Shown here: piece after piece, positions 1-44,881 of the stretch
How positions within the stretch are numbered: position 1 is the first letter of the stretch
Layout: the number at the start of each line of letters is the position of its first letter
Sequence record: PP920552.1
Direction: 5' to 3' (one strand)
DNA length: 44,881 nucleotides
Source of the DNA: Escherichia phage SM_A2
The notes under the pieces: generated by a model
Database searches by the model: none
Told to the model about the DNA's origin: nothing
Seen by the model: the letters and a program-made list of their open reading frames with translations, nothing else
Position numbers and translations under genes: made by a program

Positions 1-552
1 ATGGCAGAAATCAAAGTTAAGGGCCGACGCGCCAAACTGGACGGACGAGTGGCAGTAACCCCGCGCCGTAAACCAGGCGAGCAAACCGAGCATACCAATC
101 TCGGACCTGAGATCGAGTACGGCAAGCGCCGTAAAGGCGGCAAATGTGGACGCCCTACTGACTACCGATCTGTTTACTGCGACCAGCTTCGTCGCTATTT
201 TGCCGACGCCGACGCCTGGCAGGTCAATTACTCCGATAAAGGCGCTGCGCAGGTAATCCCTCGCAACAAAATGCCAACCTTCGGCAGATTTGCCGCGGAA
301 ATCGGTGTGGGCGTCGCTTGCCTGTATCGCTGGGCGCGCGCACATGAGGAGTTCGCCGAGGCTATGGCGGACGCAATGGAGTTGCAGAAAACTTTCCTGA
401 TGGAAGCTGGCGGCGTGACTATCGCGGCAGGCTTCGCGACCTTCCTGCTCAAAGCCAACCACGGCGTACGCGACGATATCCCACTGGATGACGACGAAGA
501 TGATAACGGCGACGTCGTTGTCGAACCTACCGGCAAAGGCCAGGGCGAATAA
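1..552 (+). CDS. terminase small subunit (putative)
   Basis: 183 aa ORF directly upstream of and overlapping (TAATG) the large terminase; HTH-like segment PTFGRFAAEIGVGVACLYRWARAHEEF; acidic C-terminus. Assignment by position and motif only. Confidence 0.6.
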   Translation: MAEIKVKGRRAKLDGRVAVTPRRKPGEQTEHTNLGPEIEYGKRRKGGKCGRPTDYRSVYCDQLRRYFADADAWQVNYSDKGAAQVIPRNKMPTFGRFAAEIGVGVACLYRWARAHEEFAEAMADAMELQKTFLMEAGGVTIAAGFATFLLKANHGVRDDIPLDDDEDDNGDVVVEPTGKGQGE

Positions 553-1937
553 TGCGTAACTATGCGGCAGAACACCGCGCACTGGAACGCGCGATCGCGA
601 AGCGCAACCGACCACCGCGCCCGACACGCGTTGCGCAGGCGGTGCGGCTTTACCAGCCTGATTGCCTACCGCACCAGGTCGAACTACTGCGGGACACGAA
701 GACTAAAATCCTCGGCCTGTGTTCCGGCTTCGGCGGCGGCAAGTCATGGGTCGCAGCCCGTAAGGTAATCCAGCTTTTAACCCTGAACCCGGGTCATGAT
801 GGCATCGTTACCGAACCGACTATTCCACTCCTGGTTAAAATCATGTATCCGGAATTGGAAAAGGCTTTCGACGAGGCTGGCTTCCGGTGGAAGTTCAACA
901 AGCAGGACAAGATCTATAGCGTTCTGGTGAAAGGCAAATGGACCCGCGTGATCTGTGAATCAATGGAGAACTATACCCGCCTGATCGGGGTCAACGCCGC
1001 GTGGATTGTTGCCGACGAGTTCGACACCACGAAACAAGACGTCGCGCTGGCGGCATATCACAAATTGCTAGGTCGTCTGCGTGCGGGCTTCGTCCGCCAG
1101 TTCGTCATCGTATCCACGCCTGAAGGCTACCGGGCGATGTATCAAATTTTCGAGGTGGAGAAGGATAGCCAAAAGCGCCTGATCCGGGCGAAGACCACCG
1201 ACAACCACCATTTACCGGCAGACTTTATCGACACGCTGCGCAGTCAGTACCCGGCGAACCTTATTGACGCGTACCTGAACGGCCTGTTTGTTAACCTTAC
1301 GTCGGGCGCGGTGTACAAGATGTTTAATCGCGAGGAGAACGCCAGCACCGAAGAAGTACAACCGGAAGACACGCTGATTATCGGTATGGACTTTAACGTC
1401 ACGAAAATGGCGGCGGTCGTGTATGTAAGACGGCAGCGTACCACCGAGAACAAGGAGTTCCGCGACGAGATTCACGCCGTGGATGAATTCGTGGACCTGT
1501 TTGATACCCCGGCTATGATTGAAGCGATCGAGGAGCGCTACCCCGATCATTGCGCTGCCGGTCGTGTTGTCGTGTACCCGGATAGCAGCGGCAAATCCCG
1601 CAAAACGGTTAACGCTTCGTCGTCCGATATCGCGCAACTGGAAGATGCGGGCTTCGAGGTGGAATACGACAGCGTTAACCCACCTGTGAAAGACCGATTG
1701 ATCGCGATGAATACGATGATGTGCAACTCGAAGGGCGTGCGCCAGTATTTTGTCAACCTGGATAAATGCCCTACACTAGCGAAATGCCTGGAACAGCAGG
1801 TTTACGACCTGAAGAAAGGCGAGCCGGATAAAACCGCCGGTGTGGACCACATGAACGATGCAGCGGGCTATCCGATTGCGCACCTGTTCCCAGTGATTCG
1901 TCCAATCGCCGCTGTTCCAACTGTCGACTTCTACTAA
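552..1937 (+). CDS. terminase large subunit
   Basis: 461 aa; P-loop-like GLCSGFGGGKS, Walker B-like VADEFD, C-terminal acidic nuclease-type motifs; sits between small terminase and portal. Confidence 0.85.
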   Translation: MRNYAAEHRALERAIAKRNRPPRPTRVAQAVRLYQPDCLPHQVELLRDTKTKILGLCSGFGGGKSWVAARKVIQLLTLNPGHDGIVTEPTIPLLVKIMYPELEKAFDEAGFRWKFNKQDKIYSVLVKGKWTRVICESMENYTRLIGVNAAWIVADEFDTTKQDVALAAYHKLLGRLRAGFVRQFVIVSTPEGYRAMYQIFEVEKDSQKRLIRAKTTDNHHLPADFIDTLRSQYPANLIDAYLNGLFVNLTSGAVYKMFNREENASTEEVQPEDTLIIGMDFNVTKMAAVVYVRRQRTTENKEFRDEIHAVDEFVDLFDTPAMIEAIEERYPDHCAAGRVVVYPDSSGKSRKTVNASSSDIAQLEDAGFEVEYDSVNPPVKDRLIAMNTMMCNSKGVRQYFVNLDKCPTLAKCLEQQVYDLKKGEPDKTAGVDHMNDAAGYPIAHLFPVIRPIAAVPTVDFY

Positions 1938-1947
1938 GGAAACGAAC

Positions 1948-3468
1948 ATGACCGTTAACGTTGACAACCAGCACCCACTCTATGCGCGTATCGCGCCAGA
2001 GTGGAAAATGATCCGGGATTGTGTAGCCGGGGAGCGCGCCGTTAAGGCGTGCGGCCCTTTATACCTGCCACATCCCGCCAGCGGCGACAATACCGACCCG
2101 AAATCACGGGCGCGGTATAAGGCGTATAAGCAACGCGCTGTATTCCTGAACGCCACCGCCCGCACACTTAACGCGCTGTTGGGCGTTGCCTTTGCAAAAC
2201 CGGTAAGTCTGGACCTTTCCGGGGCGATGGCTGACCTGATTGATGACGTAGACGGCAGCGGTATGCCATTGCCGCAACTCCTGCGCGGTGCTATGTCGGA
2301 AGTTCTGCAATCGGGCCGCGCTGGCTTTATGGTGGACTACGACCGCCAGGCCCACTTTGACGAACTGGGTAACGTAGTGCCGCAGACCGCCGCCGAGATG
2401 GCTGCGCACCGTCCGCTTATCCGCCTGTATACGGCAGAACAGATCATCAACTGGCGGCAGACCCACGGTGTTGACACGCTAATCGTGCTGAAGGAAACGG
2501 ATGAGATCAGCACCGAAGACCCGGACGACTTCGCAAACCACGAAGTAACCATCTGGACCGAGCTTCGCATGATTGACGGCAAGGCGCACGCCCGCCGCTG
2601 GTATTACAACGCTGACACGTCCGAGGTGCAAATGGACTTGCCGCGTGGCTTCACCCGCACCGACCTTGTGCCATTGGTGGATGCTTCCGGTAATGCGCTT
2701 ACGCAACTGCCATTTTGCTGGTGTGGCGCGGTGGACAACAACGCATCCCCTGACGCCGCGCCGCTGGCGGATATTGCGTCCATCAACATTAAGCACTACA
2801 ACGCCGAAGCGGACGTCGCCGAGATCGCGCACATTGTGGGCCAGCCGACCCTCGTTGCTACGGGCCTGACTCAATCATGGGCTGACAAAAACCTGAAGGG
2901 TGGCATTGCTCTCGGCGCAACTAAGGGCGTTATCCTGGGCCAGAACATGGACGCTAAACTTATTCAGGCCGAGGAGCGCAACTTGTCTGTTGCACTGTGT
3001 GAGCGCCGCGAGTTGCAAATGGCTAAACTTGGCGCGGCCCTGGTTGAGAAGGGGACCGCACCTAAGACGGCAACCGAAGCGGCCTACGATGCGCAGACTG
3101 ACAACAGTATCCTGTCACTGATTGCCGGTAACGTTGAGAAGGCTTTCAACCGGGCGCTGCAAATTGTCCAGCTATTCACTGGAGACACCGCCGACCAGCG
3201 CGTGACGCTGAACAAGTTCTACACCGAAATCTCGGTTGATGCGCAGCTTATGACTGCAATGATGGCGGGTGTGCAGACTGGTACGGTCCGACTTGCTGAC
3301 TTCATCAAGTGGATGATGGCGCAGGGCGTCATTGATGACTCGCAAACCGTCGAGCAGGTAGAAGACGAATTGCGAAATCAGAATCCATTGCCTCAAATGT
3401 CCACGGATGCGGTAGAATCTACCGAAGAAGACCCGGACAAGGTAGCGGACAATGGCGAGAACGATTAA
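1948..3468 (+). CDS. portal protein
   Basis: 506 aa ORF immediately after terminase with RBS AAGGAAACG before ATG at 1948; size and position typical of portal; acidic C-terminus. Confidence 0.75.
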   Translation: MTVNVDNQHPLYARIAPEWKMIRDCVAGERAVKACGPLYLPHPASGDNTDPKSRARYKAYKQRAVFLNATARTLNALLGVAFAKPVSLDLSGAMADLIDDVDGSGMPLPQLLRGAMSEVLQSGRAGFMVDYDRQAHFDELGNVVPQTAAEMAAHRPLIRLYTAEQIINWRQTHGVDTLIVLKETDEISTEDPDDFANHEVTIWTELRMIDGKAHARRWYYNADTSEVQMDLPRGFTRTDLVPLVDASGNALTQLPFCWCGAVDNNASPDAAPLADIASINIKHYNAEADVAEIAHIVGQPTLVATGLTQSWADKNLKGGIALGATKGVILGQNMDAKLIQAEERNLSVALCERRELQMAKLGAALVEKGTAPKTATEAAYDAQTDNSILSLIAGNVEKAFNRALQIVQLFTGDTADQRVTLNKFYTEISVDAQLMTAMMAGVQTGTVRLADFIKWMMAQGVIDDSQTVEQVEDELRNQNPLPQMSTDAVESTEEDPDKVADNGEND

Positions 3469-4555
3469 TCAACATCTGGCGGATCGCATGATCCGCCGTC
3501 ACATTTTCACCCAGCGCCTGAGCAATGACCAGGCGCGAAGGGTGCTGGCTATGTGGGAGAAGTTCCGACCCACGCTACTGGGGAAGCTGACCGAGTTACT
3601 TGATGGCAAAAAGGCCATGAATAACAAGGCGCTTACCACACTGTTGACGCAACTCGATAAGACCGTTAAGACGGAACTGCGCACCGAGTTTAAGGCGCTG
3701 GCGGAAAGCCTTCAGGAGTTTGCCGACTCGGAGGCCGATTATCTTGTCGATACACTAACGGCAGCGATCCAGCCCGCGGTCGCCGTGCCTGCGGTCGAGG
3801 TAGTGGGCGTTGTGACCGGTGCGCAGATTGCAGCGACGGCTATGAAAAACCCGTTCCAGGGCAATACGATGATGCAATGGCCTGACTCACTCTCTGAGTG
3901 GACCAGGACGCAGATCGGCAATCAGGTGCGCGCGGGCTTCATCCAGGGCAAGCCGACTATGGAAATAATTGCGGACGTAAGGCGCGCGCTCGGCGGTCGT
4001 AGTGCGCAGGCCATCTCAAGCGTGGTTAAGTCCGCAGTCAACCACTATGCGGCGACCGCCCGCGAATTAATGGTGAAAGCAAATGACGATATTCTCGAAG
4101 GTCGCCAATGGTTGGCTACATTGGACACTCATACCTCCCCTATGTGCCAGCTACGCGATCGCCTGTTTTATCCTGTTGACGTCACTCCCGACACCAAAGG
4201 GAAGCGCGGCGGAAAAGTGGTGGCTGGATCGCAGTATGGCGCTGGCCCGGGCAAGCTGCATTATTGCTGCCGTTCGACTGAGACGTGGAAAGTCAAAGGT
4301 ATGGAAGATTGGCCCAGTGGTAAGCGTCCGGCACTGAAGGCTGACGCGGGTCGATTGCTGAGTGAGCAAGTCGACGCGCAGACTGATTTCTTCTCATGGG
4401 TGCAGCGCCAGCCGCGCCATATTCTGGAGGAATTATACGGGGTGCAGCGCGCGGACCAGATTATGCGCGGCGTGAAAGTGCCGAAGATGTTCACCGACAC
4501 AGGCGAACTAATGACTATTGCACAGCTTAAAAACCGGGGGTTATGGCGTGATTAA
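3452..4555 (+). CDS. head morphogenesis protein (Mu F / SPP1 gp7-like, putative)
   Basis: 367 aa ORF overlapping the portal 3' end by 17 nt; conserved position between portal and scaffold. Confidence 0.6.
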   Translation: MARTINQHLADRMIRRHIFTQRLSNDQARRVLAMWEKFRPTLLGKLTELLDGKKAMNNKALTTLLTQLDKTVKTELRTEFKALAESLQEFADSEADYLVDTLTAAIQPAVAVPAVEVVGVVTGAQIAATAMKNPFQGNTMMQWPDSLSEWTRTQIGNQVRAGFIQGKPTMEIIADVRRALGGRSAQAISSVVKSAVNHYAATARELMVKANDDILEGRQWLATLDTHTSPMCQLRDRLFYPVDVTPDTKGKRGGKVVAGSQYGAGPGKLHYCCRSTETWKVKGMEDWPSGKRPALKADAGRLLSEQVDAQTDFFSWVQRQPRHILEELYGVQRADQIMRGVKVPKMFTDTGELMTIAQLKNRGLWRD

Positions 4556-4856
4556 ATACGCAGCGATTGGATTGGTTATCGGCCTGGCGGTTGGCTTCTG
4601 GCTGGGGGACTCCTACCGTGCGGGCGTTGTGGCGAGAGCGGCGCAGGAAGCGCAAGCGAAAGCCCAACGGCAGCAAACTAAGGCTGTCGAGGGGACAGTG
4701 CAGGCCGAACAGGCCCGCGATGTGGAATACCGGACTATCACTAAAGAGGTTGTGAAATATGTTACGCGTCCTGACCGTACTGATTGCAGTTTTGATGATG
4801 AGCGCGTGCGGATCAAGCAACGTGCCATCGACGCCGCTAACCGAGTCGGTTTATAG
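4548..4856 (+). CDS. i-spanin (Rz-like inner-membrane spanin, putative)
   Basis: N-terminal TM helix YAAIGLVIGLAVGFWLG followed by a charged, coiled-coil-like periplasmic region; probable GTG start at 4548 with GGGGG 8 nt upstream (ORF track opens at TTG 4518); contains the embedded start of a lipoprotein gene in another frame. Confidence 0.5.
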   Translation: MIKYAAIGLVIGLAVGFWLGDSYRAGVVARAAQEAQAKAQRQQTKAVEGTVQAEQARDVEYRTITKEVVKYVTRPDRTDCSFDDERVRIKQRAIDAANRVGL

Positions 4857-4989
4857 ACCGCCTTGCACTTTTGAGAATGCCTCGGCAGATCCAGACGAAG
4901 ACTTGCTGGTTGATGTTAAAAATATGGAATGCGGGGCTAAGCTAAGGGCGCAAGTGCTGGAGTTGCAGAAAATAATTAGGGGGCCGTAA
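4759..4989 (+). CDS. o-spanin (Rz1-like outer-membrane lipoprotein, putative)
   Basis: ATG at 4759 with RBS AAGAGG; signal peptide MLRVLTVLIAVLMMSAC with lipobox-like Cys; short Pro/Cys-containing mature part; starts inside the i-spanin ORF in a different frame (overlapped Rz/Rz1 architecture). Confidence 0.55.
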   Translation: MLRVLTVLIAVLMMSACGSSNVPSTPLTESVYRPPCTFENASADPDEDLLVDVKNMECGAKLRAQVLELQKIIRGP

Positions 4990-5005
4990 TGGCCCCTTTT
5001 TTTTT
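4979..5005. terminator. bidirectional intrinsic terminator
   Basis: GGGGCC-GTAAT-GGCCCC hairpin followed by T9; lies between the convergent plus-strand spanin genes and minus-strand gene 5007-5771. Confidence 0.8.
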
Positions 5006-5006
5006 G

Positions 5007-5771
5007 TTAGCGCGGAATACCGCAGATTTCGTTTAACGTCTTCACGTCCAGCGCCACCGCCGTGGACTTCGGCTTGTCCTGGTATGGAATAAACTGTTCA
5101 ACTTCAGGCCACGCCTTGATCAGCTTCTTATCGGTATTGTGCATATCCAGCACGCCGGTAACAGTTAGTTTGAACGCATCATACTTAGCACGCAACTCGC
5201 GGCGGGCTTTGTCGTTACGGTCCAGGCGCTTACAGAAATCATGGTCTGCCGGGCAGTCTATACGACCGCGTGGCTTATATATCGGCAGCGCTTTCCCGTC
5301 GTCGTCGACTTCGCACACTGACGCTAACAAAATTTCCTCATACCCAGGCACAATATCGCCGAGGTCTGGAGACAGCTTATTCATGTATTTATACTCCCAG
5401 TATCCGCGATGTACTCGGAATCGGTACCCGTCTCCGCTCAATGACACGGTACGGACGTTTCCGCCTGCGTTGATTTCGAAAGTGGCGTCATAAACGCTGC
5501 CAATACCTTTTGGGCGGTCGGAGTCGAAACGATATGTAGCCTTATTGGTGTATACGCAAACGCCGTACATCTGCGACGGGTCATCGCCGATTGCTTCAAT
5601 GCGCGCACGTAGCTCGGCGAACGTATGAATGCCTACAGGCATACAGCGCAACGCAATGTCATACGCCAGGTCGCGAGAGTCCATCATGATTTTTTTGGCT
5701 TCAGTAGTGATTTCGTGGTCGCGCAGGATGTTAGCCAGAATCTGGTTTTTAATGTCTTTTGTCAGTCTCAT
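5007..5771 (-). CDS. hypothetical protein (accessory gene in head module)
   Basis: 254 aa ORF on the opposite strand to the surrounding structural genes; ATG at 5771 with GAGGA RBS; no motif recognised. Confidence 0.6.
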   Translation of the reverse strand: MRLTKDIKNQILANILRDHEITTEAKKIMMDSRDLAYDIALRCMPVGIHTFAELRARIEAIGDDPSQMYGVCVYTNKATYRFDSDRPKGIGSVYDATFEINAGGNVRTVSLSGDGYRFRVHRGYWEYKYMNKLSPDLGDIVPGYEEILLASVCEVDDDGKALPIYKPRGRIDCPADHDFCKRLDRNDKARRELRAKYDAFKLTVTGVLDMHNTDKKLIKAWPEVEQFIPYQDKPKSTAVALDVKTLNEICGIPR

Positions 5772-5815
5772 TTTCGTGTCCTCGTTGTTGGGGCTTTCGC
5801 CCCGTTTGGCTTGGT

Positions 5816-6130
5816 TTAGTTAAACTTGATGTTGCCACCGGTGGAAGTTAAGCGAGCGCATACGGCTTCAACGGCATCGACGCACATGAAATCGTTAAAG
5901 GCTTCTACCAGGGATTTGATGAAAGATGCCGGAACCAGACCGCAAGCCGGGTTATCGAAGGTTGCGGAATTGATTGCGGCCTTCGCTGCTTCAGTAGCAT
6001 TCATGCTCTGGCACAGATTCAGCGCTTCGGCGTTACGCATAGCATGAAAGGTGAAGGTTTTAGCTACGGTAGCTTTATTGAAACGGGTCATTGCTACGTC
6101 TACTGGAGTTGCTACGGTCATGTTAGTCAT
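5816..6130 (-). CDS. hypothetical protein (accessory gene in head module)
   Basis: 104 aa from the ATG at 6130, which has an AAGGA RBS 7 nt upstream (the ORF track extends to 6181); own promoter upstream; no motif recognised. Confidence 0.5.
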   Translation of the reverse strand: MTNMTVATPVDVAMTRFNKATVAKTFTFHAMRNAEALNLCQSMNATEAAKAAINSATFDNPACGLVPASFIKSLVEAFNDFMCVDAVEAVCARLTSTGGNIKFN

Positions 6131-6165
6131 CTTGTTTTCCTTCATATCTCTGTTGGTGTGCAACC

Positions 6166-6195
6166 AATATATTGCAACCAATACCCATATTGCAA
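6166..6195 (-). promoter_or_regulatory. sigma70-like promoter with ATTGGTTGCA motif (leftward)
   Basis: Read on the minus strand: TTGCAA (-35, fwd 6190-6195), 18-nt spacer containing ATTGGTTGCA, TATATT (-10, fwd 6166-6171); a second TGCAACCAAT copy at 6159-6168; upstream of gene 5816-6130. Confidence 0.5.
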
Positions 6196-6284
6196 GCGAA
6201 TTTTGCGATTATTTTTATCGCTGATAATATTAAGGCGTGAAGTCGAGCGGGTGGCCCGCTCTGCCACAATCCCAGGGGGATAGC

Positions 6285-6986
6285 ATGAAACTTACTAAAG
6301 CAGAATATGACGCGTTGCCGGAAGGTATGAAGGCGCTTTTTGTTGCCGATGGTGACGGGTATAAATCAACGTTCATGACCGCCGAAGAAGTACAGGCGGA
6401 GATCAAGGGTCTGAAAGACAACAACGCGAAGCTGGTGAGCGAGAAGAAAGCAGAAGCCGAACGCCGCGCCGAAGCTGAGCGCCTTGCGAAAGAGAAAGAG
6501 GAAGCCGCCGCGCGCAAAAATGGCGACCTCGAAGCGATCGACAAGTCCTGGAAAGATAAGTTTGCAAAACACGAAGCAGACACATCGGGAAAAATCGAAG
6601 CCTACCGCAAGCAGATCCACGATCTAACCATCGGCAGCGCTGCCAAAGACCTGGCGTCGAAGCTGTTCGGTAAGAATGCGGGCATCATGCAACGCCACGT
6701 AATGGACCGCCTGACGCTGGAAGACGGCGAAGACGGCAGCTTGAAAGTGCGTGTCTTGCAGGATGGCAAACCGTCCGCGCTGACTATGGAAGAGCTTGAA
6801 AAAGAGTTCCGTAATAACGCCGATTTTGCATCCGTCCTGGCTGGCACGCCAGCCGGTGGTGCGCCGAGCAAACCGACGCATGTTGTCGAAGATGTGAAGT
6901 CGAAAATCTCTATGGGCCACAGCTTCGGCATCACCGATCTGACGAAACAGGCTGGTGAAATCATCGCTAAAATGGGCGACGAGTAA
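6285..6986 (+). CDS. scaffolding protein (putative)
   Basis: ATG at 6285 with GGGGGA RBS; highly charged, coiled-coil-like sequence (KKAEAERRAEAERLAKEKEEAAARK); immediately upstream of the major capsid gene. Confidence 0.65.
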   Translation: MKLTKAEYDALPEGMKALFVADGDGYKSTFMTAEEVQAEIKGLKDNNAKLVSEKKAEAERRAEAERLAKEKEEAAARKNGDLEAIDKSWKDKFAKHEADTSGKIEAYRKQIHDLTIGSAAKDLASKLFGKNAGIMQRHVMDRLTLEDGEDGSLKVRVLQDGKPSALTMEELEKEFRNNADFASVLAGTPAGGAPSKPTHVVEDVKSKISMGHSFGITDLTKQAGEIIAKMGDE

Positions 6987-6990
6987 GCAA

Positions 6991-7016
6991 ATTGCCCGCG
7001 AAAGCGGGCAATTTTG
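6991..7016 (+). terminator. hairpin / partial terminator between scaffold and capsid genes
   Basis: ATTGCCCGC-GAAA-GCGGGCAAT perfect 9-bp stem followed by TTTTG. Confidence 0.5.
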
Positions 7017-7083
7017 CGAGCGCGTAAATCTAAGGTAACATTAACGGTACTGGGCGAATGCTCACAACTCAAAGGATTTCGAT

Positions 7084-8184
7084 ATGTCTTTAACAGTGTT
7101 CCAGCGTAAACTCGTCACCGCGGTTACGCAAATGATCCCCGACAACCTGAACGTGTTCAACGCTGCCGCTAACGGTGCTGTTGTTCTCGGTACGGGTGAA
7201 GTGCTGAAGGATGTTGTAGAAAAAATGTCCGTAGGCTTGATCGCCAACCTCGTTACCGACCGTAACGCCTACGCCCCTGTAGGTACTCCGGCGACCGCAA
7301 AAGTGCTGGCGCGTATGCTGACCAACTCAGTTAACCTTTCCGCGAAAGTGGGTCCGGTAGCAATCACTAAGGCTATGATGGCTAAGATCGAAACCAACGT
7401 TAACAGCGTTGCGGCTGAGATCGCGGCCCAGGCTACTCAAGCGATTATGCTGCACTACCTGAAAGCGGGTATCGGTGCGGGCAAAGCGGCTATCGAAAGC
7501 AACGCAGCGGCAAACTACACCCAACCGGCGCGCGTTGACGGCGTTGGCGGTCGTACCTTCCCGACCCTGGCAGACTTCCCGCTGGCAGCTTCCAAGTTCG
7601 GCGATCAGGCGTCTTTGATTAAATCCTGGTTTATGGACGGCGTTACCTGGGCAAACTTCATCGCATACCAGGCGCTCCCATCTGCCGAGCAGGTATTCGC
7701 GATCGGCGATCTGCAGGTAATGGGCGACGGCCTGGGTCGCCGTTTCATTATCTCCGATGCCGCGGCTGACGCGATGGGCGCGGGTAAAATGCTGGGTCTG
7801 GTCCCTGGCGCGGTTGCAGTTACCACCAACGGCCTTGATATGCTGGCGCAGGAAAAAGGCGGTAATGAGAACATCGAGCGCTGGTGGCAGGGCGAGTTCG
7901 ACTTCAACGTGGCTGTTAAAGGCTACCGTCTGAAGGCGTCCGCTCGTACCCCGATCGAAGGCGTCCGCTCGTTCAAGCTGTCAGATATCACCACTAAGGA
8001 TAACTGGGAGCTTGACCATGGCCAGGTAGACAACGCACCGGCAACCGTGCAGGACGTTGGCGCGGTGGGTGACGGCGATACTAAAGGCCGTCGTAAGACC
8101 CAGGCCGCGCAGGAAGTGCCGACCCGTAACATCAAGGAAACGGCTGGCGTACTGGTTACGCTGACTGCGACCACTGCGTCCTAA
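7084..8184 (+). CDS. major capsid protein
   Basis: 366 aa ORF after the scaffold gene and before a strong terminator; size and position typical of a major capsid protein. Confidence 0.8.
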   Translation: MSLTVFQRKLVTAVTQMIPDNLNVFNAAANGAVVLGTGEVLKDVVEKMSVGLIANLVTDRNAYAPVGTPATAKVLARMLTNSVNLSAKVGPVAITKAMMAKIETNVNSVAAEIAAQATQAIMLHYLKAGIGAGKAAIESNAAANYTQPARVDGVGGRTFPTLADFPLAASKFGDQASLIKSWFMDGVTWANFIAYQALPSAEQVFAIGDLQVMGDGLGRRFIISDAAADAMGAGKMLGLVPGAVAVTTNGLDMLAQEKGGNENIERWWQGEFDFNVAVKGYRLKASARTPIEGVRSFKLSDITTKDNWELDHGQVDNAPATVQDVGAVGDGDTKGRRKTQAAQEVPTRNIKETAGVLVTLTATTAS

Positions 8185-8201
8185 TCGGCGCAAATCCCAA
8201 A

Positions 8202-8228
8202 GGGGCGGGCTTATGCCCGCCTTTTTTA
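8202..8228 (+). terminator. intrinsic terminator after capsid gene
   Basis: GGGGCGGGC-TTAT-GCCCGCC hairpin followed by T6. Confidence 0.8.
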
Positions 8229-8242
8229 TAGGAGCGAATAAA

Positions 8243-8743
8243 ATGTATGGCGACCCGCAAACCTTTGTCGATTATGCCGCTGCGCGAGGTGTTGAAGTCA
8301 CGCTGAGCGATGCAACGCGACACCTTACCGTCGTTAATGACTTCCTTAATGGGATCAACTGGATCGGCGAACCCGCAGACCAGACCGGCATCGACGCATG
8401 GCCCCGCGTCAACTACCCGTCAGACGGTAAGCCGGTGCAAAACACGCTTACTGAAGATTTGGCAGTAGTCCCCGCGGGGCAGATCGTAGACTTCGCCTCA
8501 ACCCCCGTTGCCGTTGAACAAGCCGTTTACCGGCTGGCGATGCTGGTGGCTGACGATGTTGATATTTCTCCGATCGGCGATGGAAAGGAGACTATCCGCG
8601 AAACGGTAGGCCCGATCACGATGGAGTATGACGCTGCGTCGATTGGTAGCGGGGTGTCTTTCCCGTGGTGGGATGGATTGCTGGGCTACTGGGTGAACAC
8701 TGACGGCAACGCCGCCGGTAACTTTGACGTATACAGGGGTTAA
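8243..8743 (+). CDS. hypothetical head/connector-associated protein
   Basis: ATG at 8243 with AGGAG RBS; 166 aa; position between capsid and neck genes. Confidence 0.4.
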   Translation: MYGDPQTFVDYAAARGVEVTLSDATRHLTVVNDFLNGINWIGEPADQTGIDAWPRVNYPSDGKPVQNTLTEDLAVVPAGQIVDFASTPVAVEQAVYRLAMLVADDVDISPIGDGKETIRETVGPITMEYDAASIGSGVSFPWWDGLLGYWVNTDGNAAGNFDVYRG

Positions 8744-8744
8744 C

Positions 8745-9188
<444 letters not shown>

Positions 9189-9215
9189 CATGGCGGGATT
9201 TAACTACGCAGGCTT

Positions 9216-9285
<70 letters not shown>

Positions 9286-9300
9286 CGAAGGGGGAGTAAC

Positions 9301-9654
9301 ATGGCGGGATTTAACTACGCAGGCTTGAAGCGGAAAGTAAATCCGCTGATTAAAAAATACGGCATGACCGTTAAGGTGACGCGTCCGGGGTCTGTTGACC
9401 GCGTAGACGGCGAAGAAGTGGTTATCCCGCCAACGTCGTTTGATGTCATCGGTCTTCGCGAGGAGTACAAGCCCAGCGAGATCGACGGGACTCGTATCAT
9501 TGCCGGTGACGTTAAGTTCTTATGCCAGGCATCGGAGCAAGTGCAGGTAGGCGATCTGGTTAACCTGAATAGCACGGACTACCGTGTTATCAATCCAAAT
9601 CCACTGCAACCGGCGGGAACTACCATGCTGTTTCAATTACAGCTAAGGGGCTAA
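9301..9654 (+). CDS. head-tail joining protein (putative); alternative in-frame start at 9190
   Basis: ATG 9301 preceded by AAGGGGGAG; an identical RBS+ATG lies 111 nt upstream (9190) in the same frame, which would add MAGFNYAGL-(SQ)11-SRRGSN. Confidence 0.4.
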   Translation: MAGFNYAGLKRKVNPLIKKYGMTVKVTRPGSVDRVDGEEVVIPPTSFDVIGLREEYKPSEIDGTRIIAGDVKFLCQASEQVQVGDLVNLNSTDYRVINPNPLQPAGTTMLFQLQLRG

Positions 9655-9655
9655 T

Positions 9656-10249
9656 GTGGCTGAGGTATACTCGTTCGCCGCCACCATCGCCACCTGGGTG
9701 GATAAGACGAAGGAGAATAACGACAAGGCGGTGCGGGCGACCGGTATGCAAATACTCGGACGCCTGATTGAGATTTCCCCGGTGGGCGACCCCCGCCGGT
9801 GGAAGATTAACAGGGCGTTCGCGATGGCCCGCCAGCACGCGAACAAGGTGAACGCCGCACAGCGCCGCAAGAATGGCGGCAAACTGAAGCGCGGGCAGAA
9901 GAAACACGCAAGTGTGCTCGTCTCGTTTAAGACTAAAGACGGCAACGTCACATTTCACCAGCGTGGCTGGGCCGCGAAGAATTACACCGGCGGACGCTTC
10001 CGGGGAAACTGGCAGGTGACTTTCGACCGTCCGGCTGTCGGCGCTATCGACAGAGTGGACAAGGCTGGAACGGCAACATTAGCCGCAGGGCGTGACGTGC
10101 TGGCGCATTACGATTCTGGCGAATACGGATCGATCTGGTTTACTAATAATGTGCCGTATGCGCAGCGACTGGAGTATGGCTGGAGTAAACAAGCGCCAGC
10201 GGGGATTGTTCGCGTTGTGGCGGCAGAAATCAATTCTAAGGTGAAATAA
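9656..10249 (+). CDS. neck / tail-terminator-like structural protein (putative)
   Basis: GTG start at 9656 with AAGGGG RBS; 197 aa; position in neck module. Confidence 0.4.
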   Translation: MAEVYSFAATIATWVDKTKENNDKAVRATGMQILGRLIEISPVGDPRRWKINRAFAMARQHANKVNAAQRRKNGGKLKRGQKKHASVLVSFKTKDGNVTFHQRGWAAKNYTGGRFRGNWQVTFDRPAVGAIDRVDKAGTATLAAGRDVLAHYDSGEYGSIWFTNNVPYAQRLEYGWSKQAPAGIVRVVAAEINSKVK

Positions 10250-10671
10250 TGAGCAATACTCTAATCCGCAAGGCGCTTAACAGCGTAGTAGAAGAATTGG
10301 CGGTTAGCCTGAGCACTAACCAGCGTCCGATCCAGGTTAACTGGGAGAACGTGAAGGGCGACCACGCAAACGGCAATGGCGTATACCTTGAGCCGTACCT
10401 GCTACCGGCCCCGACCCAGTTTGCGGGCTTACAGCAGAAGGGCCGGATCTATGCTGGCGTATATCAGGTTGCCTTGGTGTTCCCGGCTGGCACTGGCACA
10501 CAGTACGCGAGCGAACTGGCGGACGCCATCACTACGTCTGATAAGTGGCTGGCGGTGAAGATTTCCGGTGCGTCATTTCAGCTTCAGGACGCGCCATACA
10601 CCAGTTCAGTGATTGAAGACGTTGATCGCGCCCGCATCGTGGTTACAGTACCCTACACCTGTTGCGCCTGA
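10249..10671 (+). CDS. tail completion protein (putative)
   Basis: ATG overlapping the previous stop (TAATG); 140 aa; position just upstream of the major tail gene. Confidence 0.4.
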   Translation: MSNTLIRKALNSVVEELAVSLSTNQRPIQVNWENVKGDHANGNGVYLEPYLLPAPTQFAGLQQKGRIYAGVYQVALVFPAGTGTQYASELADAITTSDKWLAVKISGASFQLQDAPYTSSVIEDVDRARIVVTVPYTCCA

Positions 10672-10732
10672 TTTGGCGCTATTCTGCGCGTGCTGTATCA
10701 TTAAACCGTATATCTAAACAGGAGTGTTCATT

Positions 10733-11458
10733 ATGGGTTATCAACTTCCTAACGGGTCTAGCGTCCAGATTGGGTCCGTACTGGGCAGCGGCATCGCTGT
10801 TACGGCAGCTACCAACGCCGCCGCGTCGATCTCTGATCTTACGAAAGGTTGCGTTATCACCTGCGCGGCTTCTCATGGCCTGCAAGTTGGTGACGTGGTT
10901 ATGTTCACTAAAACCCCGTGGGTCCGTGCGCTGAACCGCGCGTTCATCGTGGGTAAAGTGGCGACTAACGACGTTACGCTGGCGCGCTTCGACACCTCGG
11001 ACGTTACCAAATATCCTACCGGTGCTTTCGGCGTAGGCACACCAGGCGAGGTGGTGAAGGTGTCGAGCTTTATCGACTTCCCGTTTATCACTAACGTCGC
11101 CGTGTCTGGTGGCGACCAGCAGACTACTACCTTCCAGCCGTTGCAGGTGAATACCGCGATTAGTCTGAACACCACGAAAAACCCGTTGGTCCAGACTTAC
11201 ACCTTCACCCATGACGAAGAAGACCCGATCCGCCCAATCCTGGAAGACCTGGACGACACACAGAAAACCACTGTGATTAAGTTCACTAACCCAGCGGCAG
11301 CAAGCGGCAAAGGTGAGATTCGCATTTACCCGGCTAAGGTGTCTTTCCGGAAGATTCCATCGGCTGAAGTAAACAACGTGGAGACGGTGGAGTCCACTCT
11401 GACCATGCAATCCGATATGGTTATTTACCGTAAGGACCTGGTTGAAGCGCTGTCGTAA
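10733..11458 (+). CDS. major tail protein (putative)
   Basis: ATG 10733 with AGGAG RBS; 241 aa; followed by a strong terminator; position upstream of the chaperone and tape measure genes. Confidence 0.6.
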   Translation: MGYQLPNGSSVQIGSVLGSGIAVTAATNAAASISDLTKGCVITCAASHGLQVGDVVMFTKTPWVRALNRAFIVGKVATNDVTLARFDTSDVTKYPTGAFGVGTPGEVVKVSSFIDFPFITNVAVSGGDQQTTTFQPLQVNTAISLNTTKNPLVQTYTFTHDEEDPIRPILEDLDDTQKTTVIKFTNPAAASGKGEIRIYPAKVSFRKIPSAEVNNVETVESTLTMQSDMVIYRKDLVEALS

Positions 11459-11488
11459 TTTGGTCGCTTAAATAGCGGGTGTTAATAT

Positions 11489-11512
11489 GGGGCCAGTACG
11501 GCCCCTTTTTTA
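11489..11512 (+). terminator. intrinsic terminator after major tail gene
   Basis: GGGGCC-AGTAC-GGCCCC hairpin followed by T6. Confidence 0.8.
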
Positions 11513-11527
11513 TTGGAGAATACTACA

Positions 11528-11890
11528 ATGGCAAAAGCACCACTCTTTACACTTGACCCTAAGCCGACTTTTAAGCTGCCGATTGAAATACCGCGCCCTG
11601 GAGAAAACGAACCGGGAAAAATGACGTTTACCGTGCGCCACCGCCCGATCGACGAATTTTCGCAGACCATGCAGGATACTGAGCGCAAGTTGTCGGAGTA
11701 TGACGACAATGACCCTGACGGCTTTAACGTTATGGTCGAGGCCATAATGCACGTCGCAGAAGGCTGGAATCTGCCGGACGAATTTAACGCAGAGAACGTC
11801 CGCCGCCTGGTGGTCAACTATCCGCGTGCGTTCGGCGTGTTCCACACTTCGTACTATCTCGAACTGATGGGATTGCGTGAAAAAAACTAA
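11528..11890 (+). CDS. tail assembly chaperone (gpG-like)
   Basis: ATG 11528 with GGAGAA RBS; acidic 120-aa protein immediately upstream of the tape measure region; ends in a slippery heptamer. Confidence 0.7.
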   Translation: MAKAPLFTLDPKPTFKLPIEIPRPGENEPGKMTFTVRHRPIDEFSQTMQDTERKLSEYDDNDPDGFNVMVEAIMHVAEGWNLPDEFNAENVRRLVVNYPRAFGVFHTSYYLELMGLREKN

Positions 11891-12204
11891 TTGAGGCGGC
11901 GCGACGCTTTTATGGCCCGCCGCCACCATCCGAAGATTTAGCCGCGAGTTTATGGGGCGCGACCCCTGAAGACGTTTGCCCTCCGGTTGCACTATGGCCA
12001 GACAATGCGAAGGTAGTCGCAGTCTTCACAGATTGCTCCACGCAATGGCGTACCGGATTCGGTGGCGCATACGGCATCGACTACGGCGTACTGGAATGGC
12101 TATTTAAGATGCACGGCATCGAAAACGCGCAACGTGCGTTTAAAGATATCAAGCTAATGGAACGCGTTGCGCTGGATGAAATGGCGCGGCAGAACCCCGC
12201 ATAA
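11528..12204 (+). CDS. tail assembly chaperone frameshift product (gpGT-like, via -1 shift at 11881-11887)
   Basis: The -1 frame is open from the slippery site A_AAA_AAC (11881-11887) to TAA at 12202-12204 (about 105 further codons) and has no start codon of its own. Confidence 0.6.
11881..11887 (+). other. programmed -1 ribosomal frameshift slippery heptamer A_AAA_AAC
   Basis: X_XXY_YYZ heptamer at the last codons of the chaperone ORF, 1 nt before its stop; -1 frame continues open downstream. Confidence 0.6.
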
Positions 12205-12588
12205 CGGAGCGGGACAGGCGGGACGTCCCGTTTTGCCCCGCACCTCTAAAACTGCATATTTACGCACCACAATTGCATAAATTAAAAGCGGGACAGGCGG
12301 GACGCCCCGTTTTGTCCCACCCCCAAAATGTGAATGTCTATTCAGTTTTAGTGCATAAACTAAGCGGGACAAAAAGCGGGACAGAATGAGGCGGGACAAA
12401 GCGGGACAGCACCCCCGTCCCCACCAGTGCTGCCGCGGTTTTTAGCCGATCGGGACAGGCGGGACAAAGCCCAGTCTTTCAGACTAGACGGGGGTCAATG
12501 GCCCCCCTCGTCTGAGACTGAATAAGGTTTGTTTTAAATTCGCTGATACAATGACAAACGGCAACTGCATAAAAAGGGGGACTGCATA
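12205..12588. repeat. non-coding iteron/hairpin element, copy 1
   Basis: 384-bp gap with no convincing ORF; about 10 copies of GCGGGAC(A); two 35-bp direct repeats (12209-12243 and 12288-12322); a long imperfect hairpin at 12472-12520; A(C/T)TGCATAA copies. Confidence 0.8.
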
Positions 12589-15231
12589 ATGGCAGATCAG
12601 GCAGCGGGCATCACGCTCAAGGCGGACGTCGCGCAAATTAAAACGGCGAATACTGTGCTGGACACATTTGCGCAGAAATCCGAGAACACAGAACAGAAAG
12701 TCAAAAAATTAAACGACACCCTCGGCAAGTCGAAAAAGGTCACGGGTGACGCCGCTGGCGGAATGGAAAAGTTAGCGACTGAATCTCAGCGTGCCGCCGA
12801 CGGCATGACGAAACAGGAGCGACTCGCCAGCCGATTAGGCATGTCGACCAAAAACCTGGGATTCGCATCGCGGAACGCCGCATTCCAGTTACAGGATATC
12901 GCGGTTACGCTTGAGATGGGTATGCCGGTGCACCGCGTCATGCTTCAGCAGCTACCACAGCTAACCGGCGCATTTGGCGGACTAGGTAACACGCTGCGTT
13001 ATGTTGCAGGCTTCCTCGGCCCCGTAGGGATCGGCCTTGCCGCCGTAACGGCGACGTTAGGCGTGGGTGTTGCAATTACGTCCCGAGCAGAGAACCAGGT
13101 AGCGGCGCTTAATAAGACGCTGGCACTTTCCGGTAACATTTCCGGCCTGACGGCAAACCAGATCCTGGTGCTATCCGAGAACGCCGAGCGCATGGGTGGG
13201 TCGTTCCGCAAGACGCGTGACACAATCCAGGCGCTGGCGGCGGCGGGTGTGAAAGCGGGTGGTGACTTCGGCGCACTGGCGAAGGTAGTGAATGACTTCG
13301 CGAAGGTGTCCAGCCAGCCGATCGAGGATGTGGTAGCGGCGGTGGCGAAGCTGTCAACCGACCCCGTTGGCGGACTGCGTGCGCTGGCGGATAAGTATCA
13401 CGTCGTAAACGAAGCGCAGATCCAGCAGGTACAGTCGCTCGTTGATGCGGGTCGTGAGACAGACGCAGTTGCGTTGGCTAACAAAACAGCCGCTGCGTCG
13501 TTCACCAGCATGACCAATGAGATCAAGGCGAACATGGGTACGCTTGAGCGATCTATGAACGTCGTCACATCGGCAGCCAAATCAATGTGGGATGCCATCC
13601 TGGATGTGGGCCGCGCGCAGTCCTCCAATGAATCCGAGATGAAAGCGCGCGAATCACTGCAGCGGCTGACCACGGCTTACTATGCCGAGATGAAAGCGGT
13701 AAACGCTGCCGGTGGGGTAATGACTGAAGCGCAGAAAGCACGTATTAACATGCTTTACAGCGAACTGGTCGCCCAGGAAAAAGTGGTGGCGTCGCTCACC
13801 CTTCGTAACCGTGCGGAGCGAGACAACGCCCGCGCCGCAGACGAATCCGCAAAGGCGAACGAGGAGGCCAACCGCACTGCCCGTGACCGCGCCGCGTTCG
13901 AGAAGGAATACGCCACCAACGCTAAGAAGCGCGCCGACGAGATCGCCCGCCTCAATTTGCTGAATAAGCGCGGCGTTATTGATGAGAAAGAACTAGCCGA
14001 GGCGGTGAAGCAGGTAAACGAGCGGTACAAAGACCCAGCCCCGAAAAAGGCCGCGGCGGTTCGCGTGGATGCCGGTATGAAAATGCTGGAAGTCGCACGG
14101 AGCGAACTGGCCCAGCTTCGAGAATCCGGCAAGCAGATCGAAGCCAACGCGTCTACGCAGACCCGCACGCAACGCGCTCAAGCGGCCTTAAACAAGCTGA
14201 TCGCCGACAATGAGCAGTTAATCGCTGCGAGCAAAGAAAGAGCGCTAACGGCAGCAGAAAAGCAGCAATTAGTCGAGTTCGGGCGCGTGAAGGAAGTCCG
14301 CGAGCAGATCGTCGAAGAAGCCAAATTGCTGGATGCGAAAGAGCAGCAGGTTAAGGCGCACGCGCAGATCGATGCCTTCGTTAAGAACCAGAACGCCGAA
14401 CTAAAAGCCACCGCCGCGGGGTATGCGCTTTCCACTCGCGAAGCGGCAAACCTGCGCGAAGAATTGCAGCTAATTGACCGCCTGAAGCGGGTTGGCGCTA
14501 ACGATACCGATATTGATAAGGCGGTGTCTAAGCTGCGAGAAGTGCAGGAAGCACAGACCGGCGCTAACGCCTCGTTATGGGATGGATTCAGTCGCGGGCT
14601 TAAGGATAGCGTGGATGAAATGGGTAACGGATATACGCAGATGGCGTCTCTCACGAAATTCACATTCAGCGCTATGCAGGACACGATGAACGAGTTTTTC
14701 GAGACTGGCAAGCTGAACGCAAAGGATATGGTTAAGTCCATCCTGAGCGAATTAATCAAGCTGGCTACCTCGCAGGCGTTCAAGTCCATCGTTAGCGCTT
14801 TCGGTGGCGACGGCGGCAAAAACGGATTGTTCGGCGCTATCTTCTCGGGCCTCACCAAGAATGCGGACGGCGGAGCGTACGCAGGAGGCAATCTCGCGGC
14901 CTATTCTGGGAAAGTGGTAAGCCAGCCTACCTTTTTCAGTTATGGCGTCCAGGCGTTCGCTAAGGGCGCAGGATTGATGGGCGAGGCTGGTCCCGAGGCC
15001 ATCATGCCGCTGAAGCGCGGGCCGGACGGGAAACTGGGCGTTGCCGCGTCTGGCGCAGGCGGTGGTATGGTCGTGACGACTAACGTTTACACGGGGACCG
15101 GTAAAACGGATACCAGTGTCAGCGGGCCGGATCCCCGTACCGCGCAGGCGTTCGGCAAGCAAATCACCGAGGCGGTGAAGGCCGAGATCGTGAAGGCGAC
15201 GAAACCGGGTGGTGTACTTTACAAACGATGA
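12589..15231 (+). CDS. tail tape measure protein
   Basis: 880 aa; long alpha-helical, Ala/Gln/Lys-rich sequence with a Gly-rich C-terminal part; ATG with AAGGGGG RBS; follows the G/GT chaperone. Confidence 0.9.
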   Translation: MADQAAGITLKADVAQIKTANTVLDTFAQKSENTEQKVKKLNDTLGKSKKVTGDAAGGMEKLATESQRAADGMTKQERLASRLGMSTKNLGFASRNAAFQLQDIAVTLEMGMPVHRVMLQQLPQLTGAFGGLGNTLRYVAGFLGPVGIGLAAVTATLGVGVAITSRAENQVAALNKTLALSGNISGLTANQILVLSENAERMGGSFRKTRDTIQALAAAGVKAGGDFGALAKVVNDFAKVSSQPIEDVVAAVAKLSTDPVGGLRALADKYHVVNEAQIQQVQSLVDAGRETDAVALANKTAAASFTSMTNEIKANMGTLERSMNVVTSAAKSMWDAILDVGRAQSSNESEMKARESLQRLTTAYYAEMKAVNAAGGVMTEAQKARINMLYSELVAQEKVVASLTLRNRAERDNARAADESAKANEEANRTARDRAAFEKEYATNAKKRADEIARLNLLNKRGVIDEKELAEAVKQVNERYKDPAPKKAAAVRVDAGMKMLEVARSELAQLRESGKQIEANASTQTRTQRAQAALNKLIADNEQLIAASKERALTAAEKQQLVEFGRVKEVREQIVEEAKLLDAKEQQVKAHAQIDAFVKNQNAELKATAAGYALSTREAANLREELQLIDRLKRVGANDTDIDKAVSKLREVQEAQTGANASLWDGFSRGLKDSVDEMGNGYTQMASLTKFTFSAMQDTMNEFFETGKLNAKDMVKSILSELIKLATSQAFKSIVSAFGGDGGKNGLFGAIFSGLTKNADGGAYAGGNLAAYSGKVVSQPTFFSYGVQAFAKGAGLMGEAGPEAIMPLKRGPDGKLGVAASGAGGGMVVTTNVYTGTGKTDTSVSGPDPRTAQAFGKQITEAVKAEIVKATKPGGVLYKR

Positions 15232-15265
15232 TAAAATGGCCCTCACTACAACGTGGGGGCTTTTT

Positions 15266-15865
15266 ATGTCACAAGGTACAATCACACTAACGAAAGGAAG
15301 TAAGACCGTCACGGGCGCGGGAACGGCGTTCCTTAGCGAGATCGGGAAGGTACTCGTATTCGCCCGCATCGACGGCAACGACTACACCGGCAAAATTGCG
15401 GCATTCAACTCGAACACGGTCATTACTCTGAAAGATAACTGGGCCGGTCCGACGAAATCCGGTGCGGCATATGAGCTAATCGAAGCACACGACCCGCGAT
15501 CAAACGAATGGCCCTATTACTGGCACATGCAATTGCAAGGCGGCGGAGACGTGCAGTTGTCTTTCCGGTCCGAGGAATTGCAATTTGGTAACGGTTACGG
15601 ACAGAACATCGCGGACGGCCCGAACGCCGAAACGAAACAGTTCCCCGTGCAATTCGTCGGGCTGACTACGGACAAATGGTGCGACCCTAAACTGGTTTAC
15701 AACTTCCTTCGCGGTCACTTCGTAAAACCGTTTGTCGTCACAGCACCAGATGGCGAAACAGGTTTATTCGTGGTCGAGCGTTCGAGCTTGTCGTACACGG
15801 ACAACGGGCACTACACGGCAACGGTATCCGCCACCCTTAAGACTGCTATTGGATTCGTAAGATGA
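15266..15865 (+). CDS. minor tail protein (gpM-like, putative)
   Basis: ATG 15266 with GGGGG RBS (an in-frame ATG at 15236 is an alternative); position directly after the tape measure gene. Confidence 0.55.
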   Translation: MSQGTITLTKGSKTVTGAGTAFLSEIGKVLVFARIDGNDYTGKIAAFNSNTVITLKDNWAGPTKSGAAYELIEAHDPRSNEWPYYWHMQLQGGGDVQLSFRSEELQFGNGYGQNIADGPNAETKQFPVQFVGLTTDKWCDPKLVYNFLRGHFVKPFVVTAPDGETGLFVVERSSLSYTDNGHYTATVSATLKTAIGFVR

Positions 15866-16650
15866 ATAAACTTTATCGCGAGGCGACGCGCTTTGACCCA
15901 TCGGGCCGCGTTCGCCTGATTCACATTGACGCGCAGGACGTGGAACCAGGCGACGGCGCGATCGGAGCGGGCCATCACTATTTTCATTACTGCTTCATTC
16001 CGCACACTGCCGAGGATATTGCTGCCGCTGGTGGTGACGAGGATAAGCTAAAACCTAAATCCATCTTCTTCGGCGGGCAGGAGTTCGAATTCTGGCCCTT
16101 CGATTTGTCCGGCCTTAACTTCTCCACCTCGACGGCGGCAGAACCGCAACTAACAATCGTCGATATTGGCGGCATAATAACCCGGCTGTCGCTGAACCAC
16201 GACCAGCTACTTGGCGCGAAGGTTGAGATCATTGATACGTTCGCGAAGTTCCTGGATAACGGCTCGGACCCAGACCCTACGCAAAAGCGAGTCCAGGAGT
16301 ATTACATCGACTCGCAGGTCGGGCGCAATCCGGGCAAGCAAATTACCTTCGCACTATCCTCGCCTGCGGATATGGAAGGGCAGGTCGTTCCCCGTCGCCA
16401 AATCATGAATATGTGCGAATGGGCGCTCAACGGGAAGTACGCCAGCGGGGACGGGTGCACCTGGAACCTTGCGAGGCCCGGTATCAAGTATTACGACGAG
16501 CGAGGTAATGAAGTCATTGCGATGAATATGGACCGATGCGGCGGCTGTTTGTCCGACTGTTATCTTCGATTTGGGCAAGGGCTTGCGGACCCTAAAGCGG
16601 CGGTGCTTGACTTCGGCGGCTTTCCGGGGTCCAGATTAATTAAGGGGTAG
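15862..16650 (+). CDS. minor tail protein L-like
   Basis: 262 aa; C-terminal cysteine cluster (CGGCLSDC) consistent with the Fe-S site of lambda gpL-family proteins; conserved M-L-K-I-J order. Confidence 0.8.
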   Translation: MNKLYREATRFDPSGRVRLIHIDAQDVEPGDGAIGAGHHYFHYCFIPHTAEDIAAAGGDEDKLKPKSIFFGGQEFEFWPFDLSGLNFSTSTAAEPQLTIVDIGGIITRLSLNHDQLLGAKVEIIDTFAKFLDNGSDPDPTQKRVQEYYIDSQVGRNPGKQITFALSSPADMEGQVVPRRQIMNMCEWALNGKYASGDGCTWNLARPGIKYYDERGNEVIAMNMDRCGGCLSDCYLRFGQGLADPKAAVLDFGGFPGSRLIKG

Positions 16651-16652
16651 TT

Positions 16653-17393
16653 ATGTTAACGAAAAAGGTTAAAAGCGATATCGCCGCACACGTTGCGGCG
16701 TGTCTGCCGGAAGAAGCCTGTGGCCTGGTTGTCATGGTGGGTCGTAAGCAAGTGTTCGTCCCATGTCTGAACGTATTCGAAGACCCGACCGGCGTGCGCT
16801 CCCGCAAAGACGCTTTTACGATTAGTGATATGGCCTGGATGGATGCCGAGGATATGGGCGACGTCGTGCGCGTAGTCCACTCACACCCGGGTCAGCGCGA
16901 GTTAACCCCCTCACTGGGCGACGTTAACGGATGCAACGGCAGCGGCGTAGTGTGGACCATCACTAACGAATATGGCGACTTTATTGAGATTGACCCGGAA
17001 GACCCGCCGCTGGTAGGCCGCCGATTTGTTCTCGGAATTACGGATTGTTACGGCCTCGTCATGGACTGGCACAAAAAGCAGGGAGTAAATTTGCCAGACT
17101 TCCGCGTGCCGTATAACTGGTGGGAGACAGGCGAAAATCTGTATATGGATAACTGGTACGGCGCGGGATTCAGGGAATGCGAGGAGAATACGCCGGGGGC
17201 GATGGTCATCATGCAGATTAGCGCGCCAGTGCCTAACCACGCCGGGATATTCCTTCCGGGCAACCAACTCCTACACCATATCTACGGCAGTCTGTCGAGC
17301 GTGATACCCTTCCGGTCAGGATTTTTCCGGGACAATGTGGTTAAATGGGTACGTCATAAAGACCTACCGGGGAATATAACAGAATGGCAATGA
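16653..17393 (+). CDS. tail assembly protein K-like (JAB/MPN + NlpC/P60 domains)
   Basis: JAMM motif HSHPGQRELTPSLGD (HxHx7Sx2D) and NlpC/P60-type Cys in DCYGLV. Confidence 0.85.
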   Translation: MLTKKVKSDIAAHVAACLPEEACGLVVMVGRKQVFVPCLNVFEDPTGVRSRKDAFTISDMAWMDAEDMGDVVRVVHSHPGQRELTPSLGDVNGCNGSGVVWTITNEYGDFIEIDPEDPPLVGRRFVLGITDCYGLVMDWHKKQGVNLPDFRVPYNWWETGENLYMDNWYGAGFRECEENTPGAMVIMQISAPVPNHAGIFLPGNQLLHHIYGSLSSVIPFRSGFFRDNVVKWVRHKDLPGNITEWQ

Positions 17394-18001
17394 CCACATT
17401 TAAATTATACGGCGTTTTAGGACGTCGATTCGGTAAAGTGCATAAGCTGGACTGCTTCACTCCGGGCGAGGGTATCACCGGCCTGTGCGTGAAGTTACCC
17501 GGCTTACAGGACTTTCTAATGTCGGCCCACCTGGACAATATGATGTTCAAGGTGCGCAAAGGCGACCACACGATGACCGGCTATGATGAGCTGGGCGAGT
17601 TCCACGGCAACCGCGTAGTTACCATCGCGCCGGTTATGACGGGCGCAAAAAGAGGGTTGGGACAATTGCTGGCGGGTGTCGCGATCGTAGTGGCGTCGTT
17701 CTATACGGGCGGACTTGCTACTGCCGCTTTCGGGGCTTCGGCTGCAACCGCTGCCGCTATCGGAACGGCGACGTTTTCGTTCGGGATGTCGATGGCGCTG
17801 GGTGGCGTTATGCAATTGCTGTCGCCACAACCGAAAGGATTGCAGACAAGGCAGGACGTGGATAACAAAGCGTCGTACGCGTTCGGCGGGCCAGTGAATA
17901 CAACAGCGCAAGGCACGGCGCTTGGTGTATTATGGGGCGAGCGTGAGATCGGCGGCGCTATTATTTCAGCCGGAATCGTAACCGAGGACTTGAACGAATG
18001 A
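17384..18001 (+). CDS. tail assembly protein I-like
   Basis: 205 aa; C-terminal Ala/Gly-rich hydrophobic segment (GLATAAFGASAATAAAIGTATF) typical of gpI-family proteins; position between K-like and J-like genes. Confidence 0.8.
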   Translation: MAMTTFKLYGVLGRRFGKVHKLDCFTPGEGITGLCVKLPGLQDFLMSAHLDNMMFKVRKGDHTMTGYDELGEFHGNRVVTIAPVMTGAKRGLGQLLAGVAIVVASFYTGGLATAAFGASAATAAAIGTATFSFGMSMALGGVMQLLSPQPKGLQTRQDVDNKASYAFGGPVNTTAQGTALGVLWGEREIGGAIISAGIVTEDLNE

Positions 18002-21000
18002 CGATTATCTACGACGTCACAGGGCATAAAGGCGGCGGCGGCAAACAGCACACCCCGCAGGAGACGCCCGATAGCCTGCATTCGCTGGCTAAAATCCGCA
18101 TCTTGCTTGCGCTGGGGGAAGGGGAATTCGAAAGTATTACCAGCGCCAGCGAATTGCGGCAGCGTGTATATCTGGACGGGACACCGATCCAGAACGCGGA
18201 CTTGTCCGAAAACTTCCCCGGCGCGCGTGTGGAGTTCCGCCCCGGAACACAGCACCAGGATGTGATCCACGGATTTTCAGCGGTGGAAAGTGAGCAATCT
18301 GTCGGCGTAAAACTGGAAAACGGCACGCCGTGGGTGCGCCAGATTAACGACACCAGCTTGGACGCCGTGCGCATTCGCATCGGCATTCCGGCACTGTACA
18401 CAAACGAAGATAATGGCGACCTGGTGGGCGGGCGCATCGACTATAAGATCGTTGTGTATACGGATAACGCCGACCCGCGTGAGTTCAGATTCGCCGCCGT
18501 TGGTAAAACAATGTCGCTATATGAGCGCGACCACCGCATCGAATTACCTCCGAACGTTAACACCGGCTGGCGCGTGGAGGTGCACCGCATAACGGCAGAC
18601 TCCACATCGGCGAAAGTGGTTAATGATATCCGGGTGCAGTCCATCACTGAGATTATTGACGCCCGCCTGCGTTACCCGCTAACCGCGCTGTTGTTTGTGG
18701 AGTTCGACGCCAAAGCGTTCCAGAACATCCCGCGCGTGTCCATTAAGTGCAAAGGTCGCAAAGTTCTAATACCGAACAACTACGACCCGATCAATCATAC
18801 CTATGCCGGGTACTGGGACGGCACGTTTAAACGCGCATGGACGGATAACCCTGCGTGGCACTGGTACGATATTTGTATTACTGAGCGCTTCGGCCTCGGT
18901 CGGCGTATCAAACCGCAAATGCTAAACCGATACGCGCTCTACCAGATTGCACAGCGCTGCGATCAGTTGGTCAGCGACGGCAACGGCGGACGGGAAATCC
19001 GATTTAAGAATGATATGTACATCCAGTCGCAGACAGACGCCTGGACCGTGCTTAAGGATTTAGCTGCCATCTTCGCTGGGATGACCTGGTGGGGAAACCA
19101 AATGTTGAATATCGTCAGTGACCAACCGGTCGCAGCAGTGTCGCACACTATCACCAACGCCTCGGTTATTGATGGCCGATTCGACTACGCATCTGGCAGC
19201 CAGAAAACGCGGTATTCCACTTTCGCGGTAGCATACGGCAACCCGAAAAACCACTATGATGACGCTATCGCAACGGGCCAGCGCGTCGAACTGGTGCGCC
19301 GCCATAAGATTAACCGTCTTGATATTACGGCGATCGGCTGTACGCGCGAGTCAGAAGCGCAACGCCGGGGGCACTGGGCGCTAATCTCAAACCAGCTTGA
19401 CCAGCAAGTTAGTTTTAAGGTTGGCATGGAGGGGTTATTCTTTATCCCCGGTAGCGTAGTCGCGATCGCAGATACAAACATTTCTGGCGGATTCGAGACT
19501 CGTGGCGGACGACTGTTGTCGGACCCCGGAACGCGTACCGTGCTGAACACGGACAGCGAAATCACGTTCCGCCCTGGCGATAAGTTCCTGGTGCGCACCG
19601 ATAGCGGTAATGTGGAGACTCGCGAGATCGCCAGCGTCAACGGCAACAAGGTCACGCTAAAAACCGCACTGGATGCCGACCCGATTCCAGACCAACCGTT
19701 TTGCGTTGATGGCGATGATATCCAGTTGCAAAAATTCCGCATCACCGATCTGGAGTATGACGACTCTACGAGCACTTTCTCGGTGCGCGGGATTGAATAC
19801 AACGATAGCAAGTATGATGCCGTTGATAATGGCGCTCGCCTTGATCCTGGTATCTTCACGCAAGTGCCCGACGGGGTAATGAAGGGGCCGGAATCCGTGA
19901 CCATCACCCCGTCGCAGATTTCATCGCAAGGACAGCTAATCACCAACGTGGATATTGTTTTCCCGCCGGTGAAGGACGCCGTGGTGTATGAAATCCAGTG
20001 GCGACGCACCAGCTTGCAGAATATGGAAATCCAGTGGGGTAACGACTGGGTGAATATCCCGCGCACGGCATCGAACGGTGCGCACATCCCTAACGTGTTC
20101 TCAGGTAACTACCAGGCACGCGTCCGCGCAATTGGCATGGGCGAAATCTCGTCACCGTGGGTGTCTTCCGCAATCACGCCGGTTGAAGGACGCCTCGGCG
20201 GTCTTAACGCGCCTATCATCACCAACGCGATTTCGGGTCTGCACCAGATTCTATGGAAGTGGAACCACAACAACGCCGCTACGGATATCTCATACACCGA
20301 GCTTGAAGTGCGCAAGACGGGTGAGACGGAATGGAAATTTCTAACAAACGTCCCATATCCGGGGGCGGAGTATGCGCAAACATCGCTGGAGTTCGGAATT
20401 TACCAGCAGTTGCGCGCCCGTGTAGCGGATAAAATCGGCAACCTGTCGGACTGGTCGGCCCCGTTTGAAGGGCAGGTGAGTGACAAAGTTGACGAGTACA
20501 TGAAGGGGCTTGATGACGAGTTCTTGACTTCCGAGGATGGTAAACGCTTCCAGGAAGCAATCAACACGATCCCGCAGGGTATTTACGAGGCGATGCTCAC
20601 CGACGCGCAGCAATTGTTCAACGCCCGCGCCGAGTACAAGGGTATTTATGCGGAAATCTCGGTCGCGTATAACGTGGCGGCGGACGCCCACAAGGCGGTC
20701 GCTCAACTGGAGACGTTGATCGGCACGCGACTTGATGACGCGGAAGCTGCGATCCACACGTTGCAGACGGCGCAGAGTACGCAGGAACAAGCGTTCGCCC
20801 AGTACCAGCAAACTGTTGCCGCTAAGTTTTCGGAACAGGAAGCCGCCATCCAGTCAGTGCAAACGGCAACGGCGGACGTGGCAGGCGCACTGGCGGAGTA
20901 CAAGACCCAGGTCGCGGCACAGTTCGGTCAGCAGTCCGCCGCAATCGAGCAGAAGATGACGTCTACGTTTAACCACTCCGGTGGTAACGCTACATACAGC

Positions 21001-21417
21001 CTTAAGGCTGGCGTGACGTATAACGGGACTTACTACGATGCGGGTATGCAGATCTCCGTCGTGACGTCTGGCAACGCGGTTAAATCGCGTATTGCGTTCA
21101 AGGCGGACCAGTTCTACATCATGCATCCGTCCAATGGGACGCTGTCGTCTGCGTTTATTGTGGACGGTGGCGCGGTGTATATCGACACGGCACGCATCAA
21201 GAACGCGTCCATCAACTTCGCGCAGATAACAGACACGCTGCAATCGAATAACTACGACGGCAGCACGCGCGGCTGGCGCTTAGGGAAAGATGGAACGTTT
21301 ATCAACCTGGGCACCGGTAGCGGCGGCGGGATGAAACAGACGAACACAAGAATCAGCGTGAAGGACGGAAACGGCGTTCTCCGCGTGCAGATTGGTGAGC
21401 TTACTGATAGCTGGTAG
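17998..21417 (+). CDS. central tail fibre / host specificity protein J-like
   Basis: 1139 aa ORF following the L-K-I genes; size and position typical of the gpJ family. Confidence 0.9.
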   Translation: MTIIYDVTGHKGGGGKQHTPQETPDSLHSLAKIRILLALGEGEFESITSASELRQRVYLDGTPIQNADLSENFPGARVEFRPGTQHQDVIHGFSAVESEQSVGVKLENGTPWVRQINDTSLDAVRIRIGIPALYTNEDNGDLVGGRIDYKIVVYTDNADPREFRFAAVGKTMSLYERDHRIELPPNVNTGWRVEVHRITADSTSAKVVNDIRVQSITEIIDARLRYPLTALLFVEFDAKAFQNIPRVSIKCKGRKVLIPNNYDPINHTYAGYWDGTFKRAWTDNPAWHWYDICITERFGLGRRIKPQMLNRYALYQIAQRCDQLVSDGNGGREIRFKNDMYIQSQTDAWTVLKDLAAIFAGMTWWGNQMLNIVSDQPVAAVSHTITNASVIDGRFDYASGSQKTRYSTFAVAYGNPKNHYDDAIATGQRVELVRRHKINRLDITAIGCTRESEAQRRGHWALISNQLDQQVSFKVGMEGLFFIPGSVVAIADTNISGGFETRGGRLLSDPGTRTVLNTDSEITFRPGDKFLVRTDSGNVETREIASVNGNKVTLKTALDADPIPDQPFCVDGDDIQLQKFRITDLEYDDSTSTFSVRGIEYNDSKYDAVDNGARLDPGIFTQVPDGVMKGPESVTITPSQISSQGQLITNVDIVFPPVKDAVVYEIQWRRTSLQNMEIQWGNDWVNIPRTASNGAHIPNVFSGNYQARVRAIGMGEISSPWVSSAITPVEGRLGGLNAPIITNAISGLHQILWKWNHNNAATDISYTELEVRKTGETEWKFLTNVPYPGAEYAQTSLEFGIYQQLRARVADKIGNLSDWSAPFEGQVSDKVDEYMKGLDDEFLTSEDGKRFQEAINTIPQGIYEAMLTDAQQLFNARAEYKGIYAEISVAYNVAADAHKAVAQLETLIGTRLDDAEAAIHTLQTAQSTQEQAFAQYQQTVAAKFSEQEAAIQSVQTATADVAGALAEYKTQVAAQFGQQSAAIEQKMTSTFNHSGGNATYSLKAGVTYNGTYYDAGMQISVVTSGNAVKSRIAFKADQFYIMHPSNGTLSSAFIVDGGAVYIDTARIKNASINFAQITDTLQSNNYDGSTRGWRLGKDGTFINLGTGSGGGMKQTNTRISVKDGNGVLRVQIGELTDSW

Positions 21418-21420
21418 TAT

Positions 21421-21441
21421 AGGGGCTTCGGCCCCTTTTTA
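21421..21441 (+). terminator. intrinsic terminator after J-like gene
   Basis: GGGGC-TTCG-GCCCC hairpin followed by T5. Confidence 0.8.
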
Positions 21442-21453
21442 ACGAGGTTATTT

Positions 21454-21756
21454 ATGGCATTCGGTATCGCAACGTGGGACGCGCAAGGACGCCCAAACAA
21501 CTACGGCATTAAACCGGTAAGCGTGATCGGAAGGATTCATCTTGCGGAAGGACAAAAATCAGGCGCATGGTCATTCCCTGTACCGGCGGGGATGAAGGTC
21601 GGATACGTGGTCGCACTGGATAAAGGCGCGGTCGGGCCAGGACGCAGAATATCTGCCAGCGGGAACACTATCACGGTTTCCGCGGCAAGTGCAGTAGGTG
21701 GCGGGGTTTACTCCGCATCTGAATGTGACGTTATTGTTTTTGTGGAGCGAGCATAA
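21454..21756 (+). CDS. hypothetical protein (tail-region)
   Basis: 100 aa ORF with ACGAGG RBS; no motif recognised. Confidence 0.5.
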   Translation: MAFGIATWDAQGRPNNYGIKPVSVIGRIHLAEGQKSGAWSFPVPAGMKVGYVVALDKGAVGPGRRISASGNTITVSAASAVGGGVYSASECDVIVFVERA

Positions 21757-22430
21757 TGGCTAATTACGGCGCGTTGATTGACTTACCAAACGGCAACCCG
21801 TTTATCACGCCAGAATCGACGCCGTTTTGTCTCTTCCGCCGTGTGGTTGTTGGGTCTTCGGCTAACGGCACTGCGCAGTCGGCGGCTGCCGATATTAATT
21901 TGGGTGGTGACTACCCTGCAATAGCGTTTGTTAAAACTACGCACACCGCCCAGCCGACCGTCGTAGGGTCTTCTCGCGTTGGTAATGTGGTGAAGGTGAG
22001 CGCCAGCAATCCATTCGGGCAGGGCTTCACGATGACGGCTTACATCTTTGCTATATTCCCACAGACCCTTCCGCGGTGGGGCTTCGCTATTTGGGATAAG
22101 ACGGGGAAGCTAGTGCTTACTAATGAGAGTCGCGTACTAAGTGATTTAGTTACCGTCGGATCGCCAGGCGCTAACGGGGGGATTAACATTGACCAGACGC
22201 TAAACGGCAGCTACGCCGTCGCTCCGGGCATATTGGGGTCTACGCTGATCCGGTTTTTTGTGCAGGGCCAGCCGCAAGTAATATCGGTAACGGCGTACAC
22301 GGGGGCCAGATTTGATGGGTCGCGAACTCGTATATCGGCAGCGTCGTCGGGGAACGCCACGGGGGATGTGGTGGGGTATACTAACAACGGCAACGCGATT
22401 ATGGCGATTAACACCGCCAATTACGATTGA
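21756..22430 (+). CDS. hypothetical tail-associated protein
   Basis: 224 aa ORF, ATGA-coupled to the previous gene; Gly/Ser/Thr-rich; no motif recognised. Confidence 0.5.
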   Translation: MANYGALIDLPNGNPFITPESTPFCLFRRVVVGSSANGTAQSAAADINLGGDYPAIAFVKTTHTAQPTVVGSSRVGNVVKVSASNPFGQGFTMTAYIFAIFPQTLPRWGFAIWDKTGKLVLTNESRVLSDLVTVGSPGANGGINIDQTLNGSYAVAPGILGSTLIRFFVQGQPQVISVTAYTGARFDGSRTRISAASSGNATGDVVGYTNNGNAIMAINTANYD

Positions 22431-22433
22431 AGA

Positions 22434-22451
22434 AAGCCCCGAAAGGGGCTT
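22434..22451. terminator. hairpin between convergent genes (weak bidirectional terminator)
   Basis: AAGCCCC-GAAA-GGGGCTT perfect hairpin; the T-tract is weak on both sides. Confidence 0.5.
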
Positions 22452-22668
22452 ATTTGCAGGTTGTGCTTTTGAAGTGGTCGACCGACACATACTGGAAGTT
22501 GAACGGATACCCCGCCTTGAGCATTTTGTGCCCGCTAAAGTCGGTGACACCGAACACCGGTACAGAATACTCCATACCACTATTCACATATGTTGCGTCG
22601 CAGATTTTTGATGGCATGTCGGCGCAGCCGGTCAAAAGAACAGCACAAATCATAATTAAGGTTTTCAT
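22450..22668 (-). CDS. small lipoprotein (Cor/Llp-like superinfection exclusion candidate)
   Basis: ATG at 22668 with AGGAGAT RBS; signal peptide MKTLIMICAVLLTGC with classical lipobox LLTG-C; about 57-aa mature part; minus-strand with own promoter, between J-like and tail fibre genes. Confidence 0.6.
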   Translation of the reverse strand: MKTLIMICAVLLTGCADMPSKICDATYVNSGMEYSVPVFGVTDFSGHKMLKAGYPFNFQYVSVDHFKSTTCK

Positions 22669-22699
22669 GTTATCATCTCCTGTATTGGGTTGAGTTTTA

Positions 22700-22727
22700 G
22701 TATTACACCGCTCAACCACGAATGCAA
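22700..22727 (-). promoter_or_regulatory. sigma70-like promoter with ATTGGTTGCA motif (leftward, lipoprotein gene)
   Basis: Read on the minus strand: ATTGGTTGCAT supplies TTGCAT (-35), 16-nt spacer, TAATAC (-10, fwd 22700-22705), about 30 nt upstream of the lipoprotein ATG. Confidence 0.5.
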
Positions 22728-22747
22728 CCAATTTATGAGGATTTAGC

Positions 22748-24341
22748 TATGGCAGCGGGTACTCTATCCGTAACGAATAACAGCAAGGCGGTTGTAGGGG
22801 TCGGCACAACGTTTACCGCGTACAAGGCTGGTGACTTCTTAACGCTGGTGGTAGGACAAGTCCCCTACACCGTAGCGATCGCGTCCATTGAAAGCGCAAC
22901 CGCGCTCACGCTGGTGTTACCGTTCGACGGCCCAACGGCAACCGGCCTTGCGTGGGACGGCGTTAAACGCGATACCATGTCACTGGCAACGATGGGCGTT
23001 ACCGTCCAGGCACAGAAAGCATTGCGTTTGATGATTGCAGATGAAAACAACTGGCGCGCAATCTTCGGCGACGACGAGCAGATCACGGTAACGCTGCCGA
23101 ATGGGCAAGTCATGCAGGGTATGTCATGGGGATATCTGTCACAGTTAATGAAGCAGATCGACCCGGAGGAAATTCTCAACCTGCAACAGCAAGCCGCCGC
23201 GTCTGAAGCCGCCGCGAAAGGATTCCGTAACGAGGCCGAAGGCTTCAAGAATGACACTAACACGATTAAGACGCAGACTAACCAGATTAAGACGGATACC
23301 GGTGCTATTCGCGACCAGGCCAACACCGCGAAGACTGCCGCGCAAGATGCCCGAGATGCCGCGCAAGATGCCCGAGATGCCGCGCTGGGATACCGGGATG
23401 AAGCTGAACAATTCAAGAATGAGATCGCCACGTCGCAATTTCCAAAGCTGGGCAGCAAGAATAGATTCACACAGCCGCAGGAGTTTTTCGCACCATACCC
23501 AGGCCTCAACCTGACGTCTACTGCCGTGGGTGAGGATTATCTTGGTCGAACTATCCTGATTGAGAACATCACAGGCAATAGGCTTAACTTCTTCTACACG
23601 AAGCAAGGCGACAACACCGGGCGCTACACTATCAGTCTTCCGAAGCCAGAAAATACGCAGGTTATGACGATCGGCCTTGATGGTGGTTTATCGCTTAACG
23701 GCGACTCATATAACGCCGGGGAAGGTAGCGGAGTAGACTTCAGTGTCGGGCAGCAAGGGTGGCGTCAGGTAGCAGGACCGTGGTCAAACGGCCCGATAAG
23801 CGGCAATATGTACGGAGCATTGTTCTCGCAATGCGTGCAGGGGCTAAACGTTGGCCCCTACGGTGCCAACGGAACGCAGGGCAGATGGTTTATGCAGCGC
23901 TTTTACGACACATCAGCGAATATCTTCACGCGCGTGCAAACTAACGCGACACCGTGGCAAAACTGGTATAAAGTCACCACGTCCGCGGTATCGGATGAAC
24001 GCCTGAAGGATATCAAGGGCAATCTCAATGTGGAGGGTGCACTGGATAACATCAACCGCATGGAGTTTAAACTCTTCTCATTTAAAAATGAGAAGTCAGA
24101 AAGCAAACAGCCTATTACGCGTCGCGGTGTTATCAGCCAGCAGATCCGTCTTATTGACAAAGAGTACACAACCGAAGTAGGCGGATTCTACCACTTGGAT
24201 CAGACCCCGATGCTGTTAGATGGCCTGGCGGCGATCAAAGCATTGCGTGCGCGTGACGAAGCGAATAAGGCTGAAATCGCGGAATTGAAAGCTGCCGTTG
24301 AGGATTTGAAAGCCGCGGTCGCGGCACTGACAAAAGCATAA
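22748..24341 (+). CDS. tail fibre protein with C-terminal intramolecular chaperone domain
   Basis: ATG 22748 with GAGGA RBS (ORF track opens at 22722); coiled-coil segment with a 21-bp tandem repeat (AQDARDA x2); C-terminal SDERLKDIKG-type motif typical of self-cleaving chaperone domains. Confidence 0.8.
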
Positions 24342-24347
24342 TGAGAA

Positions 24348-24369
24348 GGGGCCGTATGGCCCCTTTTTT
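24348..24369. terminator. bidirectional intrinsic terminator
   Basis: GGGGCC-GTAT-GGCCCC hairpin followed by T6; between the tail fibre gene and the first minus-strand gene. Confidence 0.8.
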
Positions 24370-24943
24370 AGTTTGAGTTTTCCCAGTCCATTTTGCGCCG
24401 CACTAGCGGGCTTTCGTAATACTCCTTCCCATCCACTTCCACTAAGGGCCAGTCATTAACAATGACGTAAGGCTCTGCGATATCCTCGATCACGCCGTGC
24501 GCGCTATGTTGCCCGAAATCTACACCCACCAGGATAACCCCGGCAACTCGACGAGCAAGATATTCGCGGGCGCAACGCGCCTCTACCAGTCCGCGACGGA
24601 TGCCGCTGGTAGCTTTGACCTCGTAGGTCCAGACGGCATCGATCACATGCTCGCGGAAGTCGGGGCCGGATTTAACCTTGCGCTTGCCAACCATGATAAT
24701 ATCGCCGCGGTCGATAGTGTTAGCGCTAAACAGGCCGGTACGCATTAGCAAACCTTGCGGGATACAGCTACGCCCGCCCGCCTGCCCTTCGAGGTACATG
24801 CCTGCAAACATTTCGCCCAGCACACCGACGAGTCTGCTTTGCTTGCACGCGTCGGATTTATACCGCCACTGGTCAAACTCGATGCTTGCTATCATTGCCG
24901 CCAGGTGGAATTGTTTACCAGATATTTCATATTCGCCGTACAT
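24368..24943 (-). CDS. hypothetical protein with possible PD-(D/E)XK nuclease signature
   Basis: 191 aa; segment SGPDFREHVIDAVWTYEVKATSG fits PD-x12-E-V-K. Weak, motif-only assignment. Confidence 0.35.
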   Translation of the reverse strand: MYGEYEISGKQFHLAAMIASIEFDQWRYKSDACKQSRLVGVLGEMFAGMYLEGQAGGRSCIPQGLLMRTGLFSANTIDRGDIIMVGKRKVKSGPDFREHVIDAVWTYEVKATSGIRRGLVEARCAREYLARRVAGVILVGVDFGQHSAHGVIEDIAEPYVIVNDWPLVEVDGKEYYESPLVRRKMDWENSN

Positions 24944-24985
24944 TGTGTGGTCCTCATTGATGCGGGCCGAAGCCCGCGATTAGAA

Positions 24986-25540
24986 TTATTTAAGTGCGCC
25001 AGTTACCAGTGTTTTTTCCATGTTACGGAAATCTTCCGGCGTCATGCAGATTTTCGACCCGTCTTCGCCGGTGAGCACGACCATAGGCTGGACGTCCTGG
25101 GCTACAACTCCAAAATTGGCGGCCCTAACAGTCTTGCCGAAAGAGGCCACCGTGTCCTCCGCAACGCGAATTGCGCTGTTATACGCATTAATCTCACCGT
25201 CAAGGCGCACGGACAGGCCTTTGAGGCTGTCGAATTGTGCTGCCGTTGTATCGATCTGAGTCTCGTCATGCACGGTCATGTAAGACTCGCCCAGCAGGGC
25301 GGCATACGCCACCAGATCCACGATGTTATCTTCCTGGTGCTTACGGTGCTGGCGCACCAGCTTCAGGCAGATCAGGAAGGTCCAGGCTTCTTGCTCGGAC
25401 AGGTCGCGACCGGTAAGCGCGTTAAACACGGCGGCGATTTGTTTAGCGCTGCGTTCTTCTTTCGCGTTGTCATAGCCGTTTTCTTTCCCGCGCTGTTCCA
25501 TAGTGGTGGCGGCGTTTTTGCAGTATTCGTATGCTTTCAC
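24986..25540 (-). CDS. hypothetical protein
   Basis: 184 aa; probable GTG start at 25540 with AAGGG RBS; no confident motif. Confidence 0.5.
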   Translation of the reverse strand: MKAYEYCKNAATTMEQRGKENGYDNAKEERSAKQIAAVFNALTGRDLSEQEAWTFLICLKLVRQHRKHQEDNIVDLVAYAALLGESYMTVHDETQIDTTAAQFDSLKGLSVRLDGEINAYNSAIRVAEDTVASFGKTVRAANFGVVAQDVQPMVVLTGEDGSKICMTPEDFRNMEKTLVTGALK

Positions 25541-25587
25541 AGTATTACCCTTTTTAGCGAGGGGGCTGTATTGCCCCCGACACGTTT

Positions 25588-25617
25588 ACTATAGTGCAAC
25601 CAACCTATTGGTTGCAA
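25588..25617 (-). promoter_or_regulatory. sigma70-like promoter with palindromic TGCAACCAA-N4-TTGGTTGCA motif (leftward)
   Basis: Minus-strand reading: TTGCAA (-35, fwd 25612-25617), 18-nt spacer, TATAGT (-10, fwd 25588-25593); overlaps the stop of gene 25605-26075; followed by hairpin GGGGGC-AATACA-GCCCCC (25561-25578). Confidence 0.5.
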
Positions 25618-26075
25618 GTGAATTTTGCAACGTTTATTGCGTAAATTTTCGGGACCAAATCACCACACGCCCGACGAATTGCCGCGATGTTCTTCTCGCA
25701 ATCTTCAATGATGACCAGTTCCGACACGTCCGCATAGCAGACCATTTTGAACACGGCGCACGCCTTAAACTCTGGCGGCGGGGTGTCGTCCAGCATGTGG
25801 CGCATAAACAACCGGCCTGTCGGGAATACCTCCAGTTGTTCGGCGGTGGTTTCCCAGCATTCCCGCTGCCGGTTGGTCAGATACGCGATTTCGAAGCCTT
25901 GCTCTTTGTACATGGTCAGCAGCGGCAGCATATCCATGTTCAGATCTTCGCGGACGTGCGCCTTGTGCCACTTCGCCCAAAAGGTGGATTTAGTTTTTAT
26001 GCCCGGCACAAGGTCGGCGCGCGCATCGCTTGATCCATTAATAACGCCATCCAGATCACAAATCAGTAATTTCAT
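25605..26075 (-). CDS. HAD-superfamily phosphatase (putative nucleotidase)
   Basis: N-terminal motif LICDLDGVI (DxDG[TV], HAD motif I); 156 aa; downstream motifs consistent with HAD fold. Confidence 0.6.
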   Translation of the reverse strand: MKLLICDLDGVINGSSDARADLVPGIKTKSTFWAKWHKAHVREDLNMDMLPLLTMYKEQGFEIAYLTNRQRECWETTAEQLEVFPTGRLFMRHMLDDTPPPEFKACAVFKMVCYADVSELVIIEDCEKNIAAIRRACGDLVPKIYAINVAKFTCNQ

Positions 26076-26269
26076 TTCAATTCCTCAATCAAATTTGCAC
26101 GAACAGTACGGGCGGAAAACGTGTCACACACAAGATGCCAGCTGGCAGTCATTACAAGCCAGCCAGTAAGGTCCATGCCCAGGAGGTGTTCTGGCCGTGA
26201 CACGCGACGCACTTTGTTCTCCCTCGGGTTGATTTGGTAGCGTTTAACAATTTCGTCCACGACGCGCAT
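26072..26269 (-). CDS. hypothetical small protein
   Basis: 65 aa from ATG 26269; ATGA-type overlap with the downstream HAD gene; no RBS seen; start uncertain (ORF track opens at 26305). Confidence 0.3.
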   Translation of the reverse strand: MRVVDEIVKRYQINPRENKVRRVSRPEHLLGMDLTGWLVMTASWHLVCDTFSARTVRANLIEELK

Positions 26270-26276
26270 ACTGCGA

Positions 26277-26762
26277 TCAACGATTAAGATATTCACGTAG
26301 CTCACTCTCGCTCATTATTTCAATTTGTGCGCCGCCGGTGGGCGGCGCTTCGTCAAAGATTATCAATTGCTGGCACTTGTTATTGCTCGGCCCGACTTCA
26401 CCGGTGACTGCATGTATGAATCGGACCCGCCAGTCCAGAAGAATTATCAGGTTTGCAGTCTTCCTGGCCAACCGCGCCCACTTTGTCGACGTGTCCTGAT
26501 TCAGTAGCATGACGGTCCGACGTCCATGCGCTGCGCACTTGACCCACGGCAGCGGATCGGAATACGGCGGGTTGCACCACTTCCACCCTTTCAACTCTGA
26601 CCAGTCCGCATCGAGCGCGCTGTGCTCTGCCGTGAAGTAACGCGGTAGAAGGTGGTTGTCATCGCTCGCCGCCATGTCATATCGGAATCGGTACTTCCGG
26701 CGCAGCGGTTTAAATAAAGCTGGCGGCGTGCGCCAGCTATCCTTCTGTTCACTCTTCAGCAT
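26277..26762 (-). CDS. DNA N6-adenine methyltransferase (phage Dam-type)
   Basis: Motifs WRTPPALF near the N-terminus, DMAASDDNH, and catalytic NPPY (WCNPPYSD); 161 aa, typical of small phage Dam-family enzymes. Confidence 0.8.
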   Translation of the reverse strand: MLKSEQKDSWRTPPALFKPLRRKYRFRYDMAASDDNHLLPRYFTAEHSALDADWSELKGWKWCNPPYSDPLPWVKCAAHGRRTVMLLNQDTSTKWARLARKTANLIILLDWRVRFIHAVTGEVGPSNNKCQQLIIFDEAPPTGGAQIEIMSESELREYLNR

Positions 26763-27207
26763 GGCCTGGGTCTATCGCGTATAAAGGGACTTTATTGCCG
26801 GTTTTCATAATGCGCTGGACGCGCTTTGACTCCTCGGCGCTAAGCGGTCGGCAATCGGAGTGGTAGCTACCGTTTGCGCGCCACGCCATAAGCACCAGGT
26901 CTTTCCGGTCGATCTTAGACTGGCGACCTTTGGGGCGCACGTACTCCTCGGCACGTTTGCAATGCTCACGCAAACCATCGGCAGTGATGCGGTTTAGTGC
27001 AACGCTGGTTGTGTATCCGGTGCGCTGCATAATCCCCATCAATTCGAAAAGCAGTTCTAAGCGCTCCTCTAACTCCTTGCGCATCTTTTCCTCGCCTTCA
27101 TAGCTCGCCAGGTAGGTATCCGCCAACGCGTTCGCACGTTCGGCCTGTTCGCGGGCTTCGAGGCATTGCGCGGCCCAGTAATTTTTCTCTTCTTGTAAAA
27201 TTTTCAT
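26749..27207 (-). CDS. hypothetical protein
   Basis: 152 aa; ATG 27207 with GGAGA RBS; charged coiled-coil-like N-terminus; no motif recognised. Confidence 0.5.
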   Translation of the reverse strand: MKILQEEKNYWAAQCLEAREQAERANALADTYLASYEGEEKMRKELEERLELLFELMGIMQRTGYTTSVALNRITADGLREHCKRAEEYVRPKGRQSKIDRKDLVLMAWRANGSYHSDCRPLSAEESKRVQRIMKTGNKVPLYAIDPGHAEE

Positions 27208-27254
27208 CGTGTTGTCTCCAGGTATTAAAAAGGGCGTCCAAACCGGACACCCTC

Positions 27255-27288
27255 AATATAATGCAACCAATATGATTATGCAACCAAT
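27255..27288 (-). promoter_or_regulatory. sigma70-like promoter with tandem ATTGGTTGCA motifs (leftward)
   Basis: Minus-strand reading: ATTGGTTGCAT (-35 = TTGCAT, fwd 27278-27283), 17-nt spacer containing a second ATTGGTTGCA, TATATT (-10, fwd 27255-27260); a near-complementary hairpin plus T-run follows in the leader (fwd 27228-27250). Confidence 0.55.
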
Positions 27289-27612
27289 TCACGCATAAAA
27301 ATTTGGGTCGCGCGCTACGTCTACCAGGTAAAGGTTGCTTATGCGGTTGCCGTAGTGCCCTGGGGTGCGCTGGCGGCATACAACGGCGAAGCCTGGGGGG
27401 ATTGTATTGCCTGTCGCAATAATCCACGCCACGCGTGCGCCAGATAGCGTCTTGCCATTATATTCGATACGTGTGCCCCCATCGGCGGTATTGATGTTAC
27501 CAATTTTGCAGCCGGTGGACTTCAGACGAATGACGCCGGTTTTGCTGTCGTAGGAGAATAACTGGTTAGTCATTGCAACCGAAAAATCAATGGCTTCGAA
27601 TGTAGTATTCAT
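27289..27612 (-). CDS. degenerate HNH-like domain protein
   Basis: Segment IEYNGKTLSGARVAWIIATGNTIPPGFAVVCRQRTPGHYGNRISNLYLV resembles phage HNH-type layout, but the expected catalytic His positions are Ala/Arg; ATGA-coupled to the upstream MTase-like gene. Confidence 0.45.
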   Translation of the reverse strand: MNTTFEAIDFSVAMTNQLFSYDSKTGVIRLKSTGCKIGNINTADGGTRIEYNGKTLSGARVAWIIATGNTIPPGFAVVCRQRTPGHYGNRISNLYLVDVARDPNFYA

Positions 27613-28319
27613 TTTAAATTTTCCTCATTGACTGCTATCGCGAAGCCGCGCGGGGTGAGCGACCGGATTAATTTTGTGCGGGCGGACTTGCCTCCGAGGC
27701 GACTATACTGCTTCGAGTACCCTTTTTCAACGAATACAGGCTTTTTCTCAGGCATACGAAAGCCGTTGCCGGTCCATAAGCAGGTCAGCTTCGGATATGA
27801 ATCGCGGGCGTTGATGTATTCCGGGAAGAGCGGGTGCGCGTCATCCTCCGGCAGATAGCCGCCATACTCCCACGGATCAAACGAGTGGTCTGGCTTGCGC
27901 CACTGGGTGGAAAGCACACTGCGCGGATTCTCAATCATATACGGAACCTCAAAGAAGTCCCCCAGAAAAGCGGCGATCTTCGCGGTGCGCACTGCCTTAA
28001 GCTGAAAGGCGGGGTCTTTTGCACGCTTGCGCGGGAAAGCAGGCGCGCCGCTCACTGCCAGATCCGTGCACGGTGGAAACGCATAGATGATATCTGGCGT
28101 ACCGAAATCGCCATTCATCGCACGGTCTACAAAGTCCAGATCGATAAACTCATTGCGATACCGGATTCCGCGACCATAAATCCGGTAGTCCAGATAAGAC
28201 CCATGATCGGCTTCGGAGTAGTTGAAACAGTAGCATTTGTGCCCCATTTCGGCAGCACGCTCGATCATCAAGCCGCTGCCGTCAAACAACGACCAGATAG
28301 TCATTTTTGCAATAGTCAT
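27609..28319 (-). CDS. compact C5-cytosine methyltransferase-like protein
   Basis: Motif I LFDGSG (FxGxG), motif IV FPPC (Pro-Cys), motif VI ENP (ENV-like); only 236 aa, so no obvious room for a full target-recognition domain; ATGA-coupled to the helicase stop. Confidence 0.55.
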   Translation of the reverse strand: MTIAKMTIWSLFDGSGLMIERAAEMGHKCYCFNYSEADHGSYLDYRIYGRGIRYRNEFIDLDFVDRAMNGDFGTPDIIYAFPPCTDLAVSGAPAFPRKRAKDPAFQLKAVRTAKIAAFLGDFFEVPYMIENPRSVLSTQWRKPDHSFDPWEYGGYLPEDDAHPLFPEYINARDSYPKLTCLWTGNGFRMPEKKPVFVEKGYSKQYSRLGGKSARTKLIRSLTPRGFAIAVNEENLK

Positions 28320-29740
28320 TTGCGCGCCTTTTTAGCTTTCATGTATTCCATCAAGTCGTCCTGAATATCTCGCTTACTGTCGCGACGCTCGGCGACCAAT
28401 TCGTCCAGTGTCCCGCGCGCCTGGATAATGTAGACGAATACCGGACGTGGGTGTCCGGCTTGCATCTGGCGAACCGGCCCGATACGTTCAACAATCTGCG
28501 AAAAGTGCTCAAAGTTCCAGGTATCAGAGAAGATTGCCAGGTGATGCCCGCCGTCCTGCAAGTTAAGGCCGTGGCCTGCCGATGCCGGGTGTGCAAACAT
28601 GATGGGGATCTCGCCCCTGTTCCACGCTTCCATATCCTTATTGCCCTGCTTACCTTTACCCAACGCGACGCCGTGTGGAAATTTCTTCTTAAGACGTGCC
28701 AGGTCATGCTTATACTGATACGCAACGAGCAACGGCGCACCGTTCAATTCCTCCACGATACTTTCCAGTGCGTCCAGCTTCGCGTCGTGAATCTTCACCC
28801 ACTCGTCGGTCCGTTCGCCGTCTTCGTCCACCTTATACACAGCGCCGGAAGCAAGCTGAAGGCACTTAATTGTCTTCGATGCCGCGTTCGCCGCTTCCAC
28901 TGTTCCGCTTTCCAGTTCGGCAAATAGCTCGCTTTCAAACTGGTCGTAAATCTTGCGGGCTTTCTTCGGCAGGTCCACAACAACCGGCGTATAGATTGGC
29001 TTGTCGCACCCGAAGTATTCAGCCGCGTCAACGGTGAGGGATACATCTGACAGACGTTGTTGTATCTCTTTCTCGGAGTTCTTTAGCGGAGCGTGCTGCA
29101 TAGTGAAGCTGCCCGGCTTAACAGGCTTGCTAATGAACCAGCGGTCGGTAAATGCCTTATAGCTACTGCCGAGGCGTTCGCCACCGTCGACAAACCACGT
29201 CTGACCCCATAAGTCTTTCAGCCCGTTGGGTGCGGGTGTGCCGGTAAGGTTAATCCAGCGCTTGACGTGTTTATGTGCAATCGCTGCCAGTGCGCGGGCG
29301 CGCTTGCTCCCCTGCTTGCTACGATAGCCTTTCAGCTTAGTCGATTCATCGGCAACAACGACCGTAAAGGGCCACGCATCGCCGTAATAGTCGACCAGCC
29401 ACTCAACCACATCGTAGTTAACACAAACCACGTTAGCGTCGCTCTCAAGCGCGGCAATACGGTCCTTCTCCGGTCCGGTGCCGTCTACGACCAGCAGGGA
29501 TGAGAACCGCCATTTCTCCTGTTCCGGGGGCCATGTGCCGGAGGCAACGCGTAGCGGGGCCAGCACCAGTACGCGGTCCTCATGATGGGACAGGACGCCA
29601 GTCTGGAACATTTTATTCAGCGCCCACATTGTCGCGCCGGTTTTACCGGATCCCATTGTCGCCCATATATTACATCGCTTATGCTTGAGGATGAACGCGG
29701 TTATCAACTTCTGATATTCGCGGCGTCGGAATCGTGCCAT
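28316..29740 (-). CDS. SNF2/DEAD-like superfamily-2 helicase
   Basis: Walker A GSGKTG, DExx-like VVADEST, C-terminal helicase region; probable start at MARFRRREYQ (29740) rather than the track start 29830. Confidence 0.85.
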   Translation of the reverse strand: MARFRRREYQKLITAFILKHKRCNIWATMGSGKTGATMWALNKMFQTGVLSHHEDRVLVLAPLRVASGTWPPEQEKWRFSSLLVVDGTGPEKDRIAALESDANVVCVNYDVVEWLVDYYGDAWPFTVVVADESTKLKGYRSKQGSKRARALAAIAHKHVKRWINLTGTPAPNGLKDLWGQTWFVDGGERLGSSYKAFTDRWFISKPVKPGSFTMQHAPLKNSEKEIQQRLSDVSLTVDAAEYFGCDKPIYTPVVVDLPKKARKIYDQFESELFAELESGTVEAANAASKTIKCLQLASGAVYKVDEDGERTDEWVKIHDAKLDALESIVEELNGAPLLVAYQYKHDLARLKKKFPHGVALGKGKQGNKDMEAWNRGEIPIMFAHPASAGHGLNLQDGGHHLAIFSDTWNFEHFSQIVERIGPVRQMQAGHPRPVFVYIIQARGTLDELVAERRDSKRDIQDDLMEYMKAKKARK

Positions 29741-29744
29741 TTCT

Positions 29745-29963
29745 TTATTCCGCCTTTTTCCAGACTTCGGTTTCACTGTTCCAGTTCCTTTTTGTAGCGT
29801 CGTAGTTGGTGGCGTGTCCGATGTGCACACTGGTAGCCCGGAAGCTCTTGAATTTTTGCCAGCACACCGTCAACGGCAGCGGATCATTCATGCCCGCGAT
29901 AAACCATACGCGATCGCCCGGTTTACATTCGCCCAGCTTGGTGAGTCGGTAATGTTCTTTCAT
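29745..29963 (-). CDS. hypothetical small protein
   Basis: 72 aa from ATG 29963 with GGGAGA RBS; preceded (in transcription direction) by hairpin GGCGGG-ACAAG-CCCGCC. Confidence 0.4.
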   Translation of the reverse strand: MKEHYRLTKLGECKPGDRVWFIAGMNDPLPLTVCWQKFKSFRATSVHIGHATNYDATKRNWNSETEVWKKAE

Positions 29964-30006
29964 CGTCATGTCTCCCAAAAATGGCGGGACAAGCCCGCCG
30001 TATTAA

Positions 30007-30180
30007 TTATTTTTGTTCTGCACGGTAGCGGCGCTGCCGTTCGCGCTCTTTCTTATTGCGGCACGATTTGCACTCTGCCCGATACCCGTCTGGACTGCGC
30101 GCAGTCTTACCGGTGTATTTGTGGAACTGGGATAGCGGCTTGACACATCCGCAATTACTACAACGTTTTTCTTCAATCAT
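30007..30180 (-). CDS. small zinc-ribbon protein (putative)
   Basis: 57 aa from ATG 30180; CxxC...CxxC (CSNCGC ... CKSCRNKK) and basic C-terminus; the track ORF 30007-30315 is trimmed to avoid overlap with the VRR-NUC gene. Confidence 0.45.
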   Translation of the reverse strand: MIEEKRCSNCGCVKPLSQFHKYTGKTARSPDGYRAECKSCRNKKERERQRRYRAEQK

Positions 30181-30211
30181 CTCTAAAATCCTCGATATGG
30201 CTAACCGGCAC

Positions 30212-30250
30212 ACTATACCGCTATGCGACCAATTCAGCAACCAATAAATC
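30212..30250 (-). promoter_or_regulatory. sigma70-like promoter with tandem ATTGGT(T/C)GC motifs (leftward)
   Basis: Minus-strand reading: ATTGGTTGCTG (-35 = TTGCTG, fwd 30235-30240), 17-nt spacer containing ATTGGTCGCA, TATAGT (-10, fwd 30212-30217); lies inside the 3' end of the VRR-NUC gene. Confidence 0.45.
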
Positions 30251-30499
30251 GCAGTCGGATATGCTGTCGATAACGCGAACGTCAGCACCGCGGCGGGCCA
30301 TTCGCTCATGTTCACGTACCTGGTGCGGCTTAGGTTTTCCTCCGGGGCGCTTCACTTCGACGAACACTATTTTGCCGTTGATGATAATAATCAGGTCGGG
30401 CGCACCCGCGCGCCCCTCCCATGCAAGTTTTCGGCAGAATCCGCCGACCTCTTTCACCCGTTTCATCAGGTGACTTTGAATCTTGCCTTCTGGTGTCAT
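30221..30499 (-). CDS. VRR-NUC domain nuclease
   Basis: 92 aa; PD...(D/E)xK-type core APDLIIIINGKIVFVEVKRPG characteristic of VRR-NUC. Confidence 0.75.
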   Translation of the reverse strand: MTPEGKIQSHLMKRVKEVGGFCRKLAWEGRAGAPDLIIIINGKIVFVEVKRPGGKPKPHQVREHERMARRGADVRVIDSISDCDLLVAELVA

Positions 30500-32790
30500 T
30501 ACTTCCTGTACCTGTACATAATGTCGCCTTCGGCGGCAAGTGGGAAGCCTTTAGCCCAAATAGGCAGGTCGCACATCAGCGCGCAAAGCTCCTCGGTAGT
30601 GTAGTCGTCGGTGTCCGGCACTTCTGTGATCAATTCGTCGTGTACTGACAGGACGATTTCATACCCCGCAGCTTCAACGCCAGGCATGGACCATGCGAGA
30701 ATATCGCGACACAACGCCTGTACGATGTTCTCCGTCAGTTTGCCGCCGTAGGTATACTGGAATCCCCACTGGCGCGTCGTCTGATTCTCGCCCTGATATT
30801 TAATGCGTGTGCTGGTGCGCTTCTTGCCGGTGTCTTCGTCAATCTCGGTCGTGACCGACAGCGCGATGCCTGGGTAGCTCATGATGCGCCCGGACGGCAA
30901 CTCGATTTTCAACCACCACCCCGCGGCGTTCGGGTCGTCGCGCTCCTCGTCGAAGGTTGGGTCGTGCTTCGCCTTCGTGCGGACTATCTTGAGCGCTTTC
31001 TTACCATCCGGGCGAACGTTCGCGCCAGCCCAGTACGCTTTGCCAGGATTGCGGATTGCACACAACACCGCGTCCTCAAGCTCGGCCCAAAAGGCTACCG
31101 TCTTCGGGTGAGCCTCGCGCCACATGCGTTTAATCGCATCACACGTAAGCCATACGTTTTTCGGCAGTATGTAAGTCGGGCGCTCGTCCTTCTTGCCAGG
31201 CTTCGGCGGTCGCTTCGCTTCGTTAATGCGGGCGTACTCATAACCCCGTTTAGCCGCTGCCCAAATGTGATCGGGGAATGTGCCTTTCATGACGTCCGCC
31301 ATCGCGTAAAGGTCGAGGCCCAGGTTTTTAGCAAACTGCAGGAACGCGGCAACGCCGCCACCATAACCCAGTCCCAATTCGCACGCCTTACCAATCTGGC
31401 GTAAGTCTTTTCGGTTGGCTTTGATGTATTCCGGGTCGAGGCCAAACATCTTACCGGCAGTTTCACAATAGATATCGCGACCCGCCCTAAACACCATTAG
31501 CGCGGTTTTCTCACCAGCGATCCAGGCAAGCCCGCGACCTTCCACGTTAGAATAGTCAGCTACAACAAACTTCTTGCCCTTAGCCGGGATAATGCACCCG
31601 CGAACGGTCGAGGCCGTTAACTTCGATATGTCATACGCCCAGTGCGCTGTCCCGCGTAACAGGGAGTTGATGCCGTTGGTGAGCATGTGCGACCGGACCC
31701 AAAAAGAAACGTCGCTCTCGCCTTCACGGCGCTTAATCTTCCCTTCGTGGTCGTCGCTATACTCGCCGCGTGCCAGGTTTTGCGGCTGGAAGCCCTTACC
31801 GGCCCAGCGTAGCGTGCGTTTCGCCCCGCCATACTGGAGACACCCACGACGGCGACCATCTGCGGATAAGCCATTAACGAGCGGATTGTACTTAGTCGAT
31901 GCCGTTGATGACGCACCGAGGCGCATCTCGATAAGCACTTTGCCCTCGTCGGGGAAGTCCGGGTCTTCCAGCAGGTCGTTAAGCGTGGATTTCTGCGCGT
32001 TGTGGATTGTGAACGCAGGCGCGAGGTCGCGCAGCGCTGGCAGGAAGTCATTGCCTGTCAGCTTACCGCCGAAGCGCTCCCATGCTTCTTCCTTCAATTC
32101 TTCCTTATGCGCCTGCACCGCTTTGATCGCGGCGTTCGCCAGGTCAACGTCCACATAGAAGCCGCGGTCGTTGATCAACTGGTCAATAAGCAGGATTTCA
32201 TCTTCCTTCGGCGTGTTACCCCAGTCCGGTATGCGCCAATAGACTTCCCTCATCGCTATAATATCCAGTGCGGCATAGCGCAGGAATTTAGCCCACTCCT
32301 CGGGGTGCGTCTCGCGCGTGTAGCGGCGGATTTTGTAGGTCTTGGGGGTTGGCTTACAGAATCGTTTGATCAGCGCCTTGCCCGCCTTATCCTTCGCGTG
32401 CTCTGCGTCGACGCCCAACACCTGGCACTGCATATCGAGGCTACCCGGCAGCGCGTGGCGAAAGGCCATAATCATGGTATCCTCGATCTGGCCTACCGGC
32501 AGGTCAATGCCCCACTTCTCGCGAATAACCAGGCGGTCAAACAGGAGGCCGTTAGCCATCACTATTTTTGCTTTCTTGCGGGATACCTGGCGGAGCGCCT
32601 TGCGCAGTTCACGCGGCATTGTTGGGGACTCGGTGCAATCCCATGTCTGCACGCGGCCCTCGTCTATGGCGTACGTGCAAATCATAATCTCGGTTGTTGG
32701 GTGTTCTGCGTAGGCGTATGCGCCCACTTTCTTCAGGTCCACCCCGCTAAATGTCTCGGTATCGAGAAAAAGGCGTTCGAAGTCTTTCAT
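30499..32790 (-). CDS. DNA polymerase I-like (family A) with 3'-5' exonuclease domain
   Basis: 763 aa; N-terminal exo motif LFLDTETFSG (DxE); C-terminal polymerase motif C-like SVHDELITEV; basic finger-like segments. Confidence 0.9.
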   Translation of the reverse strand: MKDFERLFLDTETFSGVDLKKVGAYAYAEHPTTEIMICTYAIDEGRVQTWDCTESPTMPRELRKALRQVSRKKAKIVMANGLLFDRLVIREKWGIDLPVGQIEDTMIMAFRHALPGSLDMQCQVLGVDAEHAKDKAGKALIKRFCKPTPKTYKIRRYTRETHPEEWAKFLRYAALDIIAMREVYWRIPDWGNTPKEDEILLIDQLINDRGFYVDVDLANAAIKAVQAHKEELKEEAWERFGGKLTGNDFLPALRDLAPAFTIHNAQKSTLNDLLEDPDFPDEGKVLIEMRLGASSTASTKYNPLVNGLSADGRRRGCLQYGGAKRTLRWAGKGFQPQNLARGEYSDDHEGKIKRREGESDVSFWVRSHMLTNGINSLLRGTAHWAYDISKLTASTVRGCIIPAKGKKFVVADYSNVEGRGLAWIAGEKTALMVFRAGRDIYCETAGKMFGLDPEYIKANRKDLRQIGKACELGLGYGGGVAAFLQFAKNLGLDLYAMADVMKGTFPDHIWAAAKRGYEYARINEAKRPPKPGKKDERPTYILPKNVWLTCDAIKRMWREAHPKTVAFWAELEDAVLCAIRNPGKAYWAGANVRPDGKKALKIVRTKAKHDPTFDEERDDPNAAGWWLKIELPSGRIMSYPGIALSVTTEIDEDTGKKRTSTRIKYQGENQTTRQWGFQYTYGGKLTENIVQALCRDILAWSMPGVEAAGYEIVLSVHDELITEVPDTDDYTTEELCALMCDLPIWAKGFPLAAEGDIMYRYRK

Positions 32791-32957
32791 TGCTTAATCC
32801 TCACTACGGCGTCAGCGCTGCCGATCATGGAGAAGATGCCGTCAGACAGGGCAATCTCTTCGCCATTGTTGCGAATCTCGGCAACGGTGAAATACTCGCC
32901 CAGCAATTTGGACCATACCTGCATTCCGACTTTTACTTCGCTGGCTTTAATGCGCAT
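32787..32957 (-). CDS. small hypothetical protein (not in ORF track)
   Basis: 56-aa ORF (MRIKASEVKVGMQVWSKLLGEYFTVAEIRNNGEEIALSDGIFSMIGSADAVVRIKQ) whose TGA overlaps the polymerase ATG; weak RBS; sits between a terminator and the polymerase gene. Confidence 0.35.
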   Translation of the reverse strand: MRIKASEVKVGMQVWSKLLGEYFTVAEIRNNGEEIALSDGIFSMIGSADAVVRIKQ

Positions 32958-32970
32958 TTCTCATTGTCCT

Positions 32971-32997
32971 ATTAAAAAGCCCGCATTAAGCGGGCTT
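32971..32997 (-). terminator. intrinsic terminator (minus strand)
   Basis: AGCCCGC-ATTA-GCGGGCT hairpin followed on the minus strand by a T-run (TTTTAAT). Confidence 0.6.
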
Positions 32998-33015
32998 GAA
33001 TAGTGGGCCTTGCCC

Positions 33016-33816
33016 TTAACGGCGGCGACGTTTGCGTGGCGCTTCGTCTTCGTCGTCGTCCTCATCATCTTCGTCATCGCGTGGCTTACGACGTTTGCGA
33101 GGTGTTTCATCTTCGTCGTCGTCATCGCGGCGCTTGGACTTTTTGGACTTGCGCGGCTTGTCGTCTTCGTCATCGTCATCACGACGTTTTGACTTTTTGG
33201 ACTTACGCGGGCTTTCGTCTTCGTCGTCGTTATCCAGGTCTTCGTCGGAACATGAAGACCCGCCACCGCCGAAGGCTTCGCCGTCTTCACGGAATCGCAG
33301 ACCCAGCAAGCCCGCCCCGAGTCCCTTGCCGTTGGTATTGTTCCATGCCCAAATATCAAGGGACACGTTGCAATAACAACCGGGGTAGATCTCCTGGCCT
33401 TCGATCTCGTCGCCTTCTACGGTCAGACCTTGTTCAGTCTGCTTCTCGCCGAGTGACGTTTGGATGATAGGCTGTTTGAACGATTTGGCGTTGATATACA
33501 ACATGCCTTCGAATTCTTCGGTTACTTCGTCGCGCTCGTCACCGTCGCGGACTGCGCATTCCTTAGAATCCTGGGCGTAGTGGCGGTCCATCCACTTATC
33601 GGCATTCTTCTCGGATTTCAGCTTGTCGGTGAGCACTGCGCGCGCTGCCGCTTCCACTTTGTCCACCTGCGGATCTTCTTTATCAAGAAGAATCACGGCG
33701 CGGTATGCCGGTTTTTGTCCATCCTGTTTAGGGGTATCACGTTCCCAAATTTTCAGGAAACATACGCGCACATTTTTCAGGTTGACTTTAGCCATTTTCC
33801 AATTCCTCATTTTCAC
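33016..33816 (-). CDS. ssDNA-binding-like protein (DUF2815-type, putative) with charged repeat tail
   Basis: 266 aa; location next to the DUF2800-like nuclease and polymerase matches the conserved phage replication module; C-terminal about 70 aa alternate poly-acidic and poly-basic blocks from tandem DNA repeats (about 33040-33235). Confidence 0.5.
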   Translation of the reverse strand: MKMRNWKMAKVNLKNVRVCFLKIWERDTPKQDGQKPAYRAVILLDKEDPQVDKVEAAARAVLTDKLKSEKNADKWMDRHYAQDSKECAVRDGDERDEVTEEFEGMLYINAKSFKQPIIQTSLGEKQTEQGLTVEGDEIEGQEIYPGCYCNVSLDIWAWNNTNGKGLGAGLLGLRFREDGEAFGGGGSSCSDEDLDNDDEDESPRKSKKSKRRDDDDEDDKPRKSKKSKRRDDDDEDETPRKRRKPRDDEDDEDDDEDEAPRKRRRR

Positions 33817-33885
33817 ATGTATCGGGGTTATTGGAAGCCACCCCGTTCGGCTTGGTTGCTAATCTACTTGGTTGCGCCTACGCGG

Positions 33886-34128
33886 TCAAGCATTTTCATT
33901 AAAAAGATTTCTGGTCACGTAGTTGGTAGCGTTCTCGATCCAGCTTAGCGGCGGGCGTTCGATGTTCTTTTCCACCCAATCGACGGCAACTTCGCTATAT
34001 CCGTCATCCAGCCAGCGGGTCGGATGGCGAATCATCCACGCCACCATTAACACGCCTTGCACGCAATGCAGGATAAAGCCCAGCGCGCCGAGCAAAAACA
34101 TCAATAAGATTGCGAATACTTTATTCAT
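33886..34128 (-). CDS. small membrane protein (hypothetical)
   Basis: 80 aa; two hydrophobic helices (VFAILLMFLLGALGFIL, GVLMVAWMI). Confidence 0.45.
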   Translation of the reverse strand: MNKVFAILLMFLLGALGFILHCVQGVLMVAWMIRHPTRWLDDGYSEVAVDWVEKNIERPPLSWIENATNYVTRNLFNENA

Positions 34129-35551
34129 TGCTTAAGTCCTCGTCAGTAGCTTCCGACCACGCAGGGCGCGGGTCGTCGATTGGAGCTAACACCGGTTTGG
34201 CAGGTGCGCGCGTGATTTTATCACACAGCTTCGCCCACACTTTCGGTTTTTCGTCCTTCAGTACCTTCTCGGCATCCGTAGGGCTGAGCAATGTTTCTTT
34301 GTACATCACATCGCGCTTGATCCGGGCCTTCGTGAAGATTTCAATCACTTCGCTCTCGTCCGCCCACTTACGGATCCCTTCCTTACCGGCAACCATCTTG
34401 AGGCCCAGCGATTCGCCATCGCCCGCCATGACCGCCTTGAATACCGCGGACTCGATAGCCTTGATGTGCTGGCGCATTGCGTCCAGGCCTTCATAAGCCT
34501 TGCGCAGTTCCGCAGCGCTCATAGCACCGGGGGCCGCTTCTTTCTTGCCACGCTTCGCACGTCGGGCCGCCTTCCGGGCTTCGCGGGCCATATTGCGGTC
34601 GTGATTGGCGCATTCTTCCTCGGTCGCCACGCTCACGTCGTCGCCCAGGTCTTCGTCGGTTGCCGTTGGAGGTGTCATCGTGTCGATTGCGGCCTTAGCG
34701 CGGGCACTACACTGATCCGCAAATCGGCACCACTGGCACGCATCAACGCTGGGACGGAAGTCGGCACGGGTAAGTCCCTTCTTGCCTCGGGAATACGCCT
34801 CCAGTGCGGCAATAGCGCGCTTGGATGCAAACTTCGCGAATATCTCCAGCGCTTCTACCGAAATATCCCACTCCGACGCCCCGCCGCAATACGGCTGGAA
34901 GATAACCAGGCGCACGGTCGTAATGTCGTACATAGTTTGCAGCTTGCGCAGCAGGCCGAGCGCGTACAACATAAGCTGTTTGTTTTCTTTCGCCTCGACC
35001 TTATGCCTCCCGGTCTTCAGGTCGCCAACAATCAGCATGTACGTCCCATCGGTCTTTTTCATGACCATGACCATATCGGCAGTACCGAACGTTTTAATCC
35101 TGTTGCCGTCGATCTCGTAGCCTGAGTGAAGGACGCGGGTCAGATCGGCGCGCATCTCAAGCTGGACAAACTCCGCCACTTCGAGGAGCGGTCGCCAGTG
35201 GTCGATGTACGCGTCGCACTGTTTCACCATGTCGTCGTTGACCAGTACGCCGCCTTTCGGTGCTTTAGGGTGTGCCTTCACTGGCCCCTTGCCTTCGTTC
35301 TCGACGTAGCACCCTTTATACGTCTTCGCGGTTATCAGCTTCTCACCGGCGATAATGCGGTTTAGCACCACCTCAGATACGGTGTGCATACTCGTACCGT
35401 TAATCGCGGCTTGCCCGGATTCGTTCGGGATATCTTTTTCCACCACCAGGGCAGCAGGGCAACCCATCCACTTTTTAGCACCGGATGGCCCAAGTAATGA
35501 GTGTTCTGTATTGCTACCGGATTGCGTTTTACGTTTTGGTTTAATCGCCAT
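34121..35551 (-). CDS. DUF2800-type PD-(D/E)XK nuclease (Cas4-like, Fe-S cluster)
   Basis: 476 aa; N-terminal LLGPSGAKKWMGCPA; nuclease core (IVGDLKTGRHKVEAKENKQLMLYALGL); C-terminal Cys cluster CQWCRFADQC consistent with a 4Fe-4S site. Confidence 0.7.
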   Translation of the reverse strand: MAIKPKRKTQSGSNTEHSLLGPSGAKKWMGCPAALVVEKDIPNESGQAAINGTSMHTVSEVVLNRIIAGEKLITAKTYKGCYVENEGKGPVKAHPKAPKGGVLVNDDMVKQCDAYIDHWRPLLEVAEFVQLEMRADLTRVLHSGYEIDGNRIKTFGTADMVMVMKKTDGTYMLIVGDLKTGRHKVEAKENKQLMLYALGLLRKLQTMYDITTVRLVIFQPYCGGASEWDISVEALEIFAKFASKRAIAALEAYSRGKKGLTRADFRPSVDACQWCRFADQCSARAKAAIDTMTPPTATDEDLGDDVSVATEEECANHDRNMAREARKAARRAKRGKKEAAPGAMSAAELRKAYEGLDAMRQHIKAIESAVFKAVMAGDGESLGLKMVAGKEGIRKWADESEVIEIFTKARIKRDVMYKETLLSPTDAEKVLKDEKPKVWAKLCDKITRAPAKPVLAPIDDPRPAWSEATDEDLSNE

Positions 35552-35730
35552 TATTCCACCCGTGTAAACTGGACAATTACATATTTCACATTTGCCAGGC
35601 CCGCTTTTTCGACTCGGCGCTTAACTTCATTTTGCGCGTCCACAAAGCAATTGCTTGCGTTGGTGTTTTCAACAATAAAAGAAGTGTGGTCGTTTAATTC
35701 GTGGCATGTTGCCAGCACGAAGAATTTCAT
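35551..35730 (-). CDS. hypothetical small protein
   Basis: 59 aa from ATG 35730 with GGGAGA RBS; stop/start overlap with the upstream gene. Confidence 0.35.
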   Translation of the reverse strand: MKFFVLATCHELNDHTSFIVENTNASNCFVDAQNEVKRRVEKAGLANVKYVIVQFTRVE

Positions 35731-35981
35731 TATTTTGTCTCCCAGCGGTCGATCGTTCTTGCTTCGGACGCAACCGCAAAGCGAACATATTCCAGATTGG
35801 AGTCCGCCCAAATATAAAAGTCGGGGTTAGTAAAGGTGGTGCGCTTAATTTGCGCGGGTGTGTTACGGCGTTTATCTATTACGGCAACGCGGGATTGAAA
35901 GCTGCCGATGCGTTCGAATAGCCAATAGTACGGGCGCTGGTCGCGGGAATCCACCGCCTCGATTAGCGTGAAGCGTGCCAT
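35730..35981 (-). CDS. hypothetical protein
   Basis: 83 aa; ATG 35981 preceded by GAGGA RBS and a terminator hairpin. Confidence 0.45.
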   Translation of the reverse strand: MARFTLIEAVDSRDQRPYYWLFERIGSFQSRVAVIDKRRNTPAQIKRTTFTNPDFYIWADSNLEYVRFAVASEARTIDRWETK

Positions 35982-35991
35982 TGTCTCGTCC

Positions 35992-36021
35992 TCTAAAAAT
36001 AGGCCCGCAGATTAGCGGGCC
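35992..36021 (-). terminator. intrinsic terminator (minus strand)
   Basis: GGCCCGC-AGATTA-GCGGGCC hairpin followed on the minus strand by TATTTTTAG. Confidence 0.6.
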
Positions 36022-36029
36022 GGATAATA

Positions 36030-36641
36030 TTAATCTTCCAGTTCGAAATAAGTTTCGACGATTTCTTTAAGATCTTTGTGGAAGTCTTCGACGTCGTCAT
36101 CTTCCAGCTTGGCGATTGATTTGATCTCGAACGATTCCAGCAGGTCGTCGAATTCGTCGTTGGCATCGTCGTCGTCACCACCAGCGATAATAGCGGCGTA
36201 TTGTTTGATCTCATCGCGCATCTCCGCCAGCGGATCGGCATCTTTCTTGCCTTTGCCTTTCGCCGGGGCTTTTTTAGATTTAGCCGGTTTTTCGTCTTCG
36301 GCGTCATCGTCGTCATCTTCTTCTACGACTTCTTTTTTGGCCTTACCTTTCGCCGGGGCTTTTTTAGATTTAGCCGGTTTTTCGTCTTCGGCGTCATCGT
36401 CGTCATCTTCTTCTACGACTTCTTTTTTCGCCTTACCTTTCGCCGGGGCTTTTTTAGATTTAGCCGGTTTTTCGTCTTCGGCGTCATCGTCGTCATCTTC
36501 TTCTACGACTTCTTTTTTCGCCTTAGACGGCTTCTTGTCTTCCTGCTTACCAACGGCAGCGCCAACGGTTTCATAATGCTTAGCGATGGTTTCCAGTGCT
36601 ACTACGCCGCGAGTAATCAGGTTTACGATTTGTTCAAACAT
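36030..36641 (-). CDS. charged-repeat protein, first gene of leftward operon
   Basis: 203 aa; three tandem 38-aa repeats (KKEVVEEDDDDDAEDEKPAKSKKAPAKGKAKK) from 114-bp DNA repeats (about 36245-36530); strongly acidic C-terminus; GGAGAT RBS. Confidence 0.6.
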   Translation of the reverse strand: MFEQIVNLITRGVVALETIAKHYETVGAAVGKQEDKKPSKAKKEVVEEDDDDDAEDEKPAKSKKAPAKGKAKKEVVEEDDDDDAEDEKPAKSKKAPAKGKAKKEVVEEDDDDDAEDEKPAKSKKAPAKGKGKKDADPLAEMRDEIKQYAAIIAGGDDDDANDEFDDLLESFEIKSIAKLEDDDVEDFHKDLKEIVETYFELED

Positions 36642-36846
36642 GTTTTATATCTCCGATTGGTTAAGTTTAGGTGTCGGCAGTTAACTTCGTCGGTGGCCTT
36701 AACATATTGCCAGGTTGCGCGTTCTCCCGTTCGGGTAGTGGACCGGGTTATATATTCACGGTTGGGAATCCTGACACTTCGATCCGGCCCCTGCGTTGCC
36801 CCTCTCCAGTTTGCGTCCTGCATCCTGTCGACGGGGTGAATAATAG

Positions 36847-36879
36847 ATTGGTTGCAGGATGGGTGTCAACAACTAATTT
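36847..36879 (+). promoter_or_regulatory. sigma70-like promoter with ATTGGTTGCA motif (rightward)
   Basis: ATTGGTTGCAG (-35 = TTGCAG 36852-36857), 16-nt spacer, TAATTT (-10, 36874-36879). Confidence 0.4.
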
Positions 36880-36985
36880 CAAAAAAAAAGCGCCGAGGCA
36901 AAATGCGACGGCGCTAACCAATAAGAGACAATGAGACGGGAATTATTATTACACGCGTGCGCGCCCGTTTCAATATCCAAAGGAT

Positions 36986-37014
36986 TTGACACCTTGCGGT
37001 TTTAGGTGTAGTTT
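36986..37014 (+). promoter_or_regulatory. sigma70-like promoter (rightward)
   Basis: TTGACA (36986-36991), 17-nt spacer, TAGTTT (37009-37014); about 30 nt upstream of ATG 37046. Confidence 0.5.
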
Positions 37015-37045
37015 CATTGGTCATTAACCAACTGGGGACATAACA

Positions 37046-37375
37046 ATGAATGTAAACGACGCAATCGAAATGTTAACGAAGACTGTTAGCAGTGAAACAA
37101 GCCGGTCATGGGCTTATACCGATGCCGTTGGGGCGGTGCTGTTTGAGGTCGAGCGCCTGCGCAGTGTAGAAAAAGAATTACGCGCCAGGCTGGAATTGCT
37201 CAACGGTACTGCAGCAAGCAAGCTGCAAAAGCACAATGAAGAAATGGAAGAATACAAAAAACAGGTTATCCGTTTGCGCGCCGAGGGCAAATCCTGGGCG
37301 ATGATTGCCGAGTTGACCGGAATTAATCGGAGCACAGTGCGCTCCTGGGTACGCAATAATAAAACTTCTAAGTAA
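37046..37375 (+). CDS. HTH DNA-binding regulator (putative)
   Basis: 109 aa; coiled-coil N-terminal half; C-terminal HTH resembling sigma-70 region 4/LuxR type (GKSWAMIAELTGINRSTVRSWVRNN); first gene of the rightward operon. Confidence 0.55.
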   Translation: MNVNDAIEMLTKTVSSETSRSWAYTDAVGAVLFEVERLRSVEKELRARLELLNGTAASKLQKHNEEMEEYKKQVIRLRAEGKSWAMIAELTGINRSTVRSWVRNNKTSK

Positions 37376-37385
37376 GGCCACGGCA

Positions 37386-39650
37386 ATGAGCTTAATTAAA
37401 TTCGCTGTAACAAGACCCGCTAAAAAAGGCGAAAAAGCCAGGGCGGAAAACTTCCAGATGACCACCGATGAATTTTTCGAATTTATCAATGATGCGAAAG
37501 AAATCTCCTCGGTGCATATCAACAAGACGGAAGATAAAGCCGAGTATGCGCGCCGCAAGCGTAAGGCCGACGGCATCGTGGCGTATACCAGTGACGGATT
37601 GCGTCGTAAGACCAGTGCGGTGGACCGCTCGATCCTGTTCTTCGATATTGACCGCACCGACACCCGCACCCTACGCCGCTGCCGTAAGGCGTTCATTGAC
37701 GCGGGTCTGGAGCACGTCTTCCACACCACAACCGGCGACCGTCACCCACTGAAAGGCGGCACGCGTTGCGCTCGATTCCTGGTGCTCACTGACAAGCCTG
37801 TACCGGCTGAAGACCTGGGCCGCGTCCAGTATGCACTATTACACCAACTGGGTCTGTCAGATGTGGACTTCGACGATTGCACGAAAGACACAAACCGCCT
37901 GATGTACCTGCCACACCAGCAGTCTGTTATTAAGTGCCACTATGGCAAGCGCGCCCGCGTCCGTCGTCTGCTCCTCCTGGCTGACAAGCTGGGAGTTGAG
38001 AAAGAGGAAGTCCGTCGCGAACTGACCCAGGGCGACGACGCAGTGGCAGACGGCATTCTGGACTGGTGCTTCCAGGCAGGATTCGAGGAGTTATCTTCAG
38101 GGCGGGGCTATGAAGTGCCGTGCCCGAACGAACATCTGCACAGCGGCGAAGGGTCGACGGCTATCATGGTTAAGGATGGCGAGATCCGTTTCAAGTGTAT
38201 GCACACCGGCAACGAGTGTTGCTCGGAGCTGAACAGACACCAGCACCTGGCGCTACGTCTTATCGGGATCCCGGACCACCTGAACGTCGAGCCACACAAT
38301 ATGTCCCGTAAGCAAATCGCCGCCATCCTTCCGGGGCTGGACGTCGAGGAAGTCGAATCCTTATATGAACATATTGTTGATGCGGTTGGCGACGGCGAAG
38401 AATACGGCGTGTGCACCGATGCGGATCTGGATAACGAGCCGGTTGCGCTGTTCAGTAAGCACGACCCGATTATCGAGGGGTTGATTAACTTTAAATCGAC
38501 CTGGTATATGGCGGGTGAGTCGAATATCGGTAAGTCTTTCTACGTGCTGGGCCAGATGGGCGCGGTTGCCGCCGGTATTCCGTTTGGCGGTGCGAAGGTC
38601 GTACAGTCTCATTGCTTCTATTTCGACGCGGAAGGTGGCGAAGCCTCCAACCAGCGTAAAGAAGCATTGCAGATTAAATACGAGCACGACCTGGACAAGC
38701 TGCACATTATAGACCTGCAGTCACGCGGCTGGGATATCACCAGCAAATCGGGCTTGCGCGAAGTTATCAGCTTTATCAACCGCACCGCTAACGGCGAACC
38801 GGTTGGCCTGGTGGCGTTCGACTCACTCAACCAGACTGTTGCGTTGCGGTCCGCCGAGGCTAAACCGTTCGACGAGAACAACGCCAGCGATATGGGCGAA
38901 GTGGTCAAAGCGCTGAAGGCCATCGCGGAAAATACAGGTGGCAGTGCGGGCGTCATCCACCACCCGGCTAAAGGTGCAAACGGCAGCAGAACGCCACGCG
39001 GGTCCGGCGCGCTGCATGGTGCTGTCGATTCTGCGTTCTTCCTGGAACAGCCGGACGACAACCAGCCCGGACAATTGAACCTGTATCATGAGAAGTCACG
39101 TAACGGCATCAAGCAAGCGCCGCGCGGCTTCGTCCTGCTTAAGTGCAAGGTGAAGGTGGATCTCCGCAAGTCAGAAGCGTTCGAGGCGCACCAGTCCACC
39201 AGCACCGGTCCAGACTTCGGCGACGTGGTTGCCGGATGGGACGTCAAGCCGATCGCCTCCACGCCACGCGACGAGACTCTCTACCTCGTACCGGTTGCCC
39301 TGGCACCTTTCGCTATTGAACAGGCGAAGGCAGCAGGCAAGGCCGCGGTTAAGGAAGAGAACACCGCCGGGCCGCGCAACGAAAAAGAGAAAGTGCTTTA
39401 TGCGGCACTGGAAAAACTGATGGAAGATAACCCGGACCATACTGGATTCAGTAAATCGGCAATTGTCCGCCAGGCGGGACTCGCGAAAGGCGGCACTTCG
39501 ACGAAGGCAATCGACGATATGGTGGAGCGCGGAGTGATAGGTTTCTATACCGATCCGCACACCGGGGCCATCTATGGGTCGTCTAATTTGGTCATAAAAA
39601 CGGATATACCAATCACGCTTTCGGCGACCGACGAAGACTTGAAAGATTAA
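37386..39650 (+). CDS. DNA primase / helicase (primase-polymerase N-domain + P-loop NTPase)
   Basis: 754 aa; N-terminal acidic motif ILFFDIDRTD; Cys/His cluster (CPNEHLH...CMHTGNECC); Walker A GESNIGKS and Walker B-like LVAFDS. Confidence 0.8.
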   Translation: MSLIKFAVTRPAKKGEKARAENFQMTTDEFFEFINDAKEISSVHINKTEDKAEYARRKRKADGIVAYTSDGLRRKTSAVDRSILFFDIDRTDTRTLRRCRKAFIDAGLEHVFHTTTGDRHPLKGGTRCARFLVLTDKPVPAEDLGRVQYALLHQLGLSDVDFDDCTKDTNRLMYLPHQQSVIKCHYGKRARVRRLLLLADKLGVEKEEVRRELTQGDDAVADGILDWCFQAGFEELSSGRGYEVPCPNEHLHSGEGSTAIMVKDGEIRFKCMHTGNECCSELNRHQHLALRLIGIPDHLNVEPHNMSRKQIAAILPGLDVEEVESLYEHIVDAVGDGEEYGVCTDADLDNEPVALFSKHDPIIEGLINFKSTWYMAGESNIGKSFYVLGQMGAVAAGIPFGGAKVVQSHCFYFDAEGGEASNQRKEALQIKYEHDLDKLHIIDLQSRGWDITSKSGLREVISFINRTANGEPVGLVAFDSLNQTVALRSAEAKPFDENNASDMGEVVKALKAIAENTGGSAGVIHHPAKGANGSRTPRGSGALHGAVDSAFFLEQPDDNQPGQLNLYHEKSRNGIKQAPRGFVLLKCKVKVDLRKSEAFEAHQSTSTGPDFGDVVAGWDVKPIASTPRDETLYLVPVALAPFAIEQAKAAGKAAVKEENTAGPRNEKEKVLYAALEKLMEDNPDHTGFSKSAIVRQAGLAKGGTSTKAIDDMVERGVIGFYTDPHTGAIYGSSNLVIKTDIPITLSATDEDLKD

Positions 39651-39741
39651 ATTTTGCGCGCATTGGTTGCCATTTTGCGTGCTTTTAGGTGGTCGCATTG
39701 GTTGCCGCGTAGTGTAAATATGATGAATAGTTATGCAATAA

Positions 39742-39914
39742 AACTGCATAAAACAAACGGGACAAAAAGCGGGACAAACAGGGGGCGGGACAAAGCGGGA
39801 CAGCACCCCTGTCCCGCCCCGGATGACGCGGCCTGGCGAGGAGCGGGACAGCGGGACAGCACCCCAGTCTTTCAGACTAGACGGGGGGTCTGGCACCCCC
39901 CTCGTCTGAGACTG
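39742..39914. repeat. non-coding iteron/hairpin element, copy 2
   Basis: Paralogue of 12361-12520: about 6 GCGGGACA copies, A(C/T)TGCATAA copies and the conserved long hairpin (39865-39914); lies in the 480-bp gap after the primase-helicase gene. Confidence 0.8.
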
Positions 39915-40068
39915 CATAAAATCCGGGATTGCATAATACACGGCAACAAGATGCAAATTGCGGTCGTCGATGAACTAGGCAACCAATGCGAGCTGCAGAA
40001 TGGCGGGTGAAAAATGCAGTTTGCAGTTACAGCAGATAGCGATCAACTTTTTCATGCGCGTGATTAAT

Positions 40069-40102
40069 ATTGGTTGCATTCACCCTGGCACCCTGCTATT
40101 TT
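40069..40102 (+). promoter_or_regulatory. sigma70-like promoter with two ATTGGTTGCA-type motifs (rightward)
   Basis: ATTGGTTGCAT (-35 = TTGCAT 40074-40079), 17-nt spacer, TATTTT (40097-40102); a second motif TTTGGTTGCAC overlaps the -10/+1 region; about 20 nt upstream of the AAGAGGA RBS of gene 40131. Confidence 0.55.
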
Positions 40103-40130
40103 GGTTGCACACCAACAAGAGGACTGAACG

Positions 40131-40436
40131 ATGAGAGCTTTAATCTGGAATTACACAATAGCGGTGGCGAAGCTGTATGAAGCGAAGCACACAGACGGCA
40201 ACGCAGACGACGCGCGCCAGGTTGTCATCCTGGCCCAGCAGGGAATCATGAACGCGTTCGACGATATGTTTGCCAGCCTGGACGAACTGGAACCGCTGCG
40301 CGTGGCAATCTGCGAATATGCGATGGCTTTTGCCCGCGAGCGCCTGGCGTATCGCTTCGGGATCGGTGAGACGGCAGTGACAAACGTCGCCCGGATTAAA
40401 GCCCAGCGCGAACTATTCGCCCAGCTTGCGAAATAA
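40131..40436 (+). CDS. hypothetical protein
   Basis: 101 aa; AAGAGGA RBS; no motif recognised. Confidence 0.5.
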   Translation: MRALIWNYTIAVAKLYEAKHTDGNADDARQVVILAQQGIMNAFDDMFASLDELEPLRVAICEYAMAFARERLAYRFGIGETAVTNVARIKAQRELFAQLAK

Positions 40437-40445
40437 GGGGCCAAA

Positions 40446-40715
40446 ATGGACCGCAGACGCGCAAAACGCCTTTCATGGCGTATTCCACTGCATTGCATAC
40501 GAATATGGGCTAAGAATGCGAATGAGGGCGATTCTGTGTTCTGGTGCTACAGCGATGATGTGAAGCCATTAACGCAGACCCGCTACTTGCGCCAGTTCGC
40601 CAGGGAGCATGGGTTAGCCATAAAAACGTCCTTGCAACCAATTGGCATTCGTATTACATTACGCCGGAAGCCCGCCGTTGAGCGGGTAGGCAAACACTGG
40701 AGACTGAGCAAATGA
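40446..40715 (+). CDS. hypothetical protein
   Basis: 89 aa; AAGGGG RBS; basic; ends in the duplicated junction GGAGACTGAGCAAATGA. Confidence 0.5.
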   Translation: MDRRRAKRLSWRIPLHCIRIWAKNANEGDSVFWCYSDDVKPLTQTRYLRQFAREHGLAIKTSLQPIGIRITLRRKPAVERVGKHWRLSK

Positions 40716-40864
40716 TCCGAGTCAAGAGCAAGGCCACCGGATTGATTTATCTCGTGGTGTGGGAAGGGAACGGAAGCGTTACGCTCATGCACCCAAAAAC
40801 CAAATCCCGCCACACTATCAGCCAATTTACCCTGAACAATAACTATCGGAGACTGAGCAAATGA
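40712..40864 (+). CDS. hypothetical small protein
   Basis: 50 aa; ATGA-coupled at both ends; both junctions carry the same 17-mer GGAGACTGAGCAAATGA. Confidence 0.35.
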   Translation: MIRVKSKATGLIYLVVWEGNGSVTLMHPKTKSRHTISQFTLNNNYRRLSK

Positions 40865-41013
40865 CACCAATGCAAAGAGCGCTAATGGCTGGATTCTCGC
40901 AGAAGTTTATTTCAGTAGACGCCTGCATAGCTGATTATGAGATGGACGGCATCGCTACGGTATGCGATGGCGACTATAAGACTGTTGACGAGATTGAGGA
41001 GACAGAACAATGA
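40861..41013 (+). CDS. hypothetical small protein
   Basis: 50 aa; ATGA-coupled start and stop; acidic. Confidence 0.35.
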   Translation: MTPMQRALMAGFSQKFISVDACIADYEMDGIATVCDGDYKTVDEIEETEQ

Positions 41014-41567
41014 AATTACTATTCCGCCGTAAGCACGATGGTCGTATTCTGAAGCCGATCCAGACCCTGGATTCCTACGTCCGCCTACAAAACGCGGCAG
41101 GCAATCGGGTGTGGCGGGCACCGAAACACACGCTGCCGCAGTTCTTCGACGTACTCACGCACGATATTGAGCGCGGCGATGTGCTGCGTGATATCCGCGA
41201 CGGTAGTATGTGGATCGTTGAATATGTCGGTCTTCATGGCCTGCGTATGCAATCCCGCAAGGATGGCGTAGCAGGTATGACTTACTTCGGGCTGGTCAAC
41301 TACGAGCGAGTGGGCCGAAAATACTGCCTTCGTGACCGCCAGCCGCATGAGCGCGTTGAGTTCCGCAAGACACAACACGCCTACGCAACCTACGACTCCC
41401 ACCAGGCGCAATCGAAGATGGAGCGTACCGCGCACGAAATCATAAATCGCTTTGATGCCGTGACGAATGCTCAGCGCCATGCGCAGGAATATGGCGTTGG
41501 ATTCATCCGGGTGGAACAAGACGGCAGCATGAAGGCCATCGACCCGCGCTCGGTGATTCTGAAATGA
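41010..41567 (+). CDS. hypothetical protein
   Basis: 185 aa; ATGA-coupled; no motif recognised. Confidence 0.55.
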   Translation: MKLLFRRKHDGRILKPIQTLDSYVRLQNAAGNRVWRAPKHTLPQFFDVLTHDIERGDVLRDIRDGSMWIVEYVGLHGLRMQSRKDGVAGMTYFGLVNYERVGRKYCLRDRQPHERVEFRKTQHAYATYDSHQAQSKMERTAHEIINRFDAVTNAQRHAQEYGVGFIRVEQDGSMKAIDPRSVILK

Positions 41568-41710
41568 GTGCGACGATCCGGGATATGCTGATGCATAACC
41601 GCTTTGAGATAGGCGGTCGGGTATTTCGCAATTACTTCGTGGCGCGTGCCTGGGCGCGTCATATTGGCAAACCGGAAGGGGCAATTCGATGCTATACGTC
41701 TTCGCGGTAG
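41564..41710 (+). CDS. hypothetical small protein
   Basis: 48 aa; ATGA-coupled start; not in ORF track (below size cut-off). Confidence 0.3.
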   Translation: MSATIRDMLMHNRFEIGGRVFRNYFVARAWARHIGKPEGAIRCYTSSR

Positions 41711-41786
41711 TATGTGGCGGTAGTCTGGCGGCCCTGGTGCTGTTGGCGTCGGTTATTAGTCTGGTTAAATACCTATGGGGCAGATT

Positions 41787-42074
41787 ATGATTCATGATGT
41801 GATTTATTGGTTTGGTTTGATCTGCGGGCTGTGCCTGCTTACCGCGGTGCTGTTGGGCGTCCTGATGTTTGTAGTATGGCCCGCCGTGGAAGCCGCCAGC
41901 ATTACCCGCATGACGTTCCAGATATACAAGCGCCGTGGAATCACGGAGCACCCGACCCGGTTGCGCATGTGGTGGCTGTGGTATCGGGATATGGTTGGGG
42001 GCCGGATGTTCGAGGCAGTCCGATCGGAAGGATGGGAATGGAGAGGCGTCGGCAAGTGGTCCATTTTCGATTAA
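41787..42074 (+). CDS. hypothetical membrane protein
   Basis: 95 aa from ATG 41787; N-terminal TM helix (VIYWFGLICGLCLLTAVLLGVLMFVVW); Trp/Arg-rich C-terminus; a 33-codon TM-peptide ORF (41689-41790) overlaps upstream. Confidence 0.4.
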   Translation: MIHDVIYWFGLICGLCLLTAVLLGVLMFVVWPAVEAASITRMTFQIYKRRGITEHPTRLRMWWLWYRDMVGGRMFEAVRSEGWEWRGVGKWSIFD

Positions 42075-42091
42075 TTATGCAAGCGTGATAT

Positions 42092-42126
42092 AGTCCCAGT
42101 GAGCTAAAACTTACTGGGACTTTTTT
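42092..42126 (+). terminator. intrinsic terminator directly abutting the holin start codon
   Basis: AGTCCCAGT-(12-nt loop)-ACTGGGACT hairpin followed by T6, ending 1 nt before ATG 42127. Confidence 0.6.
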
Positions 42127-42417
42127 ATGGATAAGCTAAACGAGTGGTTATTCGCCCTTGCGTGTCTTGCTGGTGGCTTCGTAGGCGCACGCATTCATGG
42201 CGAGGCAACGAAAGGGCCGTTGAACTTCGTTTTGTATGTGGTAGTTGGCTTCCTGTGTGCCATATTTGGCGCACCGGCTATTGCCGAGTGGGCTGGTTTG
42301 TCTGGTGAGCGCACTGTTGCCGGTTTGGGCTTCGTAACTGCCATCTTCTGGATGCCAATAGCTGACCGGATCCGGGAGACTATTGCGTCGTTCCGACTTC
42401 CGGGGGGTGCAAAATGA
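42127..42417 (+). CDS. holin (putative)
   Basis: 96 aa with three predicted TM helices; immediately upstream of a second membrane protein and the endolysin. Confidence 0.6.
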   Translation: MDKLNEWLFALACLAGGFVGARIHGEATKGPLNFVLYVVVGFLCAIFGAPAIAEWAGLSGERTVAGLGFVTAIFWMPIADRIRETIASFRLPGGAK

Positions 42418-42659
42418 TTATCTCCGTCCTGTTGTTTGTTATCATAGGGGCTTCGTCCCTGTTTAACGTGTATGCGCCGTCCGTTCAGGATGGCTTCTTC
42501 GGTCGGGTGTTATATCTGCTAACAGCAATGACCTGTATTGTCGGGCTGTTGCAAACAGGAGACGTATCAGATACCACCTGGACCGCGTTAATCTGGCTGT
42601 TTGCATTGCGCACCCTGCGTAATGCTGTTTTGAATGGGGTAAAACATGCGATTCAGTGA
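42414..42659 (+). CDS. second holin / antiholin-like membrane protein
   Basis: 81 aa, 2-3 hydrophobic helices; ATGA-coupled to the holin; overlaps the endolysin start. Confidence 0.5.
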   Translation: MIISVLLFVIIGASSLFNVYAPSVQDGFFGRVLYLLTAMTCIVGLLQTGDVSDTTWTALIWLFALRTLRNAVLNGVKHAIQ

Positions 42660-43137
42660 TAACGGTCTACGATTTACGGCAGCCTGGGAGACTTTCAGCC
42701 CGGTGCCGTACTTCGCGACCAAGAAAGAGCAGGCCCGCGGCCTGTACACCTGGGGTTATGGGCACACCGGCACTAATCCGCCTCGAAGCATTACCCGTGC
42801 TGAAGCTCTGGAACTACTCAAGCGAGATGTGGCGTATGCCGAGGACTGGGTGAACAAATACGCACATCCGAGCATTAACCAGGCGCAATTCGACGCGCTG
42901 GTGGACCTGGTAATCAATGCCGGTCCTGGTCCGATCGTGCCGGACAACATTGCCAACGACTTTGACGATGCGGTGCGACTGGGAGACTGGGCGAAGGTCC
43001 GTGCTACTCTGCCGCAGTTCCGCAAGCAAGGCGGGTCGGTGCTCTTAGGTCTGGTGCGCCGTGCAATCGGCAGACAGGCGTTGTTTGATGGTAAGCAGTG
43101 GGACGTTGCCGAGAAAATCGGGCGAAACGCCGCATAA
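42646..43137 (+). CDS. endolysin (phage lysozyme-type)
   Basis: 163 aa; N-terminal catalytic-region pattern (WETF ... GLYTWGYGHTG) typical of T4/P21-type lysozymes; no signal sequence seen. Confidence 0.85.
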   Translation: MRFSDNGLRFTAAWETFSPVPYFATKKEQARGLYTWGYGHTGTNPPRSITRAEALELLKRDVAYAEDWVNKYAHPSINQAQFDALVDLVINAGPGPIVPDNIANDFDDAVRLGDWAKVRATLPQFRKQGGSVLLGLVRRAIGRQALFDGKQWDVAEKIGRNAA

Positions 43138-43152
43138 TACGAGGAACACAGT

Positions 43153-43320
43153 ATGTTAAAAAGCATTCTTGATCATAACGCCGACGCACTTGCTGCACTG
43201 GCTAAAACAGAAGATCCGGGCGCGCGAGCTATCATCGCGGATACTATCAACCACGCTGGGGTCTTCGATGCGAAGCTGCCAAGCCCACCCCCACCGGAAG
43301 ACCCAGTCCCCGCCGCGTAA
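43153..43320 (+). CDS. hypothetical small protein
   Basis: 55 aa ORF after the endolysin, Pro-rich C-terminus; below the ORF-track size cut-off. Confidence 0.3.
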   Translation: MLKSILDHNADALAALAKTEDPGARAIIADTINHAGVFDAKLPSPPPPEDPVPAA

Positions 43321-43327
43321 ACTATCA

Positions 43328-43351
43328 AGCCCGGTTAATTCCGGGCTTTTT
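43328..43351 (+). terminator. intrinsic terminator after lysis cassette
   Basis: AGCCCGG-TTAATT-CCGGGCT hairpin followed by T4-5. Confidence 0.75.
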
Positions 43352-43412
43352 ATTGCTTGACTCGGGACCGTGGTATATTGTCCTCTGACCAATAACCAGG
43401 AAGTTAATTAAT

Positions 43413-44555
43413 ATGCACCCGCAAACTAAAATCACCGACGAGCAATTGATCGCCGAGTTGCAATCCGGCACTACCTCGAAAGATATTGCGAAGAAATACG
43501 GGATTGCCCTACGCAATGTCTATATGCGGAAAGCCCGCCTATCGAAGAAAGGGATTGGACACGGCAACGATGCCGTAATCCGCAAGCGCGTTGCCGATGG
43601 CTTTGGGGTTAAGCGCGTATCGGCCCTGGTGCGCGGCAATGGCGAAGAGGTCATGTCGTGGGTTATTACGGAGCAGGACAAGGAGCGCCAACTCGAAGCT
43701 ATGCGCGCTGTTGTCGCGGGTATGAACAGCGAAATCACACCGGCAGCGCCAGTAAACGCCCCTCCAGTACCGATCCAGGCGCTCGACTTGCTCAACCTGT
43801 ACACCGTGTCAGACTTCCACTTGGGCATGTTGGCATGGGGCGAGGAGACTGGCGAAGACTGGGATATGGCGATCGCCGAAGACCTGTTCTACCGCTGGTT
43901 TGTAGAAGCCTTCGCACGCGCACCAGACGCAGGCACTGCCGTAATTAATATCCTCGGGGATATGGCCCACTTTGATAGCCTCGATGCTGTCACTCCGGCA
44001 AGTGGTCACGTACTGGACGCCGACACCCGCTACCAGAAACTGGTCCGATACATGATTCGCATGGTGCGCAACGTCGTCGAACTGGCGCTGCAAAAACACC
44101 ACAAAGTCAAACTGCTAATCGTCCAGGGAAATCATGACGAGTCGGGTATGATTTGGCTGGCTGAGATGTTCAATACTCTGTACGAGAACGAGCCGCGCGT
44201 CGATGTAGATACGTCACCGGACGTATACAAGATGGTGCAGCACGGTAAGACCACGCTGTTTTTCCACCACGGGCACAAAGCGCGATTCGATGCTATCGAG
44301 CCGGTTATGATTTCTAAATTCAGACAGGCTTTCGGGTCCAGTGAGTATAGCTACGCGCACGTAGGCCACTTGCACCACCAGAAGATTGTAGAATCCCGCA
44401 ACATGATTGTTGAACAGCACCGGACGCTCGCAGCGAAAGACGCCTACGCCAGTCGTGGCGGTTGGATGTCAGGTCGTAGTGCCAACGTCATTACCTACAG
44501 CGCCAACTACGGCGAAGTTGCACGCTTAACCATTAGCCCGGAAATGTTGAAATGA
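43413..44555 (+). CDS. calcineurin-like metallophosphoesterase with N-terminal HTH-like domain
   Basis: 380 aa; phosphoesterase motifs VSDFHLG (D-x-H), ILGDMAHFD (GD-x-x-D), QGNHDE (GNH[DE]) plus later His pairs; N-terminal 40 aa HTH-like. Confidence 0.7.
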   Translation: MHPQTKITDEQLIAELQSGTTSKDIAKKYGIALRNVYMRKARLSKKGIGHGNDAVIRKRVADGFGVKRVSALVRGNGEEVMSWVITEQDKERQLEAMRAVVAGMNSEITPAAPVNAPPVPIQALDLLNLYTVSDFHLGMLAWGEETGEDWDMAIAEDLFYRWFVEAFARAPDAGTAVINILGDMAHFDSLDAVTPASGHVLDADTRYQKLVRYMIRMVRNVVELALQKHHKVKLLIVQGNHDESGMIWLAEMFNTLYENEPRVDVDTSPDVYKMVQHGKTTLFFHHGHKARFDAIEPVMISKFRQAFGSSEYSYAHVGHLHHQKIVESRNMIVEQHRTLAAKDAYASRGGWMSGRSANVITYSANYGEVARLTISPEMLK

Positions 44556-44764
44556 TTAGACAAATATTCATGAGCACGCAGGCCGATCGCCTGAAAGAAC
44601 TACGCAAACAACTCGAAGGCTTGCGCCGATTCGAACGAACGGCAGCGGCGGTAGGCATGTCTATCAGCGAACGGATCGAGATACTATCGCAAATACGCTA
44701 CACAGAAGGCGCGATAAGAGAAGTACAAAGCATGTTAACCCGATACTACGGGCGTGACGTTTAA
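44552..44764 (+). CDS. hypothetical protein
   Basis: 70 aa; ATGA-coupled to the phosphoesterase; coiled-coil-like; followed by a T-rich putative terminator (about 44768-44797). Confidence 0.45.
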   Translation: MIRQIFMSTQADRLKELRKQLEGLRRFERTAAAVGMSISERIEILSQIRYTEGAIREVQSMLTRYYGRDV

Positions 44765-44881
44765 CCCTCCCAGCCTGCCGATTTGGTGGGCTTTTTTGTG
44801 CCTGTTATAATCCCAATTAGATGGCAGGGCCGTCTCCTATGTTGCCGATGGTCGGCGCATATGCACAAAAGGGCTTATATC

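Follow-up and report, generated by a model that had tools for sequence, protein, structure and literature searches.

The lysis genes of Escherichia phage SM_A2 raise the question of which genes encode its spanins and why these lie apart from the holin and endolysin. The window, meaning the whole 44,881-nt stretch of record PP920552.1 that was analysed, comprises the entire genome of a Dhillonvirus (HK578/SO-1-like coliphage), opened at terS. A preliminary description read two small genes downstream of a head-morphogenesis gene as an overlapped i-spanin/o-spanin pair of the Rz/Rz1 type, placed about 37 kb from the holin and endolysin in an uncommon, split layout. The features of the locus are listed below.

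3452..4555, + strand: head-morphogenesis gene (SPP1 gp7 / Mu F-like), from phrog_241 'head morphogenesis', E=1.5e-115
4548..4856, + strand: predicted i-spanin gene (Rz-like), 102 aa, GTG start, from PHROG profiles, Jersey gp09 homology and hydropathy
4759..4989, + strand: predicted o-spanin gene (Rz1-like), 76 aa, ATG start, from PHROG profiles, lipobox and Jersey gp10 homology
4759..4856, + strand: dual-coding overlap of 98 nt, frame offset 1
4978..4998, both strands: bidirectional intrinsic-terminator-like hairpin, from the terminator scan (GGGGCC-GUAAU-GGCCCC, then U9)

The first gene of the pair has a Shine-Dalgarno-like GGGGG run 7 nt upstream of its GTG, which overlaps the stop of the head-morphogenesis gene by 8 nt (GTGATTAA). 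A start at TTG 4518, giving 112 aa, was rejected because it lacks a Shine-Dalgarno-like sequence upstream, and is also disfavoured by the annotated relatives examined, which start at the equivalent of GTG 4548. The N-terminus of the product is hydrophobic over residues 1-20 (MIKYAAIGLVIGLAVGFWLG; Kyte-Doolittle 17-residue mean 1.95), a segment conserved in all 18 Dhillonvirus genomes compared. The hydropathy maximum covers residues 1-17, with a transmembrane domain (TMD) at approximately residues 3-20 and no second hydrophobic stretch in the 102 aa, and type II topology (N-in, C-out) is the probable arrangement. Charged residues and Gln abound in the remainder (10 R, 5 K, 6 D, 6 E and 8 Q), so that hydropathy and composition bear out the N-terminal anchor and charged domain described at the outset. 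The single Cys of the charged part, residue 80, lies within the linker TRPDRTDCSFD, which would join a long helix (alpha1) to a short one (alpha2) in the predicted periplasmic layout. An AF2 single-sequence model with a low mean pLDDT of 62.9 places helices at residues 3-72 and 84-99 with a break at 73-83, a pattern that agrees with the helix-linker-helix prediction published for the short second subfamily of Jersey i-spanins (PMC6139136). The protein matches phrog_2536 'Rz-like spanin' (E=8e-35) as well as phrog_1152 and phrog_8821, and its homologue in the GenBank record of phage GeorgBuechner is labelled 'i-spanin'.

The second gene starts inside the first in another frame, as initially reported, with an AGAGG Shine-Dalgarno-like site 9 nt 5' of its ATG. 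Its product begins with MLRVLTVLIAVLMMSA followed directly by CG, which matches a PROSITE-style lipobox pattern; specifically, a signal peptide ends in the lipobox LMMSA ahead of Cys17, the predicted site of lipidation. The +2 residue is Gly and not Asp, the residue of inner-membrane retention. The mature protein would comprise 60 aa with 6 Pro, Cys36 and Cys58. Two profiles, both named 'Rz-like spanin', match the protein (phrog_5672, E=1.2e-25; phrog_1267, E=1.4e-11), and its homologues in GeorgBuechner and RuthEpting_Bas85 are labelled 'o-spanin' or 'Rz-like spanin'. In a Pfam search no model matched either protein of the pair; only the PHROG profiles do so.

The architecture of the pair is that of the 'overlapped' class. 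The second gene runs in the +1 frame relative to the first and continues 133 nt beyond its stop, and the overlap encodes residues 71-102 of the i-spanin (linker, alpha2 and C-terminus) together with residues 1-33 of the o-spanin (signal peptide, lipobox and N-terminal linker). Across the 18 Dhillonvirus genomes of the conservation sample, both reading frames are intact, the o-spanin ATG is invariant, the lipobox reads [ML][ST]AC, and all four Cys (the lipobox Cys, i-spanin Cys80, and o-spanin Cys36 and Cys58) are unchanged. The overlap measures 119 nt in 11 of the 18 relatives because the i-spanin there has 109 aa, as opposed to the 102-aa variant with its 98-nt overlap found here. Variable sites at codon positions 1/2/3 number 23/12/46 in the part of the i-spanin gene outside the overlap and, in its own frame, 14/8/30 in the part of the o-spanin gene downstream of it. 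This own-frame codon periodicity in each gene shows, at the level of sequence comparison, purifying selection on both. Additionally, mean site entropy at 'third' positions drops from 0.52 and 0.55 in the flanks that code in one frame only to 0.29 and 0.23 within the overlap, which is consistent with constraint in both frames.

The relatives of the pair point to the same function. HK578, SO-1, EP23, JL1, SSL-2009a and EK99P-1 have been placed in the overlapped 'Jersey' spanin family, in its short second subfamily, where membership is defined by at least 40% identity over at least 40% of length (Kongari et al. 2018; PMC6139136). By BLASTP, the i-spanin shares 48% identity with Jersey gp09 across query residues 24-100 (E=4e-17), a stretch equal to 75% of its length, and the o-spanin 41% with Jersey gp10 across residues 2-75 (E=3e-17), so both fall within the family by this definition. 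Identity to Dhillonvirus (HK578-group) members is 86-94% for the i-spanin and 67-100% for the o-spanin, which reaches 96% with the SO-1 o-spanin. Spanin homologues occur in approximately 640-680 phage records, those of the o-spanin in other genera at 28-41% identity, and the BASEL records, annotated with SpaninDataBase, name both an i-spanin and an o-spanin. Distant homologues of both proteins, in the same overlapped architecture, are present in Klebsiella phage VLCpiS13d (E=3e-16 and 1e-8). Sequence features and family assignment together make it highly probable that 4548-4856 and 4759-4989 encode the two-component spanin of Dhillonvirus, of the overlapped Jersey family, and the Rz/Rz1-type pairing first proposed is thereby upheld by PHROG matches, Jersey gp09/gp10 homology, published family assignment and GenBank annotation. 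The literature searched yielded no report in which a Jersey-family or Dhillonvirus spanin had been tested experimentally, be it by complementation, for lipidation or through a deletion phenotype.

The distance of the pair from the other lysis genes depends on how the genome is drawn. The relevant features at the far end of the window are as follows.

42092-42121: terminator-like hairpin just upstream of holin 1, from the terminator scan
42127..42417, + strand: holin 1, from phrog_2359 'holin', E=8.5e-32
42414..42659, + strand: second holin or antiholin-like membrane protein, 81 aa, from phrog_2508 'holin', E=7.8e-28
42646..43137, + strand: endolysin, a soluble lysozyme, from Pfam Phage_lysozyme, E=7.6e-20, and phrog_7, E=1.5e-34
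43327-43348: terminator-like hairpin after the 55-aa ORF that follows the endolysin, from the terminator scan
44772-44792: terminator-like hairpin between endolysin and spanins, from the terminator scan

These phages package by a headful mechanism and have circularly permuted genomes (PMC9022532; PMC13348001). Since such a genome has been opened here at terS, the separation of about 37 kb is an artefact of linearisation that exists in window coordinates only. On the circular map, 6.3 kb separate the endolysin stop from the i-spanin start, which follows downstream on the same strand. Seven genes occupy this interval: a small ORF, a phosphoesterase/exonuclease, a second small ORF, terS, terL, portal and the head-morphogenesis gene. 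The record of phage welsh is opened at a different point, and there the endolysin-spanin gap is contiguous and measures 6.2 kb. Even so, the spanins are not adjacent to holin or endolysin, and the lysis genes do not form a contiguous cassette of the lambda SRRzRz1 type. Within the holin-holin-endolysin cassette and beside it, a six-frame scan for lipoboxes, run over the whole window, turned up nothing spanin-like, in keeping with the original observation; the sole other credible lipoprotein that the scan returned is a Cor-like gene at 22450-22668 on the reverse strand. The endolysin itself has no N-terminal SAR or TMD. The 55-aa ORF at 43153-43320 was considered as a spanin or u-spanin and rejected, as it has no TMD and no lipobox and belongs to a PHROG of unknown function.

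Two other readings of the locus deserve consideration. According to one of them, 4548-4856 encodes a membrane- or virion-associated head-assembly factor, and 4759-4989 an unrelated small lipoprotein with a role in superinfection exclusion or as a moron. Such a view draws on the position of the genes in a packaging/head string, on the apparent translational coupling to the head-morphogenesis gene, on the label 'hypothetical protein' in many GenBank records, and on the occurrence in the same genome of phage lipoproteins with other roles, such as the Cor-like one. Nevertheless, it is very unlikely, given that profile and pairwise searches alike assign both proteins to spanin families, that the combination of TMD protein and overlapped lipoprotein has been kept across genera, and that the homologous pair of VLCpiS13d sits beside endolysin and holin and not beside head genes; moreover, the genome would otherwise have no spanin. 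The conservation data bear on the other reading, in which the i-spanin frame alone is a gene, while the lipoprotein ORF overlapping it is open by chance and goes untranslated. Several GenBank records that annotate one ORF only, including that of welsh, where the o-spanin CDS is absent, would fit this reading. Nonetheless, gene callers very often overlook o-spanins, with 196 left unannotated in the set of Kongari et al. (PMC6139136). Against a chance frame stand the 133 nt that code solely in the o-spanin frame with their 14/8/30 distribution of variable sites, the invariance of the ORF, ATG, lipobox Cys and two further Cys in 18/18 genomes, the matches to PHROG o-spanin families, the homologues in other genera, with identities as low as 28-41%, and the AGAGG ribosome-binding site. 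An untranslated frame is therefore even less probable than a head-assembly factor.

With the spanin reading preferred, the surroundings of the pair suggest how it may be expressed. The 8-nt overlap between the stop of the head-morphogenesis gene and the GTG suggests that translation of the i-spanin is coupled to that gene. The hairpin at 4978-4998 folds with -18.1 kcal/mol (z = -3.2) and carries the o-spanin stop codon within its loop. It closes the string of genes from terS to the spanins and parts it from the convergent gene 5007-5771 on the reverse strand, and the pair thus lies between a head-morphogenesis gene and a terminator-like element, as had been described. In Dhillonvirus, the spanins are then followed by a two-gene reverse-strand insert, consisting of Nmad5 and a gene of no assigned function. 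The terminator scan of the terS-to-spanin string found no site comparable in strength to this hairpin, and the number of terminator-like sites in the consensus scans is no higher than shuffle expectation in either scanned region. A promoter scan returned no above-chance sigma-70-like site that would mark the start of a spanin transcript. The operon structure of the string, as drawn from consensus terminator scans only, is accordingly putative, and late expression of the pair appears probable from the 8-nt overlap, the lack of a comparable terminator between terS and the spanins, and the hairpin that ends the unit.

The placement at the end of the string might also reflect functional coupling and not historical accident, with spanin dosage or timing tied to packaging and early head assembly, or with a second, membrane-tethering role of the i-spanin in head assembly. 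This idea, which is improbable, is based on the apparent translational coupling and on a placement common to Dhillonvirus, Jerseyvirus and Kagunavirus; the contiguous cassette in which VLCpiS13d carries the same spanin family is set against it. In the version with dosage or timing tied to packaging, the capacity for outer-membrane disruption would scale with particle production.

By the lambda Rz/Rz1 paradigm, the two-component spanin would act at the end of the lytic cycle as follows. The N-terminal TMD would anchor the i-spanin in the inner membrane, with the helical domain projecting into the periplasm, and the o-spanin would be exported, lipid-modified at Cys17 and, because its +2 residue is Gly and not Asp, sorted to the inner leaflet of the outer membrane. 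The C-terminal parts of both proteins would bind to each other, forming a periplasm-spanning complex threaded through the peptidoglycan mesh, in which homotypic intermolecular disulfides are probable at i-spanin Cys80 and at o-spanin Cys36 and Cys58. The holins (42127-42659) would provide the trigger and the endolysin (42646-43137) would degrade the murein, whereupon the freed spanin complexes would collapse, fusing the inner with the outer membrane and completing lysis. In this scheme, spanins would need only to accumulate before the holin fires, for which a place at the end of the packaging/early-head operon would suffice. A location outside the holin-endolysin cassette would be permissible for this reason.

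The spanin pair and its split layout are already known and published for this phage group. The pair completes the predicted lysis set of SM_A2, namely two holins, an endolysin and a two-component spanin, and the analysis is of use for curation, since many GenBank records of Dhillonvirus carry one or both genes as 'hypothetical' or omit the o-spanin. It also calls for caution in genome scans, where an arbitrary opening at terS can overstate distances in circularly permuted phage genomes. Beyond correct annotation, its importance is small.

Among known systems, the Jersey family is the closest, and nothing of substance separates the SM_A2 pair from it. The two share the +1 overlap, a predicted helix-linker-helix form of the i-spanin, a mature o-spanin with two conserved Cys and a genomic slot behind the head-morphogenesis gene, although the Jersey i-spanin is longer (128 aa). 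Jersey and K1ind2 also show the same split as SM_A2, with the order holin-holin-endolysin, then terS-terL-portal-head morphogenesis, spanins and scaffold, and the spanin pair of phage Schulenberg (Guernseyvirinae) has been described in print as 'genetically separate' from holin/antiholin and endolysin (PMC6763661). The layout at first considered uncommon is thus the conserved one of Dhillonvirus, Jerseyvirus and Kagunavirus. In the Guernseyvirinae (Jerseyvirus, Kagunavirus), a homologous overlapped pair likewise occupies the head module, where it is set off from the head-morphogenesis gene by a Hoc-like decoration gene, sometimes accompanied by a small ORF, and is directly followed by the scaffold, whereas in Dhillonvirus the spanins abut the head-morphogenesis gene. 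In VLCpiS13d, the pair directly follows endolysin and holin, and the full cassette follows a head-morphogenesis gene. Only the spanins are related between this phage and SM_A2, apart from a weakly related endolysin (29% identity). An ancestral slot common to both phages was considered and cannot be claimed, as their head-morphogenesis proteins are without BLASTP similarity (E=0.7).

More distant systems share the design without the sequence. Like lambda Rz/Rz1, the SM_A2 pair would combine a type II inner-membrane protein that has a helical periplasmic domain with a small, Pro-rich outer-membrane lipoprotein in the +1 frame, both with periplasmic Cys and both presumed to act in membrane fusion after murein degradation; no sequence similarity between the two pairs is detectable. 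The i-spanin is much shorter here (102 aa versus 153 aa in lambda). Rz1 is fully embedded in Rz, while the SM_A2 o-spanin runs past the i-spanin stop in the manner of P2 LysB/LysC, and Rz/Rz1 directly follow S and R in one cassette, while the SM_A2 pair lies 6.3 kb downstream. PseT.3/PseT.2 of T4 represent the 'separated' (non-overlapping) class, and their sequence family is unrelated to that of the SM_A2 pair. All lysis genes of T4 are scattered, whereas SM_A2 keeps holin, holin and endolysin in one cassette, with only the spanins apart.

The overlapping genes at the end of the head-morphogenesis gene of Escherichia phage SM_A2 form a spanin pair that is already known, since the family has been published and several GenBank records annotate the genes. 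The features concerned are as follows.

3452-4555, + strand: head-morphogenesis gene (phrog_241, E=1.5e-115)
4548-4856, + strand: i-spanin candidate, GTG start, 102 aa
4759-4989, + strand: o-spanin candidate, ATG start, 76 aa, +1 frame relative to the i-spanin
4978-4998: GC-rich hairpin with U9; its loop includes the stop codon of the o-spanin (-18.1 kcal/mol, z = -3.2)
42127-43137: lysis cassette, comprising two holin-family genes (phrog_2359; phrog_2508) and a soluble lysozyme (Pfam Phage_lysozyme, phrog_7)
NC_071142.1, about 7394-7639 (6080-6325 in L005, Klebsiella phage VLCpiS13d): o-spanin ORF of that phage

The i-spanin GTG is preceded, 7 nt upstream, by a GGGGG run, and the 5' end of the gene shares 8 nt with the head-morphogenesis gene, spanning the TAA of the latter. 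Residues 1-20 are hydrophobic (MIKYAAIGLVIGLAVGFWLG); beyond them the protein is charged and Gln-rich, with its sole Cys at residue 80, and it matches the 'Rz-like spanin' profile phrog_2536 (E=8e-35). An AF2 single-sequence model of low confidence (pLDDT 62.9) places helices at 3-72 and 84-99 with a break at 73-83 around Cys80, a pattern consistent with the published description of the subfamily. The o-spanin ATG follows an AGAGG site by 9 nt, and the N-terminus of the protein, MLRVLTVLIAVLMMSA followed by CG, matches the lipobox pattern with Gly next to the Cys. The mature protein has 60 aa, including 6 Pro and 2 more Cys, and the profile matches are phrog_5672 (E=1.2e-25) and phrog_1267 (E=1.4e-11), both 'Rz-like spanin'; Pfam has no model for either spanin protein. 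The two genes have 98 nt in common and the o-spanin extends 133 nt beyond the i-spanin stop, which is the 'overlapped' spanin architecture. Both ORFs, with the hydrophobic N-terminus and charged remainder of one and the lipobox ORF starting inside it in the +1 frame, are confirmed at the coordinates listed.

Searches with tblastn returned homologues in 676 phage records for the i-spanin and 641 for the o-spanin, from Dhillonvirus, then Jerseyvirus, Kagunavirus and some Klebsiella and Serratia phages; annotated homologues are mostly named spanins. In pairwise BLASTP, the i-spanin is 48% identical to Salmonella phage Jersey gp09 (E=4e-17) and the o-spanin 41% identical to Jersey gp10 (E=3e-17). 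Kongari et al. (2018) assigned HK578, SO-1, EP23, JL1, SSL-2009a and EK99P-1, all Dhillonviruses, to the 'Jersey' i-/o-spanin families of the overlapped class, the Dhillonvirus members making up a second, shorter subfamily in which two helices are joined by a linker and two o-spanin cysteines are constant (PMC6139136). In GeorgBuechner, a BASEL Dhillonvirus record, the orthologues are 'i-spanin' 4549-4857 and 'o-spanin' 4760-4990; the BASEL paper used SpaninDataBase for spanin annotation (PMC8594841). The preliminary description, which had read the genes as an overlapped i-spanin/o-spanin pair, was correct on the PHROG matches, Jersey similarity, published family and GenBank annotation. A literature search found no member of this spanin family that had been tested experimentally.

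The homologous region (0.5 kb) of 17 further Dhillonvirus genomes, 78-93% identical, was aligned with the window (n=18). All 18 keep both ORFs open and show no variation in the two start codons (GTG and ATG), the lipobox Cys, Cys36 and Cys58 of the o-spanin or Cys80 of the i-spanin. Counting variable sites by codon position (1/2/3) gives 23/12/46 in the i-spanin-only part and 14/8/30 in the o-spanin-only part, read in the o-spanin frame. The third-position excess collapses inside the overlap (mean entropy 0.29 and 0.23 vs 0.52 and 0.55 in the flanks), as would be expected of two translated genes on shared DNA. A related pair occurs in VLCpiS13d, where gp16, annotated 'Rz-like spanin', is 33% identical to the window i-spanin (E=3e-16), and an unannotated 81-aa ORF that starts within gp16 and has the lipobox AISGC shares 28% identity with the o-spanin (E=1e-8). 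This pair is overlapped as in the window but lies directly downstream of endolysin and holin; the family is therefore also found in a canonical contiguous lysis cassette, a context that links it independently to lysis. That the 4548-4856 product is instead a head-assembly protein is very improbable, and that the 4759-4989 ORF goes untranslated is, if anything, slightly less credible: family matches, conservation of the pair across genera, the variation by codon position and the setting of the VLCpiS13d pair contradict both. The sequence shows overlapping, conserved genes of a catalogued spanin family, encoding a predicted TMD-anchored helical protein and a predicted outer-membrane-type lipoprotein, both with periplasmic cysteines.

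The i-spanin C-terminus (window region 4836-4880) occurs in two forms across the genus. Proteins of 102 aa (7/18 genomes) end in NRVGL, or in NGIGN in one genome (L017), and those of 109 aa (11/18: relatives L008-L014, L016, L018-L020) end in NGVGTATAVQVR, so that the dual-coding overlap is 98 or 119 nt. The dimorphism fits a published remark that the extreme C-terminus varies in the Jersey i-spanin family.

By megablast, 157 phage records match 3400-5900 at 80-95% identity, nearly all of them Dhillonvirus of Escherichia/Shigella. Dhillonviruses are HK578/SO-1-like siphoviruses. The 44,881-bp window opens at the terS (small terminase) start codon ATG, as do BASEL and other Dhillonvirus records; it is therefore a complete genome, linearised arbitrarily. 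Dhillonvirus genomes assemble as circles, with headful packaging from a pac site predicted (PMC9022532; PMC13348001). The separation of the spanins from holin and endolysin holds, but the earlier distance of about 37 kb does not: that figure arose from the linear representation, and the true value is about 6 kb. Counted across the junction, 44881 - 43137 + 4548 = 6.3 kb separate the endolysin stop (43137) from the i-spanin start, the stop lying upstream and on the same strand. The record of phage welsh opens elsewhere and has the genes in contiguous order (holin, holin, endolysin, small ORF, phosphoesterase, terS, terL, portal, head morphogenesis, i-spanin), with an endolysin-to-i-spanin gap of 6.2 kb. 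Of the 6.3-kb interval, the non-packaging part consists of 43413-44555 (+), encoding a 380-aa metallophosphoesterase/'DNA repair exonuclease' (phrog_704, E=7e-161), and two small ORFs of unknown function (43153-43320 and 44552-44764) between endolysin and terS; the rest is terS, terL, portal and the head-morphogenesis gene.

The lysis cassette is without a spanin, as had been proposed. The 55-aa ORF 3' of the endolysin (43153-43320) has no TMD or lipobox and matches an unknown-function PHROG, and a six-frame lipobox scan of the whole genome gave, besides the o-spanin, a single convincing lipoprotein, the Cor-like gene 22450-22668 (-). The latter encodes a 72-aa lipoprotein (MKTLIMICAVLLTG followed by C; phrog_1119 'Cor superinfection exclusion protein', E=8e-27) and sits between tail-fibre and receptor-binding genes.

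By analogy with the established lambda Rz/Rz1 paradigm, reviewed in the background section of Kongari et al. (PMC6139136), the i-spanin together with the o-spanin would form a periplasm-spanning complex restrained by murein, which, after holin triggering and endolysin action, would fuse the inner and outer membranes. The gene arrangement suggests that the pair is expressed alongside the genes for packaging and the early head, being translationally coupled to the head-morphogenesis gene, in a unit probably stopping at the 4978-4998 terminator. Terminator-like hairpins also occur between endolysin and terS (43327-43348 and 44772-44792), hinting that the holin-endolysin and terS-to-spanin units may be separate transcripts; they are consensus matches only, in a number no higher than shuffle expectation.

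In the head module, a two-gene reverse-strand insert separates the spanins from the scaffold gene; it is edged by the bidirectional hairpin 4978-4998 and a promoter-like site at 6195-6166 (-). The 254-aa product of gene 5007-5771 (-) matches Pfam Nmad5 at full length (nucleotide modification associated domain 5, E=1.2e-55; phrog_1965), and 5816-6181 (-) belongs to phrog_24635, of unknown function; both are 'hypothetical' in GenBank relatives. Jersey and K1ind2 (Guernseyvirinae) are without the insert, their scaffold gene lying directly 3' of the spanins.

A spanin pair split from the holin-endolysin cassette is a conserved, previously noted layout of this phage group. Jersey and K1ind2 share the window's plan: their holin-holin-endolysin genes precede terS by a few kb, and their spanin pair is flanked by head-morphogenesis or decoration genes on one side and the scaffold gene on the other. 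For Schulenberg, another phage of the Guernseyvirinae, a published paper describes the spanins as separate from the holin/antiholin and endolysin genes (PMC6763661). In a recent Dhillonvirus paper the holins are 0031 and 0032, the endolysin 0033 and the spanin 0040 (PMC12677095), and T4 provides the classical precedent, its spanins being unlinked from holin and endolysin (PMC6139136).

Follow-up and report, generated by a model that had tools for sequence, protein, structure and literature searches.

Two genes in the head gene block of Escherichia phage SM_A2 are read on the strand opposite to that of the structural operon, and their presence there raises the question of what they do and whether they do it together. 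A sequence-only reading of this DNA had taken them for a candidate accessory system. The window, by which we mean the whole stretch of DNA analysed (44,881 nucleotides), has the appearance of a complete 44.9-kb genome of a Dhillonvirus-type siphophage of E. coli; coliphages of this kind are common candidates for therapy. The 2.2 kb around the gene pair match 158 phage records, with phage welsh at the top (92.9%), and the gene order of SM_A2 is colinear with that of the BASEL phage Bas85.

A minus-strand unit in the head gene block

The features of the region are the following:

1948-3468, plus strand: portal gene
3452-4555, plus strand: MuF-like head-morphogenesis gene
4518-4856 and 4759-4989, plus strand: overlapping spanin pair of the Rz/Rz1 type
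4978-5005, both strands: putative convergent hairpin terminator, which would end the portal/MuF/spanin unit (plus) and, more weakly, the nmad5 unit (minus)
5007-5771, minus strand: nmad5, 254 aa, with Shine-Dalgarno sequence GAGGA at 5783-5779
5786-6150, minus strand: insertion cassette of 365 nt with the 104-aa gene, located in the 5' leader of nmad5
5790-5803, minus strand: intercistronic hairpin GGGGC-GAAA-GCCCC, at the 3' end of the 104-aa cassette
5816-6130, minus strand: 104-aa gene, with Shine-Dalgarno sequence AAGGA at 6142-6138
6166-6195, minus strand: sigma-70-like promoter, with TTGCAA (6195-6190), an 18-nt spacer and TATATT (6171-6166)
6285-6986: scaffold gene, on the other flank of the gene pair
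7084-8184: major capsid gene, beyond the scaffold gene

Both open reading frames of the pair were confirmed, as was their orientation against the structural operon. If a TTG start is allowed, the small frame extends over 5816-6181 (minus); the best start is, however, the ATG at 6130, which yields 104 aa, and homologues from other phages have the same start. Comparison with relatives gave pN/pS values of 0.14-0.20 for nmad5 and 0.08-0.16 for the 104-aa gene. Hence, the two are genuine coding genes, kept by strong purifying selection.

The hairpin that separates the unit from the spanin genes had been described as a bidirectional terminator, a claim that is sound for one strand and less so for the other. 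On the plus strand, a GC-rich stem of 8-9 bp at 4978-4998 is followed by nine U (-18.2 kcal/mol), and the stop codon of the o-spanin (4987-4989) lies within the hairpin loop. Read on the minus strand, the hairpin has a 6-bp GC stem (-13.4 kcal/mol) and then the interrupted U tract CUAAUUAUUUU. By sequence, the element is thus a strong, canonical intrinsic terminator for plus-strand transcripts, while the 6-bp stem and the imperfect U tract would make it a weaker, if plausible, one for the minus strand. The intercistronic hairpin (-11.5 kcal/mol, z = -2.8), which belongs to the indel described below, lacks a U tract in the mRNA sense, and termination before nmad5 is accordingly not expected; co-transcription of the 104-aa gene with nmad5 is predicted.

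A promoter of the ATTGGTTGCA type had been proposed for the pair, and its -35 and -10 elements were indeed found at the spacing given above, accompanied by two copies of ATTGGTTGCA (6182-6173 and 6168-6159, minus) and by an A/T-rich stretch upstream (about 6198-6218). The promoter is kept in six of six aligned Dhillonviruses, whether they have the cassette or not. When at most one mismatch was allowed, 16 matches to ATTGGTTGCA were counted in the genome, compared with 3.4 expected, and no shuffle reached that number. Composite sites, in which -35 and -10 elements are combined with ATTGGTTGCA, are still more exceptional: six were detected when a first-order Markov model predicts 0.04, and all six face an ORF on their own strand. 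Their positions are:

6195, 25617, 27283 and 30240, minus strand: composite promoter sites
36852 and 40074, plus strand: composite promoter sites

Aside from the site at 6195, the composite promoters sit in the early/replication half of the genome. On account of these five sister sites, the nmad5 unit appears to use a promoter type of early genes, and the proposal that the unit is separately promoted is supported at the level of sequence.

The slot upstream of nmad5

The origin of the two-gene arrangement became visible when the interval between scaffold gene and nmad5 was aligned in six phages. In this alignment, from which the indel junctions were read, the cassette behaves as a clean indel, with CACACCAACA and ACGAGGACAC of the nmad5 leader on either side. 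It is flanked by a 5-nt direct repeat, CAACA (6155-6151 and 5790-5786), and contains the 104-aa ORF, a ribosome-binding site of its own and the terminal GGGGC-GAAA-GCCCC hairpin. SM_A2, SM_A8 and Bas85 have the cassette, whereas Gluttony, SM_S22 and Teewinot lack it and have the conserved promoter 31-45 nt from the nmad5 ATG.

Other genes are found in the same slot. Among 12 Dhillon-type loci from IMG/VR, the slot is empty in four; the remainder contain the 104-aa gene (three loci), a 135-aa gene (two), a 53-aa gene (one), a 170-aa gene that weakly resembles the central domain of the beta-clamp (one; phrog_3007) and a 105-aa gene that is phrog_2510 (one). GenBank holds about 145 Dhillon-like records with Nmad5, as counted at 80% identity or more. 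In these records the slot carries the 104-aa gene 60 times, the 170-aa gene 16 times, the 135-aa gene about six times and the 53-aa gene four times; the type phage HK578 is one of those with the 135-aa gene.

The 104-aa gene belongs to phrog_24635 (E=1.5e-64). Homologues are present in the Pantoea Dibbivirus AAM37 (62% identity) and in Ackermannviridae of about 155 kb (Aglimvirinae, e.g. YX22; 53-59%), and no Nmad5 was found within 3.5 kb of the homologues in AAM37 and YX22. An exhaustive profile search of 1.84 billion representatives returned only three genuine clusters at 50% identity. The structure model of the protein (pLDDT 72) is made up of helices and a beta-hairpin at the C-terminus; it gave no informative structural match in the PDB, and its only match in a BFVD structure search was the AAM37 orthologue (TM 0.84).

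Several candidates that arose in the study of this protein were discarded. P0076, a eukaryotic repeat protein that matches the 104-aa profile, was rejected as compositional. A zinc site made of H29, C63, C83 and C91 was likewise rejected, C83 not being conserved in P0074 or P0075. An acidic gene of 156-158 aa, located upstream of distant Nmad5 genes, was tested as a divergent homologue and proved not to be homologous.

The existence of three clusters worldwide, the occurrence without Nmad5 and the polymorphism of the slot identify the 104-aa gene as a rare, mobile orphan in a variable position. Its product is most plausibly an independent, horizontally mobile moron that acts as a host-interaction or counter-defence factor.

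These distributions bear directly on the possibility that the 254-aa and 104-aa proteins form an obligate two-component system for anti-defence or host takeover. The genes are adjacent, lie on the same strand, are predicted to be co-transcribed from one promoter and are both accessory, which speaks for such a system. However, the 104-aa gene accompanies Nmad5 in only about 60 of about 145 Dhillon-like records, and the slot of relatives can be empty or occupied by unrelated genes. Nmad5 is found alone in about half of the Dhillonviruses and in hundreds of other phages, and no homologue of the 104-aa gene was detected among the neighbours of distant Nmad5 loci. Conversely, the 104-aa gene occurs without Nmad5 in the Dibbivirus AAM37 and in Aglimvirinae phages. 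An obligate two-component system is therefore largely refuted by distribution, and we regard it as very unlikely; the initial view of the pair as an accessory system is not supported, since each gene has a distribution of its own.

Nmad5, Tmn escape and the genomic company of the family

Neither protein had been credited with a recognisable motif. The larger one turns out to be a full-length member of Pfam family PF18757, Nmad5 (E=1.2e-55; 189.2 bits for a cut-off of 27), with residues 1-253 aligned on profile positions 1-206 of 206; it also falls in phrog_1965. The family name stands for nucleotide modification associated domain 5. SM_A2 Nmad5 is 92.5% identical to CDS7 of SM_A8, has the same length of 254 aa and possesses lysine 216.

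An alignment of 45 distinct family sequences revealed two conserved regions: an N-terminal helix with R-L-x3-I-K-x-Q...N-x-L, and a C-terminal block with T-x-x-K-L-x3-W-P-E...P...S-T-A...A...T-L-N-x-x-C-G-x-P. Family-wide conservation affects T, K, L, W, P, E, A, N and G, and no set of Asp, His or Cys residues is common to the 45 sequences. SM_A2 Nmad5 has M-R-L-T-K-x-I-K at its N-terminus, and T213-x-x-K216-L-x3-W-P-E and T-L-N-x-x-C-G-x-P at its C-terminus; K216 is the K of the family signature T-x-x-K-L. The structure model is poor (pLDDT 59, and below 50 in the middle region), and fold searches produced generic helical matches only. Sequence-profile searches of the PDB found no relatives of Nmad5 or of the 104-aa protein, and neither was matched by PADLOC or NCBIfam HMMs. 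In the literature searched, no biochemical activity was found reported for any PF18757 member.

The pair had also been presented as undescribed, which is inaccurate for the larger gene: Yamashita et al. 2025 (Commun Biol 8:290, PMC11846954) studied nmad5 experimentally in the Dhillonviruses SM_A8 and SM_S22. Tmn is a membrane KAP-NTPase defence, and escapers of SM_A8, and of an SM_S22 deprived of its anti-Tmn gene, that were obtained on E. coli expressing Tmn share one nmad5 substitution, K216E in SM_A8, numbered K296E in SM_S22 (PMC11846954). Reversion of K216E brought sensitivity back, and its introduction by engineering permitted escape; in turn, phages with an nmad5 deletion were viable and still sensitive to Tmn (PMC11846954). 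The anti-defence connection that had been suggested for the pair thus stands for the larger gene, through the K216E escape of its orthologue (PMC11846954). The results on Tmn, deletion and toxicity belong to the SM_A8 and SM_S22 orthologues.

The discrepancy in residue numbers has a simple explanation. In SM_S22, the extended ORF that yields a 334-aa Nmad5 crosses the promoter and enters the scaffold gene in antisense, and the conserved GAGGA-ATG start of SM_S22 nmad5 is that of SM_A2. Judged on these sequences, the published 334-aa form is an over-extended annotation, and K296 of SM_S22 is accordingly K216.

Cloning of nmad5 in E. coli was not achieved, apparently because of toxicity (PMC11846954). 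This observation, together with the location of a small gene upstream of a larger one, as in many toxin-antitoxin operons, would fit the idea that a toxic Nmad5 is neutralised or modulated by the 104-aa protein, in a toxin-antitoxin-like or exclusion pair. However, the toxic nmad5 came from SM_S22, whose slot is empty by nature, with neither the 104-aa gene nor another in it; besides, many phages have nmad5 alone, and the 104-aa gene exists without nmad5. We consider such a role highly improbable.

Homologues of Nmad5 were searched with tblastn, and 342 phage records were retrieved. Holders include Dhillon-like phages, Pseudomonas phages of the M6/YuA type, Stx-converting and other lambdoid phages, and phages of Vibrio and Bordetella. 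Their loci can be sorted into four classes:

Class i: the Dhillon head-module unit
Class ii: a replication module, in which Nmad5 is preceded by a primase-helicase gene of the other strand and followed by a DUF2800 PD-(D/E)XK nuclease, an Enc34-type SSB and PolA
Class iii: the PL operon of lambdoid phages, e.g. HK542 gp33 between N and cIII
Class iv: the thymidine-hypermodification cassette of M6/SN1, with Nmad5 between aGPT-Pplase1 and a pyrimidine hydroxymethylase

The 39 Nmad5 loci obtained from IMG/VR, which were retrieved with two peptide patterns and are biased towards three clades, were distributed into class i (12), class ii (6, directly upstream of DUF2800-SSB-PolA) and class iii (21, downstream of a cI-like repressor); none of the 39 matched the M6 modification proteins. 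SM_A2 itself has a class-ii replication module, but nmad5 is missing from the corresponding position:

30499-32790: PolA
33016-33816: SSB
34121-35551: DUF2800
37386-39650: primase-helicase

Overall, replication or early modules, and not modification genes, are the usual company of Nmad5.

Yamashita et al. interpreted Nmad5 as a DNA or nucleotide modification function whose product is sensed by Tmn (PMC11846954). Both the name of the Pfam family and the presence of Nmad5 inside the M6/SN1 hypermodification cassette favour a modifying enzyme of this kind. Several observations are, however, difficult to accommodate. Deletion of nmad5 leaves Tmn sensitivity unchanged, and yet K216E escapes (PMC11846954). 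The only DNA-modification genes of SM_A2 are Dam and one further methyltransferase, each about 20 kb from nmad5, and no kinase, aGPT-Pplase, hydroxymethylase or hypermodification cassette was found in the 44.9-kb genome. Furthermore, the IMG/VR loci are devoid of M6-type modification proteins, lambdoid phages keep the Nmad5 gene in the PL operon, the family has no conserved set of catalytic residues, and Dhillonviruses are moderately to considerably sensitive to restriction-modification in BASEL phenotyping. A modifying enzyme whose mark is sensed by Tmn seems unlikely to us. The lack of a catalytic set and of hypermodification genes, the sensitivity to restriction-modification and the unaltered Tmn sensitivity upon deletion suggest instead that Nmad5, taken as an early, non-virion protein, is probably a non-catalytic interaction or binding protein, a reading that rests on conservation patterns, the structure model being of low quality.

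A last alternative is that the gene pair, placed as it is among head genes with the MuF-like gene on one side and the scaffold gene on the other, has a role in head assembly or in the virion. The opposite strand and the early-type promoter speak against this role, and profile searches gave no virion structural family for either protein, in agreement with the initial view that the genes are non-structural. A proteomic study of Dhillonvirus lysates lists no proteins from the gene-pair interval (PMC10673088), but carries no weight here, the mapping of its CDS numbers being uncertain. In addition, Nmad5 homologues are found in replication modules or PL operons, and the gene can be removed both by engineering, with viable phage as the outcome (PMC11846954), and by natural deletion. 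Nearly universal in the genus, nmad5 is deleted in Teewinot (41.8 kb), where it is lost after codon 38 and the rest is joined to the terminator. A second case is P0054, a metagenomic protein of 87 aa in which residues 1-49 of the 104-aa protein are fused to about 38 C-terminal residues of Nmad5, the K216 motif included. The loss in Teewinot and the deletion fusion in P0054 indicate that nmad5 is dispensable in nature, and we give a virion role almost no weight, less than any other alternative considered here. The minus-strand pair forms an accessory transcription unit of a Dhillonvirus, complete in itself and not essential.

A candidate early accessory operon and its relation to known systems

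Our best reading is that the unit is an early accessory operon at the interface between phage and host defence, rather than part of the virion or an established DNA-modifying enzyme. As a whole, the explanation that combines an early accessory operon, a non-virion and probably non-catalytic Nmad5, and a 104-aa protein that is an independent moron appears reasonably probable to us; its architectural part is near-certain, and its functional part is speculative.

Host RNA polymerase would transcribe the unit early, alongside the replication genes. Transcription would start at the sigma-70-like promoter of the ATTGGTTGCA family, traverse a short leader, the slot gene and nmad5, and end at the hairpin shared with the spanin operon. 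In this unit nmad5 is the constant cargo, and the space between promoter and nmad5 is a swappable slot, either empty or filled with a gene of 53, 104, 105, 135 or 170 aa. Nmad5 may work with the replication-recombination machinery represented by the DUF2800 nuclease, the Enc34-type SSB and PolA, and may touch host factors. A tentative interpretation of K216E, which lies in the T-x-x-K-L-x3-W-P-E signature, is that it causes a gain or change of interaction and not the loss of an enzymatic activity. An altered interaction surface would explain why a point mutant escapes Tmn while a deletion does not.

A bolder view, which we find doubtful at present, is that the slot is a dedicated exchange site for counter-defence genes, that the 104-aa product is a new anti-defence protein, and that Nmad5 represents a new class of non-enzymatic early proteins that contact immune NTPases of the host, such as Tmn, through the T-x-x-K-L-x3-W-P-E motif. 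If this were true, one substitution in T-x-x-K-L-x3-W-P-E would retune which defence is evaded, and the term "nucleotide modification" in the family name would be an artefact of guilt by association.

The nmad5 family and the 2025 experiments on its orthologues were already known, and the unit is no new kind of system. What is new is the variable cassette slot directly upstream of nmad5, the early-type promoter family, the re-reading of the genomic associations of Nmad5 and the correction of the SM_S22 K296 coordinates. For phage engineering, the slot also offers a site where insertions occur naturally and are tolerated. The Tmn defence is poorly understood, and no phage gene other than nmad5 is known to decide on escape from it; these additions sharpen testable hypotheses on nmad5.

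Comparison with the closest known cases places SM_A2 nmad5 beside its SM_A8 and SM_S22 orthologues: the gene occupies the same spot between spanin and scaffold genes, has the same promoter and keeps K216, so that SM_A2 carries the wild-type allele. SM_A8 resembles SM_A2 also in having the 104-aa gene (93% identical), whereas SM_S22 has no 104-aa cassette. With Nmad5 of Pseudomonas M6/SN1, the SM_A2 protein has the N- and C-terminal signatures in common. In contrast, the M6/SN1 gene lies inside a thymidine-hypermodification cassette that SM_A2 does not have, and the middle region of Dhillon-clade Nmad5 is enlarged by a beta-rich insert of about 25 aa. The Nmad5 genes found in replication modules and in the PL operons of lambdoid phages belong to the same family and have an early-gene context beside recombination and replication functions; unlike them, Dhillon nmad5 has become detached from the replication module and lies antisense in the head module, with an early-type promoter kept.

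A moron, as defined by Hendrix and colleagues, is an independently transcribed extra gene between conserved genes of tailed phages. The pair had been likened to morons, and the likeness is partial. The 104-aa cassette differs in that it has no promoter of its own and sits in the leader of an existing accessory unit; because the phage is virulent, a role in lysogenic conversion is not envisaged either. On the other hand, the cassette is a discrete insertion, present or absent among close relatives, and has a lower GC content (48.9% vs 54.6%). A ribosome-binding site and a terminal hairpin come with it, and unrelated phages possess homologues. In these respects, the 104-aa gene behaves as a moron-like cassette.

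Natural variants and annotation of the nmad5 locus

Two natural deletion variants of the nmad5 locus were found. P0054, a metagenomic protein of 87 aa, joins the 104-aa protein's N-terminal half in-frame to the C-terminal signature of Nmad5, and in phage Teewinot nmad5 is almost wholly deleted (2000-2130 of locus L011). The GenBank CDS of SM_S22 nmad5 (334 aa; 2006-3010 of locus L009) is 80 codons too long, crossing its own promoter and then entering the scaffold gene antisense. Therefore, the published "N-terminal truncation in SM_A8" of nmad5 is an annotation artefact.

The slot, the variable cassette site between promoter and nmad5, holds one of its alternative cassettes in locus L022 and in Shigella phage EP23:

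EP23 5929-6438: 170-aa slot cassette protein

This protein is weakly similar to the central domain of the DNA polymerase III beta-clamp (phrog_3007), and 271 distant homologues (under 60% identity) occur in many enterobacterial siphophages. Annotations of the homologues are inconsistent (clamp, polymerase, RusA).

Transcription signals and spanin genes around the nmad5 unit

Some 37 kb separate the holin/endolysin genes, at about 42.1-43.1 kb, from an Rz/Rz1-type spanin pair (4518-4989) that lies within the head module:

4518/4548-4856: i-spanin
4759-4989: o-spanin, a lipoprotein, overlapping the i-spanin gene

The o-spanin stop codon is contained in the loop of the terminator shared with the nmad5 unit. 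On the plus strand this terminator (4978-5005) should halt transcription coming from upstream, before the scaffold/capsid operon; a sigma-70-like plus-strand promoter for that operon was looked for and none was found. The interval from the nmad5-unit promoter to the scaffold start codon contains a perfect 7-bp hairpin (6245-6261, GAGCGGG-TGG-CCCGCTC).

The ATTGGTTGCA motif is frequently present as two copies, spaced 12-35 nt, that overlap -35 and -10 elements. Its sites in the window are:

6159-6182; 22723; 25595-25616; 27262-27288; 30224-30245
36847; 39662-39706; 39978; 40069-40109; 40633

The motif may serve both as a promoter element and as the operator of a phage regulator. The promoters of the nmad5 unit and of the gene at 40131 have the leader GGTTGCACACCAACA in common.

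A possible anti-Tmn homologue

One further gene lies immediately downstream of the 27283 promoter:

26749-27207, minus strand: 152-aa coiled-coil protein

This protein and SM_S22 CDS0035 share 82% identity. Since CDS0035 is probably the published anti-Tmn ORF35 (labelled "DNA ligase" in records), the window phage may carry an anti-Tmn homologue together with wild-type nmad5.

Other genes and comparison with known phages

Two more loci deserve mention:

8724-9188, plus strand: 154-aa protein with an Ig-like/Hoc-like decoration domain
36030-36641, minus strand: 203-aa gene (phrog_3127), with the divergent early promoter region on one side and the DUF2800 nuclease gene on the other

The C terminus of the 154-aa protein consists of sixteen consecutive Pro-Glu repeats; at the position of this gene the annotation of Bas85, a colinear BASEL phage, differs. 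The 203-aa gene occupies roughly the place of Nmad5 in replication-module phages, whereas Bas85 has two small genes at this position.

Follow-up and report, generated by a model that had tools for sequence, protein, structure and literature searches.

Paralogous repeat-and-hairpin modules at the tape-measure junction and behind the primase-helicase gene of a Dhillonvirus are candidate replication origins

In phage SPP1 the gp38 protein binds two paralogous replication origins, and one of the pair breaks into the order of the late genes (PMC6316719). The copy in the late region has been proposed to stall replication forks and to trigger the switch from theta to sigma replication (PMC6316719). 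In SPP1, gp38 is a separate origin-binding protein that acts beside the loader gp39 and the DnaB-type helicase gp40; gene 38 contains oriL, oriR is placed among the head genes, and no conserved long hairpin has been described at either site.

The origin repeats of phage P4 are short octamers arranged in two separated clusters, both cis-acting in replication, and the helicase of the P4 alpha protein belongs to superfamily 3 (SF3). Plasmids of the IncQ group have iterons of about 20 bp and two hairpins on opposite strands. P4 alpha is a multifunctional Toprim-type primase-helicase with a C-terminal winged-helix origin-binding domain that acts at repeat-containing origin sites (PMC4234260). The origin of the IncQ plasmid RSF1010 combines iterons read by RepC, the helicase RepA, and ssi hairpins next to a conserved single-stranded sequence, which are recognised by a dedicated primase after opening (PMC4234260). 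Plasmid pRN1 depends for its replication on a stem-loop downstream of a gene for a primase-helicase-winged-helix protein, and this stem-loop remains functional at other places in the replicon (PMC4234260).

We analysed the genome of Escherichia phage SM_A2, a Dhillonvirus (PP920552.1; 44,881 nt, the whole stretch being called the window), which holds two related non-coding modules, termed el1 (between the tail chaperone and tape-measure genes) and el2 (behind the primase-helicase gene). Like SPP1, this phage is a siphovirus of about 44 kb with headful packaging. Like oriL and oriR, el2 and el1 are paralogous and combine direct repeats with an AT-rich segment, with one copy at the (candidate) initiator gene; like oriR, el1 is an intergenic stretch that interrupts a conserved late morphogenesis gene order. 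In contrast to SPP1, primase, RepA-like helicase and winged helix are joined here in one polypeptide, el2 follows its gene instead of lying inside it, el1 separates GT from the tape-measure gene rather than lying among head genes, and both modules contain a conserved long hairpin. We treat the likeness to SPP1 as an analogy of layout, in which the candidate initiator would be an analogue of gp38 and not a member of its family.

The other systems share parts of the module. The candidate initiator resembles P4 alpha as a primase-helicase with a C-terminal winged helix, but its helicase is of the RecA/RepA type rather than SF3, P4 has no equivalent conserved hairpin, and the P4 site crr lies outside the structural operons. 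RSF1010 RepA is the closest structure to the phage helicase domain (1NLF/1G8Y). IncQ iterons, in contrast, are read by a separate RepC protein (PMC4234260) and are about 20 bp long against 7-8 bp for the phage repeats, and the phage module has a single palindromic region in place of two hairpins on opposite strands (ssiA/ssiB). The pRN1 protein ORF904 and Bordetella phage BIP-1 can be grouped with the present phage as cases of a primase, a helicase and a C-terminal winged helix with a large stem-loop directly downstream; unlike the present phage, pRN1 has an archaeo-eukaryotic prim-pol domain, an SF3 helicase and a single copy that lacks repeats. Neither the genome papers on YD-2008.s, vB_EcoS-B2, eiAU and SO-1-like phages nor the BASEL papers mention the region, and a description of the replication origin(s) of Dhillonvirus, Eiauvirus or Guernseyvirinae was not found in the searchable literature. 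A second origin-like module at the tape-measure junction appears to be undescribed for such phages.

The tape-measure junction and its paralogous module

The tail assembly chaperone gene G (11513-11890, + strand; Pfam Phage_TAC_4, E=1.7e-23) contains the slippery sequence A AAA AAC (11881-11887, + strand), read in the sequence as the site of the -1 frameshift from G to GT. The T domain (DUF1799, E=3e-21) is open in the -1 frame to a TAA at 12202-12204 (G plus GT, 11513-12204, + strand), and this stop codon forms the left boundary of el1. The right boundary is the ATG at 12589 of the tape-measure gene (12589-15231, + strand; Pfam TMP_2, E=2.6e-43, and Tape_meas_lam_C). The non-coding gap of 384 bp between G/GT and the tape-measure gene that an earlier note on this sequence had described was thus confirmed at 12205-12588 (+ strand), as was its view that such junctions are normally tight, since the gap measures -26 to +51 nt in about 55 distant relatives. 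The same note had seen no credible ORF in the gap, and none with codon-like conservation was found across 15 Dhillonvirus genomes, in which the repeats, the hairpin stems and the -10 element of el1 are invariant while the spacers vary, with non-triplet indels. This motif-like rather than codon-like pattern speaks against a decayed gene. Annotation pipelines predict spurious ORFs inside the gap. In other phages the same junction holds moron genes, namely an 87-aa DUF2829-like ORF (loci L034, L043 and L073) or ORFs on the reverse strand (L370, L372 and eiAU).

Both modules carry a short direct repeat. For GCGGGACA, 2.2 occurrences would be expected in the window and 17 were counted, with 7 copies in the el1 gap and 6 in 39769-39858. 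About ten GCGGGAC(A) iterons had been claimed for the gap, and ten copies of the CGGGAC core were counted on its + strand, plus one inverted copy. Pairs of the form CGGGACA-N1-8-CGGGAC were found nine times against 0 expected, and in a search of the window they were confined to el1 and el2. The clustering of short direct repeats expected of an iteron-type origin is therefore present, far above chance.

From its left end, el1 begins with two direct repeats (12208-12323, + strand) detected by repeat search, each consisting of two direct CGGGAC copies, an inverted copy and TTTT. The pair had been reported earlier as 35-bp repeats; the pair itself stands, but its members are 37 nt long (12208-12244 and 12287-12323, 89% identity), and they enclose an AT-rich (71%) stretch with TGCATAT and TGCATAA. 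One of the several CGGGAC-N-GTCCCG palindromes proposed for the gap is perfect (CGGGACGTCCCG, 12219-12230), but the rest are imperfect. An AT-rich leader (GAATGTCTATTCA ... GTGCATAAAC; 12331-12363, + strand) then aligns with 39724-39757 and corresponds, in diverged form, to the GAATAGTTATGCA / TGCATAA motif pair with which each post-primase module begins in all lineages. The main repeat block (12364-12421, + strand; aligning with 39757-39818) has four direct copies of GCGGGACA, with cores starting at 12365, 12377, 12392 and 12402, and an inverted partial copy, GTCCC, at about 12413-12417. Two further direct repeats (CGGGACAGGCGGGACA; 12450-12467, + strand) stand directly 5' of the hairpin, and this order of two repeats and then a hairpin is kept in every lineage, whatever the repeat word. 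AT-rich patches of 40 nt adjoin the repeat blocks (70-72% AT versus 45% genome-wide); 13-mer-type repeats were not found. Compared by eye with a DnaA box and an IHF site, GAATAGTTATGCA and the spacer motif TGATTTATAAGGA gave partial matches at best.

The paralogous module el2 (39724-39950, + strand) repeats this arrangement 3' of the primase-helicase gene, with GAATAGTTATGCA at 39725-39737, four direct and one inverted repeat at 39758-39816, two direct repeats at 39844-39857, a hairpin at 39865-39914 and ACACGGCAAC at 39938-39947. The paralogy of the gap with the post-primase element that had been claimed before is borne out and extends further than claimed, with about 81% column identity between 12331-12565 and 39724-39947. 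As direct repeats of roughly 190 bp, the two modules pose a recombination hazard, yet el1 is present in essentially every Dhillonvirus record. The same property disrupts short-read assemblies, of which one contig in this study is an example.

The hairpin region of el1 spans roughly 49 nt (12472-12520, + strand). Its match to the hairpin at 39865 was verified, the 5' arm CAGTCTTTCAGACTAGACGGGGG occurring exactly twice in the window against 0 expected, as was the difference between the loops, TCAATGG in the former and TCTGGCA in the latter. The el1 sequence can adopt two folds, namely a single long bulged hairpin or a combination of a 5' mini-hairpin (AGTCT-ttc-AGACT) with an apex hairpin, in which a G-run pairs with a C-run around the TCAATGG loop. 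The fold reaches -12.7 kcal/mol with DNA parameters (z = -4.3) and -28.4 kcal/mol with RNA parameters. The z-scores were -2.6 to -4.6 in 11/13 hairpin variants, -4.1 for the whole el1 gap and -5.4 for the el2 region. We compared the hairpins across lineages by per-sequence folds and a helix table. The stems are invariant in the genus (15 Dhillonvirus genomes), while other lineages show compensatory stem changes, from GGGGGG/CCCCCC to GGGGTG/CCACCC or GGGAG/CTCCC, including one change of G.T to A-T, and the mini-hairpin arms have four different sequences among lineages with the hairpin still kept. Selection on structure, proposed earlier from conserved stems and differing loops in this one genome, was a weak argument in that form, but it is supported by the invariance within the genus and by the compensatory change or complete turnover elsewhere. 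The loop and pre-hairpin variants are polymorphic alleles that occur at either locus in different genomes, and much of the identity between the two copies is accordingly explained by exchange between the loci.

The hairpin is followed by a 70% AT tail (12521-12565, + strand) with an extended -10 element, TGaTACAAT (12544-12552), and the conserved ACGGCAAC (12558-12565). The extended -10 TGATACAAT is invariant in the 15 Dhillonvirus el1 copies, as is CTGATACAAT, which is also found in L371 and L372; CGGCA(A/G)C occurs 3' of the hairpin in all lineages. Judged by these motifs, the tail is a candidate unwinding region and a candidate tape-measure promoter with a predicted start near 12559; that the gap carries a tape-measure promoter is likely.

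Repeat words in relatives and the candidate initiator

The junction copy was present at 357-406 bp in 15/15 Dhillonvirus loci from IMG/VR, and 149/158 phage records that matched an el1 query covered >=80% of it. Copies of the el1 type were found in Dhillonvirus, Eiauvirus and relatives, with the architecture intact even where tape-measure identity falls to 38%. The post-primase module is much older than the genus and is conserved far outside Dhillonvirus, in a single architecture but with at least nine repeat words. It lies directly 3' of the primase-helicase stop in Dhillonvirus and in intermediate relatives (primase 66-69% identical), and likewise in IMG/VR phages with 40-51% primase identity and in the Guernseyvirinae phage STP-1; in all lineages that have it, the module starts no more than about 100 nt from that stop. 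The order of parts is constant: GAATAGTTATGCA comes first, and three to four direct plus one to two inverted repeats are separated by a spacer from another two direct repeats, behind which stand the hairpin and finally TTATTCA..ATGCA..ACGGCA(A/G)CA. In contrast to this scaffold, the word changes with the lineage, being CGGGACA, GTGGCA, GGTGCCA, GTGTGCCA, CGGACAA, TCCGACA, GGGATAA, GGGGATGA, GGGGGAGA or CGCCCCG. Such swapping of words on a constant architecture is, as a sequence pattern, how initiator/iteron pairs behave.

In four lineages with different words, el1 and el2 use the same word, in two cases on one contig. The analysed phage has CGGGACA at both loci, and L370/L348 have CGGGAC. The pair L371/L349 has GTGTGGCA at both loci on one 27.6-kb contig, which has a shared repeat at its bounds; L373/L374 have a GGGAT-type word at both loci, again on one contig; and eiAU has CGCCCCG at both, with a stretch of 52 nt in common. 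The allele distribution means that this agreement could be maintained in part by gene conversion rather than by selection on el1. The complete STP-1 genome contains a single repeat cluster, which shows that a second copy is not required in general. Scans of IMG/VR for repeats seen in distant relatives, GGGATAAAGGGATA and TCCGACA-N-TCCGACA, gave only unrelated contigs among the matches listed.

The candidate initiator is encoded at 37386-39650 (+ strand; Pfam AAA_25; PHROG replicative helicase-primase). It has a primase-like N-terminal region with a Cys/His cluster, a helicase region (residues 357-531 and beyond) resembling RepA of RSF1010, and a C-terminal winged helix (residues about 661-745; nt 39366-39620, + strand), the latter two recognised in AF2 models. 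The top Foldseek hits of the helicase model were RepA structures (1NLF/1G8Y/1OLO), with E about 1e-10, TM (target) 0.66-0.70 and rmsd 3.0-3.3 over 244 columns; this modelled fold, together with AAA_25, points to a hexameric helicase of the type that RepA represents in IncQ (RSF1010). The C-terminal model matched generic winged helices (MarR, ORC2, H1) with E >= 0.02. An identity with P4 alpha-type proteins was considered and rejected: the helicase is RecA/RepA-like, the solved P4 alpha chains gave no match to the primase-helicase in a PDB sequence search, and the P4 origin-binding domain was absent from the best 50 Foldseek matches of the C-terminal model, which were of the generic kind. A protein search with the C-terminal 152 aa alone returned one fragment, and the relatives came from the full-length query.

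Relative to the rest of the protein, the winged helix (661-745) was more alike in pairs that share a word than in pairs that differ (0.92 vs 0.77, nominal p = 1e-4, in a set of 8 proteins and 4 words whose pairs are not independent), and the four other regions of the primase-helicase gave p > 0.14 in the same ratio test. Since the sample is small and non-independent, the co-variation of the repeat word with the winged helix is provisional. Column-by-column tests of the primase-helicase, for same-word-specific and lineage-unique substitutions, gave no clear specificity cluster. As an alternative reader we considered the small HTH protein encoded at 37046-37375, and it was ruled out because its HTH is invariant across the CGGGACA, GTGGCA and GGTGCCA lineages. 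Among the other neighbouring proteins, none was conserved in same-word genomes and yet divergent in the others.

Readings of the two modules

Four roles had been proposed for the gap, namely a second origin, a pause or terminator, a structured RNA and a small mobile element, and the comparative evidence favours the first. We consider it probable, on comparative grounds, that both modules are origin-type sites bound by the initiator, el2 being the primary origin and el1 a second origin or cis-acting replication site that doubles as a promoter. In the mechanism we propose, el1 (12205-12588) and el2 (39724-39950) would be two copies of a nucleoprotein assembly module for the phage's own primase-helicase. 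The C-terminal winged helix would read the 7-8-bp repeats (four direct plus inverted, a spacer and two more), the RepA-like helicase would multimerise on them and open the adjacent AT-rich DNA, and the hairpin region would then extrude and signal loading or priming to the helicase and primase domains. As the copy linked to the initiator gene in every lineage, el2 would be the primary origin. The junction copy would be a complete duplicate, placed in the late (tail) operon of an ancestor common to Dhillonvirus, Eiauvirus and relatives and kept there by selection as a second origin or as a cis-acting enhancer or fork-arrest site (cf. SPP1 oriR and P4 crr); it would also drive the tape-measure and distal tail genes from its extended -10 promoter. 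What the analysis shows is the paralogy, the conservation, the joint switching of the word at the two loci and the fold of the initiator's domains; binding of the repeats, origin firing and the particular second-site role of el1 are the parts of this mechanism that we infer. Classical iterons measure 17-22 bp, whereas the repeats here are only 7-8 bp long and stand at irregular distances of 8-16 bp, which counts against an origin. The cumulative GC skew has no inflection at 12.4 kb; it tracks the direction of transcription, its minimum lying near 37 kb and its maximum near 24 kb, and is uninformative for el1.

A module for transcription control is an unlikely explanation, though one with a real chance. 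The repeats would then be operator or activator sites, the hairpin an RNA attenuator, RNase III site or stabiliser, and the tail a promoter; the regulator could be the primase-helicase itself, acting as roadblock or autoregulator. On this account el1 would uncouple and boost expression of the tape-measure and distal tail genes relative to G/GT, and el2 would mark the boundary of early and late genes. The module always points in the direction of the genes that follow it, and in each lineage 20-30 nt separate the end of el1 from the tape-measure ATG, features that a transcriptional role fits at least as well as replication does. The invariance of the extended -10 and the size of the long stem (about 20 bp, bulged), which matches an RNase III substrate, agree with this, as does the short CGGGACGTCCCGTTTT just after GT, which resembles a weak terminator and falls below the scan criteria. 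The consensus sigma-70 promoter that lies 3' of el2 in L102, L103, L106 and STP-1 also speaks for this reading. Against it, the genes after el2 have a separate promoter of their own, so the module is not needed as a promoter there. The word, moreover, tracks the winged helix of the replication protein rather than a conserved HTH regulator, and the module stays with the primase-helicase gene despite very different sets of downstream genes. For the pause or terminator of the earlier note, a canonical terminator in particular found no support: the long hairpin is followed by AATAAGG or CATAAAA and not by a U-tract, and a + strand terminator scan found none in the gap, its sole site in the scanned region being at 11489, upstream of gene G.

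It is quite unlikely that these tailed phages replicate in an IncQ-like, initiator-autonomous manner, with one protein (primase, RepA-like helicase and winged helix) that reads the swappable 7-8-bp words, opens the DNA and primes on the conserved palindromic hairpin as a single-strand initiation site, and with el1 as a switch coupled to replication rather than a mere spare origin. Occupancy of el1 by the initiator, or fork arrest there, would in that case set the transition from theta to sigma, and the embedded promoter would tie tape-measure and distal tail expression to replication.

We regard as improbable a cis-acting or free-standing structured RNA, for example a put-type element for processive antitermination placed once per long rightward transcription unit. 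The two copies do lie in one orientation inside rightward transcription units, and the fold z-scores of the gap, the el2 region and most hairpin variants are strong, with compensatory changes that include the G.T to A-T replacement. However, Rfam 15 gave no covariance-model match at gathering score in the whole window, the best sub-threshold hits (E 0.3-0.8) being to unrelated families. The best-conserved and most repeated parts are the short direct repeats, and their word changes wholesale between lineages, as is usual for protein-DNA sites but not for RNA helices. A palindrome, furthermore, folds equally on either DNA strand, and within the genus the hairpin is invariant in sequence, beyond mere pairing.

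A packaging (pac) site made of repeated terminase-binding sites is very improbable. Known pac and cosB sites contain clustered short repeats, and the deposited records of vB_EcoS_Sponge and eiAU start close to the junction. However, the genus is reported to package by headful with circular permutation (PMC9022532), and most records start at the terminase gene. The two copies are 17 and 27 kb apart and neither is next to terS; the second adjoins the primase-helicase gene, whose winged helix the words track. Least credible is a selfish or neutral sequence, either a MITE-like element (the small mobile element proposed earlier) or the remains of a decayed gene, for although el1 is an insertion relative to most relatives, at a junction that takes morons elsewhere, the copies number just two and their loci never vary, a search of 5,426 E. 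coli genomes and 72,556 plasmids gave no match, neither terminal inverted repeats nor target-site duplications were noticed, the conservation is motif-like, and the architecture is intact across Dhillonvirus, Eiauvirus and relatives.

Implications for siphovirus replication

Dhillonvirus, Eiauvirus and Guernseyvirinae are among the most often isolated siphoviruses of E. coli, Salmonella and Edwardsiella, and they are used in therapy collections and in screens of defence systems. For these phages, the analysis predicts, concretely and in a form open to test, where the origin lies and which initiator domain would read it. The modules also form a natural specificity-swap series, with at least nine words on one scaffold, switched in concert at two loci, which could be used to study the evolution of initiator/origin specificity and the incompatibility between co-infecting phages. 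If the origin reading is true, el1 in the tail operon would extend the oriL/oriR layout of SPP1 to Gram-negative siphoviruses with an unrelated initiator, and the recurrence of this two-site layout would suggest that the layout itself has a general function.

Anatomy of the junction element and its paralogue

The window comprises all or nearly all of a Dhillonvirus genome (HK578/SO-1-like coliphage) with the gene order of phages Sponge and SSL-2009a, in which a rightward unit comprises a small helix-turn-helix (HTH) gene followed by primase-helicase, small, lysis, terminase, head and tail genes, and a leftward unit carries polymerase, helicase and nuclease genes. Gene G (11513-11890, + strand) encodes a Phage_TAC_4 tail assembly chaperone, with a slippery heptamer, A AAA AAC (11881-11887, + strand), immediately ahead of its stop codon; the T-domain (DUF1799) lies in the -1 frame, open to a TAA at 12202-12204 (+ strand). 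Since the tape-measure gene starts at 12589 (+ strand), a gap of 384 bp (12205-12588, el1) separates it from the frameshift product GT, as the earlier note had described. The 12100-12700 region shares 97% identity with Escherichia phage vB_EcoS_Sponge, and at least 80% of this query was covered in 149 of 158 matching phage records. No earlier description of the region was found, the accessible Dhillonvirus and eiAU genome papers and the BASEL papers being silent on it. The Sponge record (NC_073081.1) begins 17 nt ahead of gene G and the eiAU record (KF772233.1) 221 nt ahead of the tape-measure gene; both starts are probably arbitrary, and most deposited records start at terS.

Against an expectation of 2.2, the window contains 17 copies of the word GCGGGACA, 7 of them in the gap and 6 within 39769-39858. 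The CGGGAC core was counted 10 times on the + strand of the gap, matching the roughly ten iterons of the earlier note, and all nine closely spaced CGGGAC pairs in the window are confined to the regions of el1 and of el2 (39724-39950), its paralogue after the primase-helicase gene. The paralogy, also claimed previously, was borne out by alignment of 12331 to ~12565 with 39724 to ~39947 (~81% column identity), and the proposed match between the gap hairpin and that at 39865-39914 by the arm CAGTCTTTCAGACTAGACGGGGG, which occurs exactly twice in the window, at 12472 and 39865. The two direct repeats reported as 35 bp are present, at a length of 37 nt and 89% identity (12208-12244 and 12287-12323). 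TGCATAA is found 15 times against 5.5 expected, 8 of them inside the two elements. Patches of 40 nt flanking the repeat blocks (12245-12286, 12324-12363, 12521-12560 and 39706-39757) are 70-72% AT, compared with 45% for the genome. Elsewhere in the window, near-identical strong intrinsic terminators (GGGGCC-loop-GGCCCC, then a T-run) lie at 4977-5006, 11486-11515 and 24345-24374, one of them directly between the major tail gene and gene G. Three coding regions contain tandem repeats (9063-9338, 33023-33246 and 36236-36525); one, with a 12-nt period, is in a head or tail gene region, and the other two, built of units of 54 nt and 90 nt in which GAC/GAA complements abound, are acidic repeats on the minus strand.

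The junction was surveyed in 78 IMG/VR loci encoding T-domain relatives. In all 14 Dhillonvirus loci that reach the tape measure the gap measures 357-406 bp and contains 8-10 CGGGAC copies; a fifteenth locus ends ahead of that gene. In about 55 distant relatives (31-49% identity) the tape measure starts at -26 to +51 nt from the GT stop, confirming that the two genes are normally adjacent. No variation was seen among Dhillonvirus copies of el1 in the repeats, the hairpin stems or a short -10-like element; the spacers vary, with non-triplet indels. Conservation is therefore motif-like rather than coding, which rules out a decayed gene and upholds the view that the gap holds no credible ORF; small 'hypothetical proteins' are annotated inside it in several GenBank records. 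In three other siphovirus groups a large gap at the same junction is occupied by an intact 87-aa ORF unrelated to el1, which we take from its appearance to be DUF2829-like (L034 2840-3103; L043 and L073 2838-3101), and insertion at this junction appears to be recurrent. The tape-measure genes of these three loci open with a non-ATG codon.

The tail of el1 contains a good match to an extended -10 element, TGaTACAAT (12544-12552, + strand), invariant in all Dhillonvirus copies and found also in the related loci L371 and L372. The predicted transcription start lies near 12559, ~30 nt 5' of the tape-measure ATG, and AAGGGGGA would serve as the ribosome-binding site in this layout. A consensus promoter scan requiring a -35 element reported none around 12544-12552, so the call rests on sequence and conservation; el1 probably supplies the tape-measure promoter.

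A conserved module with a changing repeat word

The same ordered architecture, with other repeat words, lies directly 3' of the primase-helicase gene in relatives whose primase-helicases are 40-51% (IMG/VR phages), 66-69% (metagenomic) or 43% (Guernseyvirinae STP-1) identical. It consists of one or two GAATAGTTATGCA motifs; a 7-8-bp word in 3-4 direct and 1-2 inverted copies; a spacer, with TGATTTATAAGGA in many lineages; two further direct copies of the word; the hairpin region; and a tail, TTATTCA..ATGCA..ACGGCA(A/G)CA. A consensus sigma-70 promoter follows the module in L102, L103, L106 and STP-1. The word is CGGGACA in the window, L092 and L348; GTGGCA in L349 and L350; GGTGCCA in L351 and L376; GTGTGCCA in L375; CGGACAA in L367; TCCGACA in L102 and L369; GGGATAA in L103; GGGGATGA in L106; GGGGGAGA in STP-1 and L368; and CGCCCCG in Edwardsiella phage eiAU (L378). 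Judged from these sequences, the post-primase module is ancient and its word swappable, and replacement of the whole word on a constant scaffold is the behaviour of initiator/iteron systems. In many lineages outside Dhillonvirus the motif TGATTTATAAGGA, or a variant of it, lies in the spacer that separates the repeat blocks (L350 5381-5393, L351 5035-5047, L374 3995-4007, L375 2884-2896, L377 95-107; also L367, L376 and L104). Dhillonvirus has a GC-rich GCTGCCGCGG stretch in its place, and L103 a full IHF-consensus match, AATCAATAGCTTA; the motif may be a host-factor bending site.

The junctions of intermediate relatives were reached via tape-measure homologues. L370 (tape measure 59% identical) carries el1 with the word CGGGAC, and its protein is also encoded on the L348 contig, whose el2 has CGGGACA. 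L371 and L349 come from opposite ends of a single 27.6-kb contig (logan:ERR11172925_9173), with GTGTGGCA in both elements; the same 27-nt repeat, GGGGTGTGGCAAGTGTGGCAGCACACC, from the el1/el2 repeat stands at both ends (L349 12344-12370, L371 1-27), evidently because the paralogous elements broke the short-read assembly there. L372 (el1) and L350 (el2), from one sample, both have GTGTGGCA. L373 and L374, on one 43.9-kb contig (tape measure 52%, primase 47%), have AGGGAT(A/C) and GGGGATC. eiAU (tape measure 38%, primase 56%) has its word at both loci, with a 52-nt stretch in common at 88% identity, and STP-1 has one cluster in its whole genome. The insertion, which the earlier note had suggested seeking in related phages, is thus found in Dhillonvirus, eiAU and L370-L373, with about 55 distant relatives having a tight junction. 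The presence of el1 with matching words in these phages indicates that it is a duplicate of el2 placed at the junction in a common ancestor; by this comparison it is older than the genus, having arisen in the ancestor of Dhillonvirus, Eiauvirus and relatives, and its word has followed every word change of el2 since. L370, L372 and eiAU also have one or two small reverse-strand ORFs between GT and the element (L370 1353-2101, L372 1967-2140, eiAU 566-919), with their own TTGGTTGC or GCAACCAA motif region; the element is always on the tape-measure side.

The hairpin and exchange between copies

Neither hairpin arm varies within Dhillonvirus; the loop is polymorphic. In a comparison of 14 genomes, the loop alleles (TCAATGG, TCAGCGG, TCTGGCA and others) and a pair of pre-hairpin variants were seen at one locus (12472-12520) or the other (39865-39914) depending on the genome; two genomes have the same sequence in el1 and el2 over this segment, and in IMG/VR 2706796375 loop and pre-hairpin variants are swapped relative to the window. 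Alleles common to both loci point to exchange between the elements, by gene conversion or non-allelic recombination, across the 17 and 27 kb that separate them. Because of this exchange, the contrast of like stems and unlike loops within one genome, from which structural selection had been proposed, is weak by itself; the proposal draws better support from pairing changes across lineages. L350 has GGGGTG/CCACCC where the window has GGGGGG/CCCCCC, with an A-T pair at the window's G.T position, and L375 has GGGAG/CTCCC at this stem. All 14 variants have a 5' mini-hairpin (arms AGTCT, TCATC, TCCTC or CTCCT; loops TTC, AAG, TAAC or TAG) and a G-run/C-run apex hairpin, even where the sequence is wholly different, and in most of them sequence further 3' is still complementary to the 5' arm. 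Either a single long bulged hairpin or a set of two or three short hairpins can therefore form in the region, and fold z-scores against shuffles are -2.6 to -4.6 in 11 of 13 variants. As the hairpin type is constant while the word changes (L350 and L375 compared with the window), it is presumably read by a part of the machinery more conserved than the winged helix of the primase-helicase.

Recognition of the word and role of the elements

The primase-helicase (37386-39650) has three recognisable parts: a primase-like N-terminal region with invariant Cys/His residues; an AAA_25 helicase, whose predicted structure is nearest the RSF1010 RepA hexameric helicase (1NLF/1G8Y, TM 0.66-0.70, rmsd about 3 Å); and a C-terminal domain (residues about 661-745) predicted as helix-helix-helix-strand-strand. 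Foldseek matched the last to winged-helix proteins (MarR family, ORC2 winged helix, histone H1) with high probability and weak E-values (at least 0.02). Membership of the P4 alpha family was excluded, the helicase being RepA-like, solved P4 alpha chains giving no sequence match and the P4 origin-binding domain not being among the top 50 Foldseek hits of the C-terminal model. A column-wise search for word-specific residues gave no clear signal. When the identity of each region was taken relative to the rest of the protein, the winged helix scored 0.92 in same-word pairs versus 0.77 in different-word pairs (nominal Mann-Whitney p = 1e-4), and the four other regions gave p > 0.14; since the pairs among these 8 proteins with known words are not independent and the sample is small, the test is supportive, not conclusive, of the winged helix tracking the word.

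The 109-aa HTH protein heading the primase operon (37046-37375; Pfam HTH_23/Sigma70_r4_2) was excluded as the reader because its HTH is invariant among phages with three different words, and none of the other neighbouring proteins examined fits. Its labels, 'recombination nuclease inhibitor gamma' in the Sponge record and 'transposase' in PHROGs, both look wrong. It pairs more plausibly with TTGGTTGC, probably a separate operator/promoter system, which occurs 18 times in the window against 2 expected, often paired 12-35 nt apart (6160-6181, 17260, 22724, 25596-25615, 27263-27287, 30237, 33852-33875, 36848, 39663-39705, 39979, 40070-40108 and 40634). Five copies flank el2, two of them overlapping a plausible promoter, TTGCAT-N17-TATTTT (40073-40101). 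Phages with TTGGTTGC have the invariant HTH in common, and those with TGTTGGCTGC or GCTGCCAAC have a different HTH_3 protein.

The most economical reading of these sequences is that el1 and el2 are assembly sites for the phage replication initiator. The winged helix would read the repeats, and the RepA-like helicase and primase domain would open the DNA and prime at the AT-rich DNA and hairpin region. The main rival, a transcriptional role, gains from the module always being oriented with the downstream genes and from el1 adjoining the tape-measure start; many origins are coupled to promoters, and the two roles are compatible. A terminator, one of the earlier suggestions, is not supported, as a scan found none at the long hairpin, and Rfam families gave no match. 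A small duplicated mobile element, another earlier suggestion, is disfavoured, as searches of 5,426 complete E. coli genomes and 72,556 plasmids gave no match to the module, and the window contains no further copy. A pac site is unlikely, given headful packaging in the genus (PMC9022532) and the position of both copies away from terS.

Assembly sites of this kind have precedents that are alike in layout and logic, not by homology. The P4 alpha primase-helicase binds origin repeats through a winged helix, RSF1010 brings together iterons, the RepA helicase and hairpins that a dedicated primase recognises, and pRN1 needs for replication a stem-loop just 3' of its primase-helicase-winged-helix gene (PMC4234260). 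In SPP1, gp38 binds a pair of paralogous origins, of which the first lies at the initiator gene and the second interrupts the order of the late genes; a proposed role of the late copy is to stall forks and to bring about the switch to rolling-circle replication (PMC6316719). As initiator assembly sites, el2 would be the primary origin and el1 either a second origin or a site that acts in cis on replication, for instance as an enhancer or by arresting forks. el1 is a complete copy that forms with el2 two roughly 190-bp direct repeats, and it would seem to be kept under selection despite the deleterious recombination that such repeats invite.

Follow-up and report, generated by a model that had tools for sequence, protein, structure and literature searches.

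The minus-strand gene at 22450-22668 of the window (the whole 44,881-nucleotide stretch of DNA analyzed here) is, with high confidence, a cor orthologue in a virulent Dhillonvirus coliphage, and its product would block the outer-membrane transporter FhuA; this confidence applies to identity and proposed mechanism taken together. In Dhillonvirus, cor is known already and annotated as a matter of routine, and the support for the present assignment is stronger than the initial annotation claimed. That annotation had put forward a Cor/Llp-like superinfection exclusion candidate, a proposal now backed by PHROG 1119, NCBIfam NF047972, tblastn, the synteny of the surrounding cassette, and a predicted fold like that of Llp.

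The coding sequence, identified by its frame and its family matches, runs on the minus strand from an ATG at 22668-22666 to a TAA at 22452-22450 (22450..22668, stop included). It encodes a 72-amino acid precursor, MKTLIMICAVLLTGCADMPSKICDATYVNSGMEYSVPVFGVTDFSGHKMLKAGYPFNFQYVSVDHFKSTTCK, whose N-terminal part reads MKTLIMICAVLLTGC followed by ADMPSK. A lipoprotein signal peptide (residues 1-14) and a lipidated Cys15, encoded at 22624..22668 on the minus strand, are predicted from a reading of the sequence: Lys2 is followed by a hydrophobic core and by the lipobox L12-T13-G14-C15 (22635-22624), with Ala at +2. This is the type II signal peptide of the Cor family, MKTLIMICAVLLTG followed by the lipobox Cys, the lipidation itself being predicted. 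The residue after the lipobox Cys sets Lol sorting (the +2 rule), so the Ala at this position predicts sorting of the protein to the outer membrane.

Several results confirm that the ORF with its LLTG-C lipobox is real. A regular expression for such N-termini, run over the whole window, matched cor and one out-of-frame ORF inside J and nothing else, and the same expression found no match in 50 shuffles of the sequence; this rarity indicates that the lipoprotein ORF is a genuine observation. Eight Dhillonvirus alleles of cor gave a dN/dS near 0.07 (dS 0.6-1.2), a sign of strong purifying selection and of a real coding gene. The 72-residue minus-strand precursor with lipobox LLTG-C, as first described, is thus borne out by frame, lipobox, regular expression scan, and dN/dS. 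A 93-residue version starting at a TTG (22731) was rejected: every homologue begins at the ATG, the ribosome binding site is placed for that ATG, and in the longer product the signal peptide would be buried.

The product was matched to the PHROG 1119 profile, “Cor superinfection exclusion protein,” with E=7.9e-27 (residues 1-72 on profile positions 1-75 of 78). It also matched the NCBIfam equivalog NF047972, “phage exclusion lipoprotein Cor,” at 59 bits, where the curated cut-off is 31 bits (residues 2-71 on positions 2-76 of 78). Full-length tblastn alignments were obtained with the Cor proteins of T1 (50.7% identity, 2e-14), phi80 (40%, 9e-10), HK022 (42%), and N15 (39%). Pfam has no Cor family, and the sole match there was a spurious, sub-threshold one to a herpesvirus family. 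A homologue search with the single sequence returned six close relatives, and an alignment was needed as the query to reach a wider set. In the resulting 66-member Cor alignment, M1, C15, C23, A52, G53, P55, and C71 are invariant, while G14, G31, V36, Y54, F56, V61, and F66 are nearly so. The signature of the mature Cor domain, two Cys, each close to one end of the mature chain, and an AGYPF motif, is present in the window protein, and many of the homologues carry the name Cor from NCBI or UniRef.

The match had originally been described as one of architecture and context rather than sequence identity, which was too cautious, since PHROG, NCBIfam, and tblastn all make the protein a sequence homologue of Cor. 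Judged by its sequence, the window protein is a member of the Cor family and not a mere look-alike. The exact protein is absent from a collection of 15 billion protein sequences, the best identities to known proteins being 94%, and we read the window cor as a new allele of a known gene. Exclusion of FhuA-dependent phages and inactivation of FhuA transport are known for the Cor of temperate E. coli phages and prophages, at least as these are summarized from Uc-Mass 2004 and Hernandez-Sanchez 2008 in bioRxiv 10.64898/2026.03.26.714494. Superinfection exclusion by the window allele would be predicted from its family.

The genes around cor point to its likely target. The window is a Dhillonvirus genome, and its size fits a complete genome of the genus; over the whole window (1-44881), no tRNA gene was found, nor did any Rfam family reach its gathering score. 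A search with the region 21400-24400 matched 151 phage records, Escherichia phages of Dhillonvirus for the most part, of which JLBYU60 and EC115 were nearest at 91-93%. The stretch from 17.4 to 23.3 kb is collinear with JLBYU60, with 94% DNA identity over window positions 17400-23315. On the plus strand, the J-like central tail fibre gene (17998..21417, PHROG 31) is followed by an N15 gp22-like gene for 100 residues (21454..21756, PHROG 557, E=4.8e-32) and an N15 gp23-like gene for 224 residues (21756..22430, PHROG 425, E=4.6e-70). The latter two belong to the FhuA-linked cassette, and the gp23-like product is a candidate receptor-binding component. The order J, gp22-like, gp23-like, cor is common to the window, T1, phi80, N15, and HK022. 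The lateral tail fibre gene (22749..24341, plus strand, PHROG 1980, E=1.5e-118) is divergent from cor and lies outside the cassette. Of the position first given to cor, between J and the tail fibre gene, one side holds: the tail fibre gene does adjoin cor, whereas J is separated from it by the two plus-strand genes (21454-21756 and 21756-22430).

The gp22-like and gp23-like products (21454-22430) matched no Pfam or NCBIfam family. By eye, neither a signal peptide nor a hydrophobic segment is seen in them, and they resemble soluble receptor-binding components of the tail tip more than membrane proteins. The start of the tail fibre gene is most likely 22749, a position taken from the JLBYU60 annotation. 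An ATG at 22722 was rejected as its start; this ATG, missing in relatives, merely comes from reading the cor -35 hexamer TTGCAT on the opposite strand. The N-terminal part of the lateral tail fibre is conserved and the distal part variable, similarity to relatives being lost at about 23300-24300. The protein carries a C-terminal Peptidase_S74 intramolecular chaperone domain (residues 415-467, E=2e-7).

This gene set has been named the “cor cassette,” and the full cassette was found in ten Drexlerviridae/Dhillonvirus phages of the BASEL collection, all of them FhuA users (PMC13164509). JLBYU60 was shown by experiment to depend on FhuA, with loop L8 of the receptor needed (PMC10373560). The gp22-like and gp23-like genes of the window are 98-100% identical to those of JLBYU60 at the nucleotide level. 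This near identity of the cassette with that of an FhuA-dependent phage leads us to predict FhuA both as the receptor of the window phage and as the target of its Cor.

The structural comparison suggests how such a protein could work. AlphaFold2, run on the 66-sequence alignment, gave a model with four beta-strands and a pLDDT of 92-94 over residues 21-70. When this model was searched with Foldseek, T5 Llp (8a60_B) ranked second with a probability of 1.00. A single-sequence search of the PDB with the cor product did not find Llp or anything meaningful, but the Cor profile searched against PDB sequences had Llp as its best match (E=0.009). A direct hhalign comparison of Cor with Llp gave a probability of 90%, E=1.6e-6, and 25% identity. 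That alignment pairs C23 and C71 of Cor with Cys11 and Cys58 of Llp, and the invariant AGYPF segment of Cor with Llp Ile39-Trp46. A Cys11-Cys58 disulfide has been described in Llp, where Ile39-Trp46 sits in the position otherwise held by the FhuA switch helix (PMC9586334). In Llp-bound FhuA, EL7 and EL8 are folded inwards, so that the receptor-binding protein clashes (PMC9586334). EL8, folded inwards in that structure (PMC9586334), is the loop needed by these Dhillonviruses (PMC10373560). Two recent papers, including bioRxiv 10.64898/2026.03.26.714494, place Cor and Llp in one structural family. The model of the window protein predicts an Llp-type fold, a small beta-barrel whose termini are tied by a disulfide. 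Cor and Llp belong to the same superfamily and would work alike, but Cor is not an Llp orthologue.

Because the fold, the disulfide, and the AGYPF segment map onto Llp, periplasmic jamming of FhuA is the mechanism we have chosen, with target and mode of action inferred from family membership. After export by the Sec pathway, the 72-residue precursor would receive its lipid on Cys15 and lose its signal peptide to signal peptidase II. The 58-residue mature domain would form a small beta-barrel that a Cys23-Cys71 disulfide closes, and would bind the periplasmic face of FhuA, a TonB-dependent transporter and presumably the phage's own terminal receptor. Like T5 Llp, Cor would lock the FhuA plug in a non-native state, causing EL7 and EL8 to fold inwards. 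The receptor-binding proteins of the tail tip would then be unable to dock. The infected cell and its debris would stop adsorbing the window phage and other FhuA-dependent phages, and uptake of FhuA ligands would cease as well.

Cor might instead exclude FhuA-dependent phages without jamming the receptor directly, by way of other outer-membrane proteins of the OmpA/OmpC type or through a block after adsorption. Cor was reported to interact with other outer-membrane proteins, as far as the citation of Arguijo-Hernandez 2018 in PMC13164509 goes, and the molecular mechanism of Cor itself was described as not yet elucidated (bioRxiv 10.64898/2026.03.26.714494). The jamming model is also carried over from Llp, a protein just 22-25% identical. 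Against this, the fold, the disulfide, and the conserved AGYPF loop of Cor map onto the very elements of Llp that contact FhuA, and we regard an indirect mechanism as unlikely.

Still less probable, to the point of being a slim chance, is that this Cor-family lipoprotein blocks another outer-membrane transporter, such as BtuB or a different TonB-dependent protein, rather than FhuA. Cor-like proteins do occur in BtuB-dependent Markadamsvirinae and Tempevirinae (PMC13164509), so the target does not follow from membership in the family alone, and the mature part of the window cor has only 74-78% DNA identity to that of FhuA-dependent JLBYU60 next to genes that are 98-100% identical. The cor product is nevertheless still 85% identical to JLBYU60 Cor in amino acids, and the Cor proteins of T1 and phi80, 40-51% identical to it, act on FhuA. 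The full cassette (PHROG 557, PHROG 425, and cor) was reported with FhuA users only, and the Cor-like proteins of BtuB phages occur without the gp22 and gp23 partner genes (PMC13164509). FhuA thus remains the predicted target.

A role as an Rz1-like o-spanin or other lysis lipoprotein instead of a receptor blocker is barely conceivable and was excluded: the protein is a small, predicted outer-membrane lipoprotein with a very weak match of its signal peptide only to PHROG 456, “Rz-like spanin” (E=0.35), but its strong matches go to Cor (PHROG 1119 and NF047972), no i-spanin gene or other lysis gene adjoins cor, whose neighbours are tail genes, the holin and lysozyme genes of the relative JLBYU60 lie elsewhere, and the window has a separate o-spanin-type lipoprotein ORF at 4759-4989. 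That second small lipoprotein ORF (plus strand, 76 residues, beginning MLRVLTVLIAVLMMSAC) is collinear with a pair of genes annotated in JLBYU60 as conserved exported protein and spanin (4623-5064), and is probably the o-spanin.

The expression signals of cor are those of a gene transcribed by itself. It is the sole minus-strand gene between two plus-strand genes, and therefore cannot have a transcript in common with its neighbours. A Shine-Dalgarno sequence, AGGAG (22677..22681, minus strand), lies 8 nt upstream of the ATG and reads AGGAG or AGGGG in 13 related loci. Farther upstream is a candidate sigma-70 promoter (22699..22727, minus strand), with conserved elements and a function that we infer: TTGCAT at 22727-22722, a 17-nt spacer, TG at 22707-22706, then t, and AATACT at 22704-22699. 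The elements agree with the consensus at 7 of 12 positions, plus the TG of an extended -10, and the -10 ends 30 nt before the ATG. The 13 related Dhillonvirus loci agree without exception in the TG and the -10 hexamer and differ in the spacer, the “n” of TGn, and position 6 of the -35. As a whole, the intergenic region is conserved only slightly better than the flanking coding DNA, which makes its conservation weak evidence. A consensus promoter scan did not call these elements. The single “promoter” that the scan placed on the minus strand (22676-22649) overlaps the cor start codon and was dismissed. Of the initial claim that cor has its own promoter and ribosome binding site, the latter is borne out by AGGAG at 22681-22677; for the promoter, the conserved elements speak in favor, and 7/12 agreement with the consensus and the missing scanner call speak against. 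The likely picture is a weak but conserved promoter of the extended -10 type, its activity presumed from its sequence.

Directly 3′ of the cor stop codon is a hairpin, AAGCCCC-TTTC-GGGGCTT (22434..22451), a candidate bidirectional intrinsic terminator on the grounds of its fold and conserved stem. The centroid structure has -12.1 kcal/mol (z -2.0), and the minimum free energy of a 51-nt stretch is -12.5. In relatives, the stem of this hairpin between cor and the gp23-like gene is conserved and the loop variable. The hairpin faces both convergent genes, gp23-like and cor. A terminator scan did not call it (22451-22434), and its T-run is imperfect. In our model, host RNA polymerase would transcribe cor early and alone from the sigma-70 type promoter, in a direction opposed to that of the late tail genes, and the transcript would end at the terminator common to cor and the convergent gp23-like gene.

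A second hairpin, GGGGCC-ATAC-GGCCCC, is seen at 24345-24362, where the tail fibre gene converges with a leftward gene (24368-24943); an A-run and a T-rich stretch flank it. It was not called by the consensus scan either and is likely a bidirectional terminator. It separates the leftward gene block from the tail fibre gene, which argues against read-through into cor; production of cor mRNA by read-through from that block was judged unlikely on this account.

Comparison with sister phages suggests that cor sits at the edge of an exchangeable unit. In the sister Dhillonviruses SO-1, EK99P-1, and slur05, the cor slot is occupied by an Rtp45-like gene. In five sister loci (L012-L016, for example L013:2938-4190), the promoter, the 5′ untranslated region, and the signal peptide up to Cys-Ala are almost identical to those of the window base for base, and complete divergence follows. 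The mature domain encoded in these five loci matches Rtp45, the LptDE exclusion lipoprotein (9rps_D, E=1.5e-8), and a 324-residue ORF follows the Rtp45-like gene on the same strand. About 60 phage records hold the LptD-type lipoprotein at 90% identity or more. When the DNA of the cor signal peptide was searched against viral contigs, 11 contigs were found, and a repeat scan returned the same set. At the other end, J similarity to the LptD-type Dhillonviruses stops at 21256-21293, mostly at 21278-21293, varying by locus; the last ~42 codons of J (from ~21290) belong to the exchangeable receptor cassette. The joints of the cassette (21290-22620) thus lie ~42 codons before the end of J and right after the lipobox Cys-Ala of cor.

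Exchange has also occurred inside the FhuA-type cassette. Window positions 22430-22620 were compared with L001, L007, L009, and L010. The mature part of cor has 74-78% DNA identity to JLBYU60, L009, and L010, phages with gp22 and gp23 genes 98-100% identical to those of the window. It has 91% identity to L007, where the gp22 and gp23 genes are only ~50-70% identical to the window's. With a mature cor of the L007 kind and gp22 and gp23 genes of the JLBYU60 kind, a breakpoint at the terminator common to both genes is indicated, and the alignments identify the window as a recombinant within the FhuA-type cassette. The deep cor dS (0.6-1.2) inside cassettes that are 98-100% identical could reflect competition among phages sharing FhuA.

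These observations can be joined into a broader reading, to which we give slightly less than an even chance: the cor slot is a socket with fixed expression and export signals, into which receptor cassettes are swapped and in which cor alleles reassort independently. The Cor mature domain, directed at FhuA, may be swapped for an Rtp45-like one, directed at LptDE, along with the matching receptor-binding genes. The second breakpoint, at the terminator, may let cor reassort independently of the gp22 and gp23 alleles.

Cor is a well-described, textbook receptor-blocking lipoprotein, annotated routinely in Dhillonvirus genomes and present in dozens of relatives, and published comparative work has already linked the three-gene cor cassette to FhuA use. 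The practical value of the present assignment lies in annotation, as the cassette predicts that the window phage uses FhuA. Cells expressing this cor should resist T1, T5, phi80, and related phages. For host-range engineering in small siphoviruses, a joint placed exactly after the lipobox and the reassorting alleles of cor and the receptor-binding genes may be of help.

The closest known systems are the Cor proteins of other Dhillonviruses (JLBYU60, EC115, Kenya-K19, Gluttony, and others), annotated “super-infection exclusion protein.” These are the same gene in the same position and orientation, with the promoter region and terminator as in the window and amino acid identities of 81-94%. The window protein differs from them in having LLTGC instead of LLSGC, as well as D17, T42, and K51. 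The window as a whole differs in its new combination of an L007-type mature cor with JLBYU60-type gp22 and gp23 genes.

The Cor of T1 (Tunavirus, NC_005833 ST30) is 51% identical and has the same length, lipobox, two Cys, and AGYPF motif. As in the window, T1 cor is inverted relative to the J, gp22, and gp23 genes. Its promoter is sigma-70-like (TTGCAA-17-TACAAT) and ends 29 nt before the ATG, compared with 30 nt in the window. An annotated terminator with a GCCCC/GGGGC stem lies in the same place, common to cor and the gp23-like gene. T1 cor is co-directional with the recombination genes upstream of it, whereas the window cor is a single-gene unit, with the tail fibre gene intervening.

The Cor proteins of temperate phi80, HK022, and N15, the original phage exclusion lipoprotein of NF047972, are 39-43% identical and are encoded in the same three-gene cassette after J. 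They have 77-78 residues, with a 3-residue insertion before the first Cys, where the window Cor has 72. In these phages, cor is co-directional with J, gp22, and gp23 and is a moron expressed from the prophage, whereas the window phage is virulent and its cor is inverted.

The Rtp45-like lipoprotein of LptD-targeting small siphoviruses (PDB 9RPS chain D) differs from Cor in its mature domain and its target, LptDE. The gene arrangement differs too, in that the gene for a 324-residue receptor-binding protein comes after the Rtp45-like gene on the same strand, while the window cor faces the gp22-like and gp23-like genes. T5 Llp (PDB 8A60 chain B, 7QJF) is 22-25% identical to the window Cor, a likeness seen at the profile level only; the Llp proteins of T5 and BF23 have no clear pairwise sequence similarity to it, and Llp falls short of the Cor family models just as Cor does in the reverse direction. 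The partner of T5 Llp is the receptor-binding protein pb5, unrelated to that of the window. Finally, the exclusion gene runs opposite to the receptor-binding genes in virulent T1, T5, and the window phage, and is co-directional with them in the temperate phages.

Follow-up and report, generated by a model that had tools for sequence, protein, structure and literature searches.

The 191-aa protein considered here, encoded in Escherichia phage SM_A2 (record PP920552.1; the 44,881-nt stretch that was analysed is called the window), is probably a stand-alone nuclease of the PD-(D/E)XK (restriction-endonuclease-like) superfamily, with D81 in the place for which an earlier note on this DNA had proposed the pair P94-D95. 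Judging by its predicted fold, it is very probably an active, metal-dependent enzyme of that kind. DNA is the somewhat favoured substrate because of the gene context; any single biological role that might be given to the protein is, at best, doubtful. It represents a new orphan family within a very large and well-known superfamily -- an unsurprising finding, since phages often carry small orphan PD-(D/E)XK nucleases. What is gained is a testable annotation, metal-dependent nuclease with the candidate active site E44, D81, E108 and K110, for a gene so far listed as "hypothetical" or of "unknown function". The Dhillonviruses (SECphi4/18, Bas14-18, HK578) are standard test phages in work on anti-phage defence, and a third nuclease in them helps in interpreting triggers, toxicity and escape mutants.

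The gene, its signals and its family

The open reading frame described in the earlier note is present, on the minus strand and with an ATG start. The gene and the signals around it are as follows:

24368..24943, minus strand: coding sequence, 191 aa, ATG start; predicted PD-(D/E)XK-fold protein, orthologue of HK578 gp26, SO-1 gp26 and SM_S22 CDS0030; PHROG 10558
24951..24955, minus strand: Shine-Dalgarno-like GAGGA, 7 nt 5' of the ATG, read from the sequence
24962..24977, minus strand: hairpin GCGGGC-UUCG-GCCCGC, without a U tract, after the stop codon of the upstream DUF6378 gene (24986) and before the Shine-Dalgarno
24346..24365, both strands: GC-rich hairpin common to the 191-aa gene and the convergent tail-fibre gene (22722..24341, plus strand)

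The last of these hairpins lies 3' of the stop codon and is shared with the convergent tail-fibre gene, so the 191-aa gene ends the leftward operon, beside the tail-fibre terminator as the earlier note had it. Its computed stability is -18.7 kcal/mol on the plus strand and -15.7 on the minus strand, a value equalled by none of 200 shuffles; a T run follows it on the plus strand, and a weaker tail on the minus strand. The hairpin upstream of the gene (computed folding energy -13.6 kcal/mol, z -2.4) is invariant in four Dhillonviruses, in one of which (LM40P1) the coding sequence has 75% nucleotide identity and the surroundings of the hairpin have diverged; a role in mRNA processing, stability or attenuation is possible.

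The gene is shown by these comparisons to be real, to belong to the core of its genus and to be under strong purifying selection. By tblastn, the protein is found in 200 phage records, nearly all of them Dhillonvirus (StarDew, UAE_MI-01, SM_S22, HK578, SO-1, SECphi4/18 and others). At 60% identity or more it is present in 157 records and the major capsid protein in 162 (a ratio of about 97%), and it is thus a core gene of the genus Dhillonvirus; its position is syntenically fixed, with no insertion into another gene or an intron. Its dN/dS is 0.018 against HK578, 0.009 against SM_S22 and 0.095 against LM40P1, at dS values of 0.38-1.5. In all of the approximately 40 Dhillonvirus records whose annotation was listed it is called "hypothetical", and its PHROG carries the label "unknown function".

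Two occurrences outside this pattern deserve mention. Phage mEp021 (MH706966.1), a coliphage whose genome is otherwise unrelated, has at its end (54408-54518) a 37-aa fragment with 84% identity to residues 155-191, which has the look of a remnant left by recombination; the same may hold for the 68-aa P0011. A copy 98.4% identical to the E. coli Dhillonvirus gene, at 18924-19496 of "Campylobacter phage A144" (MG065648.1), probably reflects a mislabelled or contaminant sequence.

Beyond the genus, a word-indexed search of 5.8 billion clusters gave 7 family proteins when queried with the single sequence and 12 when queried with a profile, and 15 came from an exhaustive HMM scan over 1.84 billion representatives; all of the relatives that could be placed sit on phage contigs. 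Search patterns representing the close family only gave no relative among 185,579 genomes of bacteria and archaea. No Pfam, NCBIfam or PADLOC match was obtained for the protein or for any of its 16-17 relatives, and sequence-profile searches of the PDB returned chance matches only (lysozyme, spectrin SH3 domain). The sensitive profile search that had been proposed as a check gave PHROG 10558 and nothing in the three profile collections: the protein founds a small family restricted to phages, which has no match by sequence in any of these collections or in the PDB.

Conserved residues and predicted fold

The earlier note had based its case on SGPDFREHVIDAVWTYEVK, residues 92-110 of the protein, read as P94-D95 ... 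E108-x-K110. This string does match the textbook pattern, though PD-x(5-30)-(D/E)-x-K arises in 3.6% of shuffles of the protein, and the relaxed D...(D/E)xK in 61%; by itself the string motif is weak evidence for a nuclease. In the homologues its two halves fare differently. E108 and K110 are invariant, while P94 and D95 vary already in relatives with 55-58% identity: GNQ, SRD and SKD stand at this point in the close set (55-97% identity), and the segment bearing the "PD" is missing from the shorter members of the family. D102 is kept by every member of the close set but lost across the wider 16-sequence family. Across those 16 sequences, with identities as low as 22%, no change is seen at G40, E44, G64, R68, D81, E108, K110, Y128, I161 and W165, and almost none at E22, A148 and P158; this gives E44 ... 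D81 ... E108-x-K110 as the conserved signature. The codons concerned, all on the minus strand, are:

24812..24814: E44, invariant glutamate of core helix alpha1 (G40-x3-E44, "GVLGEMF"); from alignments, helix 34-54 in both models
24701..24703: D81, invariant aspartate immediately ahead of strand beta2 ("RGD"), proposed as the motif's true "D"; from alignments, strand 82-92
24659..24664: P94-D95, the earlier "PD"; not conserved, in the predicted beta2-beta3 hairpin turn (93-96), low pLDDT in model 1; not proposed as catalytic
24614..24622: E108-V109-K110, invariant ExK of strand beta3 ("YEVKAT"); from alignments, strand 97-112

Structure prediction, the other check that had been proposed, gave the core topology of the superfamily in two AlphaFold2 models. 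Model 1, from a 7-sequence alignment, has pLDDT 81 and pTM 0.80, with low confidence at residues 88-100; model 2, from a 16-sequence alignment, has pLDDT 92, pTM 0.86 and the same topology. In model 2 a strand (4-8) and a helix (10-26) precede a core made up of alpha1 34-54 with E44, beta1 59-61, beta2 82-92, beta3 97-112 with E108 and K110, alpha2 122-130 and beta4 135-143, after which come a strand (147-156), a helix (158-164), a small hairpin (167-177) and a helix (179-190). The predicted core thus has the alpha-beta-beta-beta-alpha-beta order and the mixed sheet of PD-(D/E)XK proteins; on the modelled strands D81 takes the place of the aspartate at the start of beta2, and E108 and K110 that of the (D/E)-x-K on beta3, and E44 in helix 34-54 corresponds to the extra acidic residue frequently found on the first core helix. 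Because strands 82-92 and 97-112 pair antiparallel, by their limits in model 2, D81 should face E108, and by the same limits P94-D95 would fall into the turn of the hairpin, at a distance from both. With an invariant aspartate at the canonical position before beta2, it is scarcely credible that P94-D95 forms part of the catalytic motif. The nuclease reading of the earlier note thus holds at the level of the predicted fold, and so does the E108-x-K110 half of its motif; its residue assignment was wrong, in that D81 has to replace P94-D95 and E44 has to be added.

The leading structural matches, with two scores for each, are:

I-Ssp6803I (PDB 2ost), the top match: 7.0 / 7.5, identity 8-9%
Influenza PA endonuclease: 5.9 / 6.6
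NhoI: 5.5 / 6.6
DXO/Rai1: 5.7 / 6.3
Fusellovirus D212 (PDB 2w8m): 5.8 / 6.3
Hjc: 5.8 / 6.2

Further matches were MspI, DpnI, SwaI, ThaI and subunits of tRNA-splicing endonucleases, with some 90-125 residues aligned in each; in the second structural search several matches over only about 45-75 helical residues were taken as noise. D212, the nuclease-fold protein of the archaeal virus SSV1, is 9-12% identical to the protein, with no sequence relation detected. From the superfamily at large the protein differs in matching no Pfam family profile and in having additions of its own at both ends, a strand and a helix at the N-terminus (4-26) and a beta/alpha extension at the C-terminus (147-190), in which P158, I161 and W165 are conserved.

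Two other proteins of the superfamily are encoded in the same leftward replication arm, VRR-NUC (30221-30499) and DUF2800/PDDEXK_1 (34121-35551), so the earlier description of a third nuclease-fold protein in the replication/modification arm is correct. Unlike the 191-aa protein, both are recognised by Pfam, and their sizes are different (92 and 476 aa). Their roles, presumably those of a resolvase and a recombination exonuclease respectively, would differ from its own.

The superfamily active site, as in Hjc, is of the form E-D-ExK. By analogy, D81 and E108 would bind Mg2+ or Mn2+, K110 would position the attacking water and E44 would support the metal site. The long basic beta2-beta3 hairpin (G86-K87-R88-K89-V90-K91) may touch the nucleic acid, and the protein may work as a homo-oligomer.

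Genomic context and possible roles

The contexts of the family gene in other phages show a recurrent arrangement. In Klebsiella and Enterobacter siphophages -- their hosts agree with those of phages whose capsids are distantly related -- a helicase or primase and two methyltransferases (C5 and Dam) are followed by the family gene and then by the lysis cassette. Contig L005 (42 kb, with a tailspike of the P22 type) has DNA Pol A, helicase, MT-A70, HAD phosphatase, four unannotated genes, the family gene and a holin, and contig L011 has Pol A, Nmad5, an N6_N4 methyltransferase, HAD phosphatase, three more genes, the family gene and then convergent tail genes. On L012 a primase, Dam and a faint GcrA-like protein come before the family gene, which is separated from a lysozyme by two small genes; on L009 the order is helicase, Toprim primase, RusA, one small gene and the family gene, with more genes downstream towards the terminase; and on a T7-like contig (L013) the family gene lies upstream of a peptidase and structural genes. 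In several phage lineages the gene is the last, or one of the last, in a rightward block devoted, where identifiable, to replication and DNA modification, which suggests that its product acts on DNA around the transition from replication to packaging. Our best guess is that it would be a DNA endonuclease with little regard for sequence, which would either select branched or aberrant DNA by its structure or serve to degrade host DNA.

A Holliday-junction or branched-DNA resolvase, an Hjc-like dimer which would debranch replicated DNA before packaging, is possible, if on the unlikely side. Alignment of the family with that of Hjc (PF01870) by hhalign was not significant (probability 0.8%, E 0.07, 25 columns; the Hjc set comprises Thermococcales only, which limits sensitivity), nor was that of the single sequence, and the protein is some 60 residues longer than archaeal Hjc (PDB 1gef, 2wcw). 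Moreover, VRR-NUC in the window, an "endonuclease VII" gene in SM_S22 and RusA on L009 mean that a resolvase is already to be found in these genomes, which argues against the 191-aa protein as the sole one.

We consider it quite improbable that the protein is a restriction-like endonuclease directed against unmodified DNA, of the host or of a competitor, with the phage genome shielded by its own methyltransferases. The more specific form of this proposal, a nuclease gated by modification, expressed last in the replication/modification operon and cutting DNA without the marks of the phage methyltransferases, is a little less probable still; if true, it would mean that the host chromosome is shut down or co-infecting phages are excluded, by a lytic-phage weapon resembling restriction-modification and built on an orphan nuclease family. 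The methyltransferase genes, which are common in phage replication modules anyway, never adjoin the family gene; where they share its operon they are at least three genes away, and in two contexts (L008 and L013) none was seen near it. The DNA of E. coli K-12 is already Dam-methylated, which also counts against restriction, and no relative paired as in restriction-modification was met in bacterial genomes with the close-family patterns.

Cleavage of RNA, for instance of host or phage transcripts, is about as improbable as that gated form. Enzymes of the superfamily that act on RNA (influenza PA-N, DXO/Rai1) and the tRNA-splicing endonuclease subunits do score level with the DNA enzymes in the structural comparison. 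The tRNA-splicing endonucleases use a catalytic Tyr-His-Lys triad, however, of which the family has no counterpart, there being no histidine among its invariant columns; and the neighbourhood, where identifiable, is one of DNA replication and modification. It would be stranger again for the protein to be a catalytically inert module with a nuclease fold, used for binding or regulation: inactive PD-(D/E)XK domains exist, and SEN15 and eIF3d are among the structural matches, but the four signature residues are all invariant down to 22% identity, as expected of an active site. A homing endonuclease like I-Ssp6803I, the top structural match, is ruled out by the distribution for all practical purposes, the gene being a fixed core gene, found at an unchanged position in about 97% of the Dhillonvirus records, with dN/dS of 0.01-0.1 and no insertion in another gene or intron, rather than a sporadic mobile one; the identity to that enzyme is, moreover, only 8-9%.

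Neighbouring genes and published work

No paper that mentions the 191-aa gene was found, searches by accession and PHROG id included. It is not Ksap1, a Dhillonvirus protein which directly binds and triggers the NLR-like defence protein KpAvs2 (PMC11564622) and is encoded by a neighbouring 77-aa gene, and it is neither the anti-Tmn (ORF35) nor the Nmad5 (CDS6) of PMC11846954. Phenotypes have been assigned to the SSB, the DNA polymerase and a 56-aa protein of Dhillonviruses by Stokar-Avihail et al. (bioRxiv 2022.08.27.505566), in whose supplementary tables the 191-aa sequence is absent, and to gp43 and gp45/46 (bioRxiv 2026.07.10.737580), where the gene is not among the HK578 OLD escapers. The main text of the EE09 proteomics paper mentions neither nucleases nor the CDS numbers guessed for this gene. 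A lead concerning Dazbog and HpaII methylation proved to refer to phage SPR, not a Dhillonvirus.

Upstream of the gene in the window lie those for a DUF6378 protein, a HAD/PNK-like phosphatase, Ksap1 and a Dam methyltransferase. The immediate neighbour (24986-25540, minus strand; 184 aa, HK578 gp27) has the DUF6378 domain (E 1e-9); its PHROG relatives carry the dubious label "phosphofructokinase", and a DUF6378 protein is also encoded on contig L012 of a distant homologue, on the opposite strand. Between the Dam methyltransferase and the phosphatase, a 77-aa ORF (26072-26305, minus strand) matching phrog_10685 fits Ksap1 by position and size. A 152-aa ORF (26749-27207, minus strand; phrog_10530, "DNA ligase"), which has no Pfam match and lacks a counterpart in HK578, is 82% identical to SM_S22 CDS0035, which is probably the anti-Tmn ORF35 of PMC11846954; small sequence differences are reported there to alter anti-Tmn activity. 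The 236-aa ORF at 27609-28319 (minus strand) has no Pfam match at E<0.001; its counterparts HK578 gp32 and SM_S22 CDS0037 are annotated "DNA methyltransferase", and contig L005 has an MT-A70 protein at the equivalent position. Farther along, VRR-NUC abuts the DNA polymerase gene (30499-32790, minus strand), and in the closely related SM_S22 the "endonuclease VII" gene, an extra one of about 200 aa, is found between these two, at what appears to be a variable nuclease slot.

Follow-up and report, generated by a model that had tools for sequence, protein, structure and literature searches.

The operators of phage lambda that are bound by Cro and CI are short conserved sites repeated within the -35 element, the spacer and the -10 element of divergent early promoters, and the first gene past PR encodes a small helix-turn-helix (HTH) protein. 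Both features recur in the phage described here, and a similar outcome, the turning down of early transcription during lytic growth, would be expected. The lambda operators, however, are 17-bp pseudo-palindromes read by dimers, with three per promoter at two loci, whereas the present site is an asymmetric 10-mer that occurs in either orientation, in one or two copies, at at least nine promoters of a virulent phage. It does not form a dyad operator of about 17 bp, and the HTH protein falls outside the Cro/CI (HTH_3) type. In the IncP plasmid RK2, KorA/KorB provide another parallel: the conserved operator of a small repressor occupies defined registers in many promoters of the replicon, with extra sites near the origin. 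One site shared by many promoters, with additional origin-near copies, is also what we find here, but KorA and KorB are known plasmid proteins with palindromic operators, and no KorA/KorB homolog was detected in our phage.

Two other systems use short asymmetric sites. The MotA box of phage T4 is an asymmetric element of 9-10 bp that stands in for the -35 hexamer with constant spacing to a sigma70-type -10, much like one class of the copies described below. It occupies a single position (about -30, with sigma appropriation by AsiA) in a single orientation, whereas of the present copies more than half are inverted or located in the spacer or at +1. The heptamers recognized by NarL and GerE, which have LuxR-type HTH domains, are likewise short and asymmetric and vary in number, spacing and orientation, as here. 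Such sites can have positive or negative effects. The candidate HTH protein of our phage differs from NarL and GerE in having no receiver or ligand domain, and its resemblance to them is generic to tri-helical HTHs.

The DNA analysed is a 44,881-nucleotide window from Escherichia phage SM_A2 (PP920552.1), a virulent Dhillonvirus (HK578-like) that infects E. coli. The decamer ATTGGTTGCA is present in nine exact copies in the whole window against 0.08 expected, a number reached in none of 100 shuffles, and in 16 copies when one mismatch is allowed (3.4 expected; shuffle maximum, 9). Its core, TTGGTTGC, is the top enriched non-tandem 8-mer in the window, with 18 copies against 1.6-1.7 expected. 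Thirteen of the 18 are strictly intergenic, in a genome where intergenic sequence makes up 7.1% of bases (binomial P = 7e-12), and three more are found at gene edges. These counts on both strands bear out the original prediction that the decamer recurs above chance in intergenic and gene-end positions. The coordinates given there were right or 1-3 nt off, but an exact copy at 40633-40642 (minus strand) was missing from the list, as were two degenerate copies of the form CTTGGTTGC(T/G), one at 33851-33860 and the other at 33867-33876. The copy at 40633 lies antisense within the gene at 40446-40715, has no promoter assigned to it, and is also present in the related phage CHD5UKE2. The information content of the motif is limited to 10 bp and is asymmetric, with no dyad and essentially no information in the flanks, which fits one reading head per site. 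A palindrome, TTGGT-N5-ACCAA, is found at only three promoters. An Rfam search of the window gave nothing at the gathering threshold, and no tRNA was found.

The copies keep strict distances from the promoter elements around them. Measured from the start of the 8-mer, -10-like hexamers begin at precisely +27, +10 or -4; each of these offsets is represented by three sites in the window, while by chance 0.15 offsets with at least three sites would be expected. Over eight Dhillonvirus genomes, the unique contexts at the +27, +10 and -4 offsets number 21, 21 and 26. The motif thus sits in three registers: as the -35 element (A), in the spacer against the -10 (B), or over the -10 and +1 (C), and both orientations are used, including inverted copies. 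Copies in register A are indistinguishable from a plain -35 element. Those in the spacer or over the start site, such as the inverted copy of PL, have no part in polymerase recognition, and positions in the polymerase footprint that are dispensable for recognition are occupied at PL, P33k, P6k-L, P25k, P27k and P40k. In all of the promoters, hexamers resembling the -35 and -10 elements are 16-18 nt apart, on the correct strand and upstream of a gene. PL, P33k, P6k-L and P25k were recovered by a consensus promoter scan; the elements of P27k, P30k, P40k, P22k and PR were identified directly in the sequence, with 16-17-nt spacers.

PL, which drives the leftward replication operon (36840-36869, minus strand), was the best promoter of the scan, with 11/12 consensus matches: TTGACA at 36869-36864, an 18-nt spacer and TATTAT at 36845-36840. 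Its spacer holds a copy at 36847-36856 (plus strand; TTGACAcccatccTGCAACCAATcTATTAT) that is inverted relative to PL transcription, is directed away from the transcribed genes, and is conserved in seven genomes; PL already has its own TTGACA. On the other side, the promoter of the HTH gene, PR (36986-37032, plus strand), comprises TTGACA at 36986-36991, a 17-nt spacer and TAGTTT at 37009-37014, followed by a related palindrome, ATTGGTcattaACCAAC, at 37016-37032 (plus strand; about -5 to +12). This palindrome is conserved in seven genomes, and the PR element with ATTGGTcattaACCAAC is absent in CHD5UKE2. Within the leftward cluster, P33k (33889-33861, minus strand; TTGACC-17-TAGATT) precedes an SSB-like gene and has two degenerate, inverted copies on the plus strand: one in the spacer, abutting the -10, at 33867-33876 (GCAACCAAG on the promoter strand), and one directly downstream of the -10 at 33851-33860 (about -6 to +4). 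At P30k, the register-A copy ATTGGTTGCT (30236-30245, minus strand; one mismatch) supplies a -35 TTGCTG 17 nt from TATAGT at 30217-30212, and a second copy in the spacer, ATTGGTCGCA (30224-30233, minus strand; one mismatch), lies 6 nt from the -10. P27k has two exact copies on the minus strand. The register-A copy at 27279-27288 (about -40 to -31), invariant in seven Dhillonviruses, provides the -35 TTGCAT (27283-27278), with a 17-nt spacer to TATATT at 27260-27255; the register-B copy at 27262-27271 (about -23 to -14) is 1 nt from this -10. P25k (25617-25588, minus strand; TTGCAA-18-TATAGT) has an inverted copy at 25607-25616 (plus strand), where the palindromic TTGCAA at 25617-25612 (minus strand) is the -35, and a register-B copy, GTTGGTTGCA, at 25595-25604 (minus strand; one mismatch), whose orientation varies among relatives.

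The remaining promoters lie outside this cluster. P6k-L (6195-6166, minus strand; TTGCAA-18-TATATT) carries a register-B copy in the spacer at 6173-6182 (minus strand) and an exact register-C copy over the -10 and +1 at 6159-6168 (minus strand) that extends to the palindrome ATTGGTtgcacACCAAC. P22k, with a single register-A copy at 22723-22732 (minus strand; TTGCAT, a 16/17-nt spacer and TAATAC/AATACT), precedes a cor-like superinfection-exclusion gene at 22450-22671 (minus strand). In the rightward P40k, a register-A copy at 40069-40078 (plus strand) provides the -35 TTGCAT (40074-40079), 17 nt from TATTTT at 40097-40102, and a register-C copy, TTTGGTTGCA, at 40100-40109 (plus strand) extends to the palindrome TTGGTtgcacACCAA. 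Two likely promoters of structural genes are without the motif: an extended -10, TGTTATAAT, upstream of terS, and TTGCGA-16-TAATAT in front of the scaffold gene. The notion that TTGCA serves as the -35 in most cases applies at about five promoters (copies at 27279, 22723, 40069 and 30236, and at 25607 by way of the palindromic TTGCAA); the others occupy the spacer or the -10/+1 region, or surround an origin-like region. A match in orientation to the downstream gene, which had also been proposed, fails at 36847, 33851, 33867, 25607, 39978 and 40633.

Alignment of seven genomes showed that the copies are invariant while the linkers between them vary; P27k, for example, keeps both copies. Mean identity was 0.77 in motif columns and 0.59 in other intergenic columns (P = 6e-15), and motif columns were more conserved even than the -10 and -35 hexamers. 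In LM40P1, P22k has gained a second copy, in register B, and both P25k copies are direct; in the slurp05-type relative slur05 the copy at the P25k register-B position is inverted. In a divergent contig, L134, the PL spacer holds two contiguous inverted copies and a true inverted decamer is located just downstream of PR.

The observations made here are the enrichment of the motif, its location in promoters, its three registers, its independence of orientation and its selective conservation. As judged from the sequence, it is somewhat probable that ATTGGTTGCA, with its core TTGGTTGC, is an operator that represses the promoters of non-structural genes and is read by a sequence-specific DNA-binding protein. 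We infer the binding of a protein, its negative effect and its identity; that the effect would be repression rather than activation is deduced from position. In this model, the compact asymmetric site would be present in one or two copies within the promoter core (-40 to +4) of sigma70-type promoters for non-structural genes, which would be used by the host RNA polymerase. TTGCA forms part of the motif, so that a copy at -35 would double as the -35 hexamer. Whichever of the three registers it occupied, a bound protein would keep RNA polymerase off the promoter, and the result would be coordinated repression, either shut-off or dosing, of early and middle transcription. The regulon would comprise PL, PR (through its related palindrome) and the promoters of the leftward replication cluster at 33.9, 30.2, 27.3 and 25.6 kb, as well as the rightward promoter at 40.1 kb and the two leftward units at 6.2 and 22.7 kb that lie within the structural module. 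The drift of the linkers, the flips in orientation, the gain of copies and the two structural promoters without a site fit an operator better than a plain promoter element. The original prediction had offered both a phage-specific early promoter family and a shared operator. The former holds insofar as the sites lie in sigma70-like promoters of non-structural genes and the register-A TTGCA(T) is a -35 located 17 nt from a TATAxT -10, but it leaves the spacer, start-site and inverted copies unexplained; the latter fits the geometry, the orientation independence and the phylogenetic footprints. The two likely structural-gene promoters carry no site, but P40k, with its sites, precedes accessory, lysis and ultimately structural genes, so that an escape of the late genes is not clean.

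Within Dhillonvirus, the best single candidate for the regulator is, tentatively and with considerable doubt, the 109-residue HTH protein encoded at 37046-37375 (plus strand), which had been proposed for this role from the start. Its N-terminus is hypervariable and its C-terminal HTH invariant, and it also has a long helix. Pfam matches included HTH_23, HTH_28 and Sigma70_r4_2 (28.3 bits against a threshold of 25.7), while that to HTH_3 (Cro/CI) was below threshold (17.9 against 23 bits). An AlphaFold2 model (pLDDT 84) gave only generic Foldseek matches, limited to the HTH part and all with E-values above 0.3. The best superposition of the HTH was with domains of the LuxR/GerE/NarL type, over about 35 residues at an rmsd of about 1 Å, and the matches also took in the HTHs of IS21 transposase and serine recombinases. 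Alignment showed the HTH, like the motif, to be invariant across the genus; the CHD5UKE2 protein is 48% identical overall with the HTH itself conserved. Among about 30 small early proteins annotated with PHROG and Pfam, no other DNA-binding family was found, leaving the HTH protein as the only recognizable early DNA-binding protein, and its own promoter bears the related site. It co-occurs with the motif within Dhillonvirus. However, its candidacy is weakened because the family is confined to Dhillonvirus while the 8-mer is enriched beyond the genus. A small phage protein that escaped detection and a host protein are collectively at least as likely.

Copies of the motif also surround an origin-like region. 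The 8-mer iteron GCGGGACA is clustered at 39.77-39.86 kb and at 12.2-12.5 kb, and one of these two distant clusters directly follows the helicase-primase gene. Two variant copies, CGCATTGGTTGCC, at 39662-39671 and 39697-39706 (plus strand), just past the helicase-primase stop codon, form the left flank of the iterons, and another, ATTGGTTGCC, at 39978-39987 (minus strand), the right flank. There is no convincing promoter at 39662-39706, where relatives have two or three copies. The copy at 39978 forms an inverted repeat with 39656-39671 (16 nt, 94% complementary) and 39693-39706 (14 nt, 100%). Plasmid Rep proteins combine iterons with an operator, and satellite phage P4 has ori/crr iterons. 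The present arrangement resembles these in its two distant iteron clusters, one after the helicase-primase gene and flanked by the motif, and in the palindromic version of the site at the candidate regulator's own promoter, but differs in that the iterons and the promoter motif have different sequences. The motif itself is not iteron-like, being dispersed in one or two copies per promoter, unlike a head-to-tail cluster.

Two phages outside the genus are also enriched in the core TTGGTTGC: Klebsiella phage 37P2 about 10-fold, and Serratia phage Smarc3 about 7-fold. Position -1 is A in Dhillonvirus and G in these two phages, in both of which the core again adjoins iterons. Most copies in Smarc3 are within genes, so that the cross-genus signal may be heterogeneous. 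The HTH protein is absent from both phages, and a relaxed search for cryptic copies of its HTH there revealed weak resemblance in the small-terminase HTH only; a non-homologous XRE protein occupies the position of the HTH gene. The HTH genes at this syntenic position vary in step with the iterons of each lineage, and not with the motif. None of the proteins restricted to motif-positive genomes looked like a DNA-binding protein.

Several other functions for the motif can be weighed against repression. We consider positive control unlikely, in which a phage activator or a sigma-appropriation factor would recognize the motif, at about -35, as the element of middle promoters. The reader could be the HTH protein, with its likeness to sigma70 region 4, together with host polymerase, as at the T4 MotA box; copies in the spacer and at +1 would then be secondary, for example self-limiting at high regulator concentration. 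Such a role would suit the weak -35s of register A (TTGCAT/TTGCTG, 3/6), which lie exactly 17 nt from good -10s, the direct orientation of the asymmetric motif in this register, and a protein that passes the Sigma70_r4_2 threshold and whose gene has a consensus early promoter. On the other hand, more than half of the copies (spacer, -10/+1 and PL) are located where a bound activator would block polymerase, orientation flips between relatives, and the promoters with only spacer or +1 copies have good -35s (TTGACA, TTGACC or TTGCAA); no MotA/AsiA-like family was found among about 30 proteins scanned. That the extra conserved bases merely hitch-hiked in a promoter family that spread by duplication, without a separate function, seems scarcely credible. 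The segment GCAAAATTCrCTTGCAA is common to P6k and P25k, and TAT(A/T)TTGGTTGCACACCAACA to P6k and P40k, but the flanks outside the 10-mer are near-devoid of information, both orientations and three registers are used, copies are kept while adjacent bases drift, and the core persists across genera.

It is quite improbable that the site belongs to a conserved enterobacterial DNA-binding protein through which these phages adjust their early transcription and, perhaps, the function of their origin. Such a host reader is suggested by an 8-mer that is identical across lineages whose iterons and syntenic HTH genes have diverged, by the failure to find a phage DNA-binding protein common to the motif-positive lineages, and by copies that flank origin-like iterons in three lineages; host factors often bind beside origins. 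Parts of the motif also recall host sites: GTTGCA is the PutA operator hexamer, GTTGCATT a CytR half-site, and ATTGGT a half-site of GntR regulators of the PdhR/ExuR type. These host motifs, however, never span the whole 10-mer, and related phages of the same hosts lack the motif, with two copies of the core in SenTO17, three in K1G and one in Arya. The lineage-specific base at position -1 suggests a phage factor that co-evolves with the site, and a search of bacterial genomes for paired decamers returned scattered taxa, with no enterobacterial record among the matches listed. A primary role in replication or another DNA transaction, for example as an accessory origin site, with presence in promoters being secondary, is very improbable. 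It would account for the three to four variant copies ending in GCC that bracket the GCGGGACA cluster as an inverted repeat, and for the iteron-adjacent cores in 37P2 and Smarc3. But most copies are scattered over the promoters, singly or in pairs and in fixed registers, the second iteron cluster has none, and the helicase-primase has no segment specific to motif-positive phages.

A repressor site at promoters would be an ordinary kind of feature, and we rate the present instance as new. Searches of the literature on promoters and transcription in Dhillonvirus, HK578 and Jerseyvirinae found nothing relevant, a search with the motif string returned only primer noise, and the transcription programme of Dhillonviruses is undescribed in the literature searched. 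These are common, easily isolated E. coli phages that are represented in the BASEL collection and in studies of phage therapy and defence systems. One 10-bp site that marks nearly all early and middle promoters provides a ready map of transcription units; as an engineering handle, operators could be mutated or added in order to de-repress or silence modules, and the decamer is a concrete bait with which the regulator could be identified by DNA pull-down. The broader proposition, that one and the same 8-bp operator core governs the early promoters of two or more deeply diverged groups (Dhillonvirus, and Klebsiella phage 37P2 with Serratia phage Smarc3, which are Guernseyvirinae-like) without a recognizable common regulator, so that the reader would be a host protein or a new small phage protein family, is one that we rate as possible though rather unlikely. 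A host protein could make the site a global switch of virulent phages, acting on early genes and around the origin; a new family would be one of small DNA-binding phage proteins that sequence comparison does not reveal. If either were true, unrelated virulent siphoviruses would have converged on, or inherited, one global switch. As a variant, the sigma-region-4-like HTH of Dhillonvirus might compete directly with sigma70 for TTG-containing -35 elements.

Some additional leads were considered and rejected. When IMG/VR was scanned loosely for paired 8-mers, most of the hits were chance matches or tandem repeats in coding sequence (contigs L122, L042 and L054). In another contig, L119, TAATTGGTTGCATC occurs 12 times within a 450-bp stretch upstream of an ORF whose N-terminus looks like an HTH; the ORF is unlike the HTH protein of the window and has no Pfam domain, and the array was judged to be coincidental iterons favoured by the design of the search. 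The helicase-primase was discarded as a reader of the site, having no segment conserved only in motif-positive phages. A Dam-like methyltransferase was the sole enzyme restricted to motif-positive genomes, but its distribution is explained by GATC: counts of this tetranucleotide are normal where the Dam-like gene is present, and fall to 1 in SenTO17 and 11 in K1G.

The window represents an essentially complete 44.9 kb genome of a Dhillonvirus, an HK578-like, virulent E. coli siphovirus, with 91–93% identity to phages UHP65, EC115 and jat. According to the ORF list and the annotation of the relatives Envy and TheodorHerzl, a rightward structural module extends from terS at position 1 to the tail genes at ≈22.4 kb, interrupted by two small leftward units (5007–6121 and the cor-like gene at 22450–22671). 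The tail-fibre gene comes next in the listed order, followed by the leftward replication and DNA-metabolism cluster (24.4–36.6 kb), a divergent control region (36.64–37.05 kb) and a rightward cluster encoding a 109-aa HTH protein, the helicase-primase, a 480-bp non-coding region, accessory and lysis genes, and then terS again. The first leftward unit includes a minus-strand gene (5007–5771) that matches the Pfam nucleotide-modification-associated domain 5 (Nmad5; E = 1e-55). It is oriented against the surrounding structural module and would be expressed from the motif-bearing promoter P6k-L.

The motif is real, conserved and far beyond random expectation. Nine exact copies of the decamer ATTGGTTGCA were found in the window, where 0.08 would be expected, and 16 at ≤1 mismatch (3.4 expected). 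Its core, TTGGTTGC, occurs 18 times (1.7 expected) and, leaving out a hexamer tandem array in coding sequence, ranks first for enrichment in an unbiased 8-mer search. Of the 18 core copies, 13 are strictly intergenic, whereas intergenic DNA accounts for just 7.1% of the genome (P = 7e-12); a further three sit at gene edges. Genome-wide recurrence at intergenic or gene-end positions, as originally predicted, was thus borne out; the predicted coordinates were right to within 1–3 nt, but an exact intragenic copy (40633–40642) and a degenerate pair (33851/33867) had been overlooked. The site is compact and has no dyad; outside the fixed 8-mer, only −1 and +9 carry information, A being present at 72% and 60% of Dhillonvirus sites, respectively.

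Relative to −10-like hexamers, the copies fall into three sharp registers. In register A (copies 27279, 22723, 40069 and 30236), the decamer lies at ≈−40 to −31, and its TTGCA(T) forms a −35 element exactly 17 nt from TATAxT. In register B (27262, 6173 and 25595), it occupies the spacer at ≈−23 to −14 and abuts the −10, and in register C (6159 and 40100) it spans ≈−9 to +1. Three of the 18 sites in the window are found at each of the three offsets, when ≈0.15 offsets with at least three sites would be expected by chance, and eight Dhillonvirus genomes provide 21–26 unique contexts at each offset. The tandem spacings of 17, 14 and 31 nt noted previously are simply combinations of these registers.

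Individual promoters illustrate the arrangement. PL, the leftward promoter of the replication operon (36869..36840, minus strand; TTGACA-18-TATTAT, 11/12), is the strongest early-region promoter in the consensus scan, and the copy at 36847 lies within its spacer, inverted relative to PL transcription. Because it sits in this minus-strand spacer, that copy was ruled out as the rightward promoter of the HTH gene. The promoter before the SSB-like gene (33889..33861; TTGACC-17-TAGATT), also from the consensus scan, has two degenerate inverted copies, in the spacer and just past the −10. P6k-L (6195..6166; TTGCAA-18-TATATT) bears a spacer copy and a second one over +1, while in P25k (25617..25588; TTGCAA-18-TATAGT) the −35 is the palindromic TTGCAA of an inverted copy and a direct copy fills the spacer. 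The original description is for the most part correct, but its prediction that orientation matches the downstream gene therefore fails for six copies and was over-generalized. So was the proposal that TTGCA(A/T) serves as the −35 in most cases: it holds for register A, but more than half of all copies are placed where a role in polymerase recognition is impossible and blocking would be expected. No motif copy is found at two likely structural-gene promoters, the extended −10 TGTTATAAT upstream of terS (44803–44811) and TTGCGA-16-TAATAT upstream of the scaffold gene (6203–6230). The former, a perfect extended −10 with no −35, is preceded by a terminator-like hairpin with a T-run (region 44780–44811) and could be a late promoter.

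Seven aligned Dhillonviruses share invariant motif copies, whereas the sequence between copies varies: the P27k linker, for instance, is aatcat, tgcgag or tacggg depending on the genome. LM40P1 has gained an extra register-B copy at P22k. At P25k, the position is kept, with inverted and direct copies in the window, two direct copies in LM40P1 and two inverted copies in slur05. In a more divergent contig, the PL spacer holds two inverted copies that are contiguous, the P40k equivalent has two direct copies, and the promoter of the HTH gene is closely followed by a true inverted copy. Across motif-bearing intergenic regions, in an automated alignment with gaps scored as mismatches, mean identity was 0.77 for motif columns and 0.59 for other columns (P = 6e-15), and 45% versus 19% of columns were fully conserved. 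Motif columns also exceeded the −10 and −35 hexamers in conservation.

A site that lies in the polymerase footprint, is accepted in both orientations and is more strongly constrained than the promoter hexamers themselves argues for an operator, a putative protein-binding site embedded in many promoters. A copy at −35 would double as a −35 element because the motif contains TTGCA. Of the two interpretations originally offered, an operator shared among promoters is therefore better supported than an early promoter family. In the model we favor, a protein would, judging from position, bind the site and repress early and middle transcription in a coordinated way. A single regulon would comprise PL, PR (the rightward promoter of the HTH gene), four internal replication-cluster promoters, P40k and the two embedded leftward units. 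Register-A copies could possibly act as activator sites instead, as those promoters have weak −35s. They resemble T4 MotA boxes, but the likeness fails in that the motif is spread over several positions and both orientations. Functionally, the closest analogues are the lambda-type Cro/CI operators at divergent PL/PR and, on IncP plasmids, the global KorA/KorB operators; the lambda operator, however, is a 17-bp dyad, while the motif is asymmetric. No Cro/CI, MotA/AsiA or Kor homologs were found among the proteins scanned. Since the motif lacks their defining features, it falls outside these families and is best filed as a fresh instance of a familiar kind of element, the promoter-embedded operator of a phage regulon. 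As such, it would organize the entire early program of a widely used, little-studied phage genus.

The HTH protein (37046–37375, plus strand), originally proposed as the regulator, is indeed the only recognizable DNA-binding protein among ≈30 early or small proteins scanned, with above-threshold matches to HTH_23, HTH_28 and Sigma70_r4_2. A confident AlphaFold2 model (pLDDT 84) predicts a 54-residue helix followed by a C-terminal helix-turn-helix, and likeness to solved structures is limited to the HTH (LuxR/GerE/NarL, IS21 transposase, resolvase; E > 0.3). In the family, the C-terminal 60 residues are invariant and the N-terminal 45 hypervariable. Its gene is the first after the consensus promoter PR (TTGACA-17-TAGTTT), where ATTGGTcattaACCAAC at ≈+1 has the same architecture as the register-C sites ATTGGTtgcacACCAAC and would fit autoregulation by the HTH protein.

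Comparison across genera challenges this candidate. The core is enriched ≈10-fold in Klebsiella phage 37P2, mostly as intergenic, promoter-like copies of the extended form aTGTTGGTTGCAAtat, and ≈7-fold in Serratia phage Smarc3, where many copies are intragenic; Salmonella SenTO17, E. coli K1G and Enterobacter phage Arya show no such enrichment. The HTH family, however, is restricted to Dhillonvirus (154 phage records, 24 protein clusters), and 37P2, Smarc3 and SenTO17 have a non-homologous 73–78-aa XRE protein at that position. The iterons beside the helicase-primase gene are lineage-specific (GCGGGACA, TTGCGAGT, TCCGCACA), and variation in the syntenic HTH genes therefore tracks the iterons rather than the promoter motif, which stays constant. 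Only a capsid type and a Dam-like methylase are restricted to motif-positive genomes, and no helicase-primase segment discriminates motif-positive phages. We consider the HTH protein a plausible binder, short of probable, and another phage protein slightly more likely, though still tentative. A host protein reading the motif would explain the constancy of its core, but is rather improbable: the base at −1 is lineage-specific (A versus G), the motif is absent from related phages of the same hosts, and there was no enterobacterial record among the matches listed in a bacterial genome scan. That there is no dedicated binder is the least likely.

The Dam-like methylase was rejected as a link to the motif, since its distribution is explained by GATC (168–236 copies with the gene versus 1 and 11). 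GATC is nearly absent from SenTO17 (1) and K1G (11), against ≈165 expected, and normal in the methylase encoders (the window, LM40P1, 37P2 and Smarc3). Avoidance and methylation thus look like alternative answers to GATC-targeting restriction.

The GCGGGACA iterons form two clusters, one of 6–7 copies in both orientations directly after the helicase-primase gene (39757–39860) and one of seven copies in a 698-bp non-coding gap within the tail module (12202–12470), both accompanied by ACTGCATAA(A) repeats. 37P2 (TTGCGAGT) and Smarc3 (TCCGCACA) have their own iterons in the same two-cluster arrangement, a layout suggestive of an origin with a further cis site, similar to P4 ori/crr. An unrelated viral contig (IMG/VR UViG 3300038463_000167) carries an array of (C)TAATTGGTTGCATC(C), with 12 or more copies on both strands packed into 450 bp (region 2700–3200). 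This array, which lies immediately 5' of an ORF whose N-terminus looks like an HTH and whose product resembles no protein of the window, was judged a coincidental iteron array.

In the control region, a ≈70-nt minus-strand element (36750–36832) starts at the predicted PL transcription start. It is 87–94% identical to unannotated intergenic DNA of unrelated phages (Drexlerviridae slyngel, KMI8, JLBYU07 and BEBK14; Alux-21; and the temperate myovirus Arya), in every case on the sense strand and right after a TATTA(T/C). There was no Rfam match, and the fold was no better than shuffles (z = 0.7), with one compensatory pair. The element may be a horizontally shared leader, conceivably a put-like antitermination RNA. 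Between PL and PR lies a small leftward unit (36871–36973, minus strand) with a promoter at 36973..36945 (TTGAAA-17-(TG)AATAAT) and a strong, one-directional terminator at ≈36914–36871 (GCGCCG...CGGCGC, then T9). Its predicted transcript is ≈60 nt, with only sub-threshold Rfam matches (E 0.14–1). The product of the first gene in the PL operon (36030–36641, minus strand) is highly charged and includes three perfect 30-aa repeats, KKEVVEEDDDDDAEDEKPAKSKKAPAKGKA, from a 90-bp DNA repeat at 36241–36525. Acidic runs alternate with lysine- and alanine-rich stretches, and homologs occur in all related lineages; the protein could be a DNA mimic or a non-specific DNA binder.

Two other repeats stood out. 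The GCCAGA hexamer array at 9077–9328 (≈34 copies) bridges two successive head-tail genes, from the end of the first into the beginning of the second, and contains a perfect 111-bp tandem duplication (9105–9328) that includes a ribosome-binding site and start codon. The hexamer is not enriched in LM40P1, and the array reflects a recent duplication or, alternatively, an assembly artefact. Across the whole window there are 48 copies of the 8-mer ACGGCA(A/G)C (GYTGCCGT on the opposite strand), about one every kb and 4–8 times as many as expected, with ACGGCARC on the plus strand in 38 cases. It is equally enriched in all relatives (including L007, L008 and L009, the last being SenTO17), among them phages without the promoter motif, and might be a Chi-like or a primase signal, or else a codon effect.
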